64,000 nt of DNA from Balanoglossus misakiensis. Its lineage: Eukaryota; Animalia; Hemichordata. Positions within the stretch are counted from its first letter, which is position 1. Each line of letters starts with the position of its first letter. The DNA is taken from positions 19,701,028 through 19,765,027 of the forward strand of contig CM082576.2 in the NCBI GenBank assembly GCA_040954595.2. The letters are read 5' to 3'. The translations under genes were made by a program, and so were the position numbers. Of the stretch, positions 1 to 64,000 are shown piece by piece. Under the pieces are notes generated by a model. The model made no database searches. It saw only the letters and a program-made list of their open reading frames with translations, and was not told the origin of the DNA.

Positions 1-780
1 GCATAATGAGGCAGTGAACACTGGAGGACCAGACCTACACATTAACCAATCAGGGAGCTGTAAAGTGAATAATACATAGTAATAAGACCTAACCTACAAG
101 GTCTAGTGAATAATACATAATAATAAGACCTAACACATAAGGTCCCTCCAATCACCGTGCCTCAAGTGGACCTAAGATTACCAGATGGACCAATCACAGA
201 TGTCGGTACATATGTCATGGACCTGACTTATGAAACAGGACCGTTCAGAACTACCTAGTCTATGCCCGGCAGTGTTCTGTTCGCTTTGCTTCCAAAACTA
301 ATGTCTGGCCTCACTCATGCCACTTGCCCAATAAACTAATACCCCTTGCTGGGAATTATGATGTAACTAGCGTCGCTTTGAAGCCTATCACATTACTGAA
401 CAGTGTTGATTTGGTGTAAGATTATAGTGAAGGCAGGGCTTATTACATTGAAAATGCTACCCAACCTTAATTACACGTATGTATATCCTTTGTCTAATCA
501 TTGGAAAAACAATGTACATGTACCAAAGACTAAGTAGCTATTTGAAGGTGAATCGCAAGTGGGCACTTTTATTACTTAACCTCAAGCAGTCGGTTAGCTA
601 CCGTATACTAAGACAAACATTCCTGGTGTAATTAACATCACTGTCATTAGTAATATCTATCTCCAATCAGTATCAGTTCTGCCTTTATGTTATTTTAAGT
701 CAATTGTCAAGGTTCATGTACATATATTACAGCTTAACTGTCTTGTCAAAAACTTACGCATGTACATGTACCTAATTCTA

Positions 781-1987
781 GGCTTACCTGTAGGGTTAGA
801 GATACAGTGTTTTATATTAATATGCATTAATATGAAACTAAAATTTGATGGTTAATTTAAGACCCCCCTGAGCAATGGTAACCTCGTTAAATATGTGCAT
901 ATCTAATTCTAGGCTATTCAGCTGAAGTAGAAACCTGGACATGGACAACTTCGGGGTCAAAATCTTTTGACAAACATTTGTGTGATCTTGGGTAAACTTT
1001 GACCTACATTCCTATATTTTAGCATCCGGAGCAGATACAACCTTGACACTTGGAGTGATGGAACTATTTGATTGAGTATTATGTCTTGCCTCATTAATTA
1101 TGTACTTACCTAATGCCAGCCTAACCAATAGGGCTGGAAGTCTGGCTTTTTGGACATGATAAATTTGAGATCAACATTTTTCTACAGCAGCCAGCCTTCT
1201 CTTAAAAAGAATGGACAATATAAAGGCTTTGATGGTATACTGAACTTTTGACTCCCTCCCTGAGACTGTGTGCCAATGACGGGATAGCCTACTCAGCGTT
1301 GGGTAGATCCTAAGAAGGCCTCAGCCAGGCATCAAATACAAAAAGCGGAAATCCAAGCTTTAATGGTGGGTTACATCGTTAACTTCCCTGCAGAGCTGAT
1401 TTCTCAGACTGTGAGCCAATGACGGGTAAAGCCCCTAGGTAGGGGCCACCTAAGACAGGCCGGTCATGCTTTAATCACAAAGAAGGGCAAGTTTAGTCTT
1501 ACCACAACTTTGTCTGCTGTATATGCTTCATAAAGATTGCAGAGTATTTTGAGAATACATTGTGTTAAGGCAGTGTGACCAGCTAAAAAGTACTGGCAAA
1601 CACAGCCAATGTGTAATGAAAAACATCTAATTTGGCTGAATAAAAGACATAAAACACAGCAAAAGCACTGTGACTAGCTGAGACATAATACTCCATTATG
1701 CAGTTCCATCACTCCAAGTGTCAGGGATGTATCTGTGCCGGATGCCAAGATATAGGAATGTAGGTCAAAGTTTACCCAAGATCACCCAACATTTTGTCAA
1801 AAGATTTTGACCCCAAAGTTGTCCATGTCCAGGTTTCTACCGCAACTGGATAGCCTAGAATTAGATATGTACATATTTAATGAGGTTACCATGGATCAAG
1901 GCAGTCCTAAGTAAACCATCAAATTTTTAGTTTCATGTTAATTCATGTTAATATAAAACGCTGTATCTCTAACCCACTGGTATGCCA
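781..1987. repeat. Diverged inverted repeat pair (arms ~781-1066 and ~1702-1987) from a repeat family also present at 45.1-47.0 kb
   Basis: Blocks such as gtagaaacctggacatggacaac and cacttggagtgatggaact in the left arm appear reverse-complemented in the right arm. Motifs gcatatctaattc and tttgacc are shared with the 45-47 kb repeats. Confidence 0.8.
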
Positions 1988-4450
1988 TTCTGTGTTTCAT
2001 GCTATCCAATATGGGTAAGTAGGTAAAAAGTCACCCTAGGCCATTTGAAATTTTGCTGAAAAAATCTCGTCTCTTACATATGTACATTTGGTAAAAGGGA
2101 AATTTTAATCACGGAGTAGAACATATTCATAAAAAATATTTGAGGGAAAGAAGGAAGTTTTTCATAGCTTTGGTGCGTCAAATAGTAGAGAGGTTCCCTT
2201 GTTATCCTTAGACTCAAACTCAGAGTTTCCAATCTTTCAGTATTTTCATGATATTACTTTCCATCTTAGATTTGTTCATCTAAACAAACTGACTGATAGG
2301 TATACATGAACATTTTATTGACTAATGAATGTGCCTGTATGTTGCAATTTAAAGAAGTCAGATATTAAACGAGCGCCACACCTGTTTTAATCAGCCTCCA
2401 TATGGAGGATACACATCGCAGAGAGATGACAAACCCCATGCAAATTCAAGTAATATGGCTCAATGGTGCTGATTTTAAAGGATAGGTGGATGATTTGAAA
2501 AATGTTATTGTGGAAAAAGATGTGTAAAATTTGGCAGCTTGTGAGGCTTTAATTGTAAAATCTTTGAAATGTGTTTTACTCTTTAGGTCCAATTTTGTAT
2601 ATGTCAATATACCATTGGGACCAATGTGAAATTGTTCTAAACTCAGAAACTCAAGAAGGTACTGGTCAGATTGCTTTAGAAATTGGTGTGTATTTATGTT
2701 ATTGAGACTTTATACAGATTTTATTTTTCATTTTTGAAGTATATTTTTGGGGTGATTTTGGTCGTCATATACTCAGAAACCTCTACCCACATTTTTTTTA
2801 AAATTTGGTTTGCATGTTCTTAGGTGTGATTTTATGACAATTTAACAAACCCAGTGATGGAAGTGACAATATTGTTTTTTTTTTTTTTTGGCAATTTCTG
2901 CCATTTTTGTCTGATTGCTTTGCAATTTAGTTTGCAGTTTCTAGGGAATTCTTACTGTGGTGCACAAAATTCACAAAGGTGATTTACTATCCTCATGCGC
3001 TTTGTTGAACTGGCACCCTGTTGCAAAACAGACATTACAACACTCTTTGAATTGAATTCATAGCTACCAATTTTTCGGGGGTGTAGCACCTTTTTTATGC
3101 CTAAAACTTTGATCGAGAACTTCAAATTAAATGCAACCCTCCAAATATTTGCAATATTTCAGGTATAATGATTTAATTTTAAAGCATAAATTTTGATGTA
3201 TTCATAATCATTAAGAGAAACACATTTTGAAAATAGAATATTAATCACACTAGCAGTCATAATACTTTTGAATCATCACTAAAGAACATATAGAAAAATT
3301 AAACAGGTTTTAATTATTTATATTTGAACGCAAAGCGTAAATTCCCTTGTGCCATGGAATTGACAATCTGCAACTGGTGGGGTCCTTCTGCCAGTAAAAA
3401 GCATCAGATAAATTCTGCATGCTCATCACCGAGGCAATTTAGGTGTACTTTTGTACTTTGAGAACTGTCGGTTTTCGCAACTGAAACTATGTTCACAGGA
3501 CAGAGGAAAAACTAGAATGACAACAGCTATGTAAGCTAACAAAAGGAACACAGAGCATAGTTCTCCATACTCACATTTTAATGCAATAATTTTTGCTGAA
3601 ACTGGGGCGTCCGTGGGCAGGCAAAGGCAGTTCTAACTCGACTTGCAAATAAGGCCCATGTCTCTTGTTCGCTGAGATTGTCTGGTTCTAATAATAGCTG
3701 TAAGAACTTGATCATTGACCGAACTGTTGGTTCAATTTTGCAACATTTTATGATTTCAAGCTGTGCAATATTTGCAACTCAGTTTCAACTTTGGTTGGAG
3801 GGATGATGATGAAGCCATTTCACTGACAAAATAGCGCTACTGACTGATGTCAATGTTTGTTTACAGTCGAATGCATTGCCATCATAAAAATACATGTGAG
3901 AAATTTCTTATGTGTATGATACACACTTTTGTGCATGACTGCAAACTCTGTTACAGTTGTGAAATTCTAAGGGTTGAATTCATTGGGTAGAATTCATGTT
4001 TTTTGGATTCTTAAACAACCAGTCACGAAAGCTAAGTGGTTACCTCAGAGAAACTGTGTTAAATTTGGTCATCAATTGCTTTAAATCACACAAGACATTC
4101 CCAGAGCTAAAGTTACTGCAGCAGTCAGTTTCAACTCAGCTTGCAAATTGGGATCATGTCTTGTGTTCATCAAGACTGTCTGTAGTCGAGTTGACAGTCC
4201 TATGGGGTCAATGATGAACCTACAAATGTTCTTTCCAATGAAATTGTTATAAATCTAATATTCAGGATTTGCATTCATACCTTAAACAATATAACTGTAT
4301 TGCAAATATGGCAACTCTTCTAAGTTACATTGGAACACCTTCTCGCCACTGTTTGTGCCAAAATGGTGAATAAGCTTTCATTTTCAAGCCTTAACATAGG
4401 CACCCAAAACAAGACAACAGCATTTCAAATATGGCATTTTTTGTTCAACT

Positions 4451-5108
4451 CTTCTCATTTGCATAGTCCAAAATGGCCGCCAAACTCCACTAACATGTAA
4501 ATTTCCTATGGTCGTCTTAAATAGCGTGTAGTATCGCATTTGAAGGGTTTTCATCAATATGGGTACCTAAAACAATTTCAACGTGGTTGACATTGCAATG
4601 TTAGACAGCTGTTCTAATTTGCATAATCTAGAATGGCCGACAAACTTCTCTAACATGTAAATTTACTATGGTTGTCTTTAATAGTGTGTAATATCGCATT
4701 TGCAGGGTTTTCATCAATATGGGTACCTAAAACAATTTCAACGTCGTTGACATGGCAATATTAGACAGCTGTTCTAATTTGCATAATCCAAAATGGCCAC
4801 CAAACTCTTCTTAAATGTAAATTTCCCTGTTTTGTCTTATATGGTGCCTAAAATCGCATTTGCAGGGTTTTCATCAATATGGGTAACTAAAACAATTTCA
4901 GCATGGTTGACATGGCAATATTAGACAACTGTTCTAATTTGCATAATCCAAAATGGCTGACAAACTTCTCTAACATGTAAATTTCCCTGGTTTGTCTTAT
5001 ATGGTGTGTAATATCGCATTTTCACGGTTTTAATTAATATGGGTACCTAAAACAATTTCAACGTGGTTGACATGGCAATATTAGACAACTGTTCTAATTT
5101 GCATAATT
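4451..5108. repeat. Tandem repeat, 160-bp unit, about 4 copies
   Basis: The aatggc anchor recurs at ~4472, 4632, 4792 and 4952. Each unit contains atttgcat and caatatgggtacctaaaacaatttca. Confidence 0.9.
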
Positions 5109-5716
5109 CGAACACCTGCTGGATAATTTAATTTTTGCCCTTCTTGTCCCATGATTATATGTGTAATATCTCATTTTCAATGTGTTTACATGTATATATG
5201 CAGAATCCATTTCAAACTAAGTGGGCATATTGTAGCGCCAATCTTATTTCTTAATCCGCACCACAGAACTGATGCAAGGTTTAGGACTGGAAATGTATGT
5301 GGCCATTGGCCGACACCCCGGGCGAGAGGTCTCCAATTATTTTCAGCACGTAGTGTGCTTCCCGGTTGATAACATCAATATGTGTAAATGCCAAAAACCC
5401 GACCTATTGTAATACCAGTCAAATTTTCTTTTTCATTTACCATTTTTCTCTTGCATATGAAGGTTTTTCTTAAAGAGTACATACCCATATACATTTGTAT
5501 GGGAGCACACATCCCCATCCCCTGCCAACAATAATTGGACAACTTTATTCTTCTTATACTTCTTTTTAGTCTAAACATTCATATAGAGAAGGCAACATGT
5601 TCTTGAAGCTGCTGACTATGGAAATATGATGAAGTACATTTTCCTAGTTGTACATGTACAGTATGATAGGCCCAATGTACCAATTGGAGATGTGTGCCTT
5701 ACAGGCAACATACATG

Positions 5717-8700
5717 TAGCTCTGCATGGGCTGGTTAATCAATGTTGACGCAAAGGTTGACCCTACCAAACACTCAAAATTAATGGGCACGACACTGGCC
5801 ACTAGCTCTGCATGGCCTGGTTAATCAATGTTGACGCAAAGGTTGACCCCACCAAACACTCAAAATTGATGGGCACGACACTGGCCACTAGCTCTGCATG
5901 GCCTGGTTAATCAATGTTGACGCAAAGGTTGACCCCACCAAACACTCAAAATTGATGGGCACGACACTGGCCACTAGCTCTGCATGGCCTGGTTAATCAA
6001 TGTTGACGCAAAGGTTGACCCCACCAAACACTCAAAATTGATGGGCACGACACTGGCCACTAGCTCTGCATGGCCTGGTTAATCAATGTTGACGCAAAGG
6101 TTGACCCCACCAAACACTCAAAATTGATGGGCACGACACTGGCCACTAGCTCTGCATGGCCTGGTTAATCAATGTTGACGCAAAGGTTGACCCCACCAAA
6201 CACTCAAAATTGATGGGCACGACACTGGCCACTAGCTCTGCATGGCCTGGTTAATCAATGTTGACGCAAAGGTTGACCCCACCAAACACTCAAAATTGAT
6301 GGGCACGACACTGGCCACTAGCTCTGCATGGCCTGGTTAATCAATGTTGACGCAAAGGTTGACCCCACCAAACACTCAAAATTGATGGGCACGACACTGG
6401 CCACTAGCTCTGCATGGCCTGGTTAATCAATGTTGACGCAAAGGTTGACCCCACCAAACACTCAAAATTGATGGGCACGACACTGGCCACTAGCTCTGCA
6501 TGGCCTGGTTAATCAATGTTGACGCAAAGGTTGACCCCACCAAACACTCAAAATTGATGGGCACGACACTGGCCACTAGCTCTGCATGGCCTGGCTAATC
6601 AAGGTTGACGCAAAGGTTGACCCCACCAAACACTCAAAATTGATGGGCACGACACTGGCCCCTAGCTCTGCATGGCCTGGCTAATCAAGGTTGACGCAAA
6701 GGTTGACCCCACCAAACACTCAAAATTAATGGGCACGACACTGGCCACTAGCTCTGCATGGCCTGGTTAATCAATGTTGACGCAAAGGTTGACCCCACCA
6801 AACACTCAAAATTGATGGGCACGACACTGGCCACTAGCTCTGCATGGCCTGGTTAATCAATGTTGACGCAAAGGTTGACCCCACCAAACACTCAAAATTG
6901 ATGGGCACGACACTGGCCACTAGCTCTGCATGGCCTGGTTAATCAATGTTGATGCAAAGGTTGACCCCACCAAACACTCAAAATTGATGGGCACGACACT
7001 GGCCACTAGCTCTGCATGGCCTGGTTAATCAATGTTGACGCAAAGGTTGACCCCACCAAACACTCAAAATTGATGGGCACGACACTGGCCACTAGCTCTG
7101 CATGGCCTGGTTAATCAATGTTGACGCAAAGGTTGACCCCACCAAACACTCAAAATTGATGGGCACGACACTGGCCACTAGCTCTGCATGGCCTGGTTAA
7201 TCAATGTTGACGCAAAGTTGACCCCACCAAACACTCAAAATTGATGGGCACGACACTGGCCACTAGCTCTGCATGGCCTGGTTAATCAATGTTGACGCAA
7301 AGGTTGACCCCACCAAACACTCAAAATTGATGGGCACGACACTGGCCACTAGCTCTGCATGGCCTGGTAAATCAATGTTGACGCAAAGGTTGACCCCACC
7401 AAACACTCAAAATTGATGGGCACGACACTGGCCACTAGCTCTGCATGGCCTGGTTAATCAATGTTGACGCAAAGGTTGACCCCACCAAACACTCAAAATT
7501 AATGGGCACGACACTGGCCACTAGCTCTGCATGGCCTGGTTAATCAATGTTGACGCAAAGGTTGACCCCACCAAACACTCAAAATTGATGGGCACGACAC
7601 TGGCCCCTAGCTCTGCATGGCCTGGCTAATCAAGGTTGACGCAAAGGTTGACCCCACCAAACACTCAAAATTAATGGGCGCGACACTGGCCACTAGCTCT
7701 GGCCTGGCTCATCAATGTTGACGCAAAGGTTGACCCCACCAAACACTCAAAATTGATGGGCACGACACTGGCCACTAGCTCTGGCCTGGCTAATCAAGGT
7801 TGACGCAAGGGTTGACCCCACCAAACACTCAAAATTAATGGGCGCAACACTGGCCACTAAGCTCTGGCCTGGCTAATCAATGTTGACGCAGGGGTTGACC
7901 CCACCAAACACTCAAAATTGATGGGCACGACACTGGCCACTAGCTCTGCATGGCCTGGTTAATCAATGTTGACGCAAAGGTTGACCCCACCAAACACTCA
8001 AAATTGATGGGCACGACACTGGCCACTAGCTCTGCATGGCCTGGTTAATCAATGTTGACGCAAAGGTTGACCCCACCAAACACTCAAAATTGATGGGCAC
8101 GACACTGGCCACTAGCTCTGCATGGCCTGGTTAATCAATGTTGACGCAAAGGTTGACCCCACCAAACACTCAAAATTGATGGGCACGACACTGGCCACTA
8201 GCTCTGCATGGCCTGGTTAATCAATGTTGACGCAAAGGTTGACCCCACCAAACACTCAAAATTAATGGGCACGACACTGGCCACTAGCTCTGCATGGCCT
8301 GGTTAATCAATGTTGACGCAAAGGTTGACCCCACCAAACACTCAAAATTGATGGGCACGACACTGGCCACTAGCTCTGCATGGCCTGGCTAATCAAGGTT
8401 GACGCAAAGGTTGACCCCACCAAACACTCAAAATTGATGGGCACGACACTGGCCCCTAGCTCTGCATGGCCTGGCTAATCAAGGTTGACGCAAAGGTTGA
8501 CCCCACCAAACACTCAAAATTAATGGGCACGACACTGGCCACTAGCTCTGCATGGCCTGGTTAATCAATGTTGACGCAAAGGTTGACCCCACCAAACACT
8601 CAAAATTGATGGGCACGACACTGGCCACTAGCTCTGCATGGCCTGGTTAATCAATGTTGACGCAAAGGTTGACCCCACCAAACACTCAAAATTGATGGGC

Positions 8701-10913
8701 ACGACACTGGCCACTAGCTCTGCATGGCCTGGTTAATCAATGTTGACGCAAAGGTTGACCCCACCAAACACTCAAAATTGATGGGCACGACACTGGCCAC
8801 TAGCTCTGCATGGCCTGGTTAATCAATGTTGACGCAAAGGTTGACCCCACCAAACACTCAAAATTGATGGGCACGACACTGGCCACTAGCTCTGCATGGC
8901 CTGGTTAATCAATGTTGACGCAAAGGTTGACCCCACCAAACACTCAAAATTGATGGGCACGACACTGGCCACTAGCTCTGCATGGCCTGGTTAATCAATG
9001 TTGCCGCAAAGTTGACCCCACCAAACACTCAAAATTGATGGGCACGACACTGGCCACTAGCTCTGCATGGCCTGGTTAATCAATGTTGACGCAAAGGTTG
9101 ACCCCACCAAACACTCAAAATTGATGGGCACGACACTGGCCACTAGCTCTGCATGGCCTGGTTAATCAATGTTGACGCAAAGGTTGACCCCACCAAACAC
9201 TCAAAATTGATGGGCACGACACTGGCCACTAGCTCTGCATGGCCTGGTTAATCAATGTTGACGCAAAGGTTGACCCCACCAAACACTCAAAATTAATGGG
9301 CACGACACTGGCCACTAGCTCTGCATGGCCTGGTTAATCAATGTTGACGCAAAGGTTGACCCCACCAAACACTCAAAATTGATGGGCACGACACTGGCCC
9401 CTAGCTCTGCATGGCCTGGCTAATCAAGGTTGACGCAAAGGTTGACCCCACCAAACACTCAAAATTAATGGGCGCGACACTGGCCACTAGCTCTGGCCTG
9501 GCTCATCAATGTTGACGCAAAGGTTGACCCCACCAAACACTCAAAATTGATGGGCACGACACTGGCCACTAGCTCTGGCCTGGCTAATCAAGGTTGACGC
9601 AAGGGTTGACCCCACCAAACACTCAAAATTAATGGGCGCAACACTGGCCACTAAGCTCTGGCCTGGCTAATCAATGTTGACGCAGGGGTTGACCCCACCA
9701 AACACTCATAATTGATGGGCACGACACTGGCCACTAGCTCTGGCCTGGCTAATCAAGGTTGACGCAAGGGTTGACCCCACCAAACACTCAAAATTTATGG
9801 GCACGACACTGGCCACTAAGCTCTGGCCTGGTTAATCAATGTTGACGCAAAGGTTGACCCCACCAAACACTCAAAATTAATGGGCACGACACTGGCCACT
9901 AAGCTCTGGCCTGGTTAATCAATGTTGACGCAAAGGTTGACCCCACCAAACAAAATTAATGGGCACGACACTGGCCACTAAGCTCTGGCCTGGTTAATCA
10001 ATGTTGACGCAAAGGTTGACCCCACCAAACACACAAAATTAATGGGCACGACACTGGCCACTAGCTCTGCATGGCCTGGTTTATCAATGTTGACGCAAAG
10101 GTTGACCCCACCAAACACTCAAAATTGATGAGCACGACACTGGCCACTAGCTCTGCATGGCCTGATTAATCAATGTTGACGCAAAGGTTGACCCCACCAA
10201 ACACTCAAAATTAATGGGCACGACACTGGCCACTAGCTCTGCATGGCCTGGTTAATCAATGTTGACGCAAAGGTTGACCCCACCAAACACTCAAAATTAA
10301 TGGGCACGACACTGGCCACTAGCTCTGCATGGCCTGGTTTATCAATGTTGACGCAAAGGTTGACCCCACCAAACACTCAAAATTGATGGGCACGACACTG
10401 GCCACTAGCTCTGCATGGCCTGGTTAATCAATGTTGACGCAAAGGTTGACCCCACCAAACACTCAAAATTAATGGGCACGACACTGGCCACTAGCTCTGC
10501 ATGGCCTGGTTTATCAATGTTGACGCAAAGGTTGACCCCACCAAACACTCAAAATTGATGGGCACGACACTGGCCACTAGCTCTGCATGGCCTGGTTAAT
10601 CAATGTTGACGCAAAGGTTGACCCCACCAAACACTCAAAATTAATGGGCACGACACTGGCCACTAAGCTCTGGCCTGGCTAATCCAGGTTGACGCAAGGG
10701 TTAACCCCACCAAACACTCAAAATTAATGGGCGCGACACTGGCCACTAAGCTCTGGCCTGGCTAATCAATGTTGACGCAGGGGTTGACCCCACCAAACAC
10801 TCATAATTGATGGGCACGACACTGGCCACTAGCTCTGGCCTGGCTAATCAAGGTTGACGCAAGGGTTGACCCCACCAAACACTCAAAATTTATGGGCACG
10901 ACACTGGCCACTA
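5717..10913. repeat. 86-bp satellite array, left part (about 60 units)
   Basis: Unit tagctctgcatggcctggttaatcaatgttgacgcaaaggttgaccccaccaaacactcaaaattgatgggcacgacactggccac, with starts at 6061 and 6147. Minor 82-83-bp variants lack gcat. Confidence 0.98.
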
Positions 10914-10920
10914 CCCTTAC

Positions 10921-11450
10921 CAAAATCGGGTGCACCCGAAAGGCACCCGAAAGAACACACCCCGGGTGCACCTTTGGTGGCACCCGAAACACACCCCTCA
11001 GAACACACCCGAAACCACCTTAAATTGGTCACTTTAGGTGTGTTTCGGGTGTACAAAACAGGTGCATTATAGGTGCACCCAAAAGGCACCCGAAATAGAA
11101 CACACCCGAGGTGCACCTTAGGTGGCACCTAAAACACACCCGTATGATATGGTATGGATGCACCCGAAACGCACCCGGAACAGCATACTCCGGGTGCACT
11201 TTAGGTGGCACCTAAAACACACCCGTATGATATGGTATGGATGCACCCGAAACGCACCCGGAACAGCATACTCCGGGTGCACTTTAGGTGGCACCTAAAA
11301 CACACCCATATGATATACTATAGTGCACCTGGAGTATGCTGTTCCGGGTGCGTTTCGGGTGCATCCATAATATGTATATGGATGCACCTGAAACGCACCC
11401 GGAACAGCATACTCCAGGTGCACTTAAGGTGGCACCGAAAACACACCTGT
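10921..11450. repeat. Left subterminal repeat region of the EnSpm element (GGTGCACC palindromes, GGCACCYRAAACACACCC motifs, 75-bp tandem units)
   Basis: Repeated gggtgcaccc and ggcacctaaaacacaccc. The same motif is inverted at the right end. Confidence 0.85.
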
Positions 11451-12615
11451 GATACAGTGTTGGTGTATTATTGGCACGCACCTGCAGAAGATCTGATAAA
11501 GGGACTATTGAAAAATGAATATTTTATATGGTACTCTTTATTTACCCCTGAGTTGTCAATCCTTCAATGACAAGGATGACATGAGCAACCTTGTACACAC
11601 CAGAAACAACATGAAATGGTCATTACATTTGAAAAAGTTAAACTCTGCTTTTGCATGGTATATATAAATATAATGATATAAATATATAGTTATCTGTTCT
11701 GATTGTCCAAACAATCCTTTACACACAGTAAAAAGGTAAATATAATGCTTGATGGCTCTTGATAAACTGCGTTATGTGTAGTATATATAAATATAAATGA
11801 TATAAATATATAGTTATAAAACTTCTGATTGTGATGTAAATCTTCACACAATGGAAAAGATGCTTTGAGTAAAACCTTGGCTCACACTTTCACAAGAATG
11901 TAATACGGGATGGAACTGAAAAATGTAGCAAAATATTGACCCGTGGAAACTGCTACATTTGAAATATAATTATGACTAAAATACATTAAAGTATTCCCTA
12001 ATATTTAAAAAATTATGACATATTTTCATGTTGTTACAATGAACTTTAAACTACTTAAAACTCACTACTATTACACACTATTATTCTCCCTCACTTTTAA
12101 GAACTTGAGTATCCCTTTCAAATAACAAATCATCTTATTATTATTATGTTGTGCAAAATTGACAATGTTTACTAAGACTTTAAAACATTGGTAAATGTAT
12201 AAGGAAACTCCTGTGACAAAAAGACAATTTCTACTTCTAAGTGTGGACAGTCTGTGCCTTAAAATCTGTGCCTTAAAATTTATAACTACAAAAATGAATC
12301 ATAACAATAAAAAAATAAAAAAAAAACATTTCACTGTGTTTTAGATGCATGGTAACATACAAGAAATACATGAGAAGTTTACATGGTAAAATAGATTAGC
12401 AAAATTGTTTTATAGAGTATACCATTGCACAACTGGCAGACAACTAATATGACAAAGCAACTTAGACCTGGCATTGTTTTTAATTGGCAAGATAGAAGCT
12501 AGAACAAGCTGTAGGCTGAACGAAGGAGTACTGAACAAGTCATGACTGACCTTGATACAAACAATTTTGTATCTTCTGAGTACTGTTGGAGGCTAGAAAT
12601 GTCAGGAGCTCCTGC

Positions 12616-15600
12616 CTAATTATGTTTTGGCAATATTCTACTTCGTTTGGCCGATATCATATTGCCAATAGACTCATTAATCATGGAATCTGTGGGTCCA
12701 TTAGGTACAGAATGTTCCTGGGAGAATGCTGGAAGAAAACGAGAGAACTAAATTCAAACAATTGAAAAGAAATGAATTAAAGAGGTTGAGAACACAGTAT
12801 GGAGAATATGCTGAATAACATGCTGCAAAGTCATCAGTCATACTCAAATCTCTTAAGCTGAAAGATGACACATTTTCATCAACTTTCAACATCACATTAA
12901 CATAAGTATACATACCTGTATACATGTAGAAAGGCAAATTTTCATCAATGTCATCTGTCATCAATGAAATGAACATATGATTTTAGGAAGACCATACTTT
13001 AGAATGTAATATACTGTATATCTATACATTCATATCAATAAATAACTCACCAAGTATTGAATTTCTGATATCTGGGTCAATGCCCAGTCTTCCATTCATG
13101 CCCTTGACATTCATTGAGACTAGCTCTTCATCAGTGTAGAACACCCGCACCAAAAATCGGGCACATGCAGTGGCCGACTTATTTTTTGCTTTCTGAACTG
13201 CTATTGTTTTCACCTTTGCAGGCAGGAACACCTGATCACCTGGTGTCAATGGTACATACTGGCAAATTAAAAACAGACATGAAAAAGAAATTGAATTATA
13301 AAAAGTGGACAGGCAGAAAGAAGGCAACTTAACCTAACTCAATTGTTCCAAAGACTGTTGTTGACAGCAGAGCCAATAAGTACCACCCGCTTGACAGTAA
13401 GGAGTAGTTTGTAATAGTTCAAGTGAAAATACCTTATGGATAGCTGCCAATTCTTTGTTAATCTTCCCTGGTTTTGGTGGAGATGCGTTATCTATAATTT
13501 CCTCTTCAACGCCTGTAAACATATTTCATTAAAATGGATGACTATGATTTGCATATAGTGAAAAACAAAAGGTACAGACTGTCTTCAATAACATATTGAA
13601 GTATTAAAGTCAAGATAGATTTATTTCACAGGGAAATTCCAGACATGCTTAAAAATTGGATACAGCTTTTCTGAGCAAAAGGACTCACCTGTTCTTTCTG
13701 AAACAGCCAATTTCACTTTCAGGTCAGCATTCTCTCTATTCAGTGTTTTATTTTCTTTCTCCAACATTGTAATTTTGCTGATGTACTTCGGGCATTTCAC
13801 ACATTGCTGGAGTTCTTGCCGAGGACACTGCCGGAATTCTGGCCGAGGACACTTGCCCCCCTGCGTTGGATGCCCTTTTTCATTTACAGGACCAGGTATG
13901 TCATGATCACGTCTGTGGGAGGCGTCATCTGTGTCACTGTCACTGCCATCGCCATCGGACATAGACATTGGTATTTCTTCTTGAGGATCATCAAAACTGA
14001 AAAAAGGGAACAAATCACAATGAATACAACATCAATAACTTTTAACTTTTTATTTAAATTATGCTGATAAATTACCTGTCTCTTGAGATATTGAATTTTC
14101 ACAGTTTTAAGACATGTTGAACTTCACAGGGATCATATTTACTAGAGGGTAAATTCACTAACTTAGTGATATTTTCCACCTTACCTCACATCGAAGAAGC
14201 CACTGTCTGCCATGCTTTGTATTAAAGCGCTGTCTCTTTGAATATTTGCCTTTCTCTGCTCTTCCCTCTCCTTTCTTCTTGAAGCTTCATCTACTTGGTC
14301 AACTTGTTTCTGTGTCACACTGGTCACCTCTTGGTTTGTAGATTTTGACTTCTTGGTTTTTTTTTTACCTTTTGCAGCTGCTTGGTCTGGTACTTTTCGT
14401 TTCTTACTGTTTCCGCTAATTGCTTTTTCTAAATTGGCCTTTATTTTCTGAAGTTCCTCCTTATCATCTGACAAGAAATTAATTTTGAACGTACAGTGAA
14501 TGTAAATGAATTTAATCATCAGTGGCAAGGATGGGAAATTTCATTTGGATGCTAAAATGTCATGACTTGACCAACACAGGAAAATAAAAATAAATATCAA
14601 TGTTGTTTATGTGACATCAGTTCTGAAATAATGAACCTGTGATCCCAAATCTCAGCAAACCAATATGCAGGAAAAGCTGGCTATGCTATTATAATGTACT
14701 TTGGTTCTGCTTTTTCCAACTCTGTACTTTTTTGAAATGTTGATTTTATACAGATGTTCAGAACACCATAATTTTACTCCCCTGTCAACTCCTTTTTACA
14801 AACTTATTTTCCAATATATCGGATGAATCTGTTGTGTTTTTGCACTCATGCTAATGTCAAAAACATATTTGAAAATAAGATTGAATAATATATACATTTA
14901 TGTTGTGTACTTACAGCTTTTGCCTTGCACTAGGCATGGATAGTGCTTCTTATCCAGTGGCCAAATGGCTTGTGTTATGCCTCCAACTGTGTTCACTTCC
15001 TCAGATTTGACAATAAGGAGTGCATTGTCTTCAACAAATTGAACTAGCTGAAATTCTGAAAATGATTGTATAAAACGGACACATTTATTTAAGAATGGCT
15101 GTACATGAACATGTTTAAAACCAACATTTGTTGTTTTTTTCACTCTGGACTGGATAACACGATAGCATGCAAGACTTGCATTGACTATGCAGTGTACATG
15201 CCAATCTTCATTTAAGCTACATGTAAAGCAATGATTTAAATCCTGTTTAAATCGACAGATTGGTGATGTAAATTACTGTTTTGCTGCTGAAAACAAAATC
15301 AGAAAAGGCGCCTACCTTTTTGACATCACTAATTGCCCCTAAAAATCGATATCATGGGTGGTCTGCAGGGTACAAGTGTTCTGCAGACGCGCGGACACAT
15401 GACATGACCTCCAAGAAAAGTTGCTCTGCCGTTGTCAAGTTTAGATAAGGTGTTGCGACCGGAACGCTGAGCTGCGTTATTTGTTGCAATTTCTGCGTGT
15501 TGCTGGCTATGACGCTAGGACGCCTGTCTAAAGATAGCTGGTGTACTGAATGCAAGGGGCAACGCGTACTGTTTGGCGTTTTACGATGTTTCAATCGTCT

Positions 15601-15755
15601 ATACTGGTAAAATGTGATCGTGACTCGCGGTTTTCAAGGAGTTTCCAGGAGAAAATTTTGAATTTCTAGGAGATTCCAGGAGCATGAAACTGCATAATCA
15701 TCTTACCTTGGTCACCGAAGCTTGTCTTAGCTGTCCTTGAACGCTTAGTAGGCAT
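12616..15755 (-). CDS. Transposon accessory protein with C-terminal BEN domain, 7 exons, 393 aa
   Basis: Exons 15755-15707, 15055-14915, 14467-14185, 13996-13689, 13512-13433, 13258-13051, 12728-12616. All introns are GT-AG with matching phases, total 1182 nt, no internal stops. C-terminus SATACARFLVRVFYTDEELVSMNVKGMNGRLGIDPDIRNSILAF...MINESIGNMISAKR matches the BEN pattern. A coiled coil (LEKENKTLNRENADLKVKL) lies upstream. Confidence 0.85.
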
Positions 15756-16211
15756 CACGGAACTGTAAACAGGAAAATTGAAACGATTGAGGAGCTTTCA
15801 AGGAGACGTACAATGGCGTTTTCTGATTTATCTGGACGTTTTCATGTTTGGCGCGTGATCGTGACCTAGATTAGTAGATAGTGAACTCTAAACCGATTGG
15901 ATGAATTTGACCTCTCTGTAAATTTTCGATCGCTGAAGAGTGTCTCCCTCTTTGAATTTCAGATCTGTCGTGCTATATCTGTTCAGATGAGCAATATTTT
16001 ATTTTCTCTTCAATAATTCGAAGCATATCAAGTGTAAACGACAACTTCAAATGCATAAATAAGGATAATTTACCCCCGCCTTTACCCAGCAACACTTGCG
16101 ATAAACAAGCGCCATATTGGAAAGGTCAACTTTAGTACACTGACTGACGATCAAGGACGTCGCATCTTTCACTTACTGTGCACTGAGCTTAGCCACTCGG
16201 CAATTGGAAAA
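15756..16211. promoter_or_regulatory. Putative bidirectional promoter between the BEN gene and the transposase
   Basis: 456 bp between head-to-head start codons. CpG-rich, with an inverted CCAAT (gattgg ~15895), YY1-like aatggcg (~15812) and gccatatt (~16111). Confidence 0.5.
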
Positions 16212-19200
16212 ATGGCAGAAAGACAAGAAGAGAAGTCAAGAAGAAAGAGGGGAGTTTACATGAGTTACCTCAATGATCCTTCGATTCCAATTCCGCGTAC
16301 GACAGCAAAAAGATGGTCATCAAACTCCGGTGAAGGCCCCAGTACTAGTAGTGCCGGCGACTTATCCTTTGTCTCGGAAGGCCCGCGCCCCAGTACTAGT
16401 GGTGCCGGCGACTTATCCTTTGTCTCGGAAGGCCCCAGTACTAGTAGTGCCGGCGACTTATCCTTTGTCTCGGACATCGACTCAAGCAGTCCACCGACTC
16501 CAGGCAATTCAAGCGAGTGTGGGCTGACCGACCTTTTCGATACACAGGACAACACATGTGCTTTCGACGACGATACAACTGAAACGGGACGTACTACCGG
16601 TATGCAACCAATGGACGCTGAATTGGATACGGATGCAATCCACCATTTTGGATCTGGTTCTGACTTGTGGGGTAAATACCTCGACGATTTTGATGAAGAT
16701 ATGGAAAATGAAGCGTCTGATACTGGTGAAGTACTTAGCGATTCTAGTGAAGATATTTCAACACCTAACGACAAAGAAGGTGACGATCAACGTCTATACG
16801 CTGGAGCTCCCCTTACAGTCGGCATTACTATGCTCCTTATTATGTCATTTGCTATTCGACATAATCTAACTGGTTCTGCATTGACGGACTTACTAACTTT
16901 AATCGAGTTGCATTGCATCACACCTAATTTGTGTAGAAAGAGTATGAAAATGTTCCATGAGTTCTTCAGAGCATTAAAGTCTCCAATTGAAAGACATTAT
17001 TTCTGTACGCATTGCCATGGGTATATTGGACGAGAAGTGGGCCCCGTTTGCCCTGTTTGCTCTAAAAGCACAGTTGAGAAGAAGTCAACAAGCTACTTTA
17101 TTGTGTTACCAGTGCTCAGCCAACTTCAAAGTATACTTTCAAGTAAGTCAATCTTTTATCATTTTTATATGTTTCTTTTTTGTGCAAGAATGCAATCTGT
17201 ATGTTGTTTGTTTTTCTTTGTTGTTGTTGTTTTTTTTGCTCATGAATGCTACAACATACATAAATGTAATACCAATCATAATTGTAATCATTGCTTAAAA
17301 AAGTATAATTATTGGCATGCAGGCACTCTTGTCCTTGATTGTTTAGTGGCATTTTATCAAAGTTCCATGAATGTTGGCATATCTTGTACCCATTTATTGT
17401 CACTTTGTATATTTTGTCTTGCCTTACAAATTCATTTCTTTTATTGATAGGAGATGGTATGTTGGAGAAAATGGCTTATCGGTCAAAGAGGAACAAGCAA
17501 TCAAATGGGCACATAAGTGATGTTGTGGATGGTTTGCTGTACAAAAAGCACTTCAGTGAAGATGGATTTTTCCATGGCACATCAACTCAGCAGAAACAGA
17601 CTGAACTTCATCTATCGTTCCAAATGAATTTTGATGGTGTTTCACTATTCCGTTCATCCAAATTCTCAATATGGCCAGTGTATTACACTTTAAATGAACT
17701 TTCACCCACAGAGAGGTATGCATTAATATTATAATAAACTTTGAAGTTATTGAATTTCATTGTACAAGTCTAAACTCTAATGTACCGGGACATGATGAAG
17801 ATGTAGTGTTAGGAACTATACAAAGAATGTTCATAATGTTGAATTCCATTTAATGTTACATTTGACAAGTAGACATGTGGTTGTAAAATATTAAGTACCA
17901 GTACCACAATTGACTTGTTTGAGTAATAATAATTGACACTTTTTTTCCTTAGATTTCAGAGAAAGAACAGAATATTTGCTGGAATTTGGTTTGGGTTCAG
18001 GAAACCCGAATGTGGAACATTCCTGAAGCCTTTTGCATTGTCATTTATAGATATGTATGAAAAAGGTATGTCTGTCTGTCTTTCCTTTGTATTGTTATAG
18101 ACACAGTCCCTCCACACACGGTCGAGAAACAGAGTGCATTCTATTGTCTAGATGCACGTTGCGATTATGTTACAATGTACTTTGTTTATTCGGACGGTGA
18201 GATTATCGGAACATAGTTTATTTGCCTACCTGGCTTGAGGGACATTCCTGAAGTTGGCCTCATCGTCATCTTCACATGAACTTTCAAGCTGAGGATGAGG
18301 ATAAGGCTTACTTCACGTACGTGTTTGAGGGACTGTGTTCAATGTAAGGAAGAGACGTAGAATTCATTTGCATCGGATCAGCATATGCAATGATGTCATT
18401 TTCCCCCAGGATTTTCATGATTTATTTAGCACATGTGTGCAAAATTTCTGTGTACTGTTGTTGTTATTGATGTAGAAATGTCGTTTAAGATAAGTCTCTA
18501 CACCAACACATCGATTTGTGACTCTTATTCTACCCCTGACCTTGTCGATAAGAACGCGAACCAGGAAGACATTATAGAAAGTGACCCAGCTCGTTGAGTG
18601 TGTGATCGAAGGCAGTGCATTTGTAGAGCATCCTTTCTGTTTGACGGCAATCACTGTGCTGATGTAGTAAATTGTTTTTTTTCCTATATCTCTCAAATTT
18701 AGGCATGCAAGTAGAAATACCAGCAGACAACAAAAGAATAACAGTAAAGGCCATATTATTAAGTGCCGTGTTTGATGCCCCAGCCAGAGGTTTGTTTATG
18801 GAATGCAACCAGTTCAATGGTATGTTTGGCTGCCCATATTGCCTATCTCCAGGTGAAACTGTGAAGACAAGTGAAAGAGGTCATATGCGTGCCTACCCCT
18901 TTGATAGAGAGAACCCTGCTTCTGGACATGGAGAAGAACGGACTCACAAATCAACACTTCAGTTTGCAAAGGAAGCTGCCAATGCCAGAAAAACTGGAAA
19001 GATATCTGCTGTTATGGGTGTAAAAAACATAAGTTGGTTTTTGTATGTCCCAAAGTTTGATATGATTAATGGCATAGGGTCTGATTACATGCATTGTGTC
19101 TGCCTAGGAATTATGAAGATGCTGCTAACTTTATGGACTGACAAAGCTCATAAAGCCCAACCATGGTACATTGGTAATAAATTGCATGTACTTGACAAAA

Positions 19201-20306
19201 ATCTACTGCATATAAAACCCCCCCACATGATTAGCAGAGCTCCAAGAGGTTTGTCAAATGAACTGGCCCACTGGAAGGCATCAGAGTTCAGGAGTTTTCT
19301 TCTATATTACTCAATCCCAATTTTATGGAAAATACTGCCCGAGGATTACTTCCACCATTTCTGTTTGTTAGTAGAGGGCATATATTTATTACTACAGACA
19401 TCAATTTCATCAGGAGACTTAAAGAAGTCATCAGGCCTTCTCAGGCATTTTTCATTCAAGATTGAAAGTTTATATGGGAAGCGATACCAAACTTCCAACA
19501 TGCACATGTTGCTTCACTTTGTACATCGAGTTCGATGTTTAGGCCCGCTATGGGCAATGTCATGCTTCTTTTATGAAGACTGCAATGGTCAACTTAGAGA
19601 CCTCTGTCATGGTACTCAAAGCATCCAAGAACAAATTGTAACAGCTGTTTGCATCCAACAACAAATCCCACGACTCGAATCCAATCTTACAAGTGGTTCT
19701 GCCGCTGAAGATTTTTATGACAAAATTACTGGAGGTCGCAAAGTTGGTCACAACAAAACCAAAATTGGGAGTGGTCTCTTTGTTGTTGGAGCAGTTGTTG
19801 ACAGACAGGTACCAGAGTCAGAACGCACATGTCTTGAAAGATCCGTTGGACCTGTGAAGTCAATCTCTACATTCAAGCGCATTGCTATTAACAACACAGT
19901 GTTAATACATAGTAAGGATTATAAACCAGTTACGCGGAGAAACAGCTACACCATTCAGTTTACAGAACAACTTGGGAGCGTTGCATATGGACAAGTTAGA
20001 TATTATGCCGTGTGCAAACGTTTTTGTCCAAGTGAAATCTTGTGTAACAAATCATGTGAATGTCAAACACCCTTGTATGTTGCCATTGTGGATAAATTCA
20101 AAGTCAGGAATGACCTTAAGGCATCCCTTCTGCAGGATGATATTACACAGACAACTCTAAATCACATCATTGCCGTAGATAAGGATGATAAAGAGCTTGT
20201 GTGCGTAGACCTAAGAAGAATTGTACAGTGTTGCATTTTTGTAGATTGTAACAGAAGTGAATGTTGCTTTGTTTGCCTATGCCCCAACACTGTTGAAAAG
20301 GATTAA
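16212..20306 (+). CDS. EnSpm/CACTA-type DDE transposase, 4 exons, 970 aa
   Basis: Exons 16212-17142, 17451-17715, 17953-18065, 18703-20306. GT-AG, in phase, 2913 nt. Motifs HYFCTHC..CPVC, MNFDGVSLFRSSKFSIWPVY, IFAGIWFGFRKP, FDAPARG, GMFGCPYC, DYMHCVCLG, WKASEFRSFLLYY, NMHMLLH, GPLWAMSCFFYED. Confidence 0.93.
18101..18338. mobile_element. Small MITE-like inverted repeat inside transposase intron 3
   Basis: acacagtccctccacacacg at 18101 versus cgtgtttgagggactgtgt ending at 18338. Confidence 0.5.
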
Positions 20307-20814
20307 ACTTTGTCAAATTGGGGATATTTGTTATGAATGTATGTTTTTGGCGATTAAGACCGACAGCCAGATTAATATAGAATAAGCCATTAATACATCA
20401 TGAAAACTTCATTCAACCATAATAAAGATATTACCTATGTACTGTACATGATCTGTCTCATTGTTATGAATATTGTTTTATGTGTGGGTCAAACATCCAT
20501 CACCATGGCTCAAGAATATTACTGTTCTCATCCTCCTTAGTGTCTGGGCCTATTTCCAACAGGAAAGGCTGCAGTCCTTACCTAGCACTCACTATTACTT
20601 TCAAATTAGGATTATTGTAGTGGACAAACCCATAAGGGCTTTTTGGGAGGGGGGGGGGGGTACTGGACTGTGTCTCAGTATATTCCAGCGATAGAACACG
20701 CAAAAAGATGGATGAACACTTCGGCCGCTGAGCATACATGTAGGGTCTGTTAGCAATCTGATTAAAATCCGATGTGTTACGCGGCTTTCCTCTATTTACC
20801 TACCTCTGCTTCTT

Positions 20815-21570
20815 CGTGTTGGGTGCCTTCATCACTATTCCTGAAGTGAAAAAGTTGCTAAGTCTAAAGCGGGTGTCTTTTGGGTGCCTTCCTGAAGTGA
20901 AAAAGTTTCTAAGTCTAAAGTGGGTGTGTTTTGGGTGCCTTCCCCATGTGGATAAGTTTCTAAGTCTAAAGCGGGTGTGTTTTGGGTGCCTTCCCAATGT
21001 GGATAAGTTTCTAAGTCTAAAGCGGGTGTGTTTTGGGTGCCTTCCCAATGTGGATAAGTTTCTAAGTCTAAAGCGGGTGTGTTTTGGGTGCCTTCCCAAT
21101 GTGGATAAGTTTTTAAGTCTAAAGCGGGTGTGTTTTGGGTGCCTTCCCAATGTGGATAAGTTTCTAAGTCTAAAGCGGGTGTGTTTTGGGTGCCTTCCCA
21201 ATGTGGATAAGTTGCAAAGTTGAAAGCGGGTGTGTTTTGGGTGCCTTCCCAATGTGGATAAGTTGCGAAGTCGAAAGCGGGTGTGTTTTGGGTGCCTTCC
21301 CGATGTGAAAAACTTGCTAAGTCTAAAGCGGGTGTGTTCTTGGTGCCTTAACGGCAAGTGCTGATTTCAGGAGGTGTATTTCGGGTGCACCCGTAAGACA
21401 CCTATTCAGTTCATGTGGTAGGGGTGGATTTCGGGTGGGTTAGACCACCCACCCAAAACCCACCCCATCTTACAGTGGTGTGTTTTAGGTAGGTTACGGG
21501 TGGGTCTAAGTGCAATTGGTGTGTTTTGGGTGTATTTTAGGTGCACCCGAGGTGCACCCGAGCACTCGGA
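20815..21570. repeat. Right subterminal repeat region: 51-bp tandem repeat (about 10 copies) plus GGTGCACC palindromes
   Basis: Unit gggtgtgttttgggtgccttcccaatgtggataagtttctaagtctaaagc. Its core is the reverse complement of the left-end motif. Confidence 0.9.
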
Positions 21571-21583
21571 AATTTGGTAAGGG

Positions 21584-22012
21584 TAAGCTCTGGCCTGGTT
21601 AATCAATGTTGACGCAAAGGTTGACCCCACCAAACACTCAAAATTAATGGGCACGACACTGGCCACTAGCTCTGCATGGCCTGGTTTATCAATGTTGACG
21701 CAAAGGTTGACCCCACCAAACACTCAAAATTGATGGGCACGACACTGGCCACTAGCTCTGCATGGCCTGGTTAATCAATGTTGACGCAAAGGTTGACCCC
21801 ACCAAACACTCAAAATTACTGGGCACAACACTGGCCACTAGCTCTGCATGGCCTGGTTAATCAATGTTGACGCAAAGGTTGACCCCACCAAACACTCAAA
21901 ATTAATGGGCACGACACTGGCCACTAGCTCTGCATGGCCTGGTTAATCAATGTTGACGCAAAGGTTGACCCCACCAAACACTCAAAATTAATGGGCACGA
22001 CACTGGCCACTA
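21584..22012. repeat. 86-bp satellite array, right part (about 5 units)
   Basis: The same unit resumes exactly at the transposon end and finishes at ggccac-tacatgta. Confidence 0.97.
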
Positions 22013-22029
22013 CATGTATTTGTGATATT

Positions 22030-23190
22030 TTACATGGTTAACCACGCCTTGAGAAAAGTAATTATAAGAGAACTTTGTTTCCAAAGTTAGGGGAGAATAA
22101 TCTAACGGGAGATGGGAGTACCTCAGGCTACTGAGCTCGTTCCCTTCCTCATGTACTTTGCTGGGCGTATTTGATGTACTATAATAATTCCGGACAATAA
22201 ATGAAAGTAAATCAGATACGTTTCTCCGTGGATCACGGTTCTCGTCAGAGCCCGTTACCTCATCGCTACAGATTCCCCGATGCATGAACAATCATGAGAA
22301 ACCAGCGGTAATACAAGTGTCACGATTGAGTTTTAACGATCATAGATCTTGTTTATGATTACGTAAGAAGTCATTCACTTATATGGTTTTAGTCCAGTAT
22401 TGACATTGGTACTTGACCCAGAGTAAACAAGATTGTGTAATTGATACATGTCAGAACGAGATAGAGATATCACGCGCTAAGTTCATGTTTAAGAAATATC
22501 AAGATGACGTGTTCCTTTTATGACTTAATACTTGACTAACGTATTAATAAGGTGTGGTGAAATTTGAGATCACACATTTATCACCGGAGATCCGTGATGG
22601 GAGTCAACGAGCATGGATCGAGTCGTGTAATTCTTACGTGTGACCAGTAATAAACCAGAACTTTGTGTTACTCGGAAAACTTCTTGCAAGTCTCTGTCTA
22701 CGAAAGATTTACGATCTGCCGGGTACCTCTCTCGGACTTTATGAATATGTTGGGTGGAGAAGGAGATGGAGAGAATGTACGCCGTCAGCTTTCGGACGTG
22801 GCTGATTCCCAACAGAAGCCGATGAGGTAAACGTCCGGAGGACGACCGGCCGTAACAACAAACTGCATGAATTAAAGTTCAACAATCCTTAGAAGACAGG
22901 AACGTCAGAGGTTGAATCTTGATGGGAAAAGGCGAGGTATCGATGGTTATCATCGGCGTACTGATGAAATTGTAGGATGTGGGGACGAATCGGTTTACTA
23001 TAAAGTGGGGCTATATAAATGGTGAACAACAGAGGGGCAGTGGCACCCCGTATACGAGAGGTGACTGTGAACTTGCAGTGTTTTCGATGATTACAGTTTG
23101 ATATCTATATTGAAGGTAAGATGTAAACCATGTTAGTACTGTGTCTGAGATGCCAAGGTTCGATAGTCTACAAAGAAGTATCCTGTGATG
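22030..23190 (-). mobile_element. Decayed L2/CR1-group LINE reverse transcriptase fragment
   Basis: Minus-strand translation gives HRILLCRLSNLGISDTVLTWFTSYLQYRYQTV...YGVP and, after frameshifts, IRPHILQFHQYADDNHRYL (YADD motif, ~22950). Many stops. The left boundary is approximate. Confidence 0.8.
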
Positions 23191-25815
23191 CAAATGTACA
23201 ACTGAAGAAAAAAGGAATCACAAATCTTAAAACTAAGATGCCGTTAAGAATTAAATTTCGCGAAAAGGAAGTGACGAAATACGTACATTTTCAGGTGCTC
23301 TACAACAAGTAGTCTCCCTATCATCCCTATTGGAGCATGCAGCTAAAATTTACCATGACGTCATTGATTCTACGCGAACGTTTTTCTAATGGCGATAAAC
23401 ATATTTTGTATAAATTGTGCTCAAACGCCCGTGAATCTCACTCGCAAAAATTCACAAGTGGCGCATACAACACTAGGAAGAAAATTGTTTAGCAGTCTAT
23501 AGAGTTTGTGACCTGAGATTTGGAAGTAAAAGTTAAACTTAAAAGTTGAGACAGAAGTGATTGAAGAGTAAAGAAACTTTTGAAGTGTTAAGAAAGTTAT
23601 CGCATTCCTGATGAAAAGAAAAGAAAATACAATACATTCATTGTTTTAAGGAACACAAGGAAGACAAGTACTATGCAATCAGAGTATGCATGGATCATTC
23701 ATCTAAAAATATATCTCCGCGTCTTTTGGCGGGTAAAAATAAAATGCTGGAACGGTCTTTTGGATGGCGGACTATTTGTGTCCTTCTTGTCCTCAGAACG
23801 CAAGTGGTCGAGTAGGTTTATTTCATTAAATTCTTATATTCTCAGTTGCTACCATAAATACCCAGTGTTCGTGTCGATGTATCTGGACGTCAGCACGATT
23901 CCATATATGTACCTCTCAGTATTAGCCAAGCGAGTTATCCCCATCGATAGAGTTTAATTCCCCGTTACATTCCCAACACCAATCCTCCCGCGTGACATTG
24001 AGGTTGAAGGTATACAAGCCTTAGGAATCATGCAACCATCCAGAAAGTGTAATAAATTTTGAAGCTATGATGTGAGTTTTCAGTTCGTTTCTTCTTTTGA
24101 TTTGTTGATGTAACATTGTGCGTGTTAAATAAAAGATAAAAAAATGTACAGCAATGACGTCACAAAATTCACTGGTATTGATAAAGCTATATTATAACCT
24201 ATATTATATGTGTTAAATACTACCGTATCTCATTATTGCAGTATTTCGTGCTTTAACACAAAATACGCGAATAGGGTTTAATACAAAACTAAATGACACA
24301 ATTTCTGTTTCTTTGCCAAAATTCTTAATCACAAGATCAACCCATCCTTACGCCTCTACTCTATTGCTAAGAGAAACCAGCGTCCGTAACATGCATTGTG
24401 AAACCCCTCAACAACATGCATGTCAACACTTCATTTTTCTCCAGCATTGTCAGTTTGGTACCCTGACAACTCACGGGGCATCATGGGACAATATTAAAGC
24501 TGATTCAGTGTTTATGTGCATAAAACACACGGCGGTGGAAACATTCGTTTTAAATTATTGTGGACGCGCGCACGCCCTTGTCTGTGTACAGGTACTTGAT
24601 GCTTGTCTACAGTCACGTGAAACGCTGTTGGTAGTACCCTAGAAGATAGATATCTTTAATCAGAACTTTGGTAAGGAAGGTTTGAGAAGTCCATTCTATG
24701 TAAAGAAAGTTTAAGAAGTGTGTTACCAAAGGGTGTGGGGGTGGCTGGGGGTCATCAATATATCACTCTGCATCACGTTCACAGAAAAGGTCGCGACACG
24801 CCCACAAATTCACTCACGACTTGCGTCACCGGTTACAGGAGTTCGTACAAAAGTGTGGTTTATGCACATTTACACTGAATCAGTTTTTTTGGCCCATGAT
24901 GCCCATGGGCCAATACATGCCACGATGCCTCCAGAATGATGATGGCAATGATGGTGATGATGATGATTGTGGTGGTGGTGGTGGTGGTGATTGAGCTTTA
25001 ATTTCCCTTTCTTCCTGTCTAACCACTTCCTCTCTCACCTTCACTTATTCGGTCTCTCCCCTCCCCTTCTGTCAAAGTCCTCCCCTCATTCCCTTTCCAT
25101 CCTGACATTCTCATTTCCGCCCTCTTGCTTTTCTTCTCCTTTCTCACATTCCTTTTCTCACCTCTCTCCCCCCCCCTCCGTAACATGTTATGTAATATAT
25201 AAAGTAAAAAAGTCCAAAGCATGATGTTATCACAGATGACATTTGGAATGTATTATTGTACTATCTGGTTTAATTTCAAACATAGTGGAGTTATTTATTG
25301 GCCAGTATTTAAGCATGTTTAAAGAAGTCAAACAGCATAATAGGCACATTTCATATCAAACAAAATTGACCAAATAAGCTCAAAAGAGGATTTGAACAAT
25401 TTGTCCCTTTAAGTAATGTTCAATATTGGATTTACACTTGTGATTGTATGTCATCTCCCTTTTGTTAGAAACCTCACAGTCATATAATAAACAGGTGACC
25501 TGACAATCATTTGAAATACCAAACTTCGGCAGCTATTCCAGTTTGGTCCAAAAACCTAATTTTAACTGGCACCTCAACTTTAGGACTATTATGGATGTTG
25601 CTGAAACTTGAAGTGGGCTGCTTGTGAAGAGGAAGACGTGGAGTGTCTCTCAGACAACGCTGCGCTCAGTCAGAGATAAAGTCAAAATATGGATTTGACT
25701 TGCAACAGTAATTTGTTAGTTAAGTCAAATTCAACTTAAATCTGTCTCTTTGGGTCAGTCTTAACGGGTGTAGCATGCTGGAAGGGTGTGCTTACCCATT
25801 TCCGACACCTAGTAC

Positions 25816-26265
25816 CACAGGGGGCTGCAAACATGAAAGTTATAAATGGCGAAGTACGTTCCATTCTGCGTTTTCCCAACCTGTCTTATCATTTGCTAAT
25901 CCAGAATAAAAGCTATCCATTTCCCATTAATCACCTGCTAACGACTTAATCTGTGTGCCCCATCCACGGATTAAGTTAATAAAGTAAACATCGGTCAGCG
26001 AGTACTGGGTATTCTCTTACCAAGTGAGAACTGACCGATGTTTACTTAATCCACTAAATCCGTGGATGGGGCACACAGATTAAGTCGTTAGCAGGTGCTT
26101 AATGGGAAATGCAATAGTTTGTATTCTGGATTAGCAACTGCTAAGACAGGTGGAGGTAACACAGAAAAATAAACAAGCACAAAGACTGTTCATCAATTAA
26201 TGTTTATTGGGGGAAAATGCAGGAACTCCGCCATTTATAACTTTCATGTTTGCAGCCCCCCTGTG
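25816..26265. mobile_element. Foldback MITE (near-perfect 450-bp hairpin, CAC...GTG ends)
   Basis: cacagggggctgcaaacatgaaagttataaatggcg versus cgccatttataactttcatgtttgcagcccccctgtg. Inner arms cacctgctaacgacttaatctgtgtgccccatccacgga are also inverted. Confidence 0.85.
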
Positions 26266-29200
26266 CGAGTACTACCACTTAGCAGTGGTTCAAGATGATC
26301 CTGTTGAAATTGTAAGTTTTTCTCTTATTTCTTTTTTGAACCTGGACCTGGTAATTAGCTTAGCCTGAGTAATATTGATTATTGGACCTGGTTTGATGTC
26401 TTATTATAACAACTACAGAAGAATCTCTGGACACAGTGAAATACAATCCAGGGTTATGGTAATGACTGACAAATTGTCAGTTTAAAAAAGTAGACAAAGA
26501 ACTCAGTTAAATATTATAATAAAAATATGCTTTTAATATAAGGAAAAGGTACAATTGATATACTTGTAATTAAAACATAAATATAATGATGAAATTCTTC
26601 AACTGTTCTGAAGTTGCACCAGTATTTGTATAAGCTAAAAATGTTGACTTCTGGCAGGACAACTCAAACAGATATTAAACTTATTTATAGTACTTCCACT
26701 TCATGACTTTGTTCAAAAATTTCCCAAACTTATTTCATTGTTGATGAGTTGTCACCTCCGAACAACACAAAAAGGAACAGTTTGTATAAAAAAGTAATTT
26801 TGCATGAATCTTAAACATACATGCACAAGTTGAGTGAATAACACAATATAATCATATTCTACAATGAATTACAATATCAAGATTAAGGGTTTCACATATG
26901 ACATTACATTGCTACATTTTATATACATGAATTTAATTTGAAAAATTTCCATTGATCTATAACACCATGAATAATATAAAAATATGCGAATAAATACTTT
27001 GAATTATTATATATACATGTCAGGTCTCAAAGTGAGTAACTATATTTCCATTCACCTATGAACTGGTTATTAACCAAATGAAATGATAGGATCTTTTATT
27101 TTGAGGATCTTATAATTGTGATCATACACATCCATATTCCAAAATTCGCATGCCAAACAAATATCAGATTTATACGGCCAGTTGTAAAGACAGTACAAGG
27201 GGCAAAAAAATTGATAATAGTTAATCATCATCTCCCTTCTTTTACAGTCTTGGAGAATGGTGACGGTTGAAGTCAAATTAAAGAAAAATATCAAGAAAAA
27301 TATCAAAATTTGAAGCACTAATTCAGGAGGATATATATCATCGGGAGGTAGTCACTGAATATATTGAGAGAAATAATTCATAATCTATGCATTTGGATGA
27401 AAAGACCTTCTACCTGATCAAGTTAAGGATAAATGCTGCCTTGTATGAATACAGAAGCAAGTCAGCATGCAAAGGGAGAGCTGAATTGGTACACTGTTAA
27501 ATTTGTCCTCCAAATTCAACAAAAATATGTTGTTGTTTAGGAATTCTCGTATTATCATATCTTTATCATTACACAATACCTTATAATAAGTCATAACAAA
27601 TTTTTAAGGAAAATTCTTTAAAATATGTAAAATATATAGCCTTATAACCAACATACTTTAAAGATGATTATTTATGATCATTTCATTCAGATGTTGCTAA
27701 GAGTGTAATAATAAAGATCTGTTTCACTCCAACCAATTTAATGTGCGCTTATCACAGTACTGTCGTCTGACAAAGCATAACTATTATTGTTATCATTTAT
27801 GGGATTATACCAAGCTTATCACAGTACTGTGTCAACTCACAAAATGAAAACCATTCTAGTTATCATTTGAATTATACCATACATGTACACACAGAGATGG
27901 CACATTAGAAGTATCTGTCTCCGTGACTCTCATGAAATAGTTCATTTCTACTCTTAAGAGGCCTTGGTCTCCATTCCTCACTTCCACTGGCACTACCACT
28001 GTCGCCACTATACATGGGATTGTAGTGATAGATTTCTCTGAAGGCTTCCTCATCTTCCACACTTTTCCCTGCCTTGCTATCAACATCATCTGTATCATCA
28101 AACCAATGGATATCCATAGTTGCCTCTTGTTCTTCCCAGCCTGGATGTTTCTTTCCTCCAAGAGCACACCTGAATGTCAAATAGTTGAACATCATCAATG
28201 TGGGATTTGTTGTGATGTTGTTACTACTGTAGAATAACGCAGGTGGTTGTTGGACACTTTGCGGTCTGGTCGCGTGACTTTGCCTTGTTAGCCGCCATGC
28301 ATGTTGAACGCAAATTATACCATGATGCCCTGCAGTTACCCTATACGCTAATAGGTCTATGCATGAACTCTTTGAATAAATTTGCTTCCACGATACAGAT
28401 GAGATTATTTTTCACGTTGCCTCATGCATGTATGGAAAGATACAGGTAAATTCCCAGTTTTCTGATGGGCAACATTTCTACAGCTGTCTCGATTCTACTC
28501 TGGTAGTACTAAATAACTTACCGTTGGTACATGAGTAACATTATTACACCAAGCACTAACACAGCCGCTAAACCTCCCGCAACACCACCAATGATGACAG
28601 CTGGAGGAATCTGTAAGAGTTTAAATATTTCTATTTGTCACGGGGGCGATATGCTACGATAAAAGCAAGAAAACCATTCATTATGATGCTTAACTATTGT
28701 AAAATGGTTAGTTGACCAAAAATCTAGTTATACTGCAGATGTTGCAGTTTCACCATTTTCACAAATATTTTCAAGACAACGTAAACTGTAATCATGTAGA
28801 TCAAACAAATGTGTAAACTTTAGTGAATATTGTTTTTCAATCTTGAGTTATTAAAAGACAAAGAAATGTATACACACCTTTAACTTGCATTGGTATTCTC
28901 TGGCGGCAAGTTTCACCTTGATATTCATCAGTACATTCACAAACAGGATTGCCATCACTGTCCTTGATGCAAACAGCATTGTTTGAGCAGAACCCTTCAC
29001 ATTTATCTAGACACAAGAATAAAATCACATCACATTATTCTACCTGACGAACCATTTGTATTAGACAAGAACTAAACCCACTTGCAGATTCATTTCTTAC
29101 AAACGGAATGGAAGTTGTGTGCTGTCGAACGTTGATTCACTATATATCCACATGTACCGGGTGAATAACATAAACAGTGTCTTGTATCAAACATAATTAA

Positions 29201-29502
29201 TGGAAAAAGGGCAGCAAGAGAGATACTAAATCAACAGTAGTGTCTACGTTTTAGCTGTACATATTTCTGTTGACATTTCAGTTGTAGATAGTTACATACC
29301 TGTACAAGTTATTCCATCACCAGTGAAACCAGTTTTGCAAGTGCATTCATATCCTGGTACAAGATTCCTGCAAGTGGCATTTGGGTGACAGTCATCCAGA
29401 CCAAGACGACATTCATGTGCATCTAGAAAACAAAAATTCTTGCAATGTCTTTAACTGACCACCAAATAAAACTATGGGATCTTCATACATATCACCAGTT
29501 AA

Positions 29503-29685
29503 AGGTATACGGTCACCTATGGAAAATTAGCTATAGTTACCATGGCAAAAGGAGATCTAGCCAATCACAGATTTTCAGTGGGTGGCACATGCAAAAAAGA
29601 GCGCCACCATATGTTCTTTAGAACTCTCATATACTCCATTTCAGCCATATATGGGCGTTTGTAAATTGGAGGTGACTGTATACCT
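29503..29685. mobile_element. Kolobok-like MITE with TTAA TSD
   Basis: ttaa-AGGTATACGGTCACC ... GGTGACTGTATACCT-ttaa. Confidence 0.75.
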
Positions 29686-32097
29686 TTAAGTTAGATGACT
29701 ACCCAGATGCAGTGCATGGTTATCACATTCCATAGCCTAACATGTAGAATTATGAGAAAACAGTATTACAATATTGTTATTTCCGTGAAATTTTCAGAAA
29801 AGGTGTTAAAAGAGGAGCATTATTAAATTATATAAAAATATTGGATCACACAACATATCAAATGATACTCTAAATAAAGAAGAAAATTTCTTATAATGAA
29901 GTGTTTGTGTCAGATTGAACAGTTAAGGTTGATCTCCACAAGCACTTCATGCATGTTATCAGTTCTATGATTATGAAAAATTTATTCCTACCATCACATT
30001 CTGTTTCATATAGGGCACCCTCTCTGCCTGTAGTGTAGCCAGTTGGGCATGGTTGACAAGCATCCTGGTTGAATTCAAAGTTATATGTTCCAACAGGGCA
30101 TTTCTCACATCTATAGGACTCCTGATTCAAGTACCAACCAACATTGCAGTAAGCTGTTGATGGAATGGAAAAAGAGCATAGAATAAAATTGGAGGACTAT
30201 CATTATTCTGAACAACTGAGGCACAATAATACAACCTTCAGTTCAGTACAGTTGAGATACAACATGAAAAGTTGTATACATAATACTTACAAACATTACA
30301 ATCTTCACTTAAGGTTGAACCGACTGTTCTTGTGGTGAAGCCAAATGGGCACGGCATACAAGATGGCTGAAGTTCAGCATTTGATTGATAGGTTCCCATG
30401 GGACACGACTCACAAGACCCATTGACACTAAGTTGGACTCCCACTGATTTACATACCTCTGTAATTGAGAAGATTAATTTTTTGATATTCACGATTATCT
30501 GCTTTTCACTCACGTGAATTTGTTAAACTGTTGAATATGTTACATATCTGGCGGTTCTAAAGTAAAAACCTACTCGGAAAAAAGTTTACTGGATGCCGAA
30601 ATATTGCTTGCCTGTCACTTACAAATGATAACGCCATGGGTACGTCACATGGCCAGATCATGTGATTGATAGTCAAGAATAGCAAATAACACAAGTACCT
30701 ACCCTGACATTGTGACTCATCAGTAGCTCCTTCAACTAATGTAAGCATTCCCTTTGGGCAAGTATTACACACAAACTTTCCTTCTTCTGATTGCCAGAAT
30801 CCAATGGGGCAGCTTTGGCACTGAGAAGTCCCGTTGTCAAAGTAGTGACTAACATCGCACCTCTCTGCAATAGACATCATTGTTGAAAAATTATTTTTTC
30901 AACCAAAGAGATGAACATTCCAATTGTCATTCTTTCCATATTGGATCACACCACAATAATTTGATATATACGTCACAATTCCCGGCAAGGGGTATGGGGT
31001 TTTATCGGGCCAGTGGCATGAGTGAGGCTAGACGCTAGTTTTGGAAGCAAAGCGGACAAAATACGGCTAGATACTAGGCTATGGCTGTGGACGAGGAGGA
31101 GATATTGCCTTCTGTTATACATACCAAAACACTGCAAGATGGATAATGATCTCTTTCCCCTGGTGACTCCATTATTTGGACAGGCATTGCATGCTGTTTG
31201 TCCTTCAAGGGGTTGATAATATCCAATTGCACAAGGATGGCACTGACTCAGCTCAGTGTCATGGTACGACCCTTCAGGACACAATACTGTGGAAATACAA
31301 AATGTTGAAGGCAGATGTATACATTGTTCATGTACTGATCATTATGCATTAATGGTTTAAAACACAACTACAATTGTAACACACAGCATTCATTTTGGCC
31401 AGTTTTTCACTCTTGTGTCTACAAGTGGGATTGCAGTTGTGTGTGGTTGAATGTTGATTCACTATATATCCACATGTAGAATAACATTAACTGTGTCTTC
31501 TATCAAACATAATTAATGGAAAAAGGGCAGCGAGAAAGAGACTTTGTCCCTCCTTGGTATGAGCATATCAAATCAATTATTTCCTTATATCACCTCTTGG
31601 TTGGGTTGTATTTACCACTCACACTTGTCTTTAATTTGTACACTGCGACTCACAACCACACTCGCAGCAATACGCCCCACCTAACAGGTCATATCAGGCG
31701 ATATAAACATATTAACATCTACACCTTTTTATAATATTAATTTTGGACACAGTTTTAATCCTTTCACCACCATGGTTCAGTCCAAACCAATTGTTTTCTA
31801 TTGTAAGGTTTGACCTCTATAGAGGAAACTGGGAGTGAAAGGGTTAAAGTACATAACAACTGAGGAGTATAGGCACTCACCACATTCTTCTCCAACAAGA
31901 ACACTACCATTGGAACAGAATATTGTACTTTCAACTTGTAATGTCTCAGCGTCGACCGAATATTCAGCTGTATCAAAAGGACCATTCTTGACTGCATCTT
32001 CAATAACTACAGCTGCAGCATCAGCAGAGCTAATGGATAAAACAACAGGCAAAAAATTCTTACATATGCCACATTACAATACCAACCAGAAGTGTGT

Positions 32098-32308
32098 ACT
32101 GTAAACTGAGTTGTTTTCACGACAGGAAATTTTCGCGATATTAAAAGAGGCGACTGTTACGTGAGGACGAATTTTCGAGTTCTCGTATTTCACTAACTGC
32201 ATCATTATCTCCAAAAACATTTTACACAACTTTTTATTTTAACGTTTTTTTGACCAGCACATGTTTTGCAGAAATTTACTGCTCGCGAAAATAACACGTT
32301 TTGCAGTA
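32098..32308. mobile_element. Tc1/mariner-type MITE (TA-CTGTAAA...TTTGCAG-TA)
   Basis: Degenerate TIRs and internal ttttcgcg / cgcgaaaa motifs. Same family style as 41996-42189. Confidence 0.55.
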
Positions 32309-32323
32309 TATTTCGAATGCATG

Positions 32324-32511
32324 TGTAATGTCCCCGACTATGAATCAAATAGACTTATTCACCGTTGTATGGCTTCTAACATCTCGCCATGTTAACTTTA
32401 TTAACAACAACACAACTACTGCGCATGGGCAGGTAACGTACCGCGCATGGCATGTACAGAATGCAGCTGGCCATACTGAAAGTATATTTTGTTATATGTC
32501 TGGATATTACA
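32324..32511 (-). repeat. 3' LTR (188 bp)
   Basis: tgtaatgtccccgac...ctggatattaca, matching 39970-40157. Confidence 0.97.
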
Positions 32512-32899
32512 TTTCTCCTTTTCTTTTGAGATAGCAGAGTTGTTTCAATTTCTCTTGAAGATTGTCATTTCGTACTGAGTCTCATTTTTCTTGTGGTTCA
32601 CGGTCAGTGTTCCTGTTTGCGGTTTGATCATGAATATAATGTATGTTTTCAACAATCCTTGTGTTTCCAAATTTCTAAATATAAATTGGCCTTGATAGCT
32701 GCTCAACAAATAACATTAATTTCAATTTCAAAAATATCAAATTGAATAAAGATATGTCCATCGGTATAAATGTTCCTGTCTTTTTTTTTTCATGGAATTT
32801 TCACTTTCAATACGAATTCGAAATAGAATAAAATATGGAACAATAAACTCGAACATTGTTTTTGTCATTGTCAGTTTTCCATAGCCTAGCTATCGCCTG

Positions 32900-35300
32900 C
32901 TATTCATAGTCTTCCAGGTAAGTCGGACGGCGTCTTTCTCTCTGCGGACGGAGTCTCCTTTCCGGTGATTTTGTTGGTGTTGGGTTTGGTTTTCGCGGAC
33001 TATCACAAACTGTTTCCATCCCCTGTTGCTGGTTAGGTGGGTTTACATCTTCCTCATCATGGTTGGTATTAAGGAGTAGATTTTCTCGCCAGTCCCTCGC
33101 ATTTCGTTTTCCGGTTGCATCATATATGAACATTTCCTCCTCAAGATCTTGTACTACTGCGTTCACAAGTTTGAACTTGCTCGCATCACGATATACTTCC
33201 CTTCCATCTGTTATACGTCTCGCTGCAATGCTTGAACCATCAATTCTGTATACTCTGTAGAATGTTGGCTCATATGCGGTTGACCATTTGTTTCTTTTCT
33301 GTTGTTTCAGTAGAACATAGTCTCCCACGATGAAATTGTGTGGCTTCACATTTCTCTTTTCTGTTGCTCGTCTGATCTTCTCTTTGTATTCTCTGTCTCT
33401 CTCATCGATTGCATCATCTTTCATTGTCTTCTGGTCATCTCTTGTGTGGTGGTCTAGTTTGGTTCTGACCTGTCTGTTCATCATTGCTTCATACGGTGCT
33501 GTATTTGTAGCTGGGTGCGGTGATGAACGGTATCCTGTCAGCATATCTTGAATGGCTATTTCTCTGTCCTTGCCTTCCAAGTGTGCGATTCTCTCAGTTT
33601 TATTCAGCATCTTCATGAAATTTTCAGCTTCTCCATTGGCTCTCGCATGTTCTGGTGTTACGTTATGGTGGTGAAATCCCTCTTCCTTTGCGAAGTTGGT
33701 GAATTCTTCTGAATCAAAGGGTGGGCCATTGTCACTCTCCAACTGTCTGGGTGTGCCATGTGTAGCGAACATTTTCTTGAGTTTTCTCTTTGTGGGTTTC
33801 GCTGCTGTTGAATATACAGTTTCAACTTCTGGGTATCTTGTTCTCTTGTCGATGGCTACCAGGTTGTAGTGTCCATCAGGATATGGTCCTCCAAAGTCCA
33901 CTGATATTACTTCCCATGGTTTCTCTGGTATTGGTGTCATCTTGACAGGTTCTTGTTTGTGTTGCTTCGTCGTTACTTGACATTCGAAGCATTGACCTAT
34001 CATCTGCTCGACGTAGCTGTTCATCATCGGAAACCAATATTTCTCTCGCAACATCTGCTTGGTCTTCGTCATGCCCAAATGACCTAGCTTGTGTGCTGAT
34101 TTGATGACTTTTCTCTGCAGACTGCGTGGAATCACGATGCGGTTGATTCTGAGTATCAGGTCGTCTACCATGCTCAGCTATTGTCTTACTGTGTAAAACG
34201 GGTTGATGTCTGGGTCTTTCTTGTGCTTCTCCCAGTTGCCTCTTCGTATGACTCTGCTCAGTTTCTGTAGTTGACTGTCTTTCTTCGTTTCTTCTTTGAT
34301 ACGGTCTAGCACAACAGCATATTCTGTTTCTATCACTTTCTTGATTGTTTTCTCTGTACCATCTCTTCCTGTTTCAGGTAGTGGGTGTCTGGACAAGAAA
34401 TCCAGTGGGTCAGCAGCATCTTTGCCTGGCTCATAGAGTAGCTCATAATCGACATCTTGCATTTCCATTACCCATTTCTCTATCCTGGGTGGTAGTTTCA
34501 TGGTAGCTTTGTTGAACATTGGGATGAGCGGTTTATGTGCTGTGATGATTCTGAATCTGGGTGCTCCCAACAGATATATGCGGAATCTGTTCTTCGCCCA
34601 TTTCACTGCTAAAGCATCTTTCTCAGTCTGGCTGTATCTTTTCTCAGCGCTTGTCAAAGTGCGACTGATGAAGTGAACTGGTCTCAGGCCTTTCTCACTC
34701 TGCTGGAAAAGTCCTGCTGACAGTCCTTCATGGTAACTAGCTTCTACTCTTACTGTGATGGGTTTCGATGGGTTGAAGTAAGCCATAGTATCTTCATTTG
34801 TGATACTGTCTTTGAGGTTCTGGAAAGCTGCGTTTTCCTTCTGTCCCCATCTGAAATGGACATCTTTGTGAGTAAGCTCTCTCAGGGGTGCTGTCAGTGA
34901 TGTGTACCGTGGTATGAACTTCGAGAGATATCCGATCATTCCCAGGAAGCTTCTCACTGCCTCCTTGGATTTTGGTGCTTTGCATTCTTTCACAGCTCGG
35001 ACTTTCTCTGGTGTTGGCTTGGTTTGTCTGTATTGTCTCACTTTTGCGACACTTCTCTCACCTGACTGTTTCATATCACGCATTTGTAGTGAGGTGTCCT
35101 CCATTTGCGCTGCTTCAGTCAGTAACTGAGTAAGAGACCATTTCTTGTTTATTGCTTTCTGTATCAGGGTGCAATTGTCAATTGTCTGGATGATATGTTC
35201 CAGAATTCTCTCTTCACAACTCGTGCCGAATTCACACTCGTTGGCTTTTTCTCTCAATCTGGCTGCGTATGCGACAGTGCTTTCATTTGTTGTCGGAGTC
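32900..35300 (-). pseudogene. Duplicated gag fragment fused to RT-thumb/RNase H/integrase, with a premature stop at 34178
   Basis: 35300-35020 copies gag 39440-39160, then jumps at a cttg microhomology to pol ~37590. Offset from the full copy is 2568 bp. GAG>TAG after YTVRQ. Confidence 0.92.
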
Positions 35301-35467
35301 AATATCAAATTGAATAAAGGTATGTCCATCGGTATAAATGTTCCTGTCTTTTTTTTTTCATGCAATTTTCACTTTCAATACGAATTCGAAATAGAATAAA
35401 ATATGGAACAATAAACTCGAACATTGTTTTTGTCATTGTCAGTTTTCCATAGCCTAGCTATCGCCTG

Positions 35468-38400
35468 CTATTCATAGTCTTCCAGGTAAGTCGGACGGCG
35501 TCTTTCTCTCTGCGGACGGAGTCTCCTTTCCGGTGATTTTGTTGGTGTTGGGTTTGGTTTTCGTGGACTATCACAAACTGTTTCCATCCCCTGTTGCTGG
35601 TTAGGTGGGTTTACATCTTCCTCATCATGGTTGGTATTAAGGAGTAGATTTTCTCGCCAGTCCCTTGCATTTCGTTTTCCGGTTGCATCATATATGAACA
35701 TTTCCTCCTCAAGATCTTGTACTACTGCGTTCACAAGTTTGAACTTGCTCGCATCACGATATACTTCCCTTCCATCTGTTATACGTCTCGCTGCAATGCT
35801 TGAACCATCAATTCTGTATACTCTGTAGAATGTTGGCTCATATGCGGTTGACCATTTGTTTCTTTTCTGTTGTTTCAGTAGAACATAGTCTCCCACGATG
35901 AAATTGTGTGGCTTCACATTTCTCTTTTCTGTTGCTTGTCTGATCTTCTCTTTGTATTCTCTGTCTCTCTCATCGATTGCATCATCTTTCATTGTTTTCT
36001 GGTCATCTCTTGTGTGGTGGTCTAGTTTGGTTCTGACTTGTCTATTCATCATGGCTTCGTACGGTGCTGTATTTGTAGCTGGGTGTGGTGATGAACGGTA
36101 TCCTGTCAGCATATCTTGAATGGCTATTTCTCTGTCCTTGCCTTCCAAGTGTGCGATTCTCTCAGTTTTATTCAGCATCTTCATGAAATTTTCAGCTTCT
36201 CCATTGGCTCTCGCATGTTCTGGTGTTACGTTATGGTGGTGAAATCCCTCTTCCTTTGCGAAGTTGGTGAATTCTTCTGAATCAAAGGGTGGGCCATTGT
36301 CACTCTCCAACTGTCTGGGTGTGCCATGTGTAGCGAACATTTTCTTGAGTTTTCTCTTTGTGGGTTTCGCTGCTGTTGAATATACAGTTTCAACTTCTGG
36401 GTATCTTGTTCTCTTGTCGATGGCTACCAGGTTGTAGTGTCCATCAGGATATGGTCCTCCAAAGTCCACTGATATTACTTCCCATGGTTTCTCTGGTATT
36501 GGTGTCATCTTGACAGGTTCTTGTTTGTGTTGCTTCGTCGTTACTTGACATTCGAAGCATTGACCTATCATCTGCTCGACGTAGCTGTTCATCATCGGAA
36601 ACCAATATTTCTCTCGCAACATCTGCTTGGTCTTCGTCATGCCTAAATGACCTAGCTTGTGTGCTGATTTGATGACTTTTCTCTGCAGACTGCGTGGAAT
36701 CACGATGCGGTTGATTCTGAGTATCAGGTCGTCTACCATGCTCAGCTCTTGTCTTACTGTGTAAAACGGGTTGATGTCTGGGTCTTTCTTGTGCTTCTCC
36801 CAGTTGCCTCTTCGTATGACTCTGCTCAGTTTCTGTAGTTGACTGTCTTTCTTCGTTTCTTCTTTGATACGGTCTAGCACAACAGCATATTCTGTTTCTA
36901 TCACTTTCTTGATTGTTTTCTCTGTACCATCTCTTCCTGTTTCAGGTAGTGGGTGTCTGGACAAGAAATCCAGTGGGTCAGCAGCATCTTTGCCTGGCTC
37001 ATAGAGTAGCTCATAATCGACATCTTGCATTTCCATTACCCATTTCTCTATCCTGGGTGGTAGTTTCATGGTAGCTTTGTTGAACATTGGGATGAGCGGT
37101 TTATGTGCTGTGATGATTCTGAATCTGGGTGCTCCCAACAGATATATGTGGAATCTGTTCTTCGCCCATTTCACTGCTAAAGCATCTTTCTCAGTCTGGC
37201 TGTATCTTTTCTCAGCGCTTGTCAAAGTGCGACTGATGAAGTGAACTGGTCTCAGGCCTTTCTCACTCAGCTGGAAAAGTCCTGCTGACAGTCCTTCATG
37301 GTAACTAGCTTCTACTCTTACTGTGATGGGTTTCGATGGGTTGAAGTAAGCCATAGTATCTTCATTTGTGATACTGTCTTTGAGGTTCTGGAAAGCTGCG
37401 TTTTCCTTCTGTCCCCATCTGAAATGGACATCTTTGTGAGTAAGCTCTCTCAGGGGTGCTGTCAGTGATGTGTACCGTGGTATGAACTTCGAGAGATATC
37501 CGATAATTCCCAGGAAGCTTCTCACTGCCTCCTTGGATTTTGGTGCTTTGCATTCTTTCACAGCTCGGACTTTCTCTGGTGTTGGCTTGAGTCCATCTTT
37601 CGTGAATCGGTATCCGTAGAATTCAATCTCCTCAACTCCAAATTTGCATTTGTCAAGGTTGAATGTGATCCCGAAATCCTGTGCTCTCTGTAGGACTGTT
37701 TCTAGTGTTTTGTTGTGTTCTTCTGCTGAACGGCCTCCCAAGAGGATGTCATCGCGTTGGTTGAGACATCTTGGTATGTCACCAAATATTCTGTATATTG
37801 TCTCGTCAAACAAATCTTGTGATGACTTGGCTCCAAAGATCAGTCGTTTCAGCCTCATGTTGCCCCATGGTGTGCTGAAAGTTGCTACTGCTCGAGATTC
37901 TGGATCTAGCAAGAGTTGGTGATATCCCTGCCTCATATCAAGCTTGGAGAATATCACACAGTCGTTGAACTTGTGCTCAAAATCTTCCACTATTGGGCTC
38001 TGGGTGATTCTGTTTCTCTCCATGTACTGGTTTGGTACTCTCAAGTCTACACTTGCTCTGATCATGTGTGGCTCTAGGTTTTCCCTTGGTGTCTCATGGA
38101 ATCTTGGTTTTGGTTGTACTACAAGGGGTGAACACCATGTCACTGGTTCTCCTTGTGGAACTTCTTCAAAGATTTCTTCTTGTATACAGTGCTCCAGCCA
38201 TTTCTTTAGTGGTTTCTGCAGGTAGTATGCCACAGGTCTGGGTTTCTGGGCTACTGGTACTGCTTCTTGCTTCATGCTGAACTTGGCATAAATTTCTCTA
38301 TCATTCTTCATATCTCTTATTCTTCCAATTCCCTGGAATACATTTCCATATTTCTCTGTTATCTCTTTCACTTGTTTGTCCAGTATTTCACTCTTCACTG

Positions 38401-39799
38401 TTTTGATGTCTTGATTTTCTTTTATTCGTAGATTGTTGACCTCTGTCAGCGATCCATCTGGTTTTATTTGCATCATACCCAATTCAGTTAGTGTGTTCCT
38501 GCTCAGCAGTGGTGGTGAATTTATCCTACCTCTGACTACGATGAACTTGGCTTTCACTCCACAGGTTTTGTTTCTCACTATGGTAGAGAATTTGCCTTTC
38601 ACTGGTAATCGATCTTGCAAAGTGTTTAGCTTTGTGTGACTGTCCCGTAGTTTGATCTCATCGCTGGATCTGTGTTGTAATGCTTTGAACTGATGTTCAT
38701 CCATGACATTTACCTCAGCTCCGGTGTCAGGTTCCATCTGTGCATCAACATCATTTATTCTGACTGTGACAGTTTTTCCTGTGTAAGTTTCATTTCCTCT
38801 TTTGATACCTTTGACGTGTTTGATTGCATGCTCAAAATAGTCGTCATCTGAACTTGTAGTGCTGTCTTGCTCTTTTGTTGAAGTTTTCTTTATTCTTCTC
38901 TGCTGTTTTCTATAGTCACTTTTCTCTTGGGCACTGCTAGGTGTCTTTCTGCTTCTATACCCTGTGTCTTTACTTCCTCTGTCTGGATCTGCTCTACACA
39001 CAGAAGCGAAGTGGTTTCTCTTTTGGCATTTCCTGCATTGTTTACCAAAAGCAGGGCAGTTCTGTCCTTCTTTATGAACTCCAGTCAGTCCACAATATGT
39101 ACACTGTTTACCATCATGTGCAGGTGTCTGTTTTCTTTTCTCGGGTTTTCCGTGTTTCTTGGTTTGTCTGTATTGTCTCACTTTTGCGACACTTCTCTCA
39201 CCTGACTGTTTCATATCACGCATTTGTAGTGAGGTGTCCTCCATTTGCGCTGCTTCAGTCAGTAACTGAGTAAGAGACCATTTCTTGTTTATTGCTTTCT
39301 GTATCAGGGTGCAATTGTCAATTGTCTGGATGATATGTTCCAGAATTCTCTCTTCACAACTCGTGCCGAATTCACACTCGTTGGCTTTTTCTCTCAATCT
39401 GGCTGCGTATGCGACAGTGCTTTCATTTGTTGTCGGAGTCATTTTGAGAAATAAATACCTTGCGTGGTGTTTATTCTTCTTTGGCGTGTAGTACTCATTT
39501 AGTTTCGTTTTCAACTTCTCATAGACGTTTTCTCCCTCTGTGGGGTCAGGTAAACTTTTCTCGAGTCTCGCTATCTCTTTTCCTCCATAGATTATCATGG
39601 CGTCTTTCTTATCGATAGGTTCTGTTATTCTGAAGTATCGAAATTCTCGTTCGATGCCCTCCAACCATTCCTCCCAAGCTTTGCCTGTTGTGATCTGATC
39701 ATCGGTGTGCACAAAAGGTTGGCATTTGAGGTTTCTCGTGTCTGTAACCACGGTTATTGCTGCTGGGGGTGCCGCCATTTTGTCAGTTCTATCAGTCAC
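35468..39799 (-). CDS. Gag-Pol polyprotein (double CCHC knuckle, protease, RT, RNase H, integrase), 1443 aa
   Basis: CTYC..H..C and CRKC..H..C knuckles; protease DTGA; RT KLDMRQGYHQL, LIFGAKSS, QRDD; integrase HKLGH..CFEC, SVDF, SDNG, NGEAE. Confidence 0.96.
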   Translation of the reverse strand: MTDRTDKMAAPPAAITVVTDTRNLKCQPFVHTDDQITTGKAWEEWLEGIEREFRYFRITEPIDKKDAMIIYGGKEIARLEKSLPDPTEGENVYEKLKTKLNEYYTPKKNKHHARYLFLKMTPTTNESTVAYAARLREKANECEFGTSCEERILEHIIQTIDNCTLIQKAINKKWSLTQLLTEAAQMEDTSLQMRDMKQSGERSVAKVRQYRQTKKHGKPEKRKQTPAHDGKQCTYCGLTGVHKEGQNCPAFGKQCRKCQKRNHFASVCRADPDRGSKDTGYRSRKTPSSAQEKSDYRKQQRRIKKTSTKEQDSTTSSDDDYFEHAIKHVKGIKRGNETYTGKTVTVRINDVDAQMEPDTGAEVNVMDEHQFKALQHRSSDEIKLRDSHTKLNTLQDRLPVKGKFSTIVRNKTCGVKAKFIVVRGRINSPPLLSRNTLTELGMMQIKPDGSLTEVNNLRIKENQDIKTVKSEILDKQVKEITEKYGNVFQGIGRIRDMKNDREIYAKFSMKQEAVPVAQKPRPVAYYLQKPLKKWLEHCIQEEIFEEVPQGEPVTWCSPLVVQPKPRFHETPRENLEPHMIRASVDLRVPNQYMERNRITQSPIVEDFEHKFNDCVIFSKLDMRQGYHQLLLDPESRAVATFSTPWGNMRLKRLIFGAKSSQDLFDETIYRIFGDIPRCLNQRDDILLGGRSAEEHNKTLETVLQRAQDFGITFNLDKCKFGVEEIEFYGYRFTKDGLKPTPEKVRAVKECKAPKSKEAVRSFLGIIGYLSKFIPRYTSLTAPLRELTHKDVHFRWGQKENAAFQNLKDSITNEDTMAYFNPSKPITVRVEASYHEGLSAGLFQLSEKGLRPVHFISRTLTSAEKRYSQTEKDALAVKWAKNRFHIYLLGAPRFRIITAHKPLIPMFNKATMKLPPRIEKWVMEMQDVDYELLYEPGKDAADPLDFLSRHPLPETGRDGTEKTIKKVIETEYAVVLDRIKEETKKDSQLQKLSRVIRRGNWEKHKKDPDINPFYTVRQELSMVDDLILRINRIVIPRSLQRKVIKSAHKLGHLGMTKTKQMLREKYWFPMMNSYVEQMIGQCFECQVTTKQHKQEPVKMTPIPEKPWEVISVDFGGPYPDGHYNLVAIDKRTRYPEVETVYSTAAKPTKRKLKKMFATHGTPRQLESDNGPPFDSEEFTNFAKEEGFHHHNVTPEHARANGEAENFMKMLNKTERIAHLEGKDREIAIQDMLTGYRSSPHPATNTAPYEAMMNRQVRTKLDHHTRDDQKTMKDDAIDERDREYKEKIRQATEKRNVKPHNFIVGDYVLLKQQKRNKWSTAYEPTFYRVYRIDGSSIAARRITDGREVYRDASKFKLVNAVVQDLEEEMFIYDATGKRNARDWRENLLLNTNHDEEDVNPPNQQQGMETVCDSPRKPNPTPTKSPERRLRPQRERRRPTYLEDYE

Positions 39800-39950
39800 G
39801 TAGCACTGATCGACACTATATGTACGTCACACTCACGTTCGGCAGATCTGGCGGTTACGGATGTGTAATTTCTGGGTCGGCTCTCGCTGGGAAATGGTTT
39901 GAGTCTGTCACCATGCATTTATGGTTGCTCCGCTTTGCGTTCTGTGGATC

Positions 39951-39968
39951 GTTTGATCCTCGTCGCCA
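39951..39968 (-). other. Primer-binding site, complementary to the 3' end of tRNA-Ser(GCU)
   Basis: Minus strand reads TGGCGACGAGGAT one base after the LTR. Eukaryotic tRNA-Ser(GCU) ends ATCCTCGTCG-CCA. Confidence 0.75.
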
Positions 39969-39969
39969 T

Positions 39970-40157
39970 TGTAATGTCCCCGACTATGAATCAAATAGAC
40001 TTATTCACCGTTGTATGGCTTCTAACATCTCGCCATGTTAACTTTATTAACAACAACACAACTACTGCGCATGGGCAGGTAACGTACCGCGCATGGCATG
40101 TACAGAATGCAGCTGGCCATACTGAAAGTATATTTTGTTATATGTCTGGATATTACA
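39970..40157 (-). repeat. 5' LTR (188 bp)
   Basis: Matches 32324-32511 and is followed by TSD gcatg. Confidence 0.97.
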
Positions 40158-41995
40158 GCATGAATCTTTAGAATACAGGATGCCGCAACATGAAGGAAGG
40201 TGGGCAGAAATGATGGGGTTGCCAAAAACTGAAAATGTTTGAGTGTTAAGACACAAAATAATTTGTTTTCACTTGCATGAATGGAATATTTTGCAATAAT
40301 GCAAACACCAGCTGTATAGGGAATACAGAGCTGGTCCTCACACAGCCTGGGATCAGTACCCTAGACATGTCACCAAAGTCATTTCAATAGAACAGAAGGG
40401 GAATGAAATACTCGAAAAATAACAATTACTACTCACGCATTGGTTGTGAAACTGAACTGAACCACAAGCTGAGTATCAGCCTGTCTCTTTCTTCGGTTTG
40501 AGGCGCCGCAGGTTATTTCAAGGTCATCAAAGTTGCATTCACCGCCACAAATACCAAACAAATCATTCAGATAGTTGATAGTGTTCATAAAACTGATCCT
40601 CAATTGCTGGATGACACCATTGTTACATGTACCAGCCTGTGAATTGTATGACACGCCACAATTCACTCCACGTTGAGTCTTCCCAGGAGCTGCAGTAGAA
40701 CAATACAAACAAACAAATTTTGTTAAAGATGCAATTTTCAATCTAGCGAACGATGTATTGACTTAGACTGCGAAACCGCTTAGCCAATCAGGAAAGTTAC
40801 AGCTGCTTACCCAGAACAAAATATTAAGAAAATAGCTCAAATGTACTGGAGCTTTATATTGGGGTAAGCAGATATGATGTTAACAAATTATCTACCTGTA
40901 ATCACAACCTTGACATACTGTAAAGCAAGAATTTGCATTACTCATATTTCTGTTTTCATTTATAACTAAAAGAAAATTGTCTCAATGCTGGAATACCCCC
41001 TCTCACAACTCTCTCTCTTTGGAGAATTTTCTGAATGTGCATGTGCAACCTGATTATATTTCTTTACTGATACCAAATCATTTTTTTCTCACCTGAACAT
41101 CCAGGGAAGGTGAATTCCTCGTCTGGATTCTCAGGATTAAAAGATCCTTCACTATGGCAGAGATAGTAAGGTGCTTGCAAACTTGTATCCTGGTAAACAA
41201 TCCACCTGACAGAACACACCCGACTCAAACTCATTACAGATGGAAATACCTTTAACTGGTGGTGCTGGCTTTTCACAATCAAATGATGTAAAAGAAAGGA
41301 GAACACAGTTTATTTGTCTATATATATATTTTTAATTTTATTTCATCTATCATCCAACAGGCAAATACTACCCAAATGTCTGTGTCTCATATATCATCCA
41401 ACAGGCAAATACTACCCAAATGTCCAGGTCTAGGTAACGAACCCACAACCCTAGCAACTAGGGCACAATGCCTCTTTTACCAGGTTCACACAGGGTAAAA
41501 TTTGAGACACTATTTGCCAGTGCTAACCACAGAGCATTAATCCTTTGAGTCATGTTGTGTCCACACACACAAAGTTTATGTATGGGCGCTGAGGCTCGGC
41601 CCCATAGACAATGGGTTGCGGAGAGGTGTTAATCCTTACACCGGCTCAGGTCTGGCTGGCAGAGCCGTCTAAAATCTGAGACGTTTCAGGACCACTTACA
41701 CCGTCCACACATGTTTTTTTAAGACAGTATCAATTCTGAGATGCTTCAGAACTGTCTTAATGGTGTATGTGTGACACCCATATTTATTACACATTCAAAT
41801 CTTTTAAACAGAACACCAACACATTAACATGTTTCTATGTAAAAGGGACTAGGAAAAGCTGTTGGTTGAAGAGAGGTTTCCCGATTAGACAGGGTTTGTT
41901 TTAGACGGGTTTGAGTGTCCTTGTATGTTCTGAATGATGTTGTTATAATTTTTGATAGTTACATAGGGACAAAAGTGATAATGATGCAATCATAT

Positions 41996-42189
41996 TACTG
42001 TAAAACGGCAAATTTTCCCAAACTTCGTCAAAAAAGAAGAAGAAAATAAAGTCGCATAAAATGTTTTTCAGAGATAACAGAGTAGTTAGTAAAATACTAG
42101 AATGCGGAAATTTAATTCTCGTGTCACAGTTGCCTCTTTTGATATATTGCAAAATATTTTCTGTCACGAAAATGTCCCGTTTTACAGTA
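41996..42189. mobile_element. Tc1/mariner-type MITE with TA flanks
   Basis: tactgtaaaacgg ... ccgttttacagta. Confidence 0.7.
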
Positions 42190-43525
42190 TGTGACAAGAC
42201 ATAACAAGGGGTAGAGATGACAATTTGTCAAGATATTAATTAATTTTTAAAGTTTATGTATGAATGATAAAAAAATTCACTCACGCAGTACATAGAGTAA
42301 AAAGTTGCACTGTGCATTGTTGCCAGCTGTATCTGAAGCAACATAGCTGATCTGGTAGGTTCCCCAGGAAAAGGTGTCACCTGTAAGAACAAAATTATGC
42401 ACATCATTACAGGCATGGGTGCTAAAGCCAAAATAGCTTCCGTTTCTTGAATGTTTTTCATGATTTTCTTTTCAAACTTAGAATGGTCCATTTAAGTGAG
42501 CTATCTGGTGGGTATACACAGGCATATTATCAACTCCTGATTGTGACTGTACATATAAACATGAACAAGATATGTATACTAAACAGATATGGTGCCGCAC
42601 ACGTTTATTCAACTGCCCATTGTAAGAGAACACAACATTTGTGGTATGGGTATCCCCAGTAGTAGTGGAGAATATTAAGTACTTTACTGATTAAAGGCCT
42701 TGCTCAACAGTTGGTCAAATCTTTTGTTTCCAATAAACAATTACGTGCAAACACAAATGCTTTCGAGTTTTAACTTCATTGTACTGCCCTGGGATCGAGG
42801 AAAGGGCCTATAAACATATGGTAATAGTATCAGCAATTAAGGCTTTAATACTTGGAAGCAAGATCATCTGTCGCACATAGGATGTGCTAGCCATATATGA
42901 GTAACGGCCACAAGAATAAACTGTACCAGTATGCTTCATACTGACCATAATCTTAGGAAAGTTGTCTCAGCTTGTTGGTTTATGTTTAGATCAACTCCCC
43001 ACCCCACCCCGATAAAAAAAACTTAGTTAGTGTGAATGTTATATATTATCTATAATCAGAAATGATATTTTATAGGAAACTTACCCATTGTGTAGGTTTG
43101 TGTCACATTGGCAATGGCGACATCATCTGTAAATATAGGCTCCTGCCATACTCCTGTTGTCACGCTATTAGGACTAATTATACGGGTCGTATTGGGACAG
43201 TAAATGACTTCAGGAGCGTGTTTATCTGAAGAAAAAAAAATGAAAGAATAACAAATGTTTGTAAATTAAACAACTGGTCCACACCCCCTATGCATACACT
43301 GGTACATTTAGGTAAATGCACTACTAGATGTTAATATCTGTCACATATTCATGAGAAATCCAGATATTGTTAAGTGCTTGTTTTCTGATACATGTGAATA
43401 GACTAGATCACTGTCAAGAAACACTACAAGATAGGACAGGAGTCATGAGATGGTATCCATAGGCATAATAACTGATATGATCAATTACACTCATGATAAG
43501 CCTAGTTCTTGGAACAGCAGAAACT

Positions 43526-43622
43526 GATGATGATGATGGTGATGATGATGACGATGATGATGATGATGGTGGTGGTGGTGGTGGTGATGATGATTATGAT
43601 GATGATGATGGTGATGGTGGTT
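43526..43622. repeat. (GAT)n/(GGT)n microsatellite
   Basis: Direct reading. A similar short tract lies at 24938-24992. Confidence 0.9.
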
Positions 43623-45129
43623 GTGAATAGTATCATTACATTCAGTGTTAAATACATGTACGGTAGAAACAAAAAGAGTGAGCGATACAGGCATGGGCAG
43701 ATGATGATTCCCTATACTTCCTAAAGTAGGGAGATTGCAGGCTGTGTGATTGGAGTACAACACACAGCAGCTAGGGGCTGGTGAATGTACACAGGAAAAA
43801 CTACTCAAAATTTCACACAGTTTTCCCTGGACAGACACAACATTACAAGGAGAGCTGTGTTAAAGTAAGGATTTAGGATTAATCAACTCTGTGAATATGA
43901 CCCAATTTCTCCTCGTCAGATTATGCATAAAATTGTTTGATAGTAATGAATAAGGCTATTTACCAACAGGTGTGCATGGTGAACCAGAGTAACCAATTGG
44001 GCACCTGGTACTTCCACAAGCTGATGGCTGGATTTTGACCACACTACCCAATAACTCTTGATCCATTTCAACCCACAAGTGGACTTTGTGAACAGTTCAA
44101 AGCCAGACTCTGGATTTCAACAGGAGTCAATACATAATCGTATACATTCATCTGTGTAACATCACCATGGAAGCTAAAATAGTTGTCAAGGAGTCCATTT
44201 TCGTCATAGCTTTGACCAAGAATTACCATACAGCTGTTGAAAAACAAGAGAATAATGAATTCATTAAAAGTGCTGGTAAGAAGTTGTCAAAAATAAACTG
44301 TGAAAATCAGTATCGTTCCGCATAAGTTTGAATTTGAAAGTGCCACGAAGATAGCTTTGCTGATGTCCATAGTTTGCTCCCTTGATTTTTTTGGCCAGTT
44401 TTGTTGTAAGTCGCAACATGTTATGATGATATTGTATTGTCATGTAGGAGTAAGACAAGCTACCTAGCAGATAAGTTATAAACAAGATAACTGCTTCACA
44501 AATAAATGGTTCACTTCTCTTGAGGCTTGGGAAAACTTGACAGTATAGGAAAATATAGAATTTTAACATGTGATGATGACAATTTTCTATGGCTTTGTAG
44601 GAGTTAAAAATGTTCGGAGTTCCACTAGCAACTTACTTTTCTGAGTCATCGATACCTGTCCAGGATGGAAGGGGTGATGTTACTGCAACACCATTCAAGT
44701 AAACTGCCACAATGCCTTCTTCAATTACCATGACAACATTATGCCACGAGTTGTCATCAACTGATACGGTTACACCATTTGTACTGACAGATAGACTTCT
44801 GTCCAGGACAAGAAGGGTACTATCAACTTGGGTTAAGCTGCCAAGAAATTCAAAACAGAGATTAGACATAAATCGGTGCATCAGCTGGTACTTTTGGGAA
44901 ATTATCACACTTTTTTCAAACTGCACCACCTTTAGCCCATACAGAAGTATGCACTGAACTATGTACAAGTATTATGAACCCTAAGTATGAGTGCATATGC
45001 AAGTTTAAACCAGACAAATAATAAATCTTCGCCGCAAAGGAATATGGTCGCCACCGTGAGAAAATGCAAAATACAATTAAAGTTGCAAGCAGCGTTGGTG
45101 GGGCACAAGCGGTTCCCATGGTAACAAGC

Positions 45130-46990
45130 AAATGCCAAGGCTGTATCTGTTGTGGATACCAAGATATTGGAAAGTAGGTCAAAGGTCACCTGAGGTCACC
45201 CCAAATTTGGGCAAAAAAATCAGACCCCATACTAGTCTAGGTCCAACAAAAACCAAACACCTAGCTCTATTGGTTCGCCTAGAATTAGGTATGCGCATAA
45301 TTAATGAGGTCTTGTGTAAGACTCCATATCTGCTCCATCGGCCCTCCAAAAGCCAGGACTCTAACTGCTGTGGATGCTGAGATATGGGAAATTAGATCAA
45401 AGGTCATCCAAGGTCACCCAAAATTTGGGCATAAAATTTTGACCCCAGCGTGGGCCATGTCCAACTAAAACCAGACCTCTAGCCCTATTGGTTAGCCTGG
45501 AATTAGATATGCAGAAAAATGATGTTTCAGAAATAGGTCAAGGGTCATTGCCAAAATTACCAAAATAGTTGTGTCATGTCCTGGCAGCATTGGTACCCAT
45601 GTCCACAAAATTCATGACTGTGGTGCTTTTACAAGAGGAGGTATGGGGATATGCATATATAATTAGTTGTTTTAAAACTGGGTCAAAGGTCATGTCAAAA
45701 TTGCCCCGAAAAATTGTAACAACTTCCGGTCATATGATGACTCATATCCAAAAAAAAGAATTTACGTGCTGTCAACATTTTGGCTACAAAACAGAATTTT
45801 CATTTTTCAATGGTTTTCCGAAAATCCAACATGGCCGCCATAATGATCGACCAATCACAGTGCGCTTCGCAAACTTGATAAACATAGGTTAGGTGACCAC
45901 ATACCCCGAATCCTGTGACTTGGCAATCGCTGGTTCTGGAGAAGAAGATTTTTAAAGTTTTAAGTAGTTTTTCAGAAAAACAATTGTAGCAAAATGATGG
46001 ACAGAAGGTAGGCTACCTGCACACCAAATTTGAACTCGATCGGCCCAGTAGTTTTTGAGAAGGACTCGTTTAACGATTGTCAGGAAATGCAATATGGCCG
46101 CCAGGTCACGTGACTAATTAAATATTCACGAGCCACTGCACGTCTACTCATTGGCCCCTATCACCCTACCAAGTTTCAGCCCCCAAGGTGCAGCGGTTTT
46201 CAAGATCTACCTGGCCGAATTTCTCGGAAGAAGAAGAAGAAGAAGAAGAATTAAAGCTGCGAGCAGCATTGTTGGGCCCAAGCGCTGATCTTGAATTATA
46301 TATGCACAGTATGAATGAGAAGAAACAGAATTTTCTATCGGATGTATTATCTCATGACATAACAAGGATGTGTGTATTTTTGCTGCTGAAATAGGGTGAA
46401 GTAGGTCAAAGGTCACCTGAGGTCACCCAACATTTGGGCAATTTTTTTTTACCCATACTTTTGACCCCAGAGTGGGCCATGTCCAACAAAAACCAAAACT
46501 CTAGCTCTATTGGTTCGCCTGTAATTAGGTATGTGCATAATTAATGAGGTCAGCAGAGGTCAAAGGGGTCATGAAAAGTAGCAAAATATTTTGATCACAC
46601 ACTAATCCACATTCATCAAAAACCAAACCTCTAGCCCTATAGGTTAGCCTGGAATTAGATATGCAGAAATAATAACGCGTGATAATTAGGTCAAAGGTCA
46701 TGTGAAAAATCGCCAAAAAATTGTTATATATTTTAGTCACATGACGATTGATATCCATAAAAAGAATTTGTATGCTATCAATTTTTGGACTAGAAAAAGG
46801 AATTTCAATTTTTCTCTGTTTTTTACAAAATCCAATATGGCCGCCATAATCTTCGACCAATCACAATGCTCTTTGCAAACTTGATAGACATCAGTGTAGT
46901 GACCATACTCCCCGAATCTTGCGACTCAGTCATCGCTCGTTCTGGAGAAGAAGATTTTTGGAGTTTAACTATGGTTTTACAAAAAAACAA
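45130..46990. mobile_element. Interspersed repeats with internal subrepeats, resembling non-autonomous Helitron/Helentron (HINE-like) elements
   Basis: Recurrent ggtcaaaggtca and ctagc(t/c)ctat..gtt.gcctggaattag subunits, and ttctggagaagaagattttt at ~45934 and ~46940. Two similar blocks (45.15-45.97 kb and 46.38-46.99 kb) are separated by a (GAA)n tract. The family assignment is from recall of marine invertebrate repeats. Confidence 0.5.
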
Positions 46991-47392
46991 TAAACCCGCT
47001 GTACCTCCGCATGTCTCCACAAGAGCTAGGAGCTCAAAATCGAACGGACGCAGACCAGCGGTCTGTCAGGTGTAGTAACCGTAACACCAATAAAGGTAGG
47101 TTTTCATTGATTCTAATAGGTCTCCGTTCATCAACATTTCAAATATTCTCCATAATCCAGTAGTTGCCACTGTACTTGAATGAAATATTTCCTTTCAAAC
47201 TTCCAAATGGTAACCGAATCTCAAATCGCAAATCTTTCCATTTTAATAACGAAGTCGGATGCCGAAATTACCAACTCACTTTTTCTATCGGACTCCATCA
47301 TTCTAATACTTTACTTCAATGTTCAAAAATTGTGTAAAACAATATCCACTCTCAATCTATATTTCAGGTTTAACGGCGTAATGGCATCCCCG

Positions 47393-48862
47393 GCCTTTGC
47401 TCTATCATAGAGGCAAATGGTATTATCTCTTCCAGTGGAAAAGTTGCGGAGCTGTACGTATTCTCCCTTCTGTAATCTGTTCAGCCACTTCGGATTTTCT
47501 TTCCAGAATTTAAGTTCCAGAACGTTGCCATCGTGCTGCATACAAGGCACGCTAAACAGTTTCCCGTTGGCGGAATTCCGGATCTTGACATCCTCCATGA
47601 CGCGCAATTTCACAGCCATGCCTTGGCTGGTTGCAGATGATGGAGCTAAGGTATGTAACAATCGCACCCCGAAACGCCTGGGCCCTTTTTTGTGTGTAGT
47701 CATTGTGGGTATGTTAACCTCCCATGTCCTACATTTTTAGAAATTTAGTATACAAAACTGGATGACCGATTATGTTTTAGAGACCTTTCCCGAATCCACC
47801 TGAAGCCCAGTCGGAATGTCTTGGGATGTAACCTAAATTCAATATGGCCGCCTCCATGCGTTCACTTGCATTTGAAAATACGTTGATTTTATCGTCGATT
47901 AGCGGTGTTTATTCTCAGTATCAATTTAAACGCGGCACTCGCTCACAAGTCATATTCTAGAAAGAAAGAAAAAATGATAGTTTCGAGTACAGATTACATG
48001 TATTTTAAAACGAGGTTTGGTAACAATGGTATCACTACTAAATGACTTACAATCGATGTTTTTAATTGTCTTTGCACCACAGTATGAATCCGGTGATGGT
48101 AAATCGCATTCAACTTAGAAGGCATGGAGAAAGCGCAACTGATGGTAACTGGGATGCCAAACTGAAACTTTTGGGAGAGAAAACCTTGCCATGTATGGAC
48201 GTGGGTGTCACAGTTAAACTTGGGTTAAATACTACAGCGACAACCGAAGTCCCGTTGAGATATGATATGTGGTAGTGCATGTCCACATGAGTGCCGTGTA
48301 CTAGCCTCTCTCTCTGTAAATCCATCCAGGCTACTGCTTTCTGTACATTGGAGAGAAATGAGAACAAGATGGTTAAATCATATTTTGTATAAGTTGGTGT
48401 TGACGAAAATAAGATGCATGTGAATTGTAGGACTGAAATGTTTCTGTAATGAATACTAAATTAAAAGTTCACAACTTGCATGCAGATAGTAAGTGCTGGG
48501 GAAGTTGCAGGGTGGAGATTGCTTTGGTTTAGTTAACTTACTCAATCTTTGTGACTGTTGCATTTCTTGATTGATAGAGTAGTGTACATGCATTGGCAGG
48601 TTTTCTAATATGGCCTCCTCTGTACCCAAGGTCTGGCATAAGGTGGGACACTGTAAGTATTTGCCGTCTGACACAGAAGATGCCACTTCTAGAAAAAAAT
48701 AAAAAGGACAGAATGTGATTGGTAAGACACAGAGACGTGAACATGTACACAAAATGATAGGAAATTGGTGGAAGCAAGTACTGCAGTTAATACTTACTCA
48801 TCTATGTCTATTCCCTCAAATATCCCTTCTACCATATCATCACCATTTGGTTCTTTTAACAC
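47393..48862. pseudogene. Scrambled copy 1 of a spliced OB-fold-like gene
   Basis: Exon A 47619-47393 (-) MAVKLRV..LELKFWKE..LQKGEYVQLRNF. Exon C ~48083-48254 (+) DAKLKLLGEK..VGVTVKL..LNTTATTEV. Exon D ~48862-48798 (-) VLKEPNGDDMVEGIFEGIDID. Exon E ~48688-48538 (-) ..ILENLPMHVHYSI. The OB-fold assignment is pattern-based. Confidence 0.55.
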
Positions 48863-49453
48863 CTTAGGGAAAAATTGAGAGTTACATTAGAAGCACCGAC
48901 AATAGGAGGGGTGGGGGGTAAGGTTTGCAGAGAACAGGTTTTTTTTATGAACATTTGTGAAAATCAGAAATTAGTGACATGTAGGATTTCAATTTTATGA
49001 TGTAACATTGTTTTCTTTTCAACATCAGTTCTCTGAGTAAAAAGATGGCCATGTAAATTTTCTCTAAGTTTGTTAGAGAAATAAAGTACATGTACAACTT
49101 TAGTGTTTCACTAATTGAGTTTCAGTGTTCTTGTATTGTCTCCTTTGCCCCATGTCAACCTCAAAGTAAATATCAAATTTGCCATTTTTGACTTATTTGT
49201 CCTTGTAGTGGGCCACATAGCATTTTAGTGCAACTTATGAAAATCTGAAGAACCAAATGCCTAATTTACCCACTCTGCACAGATTTATTTCAATGGTACT
49301 GACTTGATGATCGGTATAGCGCCCTCTGTGGTAGGGGGTGGGGGTTAACCTAGCCTTTATATGTTTATCCCTGTCCGGTTCCATTCCAATTGTATCTATG
49401 GTAACCTTATTATCAGCAGTAAATGCCACAATTGTAAAACAGCAATAATTTTA

Positions 49454-51775
49454 CAGCCGAAATTATGAAAGGTCGCCGATTCAATATGTGATCTAGACGT
49501 CCTGTGTGCACTGAACACACGATGTGTTTATCTAACACAAACAACAGAACCTCTCATAAATGAGATGCGGTATCATTAGACTAATTACAGATGGTAGTCT
49601 GGAAACACGCCCCCCCCCCCCCTCAGAGAGAGTTGTTTACTTGCGTACACTCTCAACATAAAGCGTGTACACTTTGAGATTAAACTTTGACATCCGTGTT
49701 ACAAGAGAATAAAGTTTCAAATACATGACCATCTTTTACAGTACTGTATAATTTGATTGCATGACACACAGAACAAGAAATACATTATTAAATACGAGTA
49801 AATGAATGAATGAATGTGAATAAAACAGAAGAGATTCCACATGGCCTTAGAGAATGGTAAGTTTGGGTAACGCATGGAAAATAATAGCTTTAACTACAGG
49901 CAAGATATCTAATCCCACGGATCTAAAGAAACCCAAACAAATGACGTGGCGACATCGTAGTACACTGTTCATGTTGTCGCAAGTGAAGAAGACAGTGAAC
50001 CAGAAATAAGTTAACAGAATGATCGATGTTTATTGATCAAACAACATAATGAAGCCATTAAACACAAACTGAAAACAGTAACAAAATTAAGGGAAAATCT
50101 GCTAGATCGCACGAGGAAAACAGGCTGCTACATAAAGTGAAACTCGACAGTGCATGCTCAAAGGAGGTGACGACTAACGTCCATGACAAAAAACAAACGT
50201 TCACTGTACACTGTTCATGTTGTCGCAAGTAATAAAAGTGACTACTTACACTGAACAAGTGAACAAAATGATCGGTGCGTATTGATGGCACAACACAGAA
50301 TATTAAACATGCTAATGTAGTTCGGGGTGCTTCAAACACCGACACATTTCTACAGTTCTTTAATGAAGCGGCGTCCACAGTGATGGAAAACGGCATGCCA
50401 GCGCTCTTACCAGGCGACGTTGTTGTGGTCGACAATTGCCCCATACACCACAACAGGGGAGGGGCAGTTTTGTCGGAGTTTTTAGATGTCATGGGTATGG
50501 AGTATATATTCACTCCTACCTACTCACCAGAATTTAATGCGGCTGAATTTGCCTTCAGGTGTATTAAGACCCTGTTTAAGCAACCATTTTATCGGCAACT
50601 TGCTGGTGATAATTTGGAGCATGCAATCCTGAGAGCGGTAATCGAAATAACACCGGCACAATGTTTAGGCTTCTTCAGATCAGTCGGATATCTGGCCTTG
50701 TAAGCAAACTACCACGGCTACCACTTCGGTCGCCAAGAGTTTCATCGTTCATGTAATACCTAAGAACGTTTCCAGCTGTTTTTTTTTACAAAACTTTGTC
50801 TTAGAATAGACGGGTATTAAACTATTCAAACGTGTGACATTTTACCAATGCGTTTTCCTTGTGCGATCTATCTGATCGTCTACTCTGTTCTGTTTTCATT
50901 TTTTTAAATCTTTTGTTGTATCATCAATAAGCACCCATCATTTTGTTCATTTATTTCTTGTTCAGTGTTTACTAAGTAGTCACTTTTATTACTAGAAAAT
51001 TTATTTACTTGCGACAACATGAACAGTGTACAGTGAACGTTTGTTTTTTGTCATGGACGTTAGTCGTCACCTCCTTTGAGCATGCACTGTCGAGTTTCAC
51101 TTTATGTAGCAGCATTTTTTCCCTCGTGCGATCTAGCAGATTTTCCCTTAATTTTGTTACTGTTTTCAGTTTGTGTTTAATGGCTTCATTATGTTGTTTG
51201 ATCAATAAACACCGATCATTCTGTTAACTTATTTCTGGTTCACTGTCTTCTTCACTTGCGACAACATGAACAGTGTACTACGATGTCGCCACGTCATTTG
51301 TTTGGGTTTCTTTAGATCCGTGGGATTAGATATCTTGCGACAACATGTACAGTGAACGTTTGTTTTATCATGGACGTTAGTCGTCACCTCCGTTGAGCAC
51401 TGTCGGGAGCAGTCTCTTCTGTTTTATTCACATTCTTTCATTTACTTGTACATAATATTGCATTTCTTGTTCTGTGTGATGCAAGCATGAGTACTGTAAA
51501 AGATGGTCATGTATTTGAAACTTTATTCTCTTGTAACACGGATGTCAAAGTTTAATCTCAAAGTGTATACGCTTTATGTTGAGAGTGTACCCAAGTAAAC
51601 AACTCTCTCTGAGGGGGAGCGTGTTTCCAGACTACCATCTGTAATTAGTCTAATGATACCGCATCTCTTTTATGAGAGGTTCTGTTGTTTGTGTTAGATA
51701 AACACATCGTGTGTTCAGTGCACACAGGACGTCTAGATCACATATTGAATCGGCGACCTTTCATAATTTCGGCTG
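49454..51775 (+). mobile_element. Internally deleted Tc1/mariner (IS630-Tc1) element with ~800-bp inverted arms
   Basis: TA-CAGCCGAAATTATGAAAGG ... CCTTTCATAATTTCGGCTG-TA. Arms 49454-50272 and 50937-51775 enclose a transposase fragment. Confidence 0.85.
50275..50703 (+). pseudogene. C-terminal half of a DD37E IS630/Tc1-family transposase
   Basis: PGDVVVVDNCPIHH...EYIFTPTYSPEFNAAEFAF. 37 residues lie between the second D and the E. The first D and the N-terminal DNA-binding domain are missing. Confidence 0.88.
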
Positions 51776-52373
51776 TAGTATCAAGCACTCTGTGGAATTA
51801 AATATACCCTGTGTATTCTTTGTTTCCCATTAGTAATCATGCAACTTTGCCATTTTGGGCCTTCTGATTTGCTGTATGTGCTCACTAGTCCTTCCCAACG
51901 TCTCTGAATTAGAAGGCCATTGTCATTTGTATAGTGTAGACACATTTCATTTTAGTACAACTGATGAAAGTCTCGTGAAAAACCAAATGCTTAATTTACC
52001 CACTGTGCAAAGATTATCTGAATGATATTGTGTTGATCGTCATATAGTATAGCGCCCTCTGCGATAGTATTTGGATGATTGTGCCAGGGAGAAGGGGGTA
52101 CTGAGGGAGCAGATGCAGATGACAGCAAGGCATATCCACTGAACAATGAGACGGTACGTGTTGTCAGCATTCAGGGAGAGTAAAAAGGGGAGCGCAAGAG
52201 ACCAGGATGAAGAGACGAGCAGTATTGCATCATCTGTGGAAAAAAATGCCAAGAGAAGGTAAGTGTGGAAGACAAGCACTTAAGGGTTATAAACAAATGT
52301 TTTTTTGTGGACAGTTTTAGTATCAAGCATTGTGGAATTAAATATACACAGTGTGTGTTGTGTGTTAGATAGG

Positions 52374-52397
52374 TACATACATACATACATACATACA

Positions 52398-52431
<34 letters not shown>

Positions 52432-52580
52432 CATACATACATACATACATACATACATACATGCATGCATACATAGATACATAGATACATACATACATAC
52501 ATACATACATACATACATACATACATACATACATACATACATACATACATACATACATACATACATACATACATGCATGC
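52374..52580. repeat. (TACA)n microsatellite
   Basis: Direct reading. It explains the MYVC-repeat ORFs. Confidence 0.97.
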
Positions 52581-55034
52581 ATGTACCTATCTAACACACA
52601 ACACACACTGTGTATATTTGTTGGGCATTTTGGTTTTCTACCACATATCTCAGTAGTTTCCATGCCATAGTGACTCTTCAGTTTTACATAATGATATCCA
52701 ATATAACCCAATCTACTATTAATGCGATTTTTTTTTCATTTTGATTGTGGAAATGGTTAAAAATGAAAAACATCTGAATTTGTACTTTAATAAATATAAG
52801 CTATATAGTATTTTAAAATGGTCATAAATTTATGTTAACATGGCAAAACATGTTTTAGTGTTTATGTATACTTGTTTAATATAGAGAAATAATTGTACAA
52901 ATAAAATGACAACTTACTTTTGCTTTTAAAAATAATTAAAAATGGTAATGTTTCTTGAGATATACCAGGGTTTCTAGAATATAGAGGGCGCTGGCACGGG
53001 AACATTTGATGGTTGTCCCCAATACAACATTCTGGTATCATGTTTTATCATCTGTGGACATTTGGCGGCGAAATCCAACAGGATGTGCATAACATCCCGA
53101 GAAGGTCTTCTCGTTGTATTGCTTCTTGAGATATTGAAACTGTCTTGAATCCCAACGCGAATGTGATGGTGATGCGTATGTTGTTGCACGTAGTCACATC
53201 CGAAAACGAATCAAGTGCTCTTGTTGTTCAGCAGCTGAATATAGGTTAGTGGGATATGTGTATATTCTCGTGGTTATTTTTAAATGAGTATAAATGACAG
53301 AATCGGTGGTTTGAACGTGTAAGAGTTGATGGTATTGGTTATGTAGTTGTGTTTTATCCAATGGTAGTGTGATTTTAATTGTGTATGAGGCGATGGCAGT
53401 TTTGTCAGGCTTTTTTATTTTCGTGTCGAGCGACATCCAATATGGCGGTTGTCGTTATATACTGAAAAGGTGTCGTTTGTATGCATGTTTTGGCAAATTG
53501 TATATATGTTAAGATGGTGAAGTTTGCTTGAAGGAATAGAAACATCAGAGGCTGGGTACATCGGAGTTTCTATTTCATTCCATACAAGTTGAAATTAAGC
53601 TTATTTTTGGAGTGTATACAGGTACATATGATTATTTAGAAACGGTTTTAGGCAAGCGAATCTGCTGAATTCGGGCGATCGGTCTTGTATCGTGTGTATG
53701 AAACGTACAAGCAGTGGTAGGATATTATTTTGGGATGTGTACTTCAATAGTTTCCATGTCTCTTATATGTATTTGTCAAAAAATAAACAGTAGTAAAAAT
53801 GGATTGTATTTTCCATTATTTTTTCTGTTAATATTGTATGTTTACATGACCAAAAGCCTTAAGGTTTTCATTGGAATTTATATCAGGGTAATCAATTTGT
53901 TTTTGATAATTATTTGCTTCAAATATGGAACAATCTGTGTGAGTACATAACAGAAACATTGCTAGATAATTTGACATTTGAATTGTTCGTAAGAATGTGA
54001 GGACAAGCATAGAATTGGCCAAATTATGCTGGTGACCACTCTGTTTAGTGTGTATGCTTTCTATAGTCGTGACAGGCATGTTAAAAACATAGACAATGAA
54101 ATCTGGTTGGAGCATGAAAAGTAGAGTTGACTTGTTAACATATTTTGATGCCATGAAACCATTTTGTGGACAGGACAATTTATGTGACCAAGAATTGATT
54201 TTCTGAATATCACAAGGTTGATAGTGAATTCATTGTAATTTGTTGTCCTGTTTAAGTAGTGGGGTTATTGTAAAAAAATCATCATTCGCTATCTTGTACT
54301 TGGAGTGATGTCATCTCGACATTGATACATTATGGCTATTGAGAGGTGTGTGTTATGCAGGCAAGTGTATATCTTGATGTACTTGTTTAAATACACAATT
54401 ATACTTAATGATTTAATTTAAAAGTTTTGTTTATTTTCTTGACAGTTTTGGCTACCAAAGAGTTCTCAAGGTGAGTGTTGGTGTACATCAGTGCAAAGTA
54501 TCATGTACAAACTAAGAGATCAACACACTCAAATGTGTATTGTGTCGTGTACGAATTAGTTTCGTAAATCATTTGTAGATAACGTGTTTAGTTTTGTGGT
54601 AAGTGACACTGAGGTTTCAGATCGGATAGGATGATTGTCCAGTGCCATGCATTGTGTGTTAACATGTGAAAGCACTAGCCTAATTTGTTTGAAATTTGGT
54701 ATTCAGGGATGATGTAAGAAAAAATAATTTTAACAGTTCATAGAATCAGTGTTTATTAATACTTCAAAAAGGTATGTGACTTGAATGTGTGCAGTACATC
54801 ATTGTGCTATGTGGTGTTAACACCATTGAATAGTGCCATTACTTACAGCAATCTTACAGCAATGGCTTCAGTAAAACATTGAGTATGATTTGTGTGATTC
54901 CTGATACCCCTGTCTTGTCATTTGTGATGTTTTACTGTGTACTTTTTGAAATAAAGAAACTGGTGTGTTAGTTGAATATGTCAGTGAGTGAATGTGCAAT
55001 TGGACAGTGTGTTGGCAGTTAGTGGAGATAAAAA

Positions 55035-55108
55035 ATCCTCATGGTGTAATGGTTAACACACTTGTCACTTTGTGATAAGAGATCCAGGTTCGATTCCTGG
55101 TGGGGATG
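55035..55108 (+). tRNA. tRNA-like cloverleaf with non-canonical extended anticodon arm (pseudo-tRNA or SINE head)
   Basis: Acceptor ATCCTCA/TGGGGAT, D-arm GTGT/ACAC, T-arm CCAGG-TTCGATT-CCTGG. A box TGGTGTAATGG, B box GGTTCGATTCC. Anticodon arm CTTGTC-ACTTTGT-GATAAG. No oligo-T terminator follows. Confidence 0.65.
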
Positions 55109-55276
55109 ATGAAAAAAAGAGTCCATTAGCTGTGTGTTTGAGTATGAGTGTAATATATGTATGTACGTATTTATGCATGTATGTATGTAGCCAGCAAACA
55201 TACAAAACATATTGTGTATATTCAATTCCATACAGTGTTTGATAATAAATATGTTGCTGTTTTACAATTTGGCATT

Positions 55277-57300
55277 CACTGCTGATAATTAGGTTTCCAT
55301 AGATACAAGCGGAATGCAATAGAAGAGGGATAACCATATACATGTATAGAAAAGGTAGGTTACCCCTTCCCCTATAATCCAAATACTACCACAGAGGGTG
55401 CTATACTATATGATCATCAACTGAGTATCATTCAAATACTCTGTGCACAGTGGGTAAATACACATTTGTTTTTTTAGGAGACTTTCATCAGTTGCAGTAA
55501 AATACAACGTGACTACACTATATACACCAATGAGAATGGCCATGTAATTCAGAGAGTGCTTGATATTAAAACTGTTTCATAGTTGTGGCCTTTACTGCTG
55601 ATAATTAGGTTACCATAGATACAAGCCCAATGCAACATGACAGGGATAAACATATGCAAAGACAAGATTAAACCCCACCTCCATAATCAAAATACTACCA
55701 CAGAGGGCGCTATACTATATGACCATCAACTGAGTATCATTCAAATACTCTGTGCACAGTGGGTAAAGACACATTTGGTTTTTTAGGAGACTTTCATCAG
55801 TTGTAGTAAAATACAACGTGACTACACTATATACACCAATGAGAATGGCCATGTAATTCAGAGAGTGCTTGATATTAAAACTGTTTCATAGTTGTGGCCT
55901 TTACTGCTGATAATTAGGTTACCATAGATACAAGCCCAATGCAACATGACAGGGATAAACATATGCAAAGACAAGATTTAACCCCACCTCCATAATCAAA
56001 ATACTACCACAGAGGGCGCTATACTATATGACCATCAACTGAGTATCATTCAAATACTCTGTGCACAGTGGGTAAAGACACATTTGGTTTTTTAGGAGAC
56101 TTTCATCAGTTGTAGTAAAATACAACGTGACTACACTATATACACCAATGAGAATGGCCATGTAATTCAGAGAGTGCTTGATATTAAAACTGTTTCATAG
56201 TTGTGGCCTTTACTGCTGATAATTAGGTTACCATAGATACAAGCCCAATGCAACATGACAGGGATAAACATATGCAAAGACAAGATTTAACCCCACCTCC
56301 ATAGTCAAAATACTACCACAGAGGGCGCTATACTATATGACCATCAACTGAGTATCATTCAAATACTCTGTGCACAGTGGGTAAAGACACATTTGGTTTT
56401 TTAGGAGACTTTCATCAGTTGTAGTAAAATACAACGTGACTACACTATATACACCAATGAGAATGGCCATGTAATTCAGAGAGTGCTTGATATTAAAACT
56501 GTTTCATAGTTGTGGCCTTTACTGCTGATAATTAGGATACCATAGATACAAGCCCAATGCAACATGACAGGGATAAACATATGCAAAGACAAGATTTAAC
56601 CCCACCTCCATAATCAAAATACTACCACAGAGGGCGCTATACTATATGACCATCAACTGAGTATCATTCAAATACTCTGTGCACAGTGGGTAAAGACACA
56701 TTTGGTTTTTTAGGAGACTTTCATCAGTTGTAGTAAAATACAACGTGACTACACTATATACACCAATGAGAATGGCCATGTAATTCAGAGAGTGCTTGAT
56801 ATTAAAACTGTTTCATAGTTGTGGCCTTTACTGCTGATAATTAGGTTACCATAGATACAAGCCCAATGCAACATGACAGGGATAAACATATGCAAAGACA
56901 AGATTTAACCCCACCTCCATAATCAAAATACTACCACAGAGGGCGCTATACTATATGACCATCAACTGAGTATCATTCAAATACTCTGTGCACAGTGGGT
57001 AAAGACACATTTGGTTTTTTAGGAGACTTTCACCAGTTGCAGTAAAATACAACGTGACTACACTATATGCACCAATGAGAATGGCCGTGTAATTCAGAGT
57101 GCTTGATATTAAAACTGTTTCAAAGCTGTGGCCTTTACTGCTGATAATTAGGTTACCATAGATACAAGTGGAATGGAACCGGACAGGGATAAACATACAA
57201 AGGCTAGGTTACCCCCCCCCAAATACTACCACAGAGGGCGCTATACTGATCATCAAGTCTGTACCATTGAAATAAATCTGTGCAGAGTGGGTAAATTAGG
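55277..57300. repeat. Tandem repeat, 309-bp unit, about 6.5 copies
   Basis: tttactgctgataattagg at 55591, 55900, 56209 and onward. Inner copies are near-identical and the edge copies diverged. Reverse-strand relatives lie at 49260-49440 and 51780-52080. Confidence 0.95.
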
Positions 57301-57653
57301 CATTTGGTTCTTCAGATTTTCATAAGTTGCACTAAAATGCTATGTGGCCCACTACAAGGACAAATAAGTCAAAAATGGCAAATTTGACGTTTACTTTGAG
57401 GTTGGCATGGGGCAAACGAGACAATACAAGAACACTGAAACTCAATTAGTGAAACACTAAAGTTGTACTTTATTTCTCTAACAAACTTAGAGAAAATTTA
57501 CATGGCCATCTTTTTACTCAGAGACCTGATGTTGAATAGAAATGTGGTAGTGCAGGTCCACATGAGTGCCGTGTACTAGCCTCTCTCTCTGCAAATCCAT
57601 CCACAACTTGCATGCAGATAGTGGGAGTCTGATGTAAGCAACTACTGCAGTTA

Positions 57654-58640
57654 CAGTCAGGACGTAAGTGGGATAATTAAACAGCAGGGGATCATGCAAT
57701 GCAAACAATTGAACTGGCCAGTAACGTTTGAATTGCTCATTTGCATACAGTTTTTCAACTTTTTTCACAACGAAAGTTAAGCAACTAGCAACCCATTTCT
57801 GACAATTATTTCACCCCAGGCACATTACTGGTACTATGAGTGTACTACATGTGATTTTTCATGAAGTTTTATCGAGAAGAATTTCTTTACTTCCACTGAC
57901 AAAATTGTGATCTCGAAATTCAAAGTGACCTTGAAGTTACAAAAAAAAAAATATCAGCCATACCCACACAAAAATTAACCCCCTCAGGTTTTAGAAACAT
58001 TATTAAACTCCTCTATTCATAATTTTGACATGAATATATCCATGCCGAGAGTCAAGGACCACAATTTACTGTGCCATAGGTCAGTCCTGAGAAGTCAGTC
58101 AGCGTGAATAGTGTATAGACTCCGTATGTAATATGCTAATGAGAGATAACGACACGTTGAAAAGGAAGCCATTACGTCATGGGTTAACATGCGTTGACCT
58201 ACTTCAATGCATACACATATGGCAAACACGGCTGTACTCGTCGATGGCGAAGGCAATTTTTACACCGTCATTACTCCACAACGGAGCGGCTCACACTATT
58301 ATAATTTCACGGTAACTTAGTTCAATATCTTCCTAACCTACCCAATTTTTTTCAAGACAAGAAATCTTTGCCGAGAGTCAAGGACCACAATTTAAACCAA
58401 CATACCGAAACTGTCTTTCTCGGGAAAGCGTCGTTAAAACTTCACGAAAAATCATCCTATCATTGACTATGGTGTTTCATACACGTCTTAGAAAAATGGG
58501 TGCACTACGATCACTTGTAGTACCGAAAATCTCCGTTTGAAAATTTTTCGAACTGGCCGTAACTGCCACTCAGCGACTTTCACATTCAAATAGATCTCTT
58601 TGATCTCACCGCCGTAATTACCCCACTTACGTCCTGACTG
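57654..58640. mobile_element. Non-autonomous DNA transposon, 987 bp, TIR CAGTCAGGACGTAAGTGGG, 4-bp TSD GTTA
   Basis: gtta-CAGTCAGGACGTAAGTGGG ... CCCACTTACGTCCTGACTG-gtta. The empty site actgcagttaatacttac is present in the paralogous copy at ~48780. Confidence 0.88.
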
Positions 58641-58649
58641 GTTAATACT

Positions 58650-60229
58650 TACAAAGTGTATTACCTCCAACACCCCATGGACGGTATCATGTCATCACCA
58701 GTAGCTATAGGTTGTTTTAACACCTTGAGAGAAAAAAATGGATTGTTACTGATAGATTACAAAGCACTGACAATACAAGAGGGGGAGGGGTAAGGTTTGT
58801 TGAGAGCAGTTGTTTTTTGCTAAACATTAGTGAAAATATGAAATTATTGACATGTAGGATTTCAATTTTATGATGTAAGAGTATTTTATAATATCTCACC
58901 GGGACTTCAGTTGTCGCTGTAGTATTTAACCCAAGTTTAACTGTGCCAACCACGTCCATGCATGGCAAGGTTTTCTCTCCCAAAAGTTTCAGTTTGGTAT
59001 CCCAGTTACCATCAGTTGCACTTACTCCACGCCTTCTAAGTTGAATGCGATTTACCATCACATGATTCATACTGTGGTGCAAAGACAATTAAAAACATCG
59101 ATTGTAAGTCATTTAGTAGTGATACCATTGTGACCAAACCTCGTTTTAAAATACATGTAATCCGTACTCGAAACTATCATTTTTTTTCTTTCTAGAATAT
59201 TAGAACGCGCTCAAAAATAAAAATGCGACCTGTAAGCGAGTGCCGCGTTTCAATTGGTACTGACGATAAACACCGCCACTCGGAGATAAAATCAACGTTT
59301 TTTTTTAATGCAAGTGAACGCATGGAGGCGGCCATATTGAATTTAGGTTACATCCCAAGACATTCCGACTGGGCTTCAGGTGGATTCGGGAAAGGTCTCT
59401 AAAACATAATCGGTCATCCAATTTTGTATACTAAATTTCTAAAAATGTAGGACATGGGAGGTTAACATACCCACAATGACTACACACAAAAAAGGGCCCA
59501 GGCGTTTCGGGGTGCGATTGTTACGTACCTTAGCTCCATCATCTGCAACCATGCAGCCAAGGAGTGGCAGTGAAATTGTGCCTCATTGAGGATACAGTCT
59601 AGATCCGGAATTCAGCCAACGGCAAACTGTTTAGCGTGCCTTGTATGCAGCAGGATGGCAACGTTCTGGAACTTAAATTCTGGAAAGAAAATCCGAAATA
59701 GCTGAACAGATAACAGAAGAGAGAATACAAACAGCTCCGCAACTTTTCCACTGGAAGATATAATACCATTTGCCTCTATAATAGAGCAAAGGTATGTTAT
59801 AATCGCACCCCGAAACTTATCGGAAGGTCTTCGGATGTAATCCAATATGGCAGCCTCCATGCGATCACGTACATTGAAAATCCATTGATTTCATCGCCGA
59901 TTACCGATGTTTATCGTCAATACCGATTCAAACGCGGCACTCGTTTACAAGTCGCATTTATTTTCGATCGCGTTCCAATATTTTAAACAAACTAGATTAC
60001 TGATAAAAATGCTCAAAATTTTTCCTCCAAATGCCACCTTTACGGATTCAGTCACACAACTTACAGACTACGCCAAACTTTTTTCCAGATCATACCTTGC
60101 GGGCGAAAAGCGATGGATATACCTGAAAAATTGGTAACAGAATTGTATCATCCGCCACAAATAATGATATCAGAAGTCGAGATATCTCCACAGAAGAAGA
60201 GGGTGTGCGTTGTAGGAAAAGTCCATGAT
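58650..60229. pseudogene. Scrambled copy 2 of the spliced OB-fold-like gene
   Basis: Exon A (~59563-59791, +, degenerate) ends RAK|gtatgt in phase 0. Exon B 60089-60229 (+) IIPCGRKAMDIPEKLVTELYHPPQIMISEVEISPQKKRVCVVGKVHD|gtgagt. Exon C ~59071-58900 (-) ..LNTTATTEVP|gtgaga is followed by exon D VLKQP.. (~58724, -). Confidence 0.6.
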
Positions 60230-62739
60230 GTGAGTACTGTCAAATGTTGCACAAATAGCCGTTAAACCTGAAATATAGATTGAAAGTGGATATTGTTTTA
60301 CACAATTTTTGAACATTGAAGTAAAGTATTAGAATGATGGAATCCGATAAAAAAAGTGAGTTGGTAATTTCGGCATCCGACTTCGTTATTAAAAATGGAA
60401 AGGTTTGCGATTCGGTTCAAGTAGTATTTGCAAGTTTGAAAGGAAATATTTCATTGAAGTACAGTGGCAACTACTGCATTATTGAGAATCTTTGAAATGT
60501 TGATGAACGGAGACTTATAATAGAATAAATGAAAACCTACCTTTAACGGTGTTAGGGTTACTACACCTGACAGACCGCTGGTCTGCGTCCGACCGATTCT
60601 GAGCTCCTAGCTCTTGTGGAGACATGCGGAGGTACAGCGGGTTAACGGTTAGGAAGTGTTGATGAAAGGAATGATTAATTACATAGGCCAATCAGGATCC
60701 TGGAGTTAGATATTCGAGTGAAATGGTGGAAAAACGGGAATGCCGATTGGTTCAATTTAACCGGAGGGAAATTGCTACATTATATGACGTCAGTTGCGAA
60801 CGATAATGCATATATTAAGCTAAGGTTGAATCCGGTTTTTCCATCAAGCACAAGCATATTTCAGTCATAAAAAAACGAAGAGAATAACACTAAAAAAATA
60901 TTTCCTTTTTAAAAACTTCACTATAGCATTATTATAATGATGTACGTCGTACATAAAATGATACACGTGACATCGACTTGTTCAGAGTTTTAAAACAGGT
61001 AGAGAGTGCCCATGGGTAACCCGAAAACACACAAACCGGGTAAAAAATGAAAGTCCTGCGAAGGCCAGGAGTATACACTGAAAAATTACAATAAATCTAG
61101 TACAAAAGTTTGTATCCTCACGAATAATTAACTCTGATTGCATAAGTTTATTTCCGTCTCATTACCTTCTGAAAGCAAATCACTCACTTGCCGGTAAAAG
61201 TTGAGTAAAATACTACATCTAAACTGCATAGCGATGGCGGCCCATAAAAATAATTGCCCAGTGTCCCACTCGCAATGCACAACTTTTTAGGCCAAGTGCT
61301 AATGATATTCGAATTTTCGAAGGTTACGCAATATACACATACATGTATAAATATTAATTTACGAACAATTTCCAGTGTTCACGCTGGGATTTCTTTCGTT
61401 CTAGTTTACTCGTTATATAATGTACCAATTCCCTCCGGTAAGTTGAGCCGATTCCCATCACTTTGAGCCAATCGATATTCATGGTTTTTCAGCATTTCAG
61501 TCGACTATATTTACACCTGTTGCATGTCTTTGCAGTTTTTGACTTGACGCTTACAACCGAGTCGCACCGCACGCAGTACTATCTTGTTGTCTTCATGTTT
61601 AGTTGTTGTTTTGCGCACACTATTTGCACAAAAATATCTGCTCGTTTTGTTATCAACGATCGAGTATATGTTAGGAAGTCCGACATAGAGAACTTTGTTC
61701 TAAATATTCAATGCCCCACAAATGATGTACTAGACTGCTCGACACAACACACCCCAGCCATACTCCATTAGTACACGCCACAAACACCGTATTTATACAG
61801 CCTGAGGGATTTCAGCTTCGAACTTATTGCCCAATCATATTCGACTATTTCCAACCAATCCCCTTCTGACTAATTGACCAATCACACGCTTCGAGCATAA
61901 TTTCCAAAAAAGGGAAAACTAACGAATTTGCTACATCTTTCCGGTTTCATCTTCAACAGTTTCTAACATTTTTTTGGACCCCCCCCCCCCCTCGATAAAC
62001 ACCCATACTCAAAGGGTAACTTCATTTAATTGTCAGTAAATAAAATCAATTCACAGTCTTATTACATGTACTATTTATAATATACTCAAATTTCCACTAC
62101 AAAATATCTGTATATGTGCGTTAAATTCTGAAATCTTTCCACCCAAACCTCTAGTTATGCAAATTTAAATTGCTGTCTGATGCGTTCGCCTACGGTTTCT
62201 CATTTTCGGACATTCGAATCTAACTCCTGATTGGCCTATAAACTTATTTCTTTCATCAACACTTTCTAACCGTTAACCCGCTGTACCTCCGCATGTCTCC
62301 ACAAGAGCTAGGAGCTCAGAATCGGATGAACGAGACAAGCGGTCTCTCACGTTTAGTAACCGTAACACCGTTAAAGGTAGGTTTTCATTGATTCTAATAA
62401 GTCTCCGTTCATCAACATTTCAAAAATTCTCCATAACCATCCGACTTCGTTATTAAAAATGGAAAGATTTGCGATTTGAGATTCGGTTACCATTTGCAAG
62501 TTTGAAAGGAAATATTTCATTGAAGTACAGTGGCAACTACTGCATTATTGAGAATCTTTGAAATGTTGATGAACGGAGACTTATAATAGAATAAATGAAA
62601 ACCTACCTTTAACGGTGTTAGGGTTACTACTACGGCAACCGAGAAGGCTCATGAAATAAGAATACTATTTGCGACTTTTTTTTTTAATTCTTGTTCGTTT
62701 TTGTGTTTATACTTAACATCTTAGCTTGAATTTTCTTTA

Positions 62740-63165
62740 ACTTTGTTTTTAACTTTTAATTTCTGTTTAATTTTAACTTTAATTTTAACTTTAACTTTGA
62801 TTTCGATTTCGATTTTGATTTACGAAATAAAAAACGATCTAGATTTTGATTTTGATTTCCATTTCGATTTTGATTTCGATTTCGATTTTGATTTACGAAA
62901 TGAAGAACGATCTAGATTTTGATTTCGATTTCGATTTTGATTTTGATTTCGATTTCGATTTTGATTTACGAAATGAAAAACGATCTGAATTTTGATTTTG
63001 ATTTTGATTTTGATTTCGATTTTGATTTACGAAATAAAAAACGATCTGAATTTTGATTTCGATTTCGATTTTGATTTTGATTTTGATTTTGATTTTGATT
63101 TCGATTTTGATTTTGATTTTGATTTTGATTTCGTTTTTGATTTTGATTTCAATTTTGATTTCGTT
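62740..63165. repeat. (TTTTGA/TTTCGA)n hexamer minisatellite with recurring tacgaaat.aaaaacgatct spacer
   Basis: Direct reading. The spacer recurs at ~62822, 62895, 62967 and 63028. Confidence 0.9.
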
Positions 63166-64000
63166 TTTCCAACCTTTGAACTTGATACCTGTGGACCAAT
63201 AAAAAAGGCTTTATGCAAATATCCAGTATTGTTGAATCGGCTCGGAAGTGGGAAGACAAATCCCAGCAGACAAAACTCTGGCGTGGAACGTAGCAGACAA
63301 AATACGTAATCCACTTTAAAACTTCAATTTTGGACAGTAGACTTAAATATTACCTCAATTAAACTAATCGAAATTAAAATATCCTATATTTAGCTGGAAA
63401 AATCACGCCACGGATGGAAATCGCCGACGAAAAATATACTCCCTTCGCGACCGTGCGTTACTTCCTGGTTAAACATTGTGTAAAGTGTGAGGCCACTGTC
63501 CTTTATCAGCAAAACAATACACATGTATAGTCTTAAGGAGGATCATAATGACAGTTTTATGTTGCGACTTACAGGTGATTCTCTGACCATACCAATAGAA
63601 TGATGGGCCATTTACCACATAATTTGGTAAAAACCATAACATGAAATATTATTTAGTTTCAAACTAAAATAATTAAAAAATGCTCAGAGCCTTTAAACTA
63701 GTCTATGATATTAACATAAAATTCATGGATTTACTCAAACATTTGCATTAAAATGTTAAATGTAACTGTACGGCTCTAAGGCACGTATAAGCAGTTTGTA
63801 GCTTCAAGTGTTATACCGTCCCATTGTCCCTGTCTCTACAAGTTGACCCCATCCTCGATCAGGATAGCTGAAAATCAGAGGTCAAAGGTCAAATACGCTT
63901 AAAAAGCTGTTTTTGGCATAAATTTGTCTAAATGTCTTTAATATTTTGTGTTCAATCATTGCACATTTAGTTACTCTTTCACATGAAATAAAATGTGCAA

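What the first reader, a model, noticed from the sequence alone, without database searches (positions are those of the whole stretch)
12616..15755. Transposon-borne 7-exon BEN-domain gene, head-to-head with an intact EnSpm transposase
Seen: an uninterrupted spliced ORF that the ORF track shows only in fragments. It has a short beta-rich N-terminal domain (FQLVQFVEDNALLIV..AIWPLDKKHYPC), a basic NLS-like stretch, an acidic stretch, a coiled coil and a C-terminal BEN-like domain. Known: BEN domains bind DNA and chromatin (BEND3, BANP, Insensitive) and occur in some viruses and transposons; plant CACTA elements use a second protein, TnpA, that binds subterminal repeats. Inference: this is a two-component animal CACTA system in which the BEN protein plays the TnpA role or steers the element to heterochromatin.
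Basis: partly seen in the sequence, partly recalled or inferred. Interest (0 to 1): 0.8.

Follow-up and report, generated by a model that had tools for sequence, protein, structure and literature searches.

The report
Animal transposon with Tudor-BEN helper gene
This is an intact 10.7-kb cut-and-paste transposon of a marine invertebrate that carries, back to back with its transposase gene, a conserved seven-exon second gene predicted to encode a DNA-binding (BEN-type) protein, which likely grips the repeat-studded ends of the element to help it jump.

Summary
Observation confirmed. Seven GT-AG exons (15755 to 12616, minus strand) give an open 393-aa frame that is 46% identical, across all seven exons, to a RefSeq acorn-worm protein. 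The gene lies 456 bp head-to-head with an open 970-aa EnSpm-type transposase, inside a 10,670-bp element with CCC ends, a TA duplication and inward-facing subterminal repeats, inserted in an 86-bp satellite. The C-terminal domain is very probably BEN (family profile to NACC1 E 1.8e-14; the window's own clade scores only weakly). The N-terminal barrel is Tudor-like and also matches bracovirus proteins and a chordate BEN-protein cluster. The pairing is conserved: 26 of 31 related loci long enough to judge carry the partner gene in the same position, under purifying selection; one is a complete element. A TnpA-like end-binding role is the best reading (0.5) but is inferred; binding and splicing were not shown. 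Satellite or heterochromatin targeting found no support. Ten literature searches found no description of the pairing, but this scan has reported it before on other DNA (sponge, clam, shark, sea urchin). Verdict: new variant of a known kind.

The parts
10914..21583 (.). Complete EnSpm/TRC-type DNA transposon, 10,670 bp
   Evidence: CCC...GGG ends, terminal inverted repeat 11 of 11 then 12 of 13 bases
10912..10913 (+). Left copy of the 2-bp target duplication (TA)
   Evidence: seven satellite units show the matching empty site
21584..21585 (+). Right copy of the 2-bp target duplication (TA)
10914..11450 (+). Left terminal repeat and subterminal array of the GCACCYRAAA motif (12 sites, 11 on +), including an 83-bp tandem repeat
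20800..21583 (-). Right subterminal array of the same motif (11 sites, all on -), including a 51-bp tandem repeat, and right terminal repeat
15707..15755 (-). Partner gene exon 1 (start codon)
   Evidence: 13 of 17 residues identical to P0075
14915..15055 (-). Partner gene exon 2: Tudor-like five-stranded barrel
14185..14467 (-). Partner gene exon 3: helix after the barrel, basic stretch, charged helix
13689..13996 (-). Partner gene exon 4: acidic stretch, conserved CxxC, predicted coiled coil
13433..13512 (-). Partner gene exon 5: linker before BEN
13051..13258 (-). Partner gene exon 6: first two thirds of the BEN domain
12616..12728 (-). Partner gene exon 7: end of BEN with the predicted recognition helix, stop codon
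15756..16211 (.). 456-bp spacer between the two start codons; likely shared bidirectional promoter
   Evidence: CpG observed/expected 1.03 over 15300-16700 against 0.36 and 0.34 in the gene bodies
16212..20306 (+). Four-exon EnSpm-type transposase, 970 aa, open frame
   Evidence: D372, D461, E728, C480/C483, H704/H708 invariant in 11 of 11 aligned proteins; relatives carry PF02992 above cut-off
5717..10913 (+). 86-bp satellite, about 61 copies, left of the insertion (host site, not part of the element)
21586..22012 (+). 86-bp satellite, about 5 copies, right of the insertion

Best explanation
The gene is the second, conserved gene of an intact animal EnSpm/TRC transposon, and its Tudor-like, coiled-coil and BEN-type protein likely binds the repeated motif at both ends of the element and so helps the transposase find and pair them. 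Shown: the element's ends and duplication, two open spliced frames facing away from a shared CpG-rich spacer, 23 copies of one motif at the ends, and the same gene pair in many related elements under purifying selection. Predicted: the BEN and Tudor-like folds, and oligomers through the CxxC and coiled coil. Inferred by analogy with maize TnpA and the Harbinger Myb-like protein: co-expression from the spacer, nuclear import by the basic stretch, cooperative BEN binding along the subterminal arrays, recruitment of the transposase, and perhaps control of the element's own chromatin.
For: Gene lies within the element ends. BEN: profile of window exon 6 plus 9 related exons hits NACC1 BEN at E 1.8e-14, and 8 of 9 PDB sequences listed are BEN proteins; P0075 hits PF10523 at E 2.2e-4; Atlas neighbours of exon 6 carry PF10523 (15% and 25% of members). 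Tudor-like barrel: model pLDDT 93.5, best matches ARID4A Tudor Z 6.1 and ARID4B Z 5.8; 22 of 23 weak PDB sequence hits are Tudor proteins. Conservation: barrel exon in 29 and BEN exon in 11 of 80 loci, all on the opposite strand upstream of the transposase; 26 of 31 loci with 3.5 kb or more upstream (11 of 16 clusters at 70%). L036 is a complete 11,541-bp element with CCC ends, TA duplication, both exons and its own motif at both ends. dN 0.07-0.33 against dS 0.59 to saturation in 11 of 11 exon pairs; BEN and transposase distances correlate (rho 0.45, p 0.018, n 7). End motif: 23 of 25 window matches lie in the element ends, 22 of the 23 facing inward; 11 of 17 related right ends have an enriched 8-mer that differs by lineage. 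BEN domains bind 6-10 bp through a C-terminal helix and gain selectivity by oligomers (PMC11472053, passages). TnpA and the Harbinger Myb-like protein are the two-protein precedents (PMC1636069, PMC9710019, passages).
Against: Nothing here shows that BEN, not the transposase (which has an N-terminal four-cysteine motif), reads the end motif; motif, BEN and transposase all follow the same lineages. 6 of 17 related right ends had no enriched 8-mer, among them L054, which has both partner exons. BEN identity of the window's own clade is weak by sequence: exon 6 alone has no BEN hit in Pfam or PDB, a clade-only profile reaches BEND6 at E 0.22, P0075 is under Pfam's cut-off (21.8 against 23.2 bits), and the half-domain model matched BANP at only Z 3.3. 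The window's barrel exon scores E 3.8 against the profile of the related barrel exons (hhalign 26%), and barrel and transposase distances do not correlate (rho 0.15, p 0.19). 5 of 31 long loci show neither exon.
Confidence: 0.5

Rival explanations
1. The protein is a chromatin or transcription regulator of the element, not part of the transposition complex: BEN binds element DNA and the Tudor-like barrel reads or recruits chromatin factors, keeping the shared promoter open (anti-silencing) or damping the transposase. This can hold together with the best reading, as it does for TnpA.
For: Barrel resembles chromatin Tudor domains of ARID4, KDM4, PHF1. The spacer is CpG-rich and the gene bodies CpG-poor. 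TnpA reactivates a methylated promoter and represses an active one (PMC1636069, passage). An unchecked note of this scan reports a BEN gene in a Tc1-type element of the same genome, which would suit a general regulator better than a transposase-specific partner.
Against: The repeated motif lies at the element ends, not in the spacer. No methyl-lysine pocket was tested; a shared fold shows no function.
Confidence: 0.25
2. A host BEN-family gene was captured once and is carried as cargo that benefits the element or the host in some way unrelated to its own ends.
For: The barrel matches a chordate 'BEN domain-containing protein 6' cluster (TM 0.77) and an arthropod DUF4806 cluster (TM 0.87); some related BEN exons are close to NACC1. 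Direction of transfer was not tested.
Against: Fixed position and orientation, a conserved phase-1 intron after the barrel and within BEN, purifying selection and co-divergence with transposases only 35-45% alike are not what passive cargo shows.
Confidence: 0.13
3. The protein steers insertion into satellite DNA or heterochromatin.
For: This copy sits in an 86-bp satellite, and a Tudor-like domain could read a chromatin mark.
Against: The satellite unit has no match to the end motif (best score 0.2, P 0.67). 0 of 24 right flanks of related elements begin in a tandem array (short contigs under-sample satellites). The two bases after 29 related right ends are varied (TA in 11). One insertion is one event.
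Confidence: 0.07
4. The C-terminal domain is not a true BEN domain but another helical domain with a BEN-like pattern.
For: Weak direct scores for the window's clade.
Against: Several independent weak lines agree on BEN; UniRef names the relative P0081 a BEN domain-containing protein; a phmmer hit of exon 6 (P0079) passes the PF10523 cut-off.
Confidence: 0.05

Closest known systems
Animal TRC / EnSpm elements (SmTRC1 of Schistosoma, Aedes and Tribolium TRCs; PMC1636069, abstract, sections 6 and 8, passages read)
   Same: CCC terminal core, 2-bp target duplication, Transposase_21-type transposase, internal tandem repeats, a proposed second DNA-binding protein.
   Different: SmTRC1's second protein comes from alternative splicing of one transcription unit and had no detectable relatives; here it is a separate divergent seven-exon gene with a Tudor-like barrel, coiled coil and BEN domain.
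Plant En/Spm (CACTA): TnpD plus TnpA (PMC1636069 passages; subterminal binding by TnpA recalled)
   Same: Related transposase, two proteins, oriented subterminal repeats at both ends.
   Different: No CACTA ends, 2-bp not 3-bp duplication, no TnpA-type Pfam hit, partner not a splice form.
PIF/Harbinger two-gene transposons (Harbinger3_DR; PMC9710019, passages read)
   Same: A 300-400-aa second gene with a small sequence-specific DNA-binding domain beside the transposase; there it binds a 9-bp subterminal motif and carries the transposase to the nucleus.
   Different: Other superfamily and other domain (Myb/MADF, not BEN); binding and interaction are shown there and only inferred here.
Host single-BEN proteins (NACC1, BEND6, BANP, Insensitive; PMC11472053 and PMC8887127, passages read)
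   Same: BEN-type domain at the C-terminus, coiled coil upstream (BANP); a chordate BEND6-named cluster shares the N-terminal barrel.
   Different: Those are fixed host genes; this one lies in a mobile element, has no BTB domain, and its target motif is unknown.
Bracovirus BEN family (PMC4574769, passages read)
   Same: Spliced genes with a conserved 68-aa N-terminal domain (PHA02737) and a C-terminal BEN domain; bracovirus proteins are the top viral structural matches of the barrel (TM 0.67-0.75, E 0.02-0.2).
   Different: Not in a transposon, up to 1200 aa; that the matched bracovirus proteins are the BEN ones was not shown here.

Membership tests
Animal EnSpm/TRC (CMC superfamily) | Transposase_21-type transposase with intact catalytic residues | tested here: met
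   Open 970 aa; 40-43% identical over exon 4 to proteins with PF02992 above cut-off; D372, D461, E728, CxxC and HxxxH invariant in 11 of 11 (their catalytic role is recalled). Single exons alone stayed under Pfam cut-offs.
Animal EnSpm/TRC (CMC superfamily) | CCC terminal core and short terminal inverted repeats | tested here: met
   criterion from PMC1636069 section 6
Animal EnSpm/TRC (CMC superfamily) | 2-bp target duplication | tested here: met
   TA on both sides; also in L036
Animal EnSpm/TRC (CMC superfamily) | Several dispersed copies, present mobility | not testable with these tools
   No genome held; no second copy in the window
Plant CACTA / TnpA system | CACTA ends with 3-bp duplication | tested here: not met
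   CCC ends, 2-bp duplication
Plant CACTA / TnpA system | Second protein made by alternative splicing of the transposase transcript | tested here: not met
   Separate gene on the opposite strand
Plant CACTA / TnpA system | Second protein binds subterminal repeats and is needed for transposition | not testable with these tools
   Oriented repeats are present; binding needs a bench test
BEN domain (PF10523) | Score above Pfam's cut-off | tested here: inconclusive
   Domain is split over two exons and could be scanned only in parts (no hit); full-length relative P0075 21.8 bits against 23.2, E 2.2e-4
BEN domain (PF10523) | Profile similarity to solved BEN domains | tested here: met
   NACC1 E 1.8e-14, BEND6 1.6e-4; 4.3e-10 and 4.2e-5 with a wider alignment; clade-only profile BEND6 E 0.22
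BEN domain (PF10523) | Five-helix fold with C-terminal recognition helix | tested here: inconclusive
   Only exon 6 was folded (pLDDT 70); BANP, NACC1 and Bsg25A at ranks 1, 3, 7 with Z 3.3, 2.9, 2.2
BEN domain (PF10523) | Sequence-specific DNA binding | not testable with these tools
   needs EMSA or SELEX
Tudor domain (Royal family) | Five-stranded barrel of Tudor topology | tested here: met
   Model of the P0075 barrel pLDDT 93.5; ARID4A Z 6.1, rmsd 2.2 over 50; ARID4B Z 5.8; JMJD2C Z 4.6; Z under 8 may mean a common arrangement only
Tudor domain (Royal family) | Aromatic cage that reads methylated lysine or arginine | not tested
   no pocket analysis done
PIF/Harbinger | Harbinger-type transposase and Myb/MADF second gene | tested here: not met
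   Transposase is Transposase_21-type; no Myb/MADF hit on any exon or on P0075

The most novel reading that the evidence does not exclude
A Tudor-like plus BEN gene is the ancient, obligatory second gene of a large animal EnSpm lineage, the functional counterpart of plant TnpA, and this transposon gene family is the reservoir from which host single-BEN factors (BEND5/6-like, the NACC BEN domain, insect DUF4806 proteins) and the bracovirus BEN family were recruited.
Probability: 0.25. Interest if true: 0.8.

Novelty: new variant of a known kind. Interest (0 to 1): 0.52.

Why it matters
Animal EnSpm elements are usually treated as one-gene elements; the paper that defined them expected a TnpA-like helper but found none that was conserved. 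A spliced, fast-evolving Tudor-BEN gene fills that gap and is easy to miss in ORF tracks. An element with both frames open and both ends intact makes the helper's role directly testable, and each family offers a natural pair of BEN domain and candidate motif. If the structural links to chordate BEN proteins and bracovirus BEN genes reflect descent, the patchy spread of BEN factors in animals and their viruses would have a transposon origin, as with the domesticated Myb-like genes of Harbinger.

Tried and rejected
No whole genome is held, so copy number, dN/dS within this family and insertion bias could not be measured. No RNA holder was listed: no evidence either way on splicing or expression. 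Word-indexed searches with exon 6 found nothing and with the BEN alignment 3 proteins. No relative in viral contigs (0 of 25 candidates). A complex prediction of the barrel exon with transposase exon 4 gave no answer (score 0.00, alignments not used). The half-BEN model against viral structures gave only insignificant hits, one a bracovirus BEN fragment (E 5.4). Alignment A4 misplaced the fragments and was dropped. phmmer of P0075 and the three-sequence profile against PDB gave no clear BEN hit (NACC1 E 1.4). A first list of right ends was circular because it asked for TA; the unbiased repeat shows varied flanks. A 10-mer seen twice near the spacer recurred in only 1 of 10 related spacers. The genomic context of P0075 was not seen, so it is not shown to lie beside a transposase. 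The original BEN paper (Abhiman 2008) was not held; Repbase and Dfam entries could not be searched; no supplements were read.
Full report
Observation. Reading the minus strand gave seven exons, 15755-15707, 15055-14915, 14467-14185, 13996-13689, 13512-13433, 13258-13051 and 12728-12616. All six introns are GT-AG and the joined frame has 393 codons and one terminal stop. An exhaustive phmmer search with exon 6 returned 15 proteins at E up to 0.001; the best is P0075, RefSeq XP_070545635.1 of the acorn worm Ptychodera flava, automatically named 'titin homolog'. It aligns to the model over residues 1-387 at 46% identity (E 1e-121), with matches in every exon and no gap at any of the six junctions. 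The gene model is therefore not chance. Splicing was not seen directly.

The element. The gene lies within a 10,670-bp element, 10914-21583, that starts with CCC and ends with GGG, has an 11-bp perfect terminal repeat and is flanked by TA on both sides. It interrupts an 86-bp satellite (about 61 and 5 copies) at a variant unit junction found 7 more times in the array. On the plus strand, 456 bp from the partner's start codon, four exons give an open 970-aa transposase. Its large exon has 71 relatives at E up to 1e-20 from molluscs, corals, a brachiopod, a hemichordate and others; three full-length ones tested carry Transposase_21 above cut-off. D372, D461, E728, C480/C483 and H704/H708 are invariant in 11 of 11 aligned proteins; reading them as the catalytic triad and the CMC signature is recalled knowledge. 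CCC ends with 2-bp duplications are the marks of animal TRC/EnSpm elements (PMC1636069, section 6). The motif GCACCYRAAA occurs 25 times in the window, 23 times in the element ends, 22 of these facing inward. The spacer region has CpG o/e 1.03 against 0.36 and 0.34 in the two gene bodies, which suits a shared unmethylated promoter (inference). The host is probably a hemichordate or near relative (inferred from P0075; an unchecked note on this genome says the same).

The BEN domain. The domain is split over exons 6 and 7 and could be scanned only in parts; neither part hit PF10523, and exon 6 alone found no BEN structure. Indirect lines agree. A profile grown from exon 6 alone found matching exons in 11 of 80 related loci; an alignment of exon 6 with 9 of them hits NACC1 BEN at E 1.8e-14, then BEND6, BANP, Insensitive and BEND3, 8 of 9 listed sequences being BEN proteins. 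P0075 hits PF10523 at E 2.2e-4 but 1.4 bits under the cut-off, and P0079 passes it. Atlas neighbours of exon 6 carry PF10523. Against: the strong NACC1 score owes much to other lineages in the alignment, since a profile of the window's own clade reaches BEND6 only at E 0.22, and the exon-6 model matched BANP, NACC1 and Bsg25A at Z 3.3, 2.9 and 2.2. I put BEN at about 0.93.

The N-terminal barrel. The P0075 barrel, aligned with window exon 2 and 17 related exons, folds as five strands and a helix at pLDDT 93.5; its best matches are the Tudor domains of ARID4A (Z 6.1, rmsd 2.2 over 50), ARID4B (5.8) and JMJD2C (4.6), with MbtH-like proteins between them, so the scores are modest. 22 of 23 weak PDB sequence hits of that alignment are Tudor proteins. 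The Atlas's own model of P0075, independent of my alignment, matches a chordate cluster named BEN domain-containing protein 6 (TM 0.77; 84% of members carry BEN), an arthropod DUF4806 cluster (TM 0.87) and ARID4B (0.61); DUF4806 is described as a BEN subtype (10.1101/2023.12.06.570431, passage). Among viral structures, bracovirus proteins rank first, fourth and sixteenth (TM 0.67-0.75, E 0.02-0.2), and bracovirus BEN proteins are reported to have a conserved 68-aa N-terminal domain (PMC4574769, passage). That the matched proteins are the BEN ones is likely but not shown.

Conservation of the pair. One metagenome scan confirmed 432 transposase relatives and kept the best 80; they are probably host DNA, much of it coral (inferred from named relatives). 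A barrel-exon profile, seeded with five exons picked by eye, finds 29 loci; with the BEN exon, 30 loci in 11 clusters at 70% transposase identity carry at least one partner exon. Every hit is on the opposite strand upstream of the transposase, none elsewhere in 494 kb searched on both strands. Of 31 loci with at least 3.5 kb upstream of the DYMH motif, 26 are positive (16 of 21 clusters at 90%, 11 of 16 at 70%). Of the five negatives, L073 has a similar exon by eye and L050 is interrupted by a reverse-transcriptase insertion; L042, L047 and L076 are unexplained. 10 of the 11 BEN loci also have the barrel exon. Three loci with 7 kb or more upstream lack the BEN exon: two leave the element at a nested repeat and in L018 the gene appears to run off the fetched DNA. 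Positives are spread over the transposase tree, but most of the window's nearest relatives lie on contigs too short to judge. L036 is a complete 11,541-bp element with the same anatomy and a different end motif. The barrel exon ends in a phase-1 donor after its last strand in the window and in 27 of 29 loci by pattern, the other two having GT at the same offset; this supports homology despite a weak profile score for the window's exon (E 3.8). In 11 of 11 exon pairs dN (0.07-0.33) is far below dS (0.59 to saturated). BEN distances follow transposase distances (rho 0.67, p 0.0002, n 10; rho 0.45, p 0.018, n 7), barrel distances do not (rho 0.15, p 0.19, n 11).

How it most likely works. BEN domains insert a C-terminal helix in the major groove over 6-10 bp, and oligomers sharpen their choice of sites (PMC11472053, passages). 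Here a predicted BEN domain behind a coiled coil faces two arrays of a 10-bp oriented motif. In maize, TnpA and TnpD are both needed and TnpD stabilises TnpA on DNA (PMC1636069, passage); in Harbinger a Myb-like second protein binds a subterminal motif and takes the transposase to the nucleus (PMC9710019, passage). The best reading is the same division of labour: the partner coats the ends and recruits or positions the transposase (0.5). All these steps are inferred. A purely regulatory or anti-silencing role (0.25) is the main rival and may coexist. Cargo (0.13) fits the fixed arrangement badly. Targeting to satellite or heterochromatin (0.07) found no support: no motif in the satellite (P 0.67) and 0 of 24 related flanks starting in a tandem array.

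Novelty. Ten full-text searches listed no paper describing a BEN gene in an EnSpm element; I saw listings and abstract starts for these, passages of PMC5704228, PMC4574769, PMC11472053, PMC9710019, PMC8887127, PMC10789644 and one preprint, and the abstract, sections 6 and 8 and passages of PMC1636069. Subscription papers, Repbase, Dfam, the original BEN paper and all supplements were not seen and may mention it. This scan has reported the same pairing on other DNA (sponge, clam, shark, sea urchin); those notes are unchecked and were used as leads only. The element is a member of the animal TRC/EnSpm kind, works most like the TnpA and Harbinger two-protein systems, and is not a plant-type CACTA. 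I file it as a new variant of a known kind, interest 0.52. The boldest reading left open is that this transposon gene family is the source of host single-BEN factors and bracovirus BEN genes (0.25; interest 0.8); no rooted tree was made, so the direction is untested.

Noticed in passing
window 5710-22020: The whole 86-bp array is bracketed by the 8-mer TACATGTA on both sides (18 copies of that 8-mer in the window), as if the array were itself an insertion with an 8-bp duplication; the transposon landed at the TA of a variant unit junction seen 7 more times.
   Followed up: partly
window 32900-39826 (minus): Gypsy-type LTR retrotransposon with a 1452-aa open frame (RT, RNase H, integrase) and a tandem partial duplication of its 3' part.
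   Followed up: partly
window 46986-62584: Long nested inverted repeats (arms about 46986-48267 and 58887-60650; others 49012-49449 and 57108-57542) enclosing a smaller element 49452-51777 with long inverted ends and a DDE_3 (Tc1-type) fragment at 50272-50703, and a 309-bp tandem array.
   Followed up: no
window about 28800-45000 (minus): Exons of a large host gene with LamG-like, ephrin-receptor-like cysteine repeats and EGF-like exons (SVEP1/SCUBE-like; label recalled).
   Followed up: partly
window 13760-13860 (minus): A CPR...CxxC motif just before the coiled coil is kept in P0075, P0081, P0082 (CxxC) and P0118; it could be a zinc clasp for dimer formation (inference). In the window a 24-bp duplication adds a second copy of part of it.
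   Followed up: partly
L036:124-11664: Complete related element (CCC ends, TA duplication, CTGCAGA/CAGATCTG repeats at both ends, barrel and BEN exons): a second natural test system.
   Followed up: yes
L068:3807, L069:2553, L070:866: A nested element with CAGGG start and AGGGCTCC repeats interrupts the partner gene; two contigs leave the transposon there, which explains their missing BEN exon.
   Followed up: partly
L053, L066 last exons; L068, L062 right ends: Two lineages with similar predicted recognition helices have end motifs that share a T[GA]ACAA core, while lineages with other helices have CTGCA-type or GCACC-type motifs (by eye, few points, cannot be separated from shared ancestry).
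   Followed up: partly
window 4446-5107: 160-bp tandem repeat, about 4 copies, unrelated to the element apart from weak matches to the end-motif matrix.
   Followed up: no

Follow-up and report, generated by a model that had tools for sequence, protein, structure and literature searches.

The 64-kb stretch of Balanoglossus DNA analysed here (the window) carries a transposon of 10,670 bp (10914–21583), which ends in 11-bp inverted repeats starting with CCC and is flanked on both sides by a duplicated TA. Such CCC-starting repeats with a 2-bp duplication are as in animal CACTA/EnSpm (TRC) transposons, of which they are typical according to PMC1636069. Two genes lie head-to-head within the element: a transposase gene on the plus strand (16212–20306; exons 16212–17142, 17451–17715, 17953–18065 and 18703–20306), which has an open frame of 970 aa, and an accessory gene on the minus strand (12616–15755). 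When the transposase exons were scanned separately against Pfam, sub-threshold matches to DUF1258 (E 1.7e-4) and DUF4218 (E 0.1) were obtained, with no match to Transposase_21; we take the DUF1258 and DUF4218 families, and the DxMH motif, to belong with EnSpm. The disordered N-terminus of the transposase contains a 45-bp triple repeat (16332–16474) that keeps the frame.

Both ends of the element are repetitive. The left end (10914–11424) holds sub-terminal repeats and GGTGCACC palindromes, and the right end (20852–21583) holds 51-bp repeats and further GGTGCACC palindromes. All seven copies of this palindrome in the window fall at the element ends, alongside 83-bp and 51-bp repeats, and they are candidate binding sites for the BEN-type domain described below. 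The insertion is hosted by an array of an 86-bp satellite (5717–10913, resuming at 21591–22012), and the satellite setting of the element given in the earlier note on this DNA is that of this one copy. The same satellite is very abundant among the sample reads.

The accessory gene has seven exons (15755–15707, 15055–14915, 14467–14185, 13996–13689, 13512–13433, 13258–13051 and 12728–12616) with GT-AG junctions and an open frame of 393 aa. The model is collinear over all exons with an NCBI protein from Ptychodera flava (P0001), which confirms it. Exon 1 encodes a basic N-terminal stretch of 16 residues (15708–15755), 12 of which are kept in P0001; it could possibly be another short docking motif, and it breaks the rule for H3 N-terminal mimics given in PMC8166343. 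Exon 2 (14915–15055) encodes the core of a small beta domain, N-terminal in the protein, which belongs to no Pfam family and is common to two coral-like metagenome loci (L001 and L004) and to protein clusters bearing BEN and DUF4806 domains. This domain resembles unnamed clusters and one cluster named BEND6-like, and more weakly Tudor-containing clusters. Exon 4 (13689–13996) comprises an acidic linker, the motif discussed below and a CxxC (13803–13792) that leads into a predicted coiled coil (13690–13803 for CxxC and coil together). A short conserved block, P-x-P-G-K (13433–13492), precedes the C-terminal domain in 6/6 aligned sequences.

Exons 6 and 7 (12616–13258) were assigned to a BEN-fold domain from P0001, which is 64% identical in exon 6. 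In an alignment-based model of P0001 the coil and the C-terminal domain are confident and the linker up to the motif has low confidence. The four top VIA matches of this model are all BEN domains (NACC1, Z 8.9, rmsd 3.4 over 84 aligned residues; Bsg25A, 7.8; BANP, 7.7; BEND6, 6.1), as are all of the top 10 Foldseek matches, though with E above 0.001, which together predict a BEN fold for the C-terminal domain of this homologue. P0001 scores 21.8 bits against the Pfam BEN family PF10523 (gathering cut-off 23.2); the Balanoglossus accessory exons, scanned separately, gave no BEN match in Pfam, and a single-sequence structure model gave no usable fold match. Like the host proteins NACC1, BANP, Bsg25A and BEND6 (PMC11472053), the accessory protein would have a C-terminal BEN fold after a coiled coil, and its N-terminal domain is like that of the BEND6-like cluster; these proteins differ in being encoded by host genes and are only 9–17% identical over the fold.

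At the end of the linker, directly ahead of the CxxC and coiled coil, stands HPTQGGKCPR (13843–13872, minus strand), which resembles residues 8–17 of histone H3. The part of it reported earlier, TQGGKCPR, is indeed encoded by exon 4 (13866–13843, within ORF 13621–14031) and forms residues 202–209 of the protein. H3 reads TGGKAPR at residues 11–17 (sequence of PDB peptides); in register, the codon at 13854–13852 is equivalent to K14, and the motif T and Q stand opposite S10 and T11 of H3, respectively. The placement of the motif in a disordered linker agrees with the model of P0001, where pLDDT is below 50 over residues 189–225 and the motif spans 218–227. Taken alone, the Balanoglossus match is weak: its best identity to H3 8–17 is 5/10, which is reached in 5.6% of 3,000 linker shuffles, so that this single match is not beyond chance. 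The pattern GGKxPR, picked post hoc, arose in 77 of 200,000 whole-protein shuffles, and the motif peptide as sole query against the PDB returned nothing at E up to 10.

The second half of the motif (KCPR onward) opens a tandem duplication of 24 bp (13807–13854), with 20 of 24 bases alike, in which the second copy has Q in place of K. An origin of the motif in this duplication was ruled out, as P0001 carries the motif without the duplication. One metagenome locus (L016, 544–640) has two motif-like copies in tandem ahead of the CxxC, which, with the Balanoglossus duplication, suggests a motif prone to local doubling. A role for the motif cysteine as a third zinc ligand was likewise ruled out; this residue varies, and a Saccoglossus homologue (P0045) keeps the motif without the CxxC.

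Homologues were sought with several queries. The BEN exon (exon 6) as sole query gave 15 proteins, a profile search gave 34 proteins from 6,570 candidates, and a metagenome scan with an alignment of the BEN exon gave 16 loci. Word-index searches with exon 4 alone or exon 6 alone returned no match, the transposase as query recovered no metagenome locus, and no relative was found in viral contigs. Among the 45 proteins, the linker is reached in five (P0001, P0007 from Exaiptasia, P0013 from Ptychodera, P0018 and P0045), and all five have the aligned block. Another 39 were left out as pieces of the BEN exon or as beginning nine residues or fewer from the CxxC, and P0005, a triple-repeat protein of different build without the motif, was left out of the counts. 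Seven of the 16 loci include the linker, six are too short, one (L009) begins at the CxxC and two (L003 and L005) lack the exon; the motif lies ahead of the CxxC-coil in all seven that include the linker. With the exception of L016, the BEN exons of the loci resemble named coral proteins closely (up to 89–90%). A transposase N-terminus on the opposite strand, head-to-head as in Balanoglossus, is also present in L001, L003 and L006. P0001, P0007, P0013 and the loci were chosen on the BEN exon only, whereas P0018 and P0045 were not found blind to the motif, since the first rows of the search profile contain it. Merging near-duplicates left nine lineages with a readable linker, which share ancestry and thus represent one origin, not nine tests; column counts use 11 sequences.

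Aligning these linkers revealed a block, [RH]-P-T-x-G-G-K-x-P-R, ahead of the CxxC or coiled coil in 9/9 readable lineages, from acorn worms, a sea anemone and coral-like DNA, with flanks that are mostly unalignable. K-x-P-R is kept in eight of the nine. The earlier note had proposed a comparison of GGKxPR with its flanks among homologues, and that comparison speaks for constraint on the block, which lies in a region predicted to be disordered and exposed. The columns hold R/H in 10 of 11 sequences, P in 11, T in 9, G12 in 9, G13 in 8, K in 10, P16 in 9 and R in 10; the residue after K varies (C in six, R in two, and V, T and S). Between Balanoglossus and P0001, 15 of 18 residues are identical at aa 196–213, against 37% identity over aa 65–195 and 42% in the coil that follows. 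A Gibbs search blind to H3 found the block in 9/9 linkers and scored 244.7 on eight sequences, compared with 169.8 ± 3.0 (maximum 176.3) in 40 shuffles, which were given fewer starts. At the codon level, the loci L008 and L010 differ in the motif by six silent and one replacement differences in 11 codons, and in the BEN exon by 17 silent and 17 replacement differences in 67 codons. Selection very probably acts on the motif.

There are exceptions. In P0013, K is replaced by P and R by A, P0001 (the closest homologue) has A at G12, P16 is lost in L006 and P0018, and M or K replaces G13 in L001, L006 and L016. G-K-X-P occurs in Balanoglossus and in five more of the nine lineages; it is broken in P0013, and in the L001 group and L016 through the change at G13. 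K and R stand three residues apart in 10 of 11 sequences, which would form a K-X-X-R site of the BAZ2 reader type if the lysine is acetylated.

The likeness to H3 is carried by the family. A 22-column profile of the 11 sequences was compared with the PDB (E up to 10), and the best 60 of 84 matches are all H3 or H3 fusions, in register; a profile of five metagenome loci, made without the Balanoglossus copy, gave 127 matches of which the best 60 are all H3 (residues 2–20), again in register, with a best E of 0.0022 and full-length H3 at E 0.13–0.16, where the profile columns were centred on the motif by choice and short H3 peptides are plentiful in the PDB. Control profiles of the P-x-P-G-K block and of a lysine-rich cluster gave no match and one non-histone match, respectively, and no histone. 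Six of the nine lineages reach 6/10 identities to H3 8–17, as do 0.03–0.2% of their own shuffles; because the lineages share an ancestor, this counts as one event, and P0001 reaches only 4/10. Judged from these sequences, the likeness to the H3 tail is beyond chance at the level of the family and not for the Balanoglossus copy by itself, so the caution that the match could be chance was apt for the single copy and does not extend to the family. The first half of the block in the form P-T-T-G-G also fits H3 30–34, and the block reads as a hybrid of both G-G segments of the H3 tail.

The position of K9 is occupied by proline in 11/11 sequences. A mimic of H3K9 of the G9a/SETDB1 type, ARK(S/T), was thereby ruled out, since no methylatable K9 is present. 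The P-T at positions 9–10 is conserved as well as the H3-like residues, and this P is unlike H3. The earlier suggestion of H3 mimicry, as a lure around K14 for acetyltransferases or readers with a putative anti-silencing or targeting role, stands in part: conservation against the flanks and the preference of the family profile for H3 argue for it, whereas the change of G12 to A in the closest homologue, the loss of K and R in one Ptychodera paralogue and the lack of any K9 mimicry argue against. Mimicry of the H3K14 region, with lure and sink uses taken together, is plausible and, in our estimate, somewhat favoured.

The reading that we prefer, at a probability of roughly 40%, is that an accessory protein of an animal CACTA/EnSpm-type element bears a conserved look-alike of H3 8–17 that acts as bait, on the DNA of the element itself, for the host H3K14 machinery. 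The protein would be held at the element ends by its BEN domain, through binding to the repeats there, and would dimerise through the CxxC-coil. The lysine of the exposed tail would be acetylated by GCN5/PCAF through G-K-X-P and then read by K14ac readers (KacXXR), and this recruitment would keep open the element ends and the promoter between the two genes, while the proline at the K9 position would spare the tail a silencing methyl mark. Our estimate for a tethered K14-acetylation substrate or bait is based on the fit of the kept residues to both types of partner: G-K-X-P is the substrate motif of GCN5 (PMC4964394), and BAZ2B recognises K14ac, P16 and R17, a K-X-X-R site (PMC4291147).

The same tail could be put to the opposite use, as a decoy for silencing enzymes that takes up the K14 ubiquitin or acetyl mark and occupies SUV39/Clr4-type enzymes or SETDB1 while being unmethylatable at P9. 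The invariant proline would suit such a role, as would the satellite setting of the Balanoglossus copy, and suitable enzymes exist: H3K14ub binds Clr4 tightly and stimulates it, and also stimulates SUV39H2 (PMC8443253), and the Tudor domains of SETDB1 recognise K14ac in combination with K9me and bind to repeats (PMC5727127). Reading by SETDB1, however, needs the methyl-K9 that the motif lacks, a few tethered tails would be a poor sink against bulk H3, and the satellite setting is that of one copy; we consider this use quite unlikely. It is also unlikely that the block resembles H3 by accident and acts as a dock within the machinery of transposition, where its partner would be the transposase, the N-terminal domain of the same protein or a kinase that recognises R-x-T. 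Here the invariant P and near-invariant T, which are not copies of H3, would be accounted for, the P-x-P-G-K block ahead of the BEN domain is conserved despite having no histone likeness, and plant TnpA contacts TnpD (PMC1636069; modelled in PMC13547354). Such docking leaves unexplained why the best 60 of 127 matches to the five-locus profile are H3 in register and why six lineages approach H3 as closely as they do, and the motif would be free to drift if its partner co-evolved with the element. A complex prediction for the N-terminal domain and motif of P0001 scored 0.00, which favours no reading.

A nuclear import signal, whether convergent with or taken from the H3 signal that importin-4/Kap123 reads, appears improbable. 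The same H3 segment does double as an import signal, and Kap123 binds H3 K14 with small residues required on both sides (PMC5677370), which G-K-C fits in part. This requirement is violated, however, where the lysine is followed by R, V or T or preceded by M or K; a second conserved lysine at constant spacing is absent, and lysine-rich clusters are already present in exon 3, likewise in P0001, L001 and L008. Neutral coincidence, in which a G/K/P/R-rich linker and local duplication produced the match, is very improbable. In its favour are the weakness of the Balanoglossus match by itself, the position of the motif at the opening of a tandem duplication and its loss in P0013. It is largely refuted by the Gibbs search, the column conservation and the codon differences between L008 and L010, where silent changes are in excess; P0001 has the motif without the duplication, and the block has survived although hemichordate and cnidarian-type BEN exons share only 32–46% identity (leaving out P0045 against P0007, which overlap briefly).

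Known histone mimics include the ARKT motif of G9a and motifs of SETDB1, which are H3K9-like, and influenza NS1, which is H3K4-like (PMC8166343; bioRxiv 10.1101/2025.01.21.634156). Like these, the putative mimic described here is a short H3-tail-like sequence that lies in a disordered stretch of a protein of chromatin type and is better conserved than its flanks; it differs in being centred on K14–R17, in having proline for K9 and in being transposon-borne. Among transposon proteins the nearest parallel is plant TnpA of Spm/CACTA, also the second protein of a CACTA-superfamily element (PMC1636069); like TnpA, the accessory protein is likely a binder of sub-terminal repeats and a regulator of its element. 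TnpA is described as having tandem tri-helical HTH domains that bind DNA, as reported only in flowering plants and as acting via DNA demethylases (PMC1636069; bioRxiv 10.64898/2026.08.24.746577), whereas the accessory protein has a predicted BEN fold at its C-terminus, is divergently transcribed and bears an H3-like motif. VANC of Arabidopsis VANDAL elements is likewise an accessory protein that a transposon encodes, and its element carries repeated candidate targets for it (PMC5735166). By description, however, it belongs to the Mutator superfamily of plants and removes DNA methylation, no homology with the Balanoglossus accessory protein is expected, and the abstract mentions no histone mimic. 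The animal TRC/EnSpm element SmTRC1 shares the CCC-starting inverted repeats and 2-bp duplication and derives its additional proteins from a single alternatively spliced unit, in contrast to the separate opposite-strand gene of the Balanoglossus element (PMC1636069). Taken more broadly, the chances appear evenly balanced that an old, widespread animal CACTA family stays active in heterochromatin by hijacking H3K14 signals, acetylation or ubiquitin, through a K9-less H3 tail that its BEN protein anchors on the element DNA; such a protein would parallel TnpA and VANC in animals, by a mechanism of its own.

We found no earlier description of a BEN protein of EnSpm elements, or of the present motif, in literature searches that included alternative spellings of the motif and the combination of BEN domain, EnSpm and transposon; these did not reach subscription papers, Repbase notes, figures or the supplements of preprints. 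No such case is named in the extracts of PMC13547354, PMC12342192, PMC8166343, PMC11472053 and bioRxiv 10.1101/2025.01.21.634156, and neither a BEN protein nor a mimic appears in the extracted text of bioRxiv 10.64898/2026.08.24.746577 (2026), which surveyed 962 Spm proteins, though its figures may show BEN accessory proteins. The described mimics that we found centre on K4 or K9; a K14-centred mimic that excludes K9 would be new if the reading as bait or decoy is true. To our knowledge, the resistance of animal DNA transposons to silencing is a largely open question, and the anti-silencing proteins so far known are from plants. The H3 tail is nearly invariant, so the motif could be assayed with human or fly enzymes. 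Ten residues, for which nature has already supplied loss-of-function variants (Q for K in the Balanoglossus duplicate and P for K in P0013), offer a cheap and direct test, and the motif could, if the reading is true, reveal the K14 reader or writer that is important at repeats.

Two further observations concern the sample and the remainder of the window. A second copy of the accessory gene, about 90% alike, is present in the same sample (matching 13869–14110), on a contig that stops at 13869, just short of the motif; in run X1, exon 4 of this copy has a 6-base insertion and a 6-base deletion that keep the frame. Outside the element, about 7 kb of the window (33001–40000) is strongly T-skewed, with an AT skew down to -0.42, which could possibly reflect a long minus-strand coding or repeat region.
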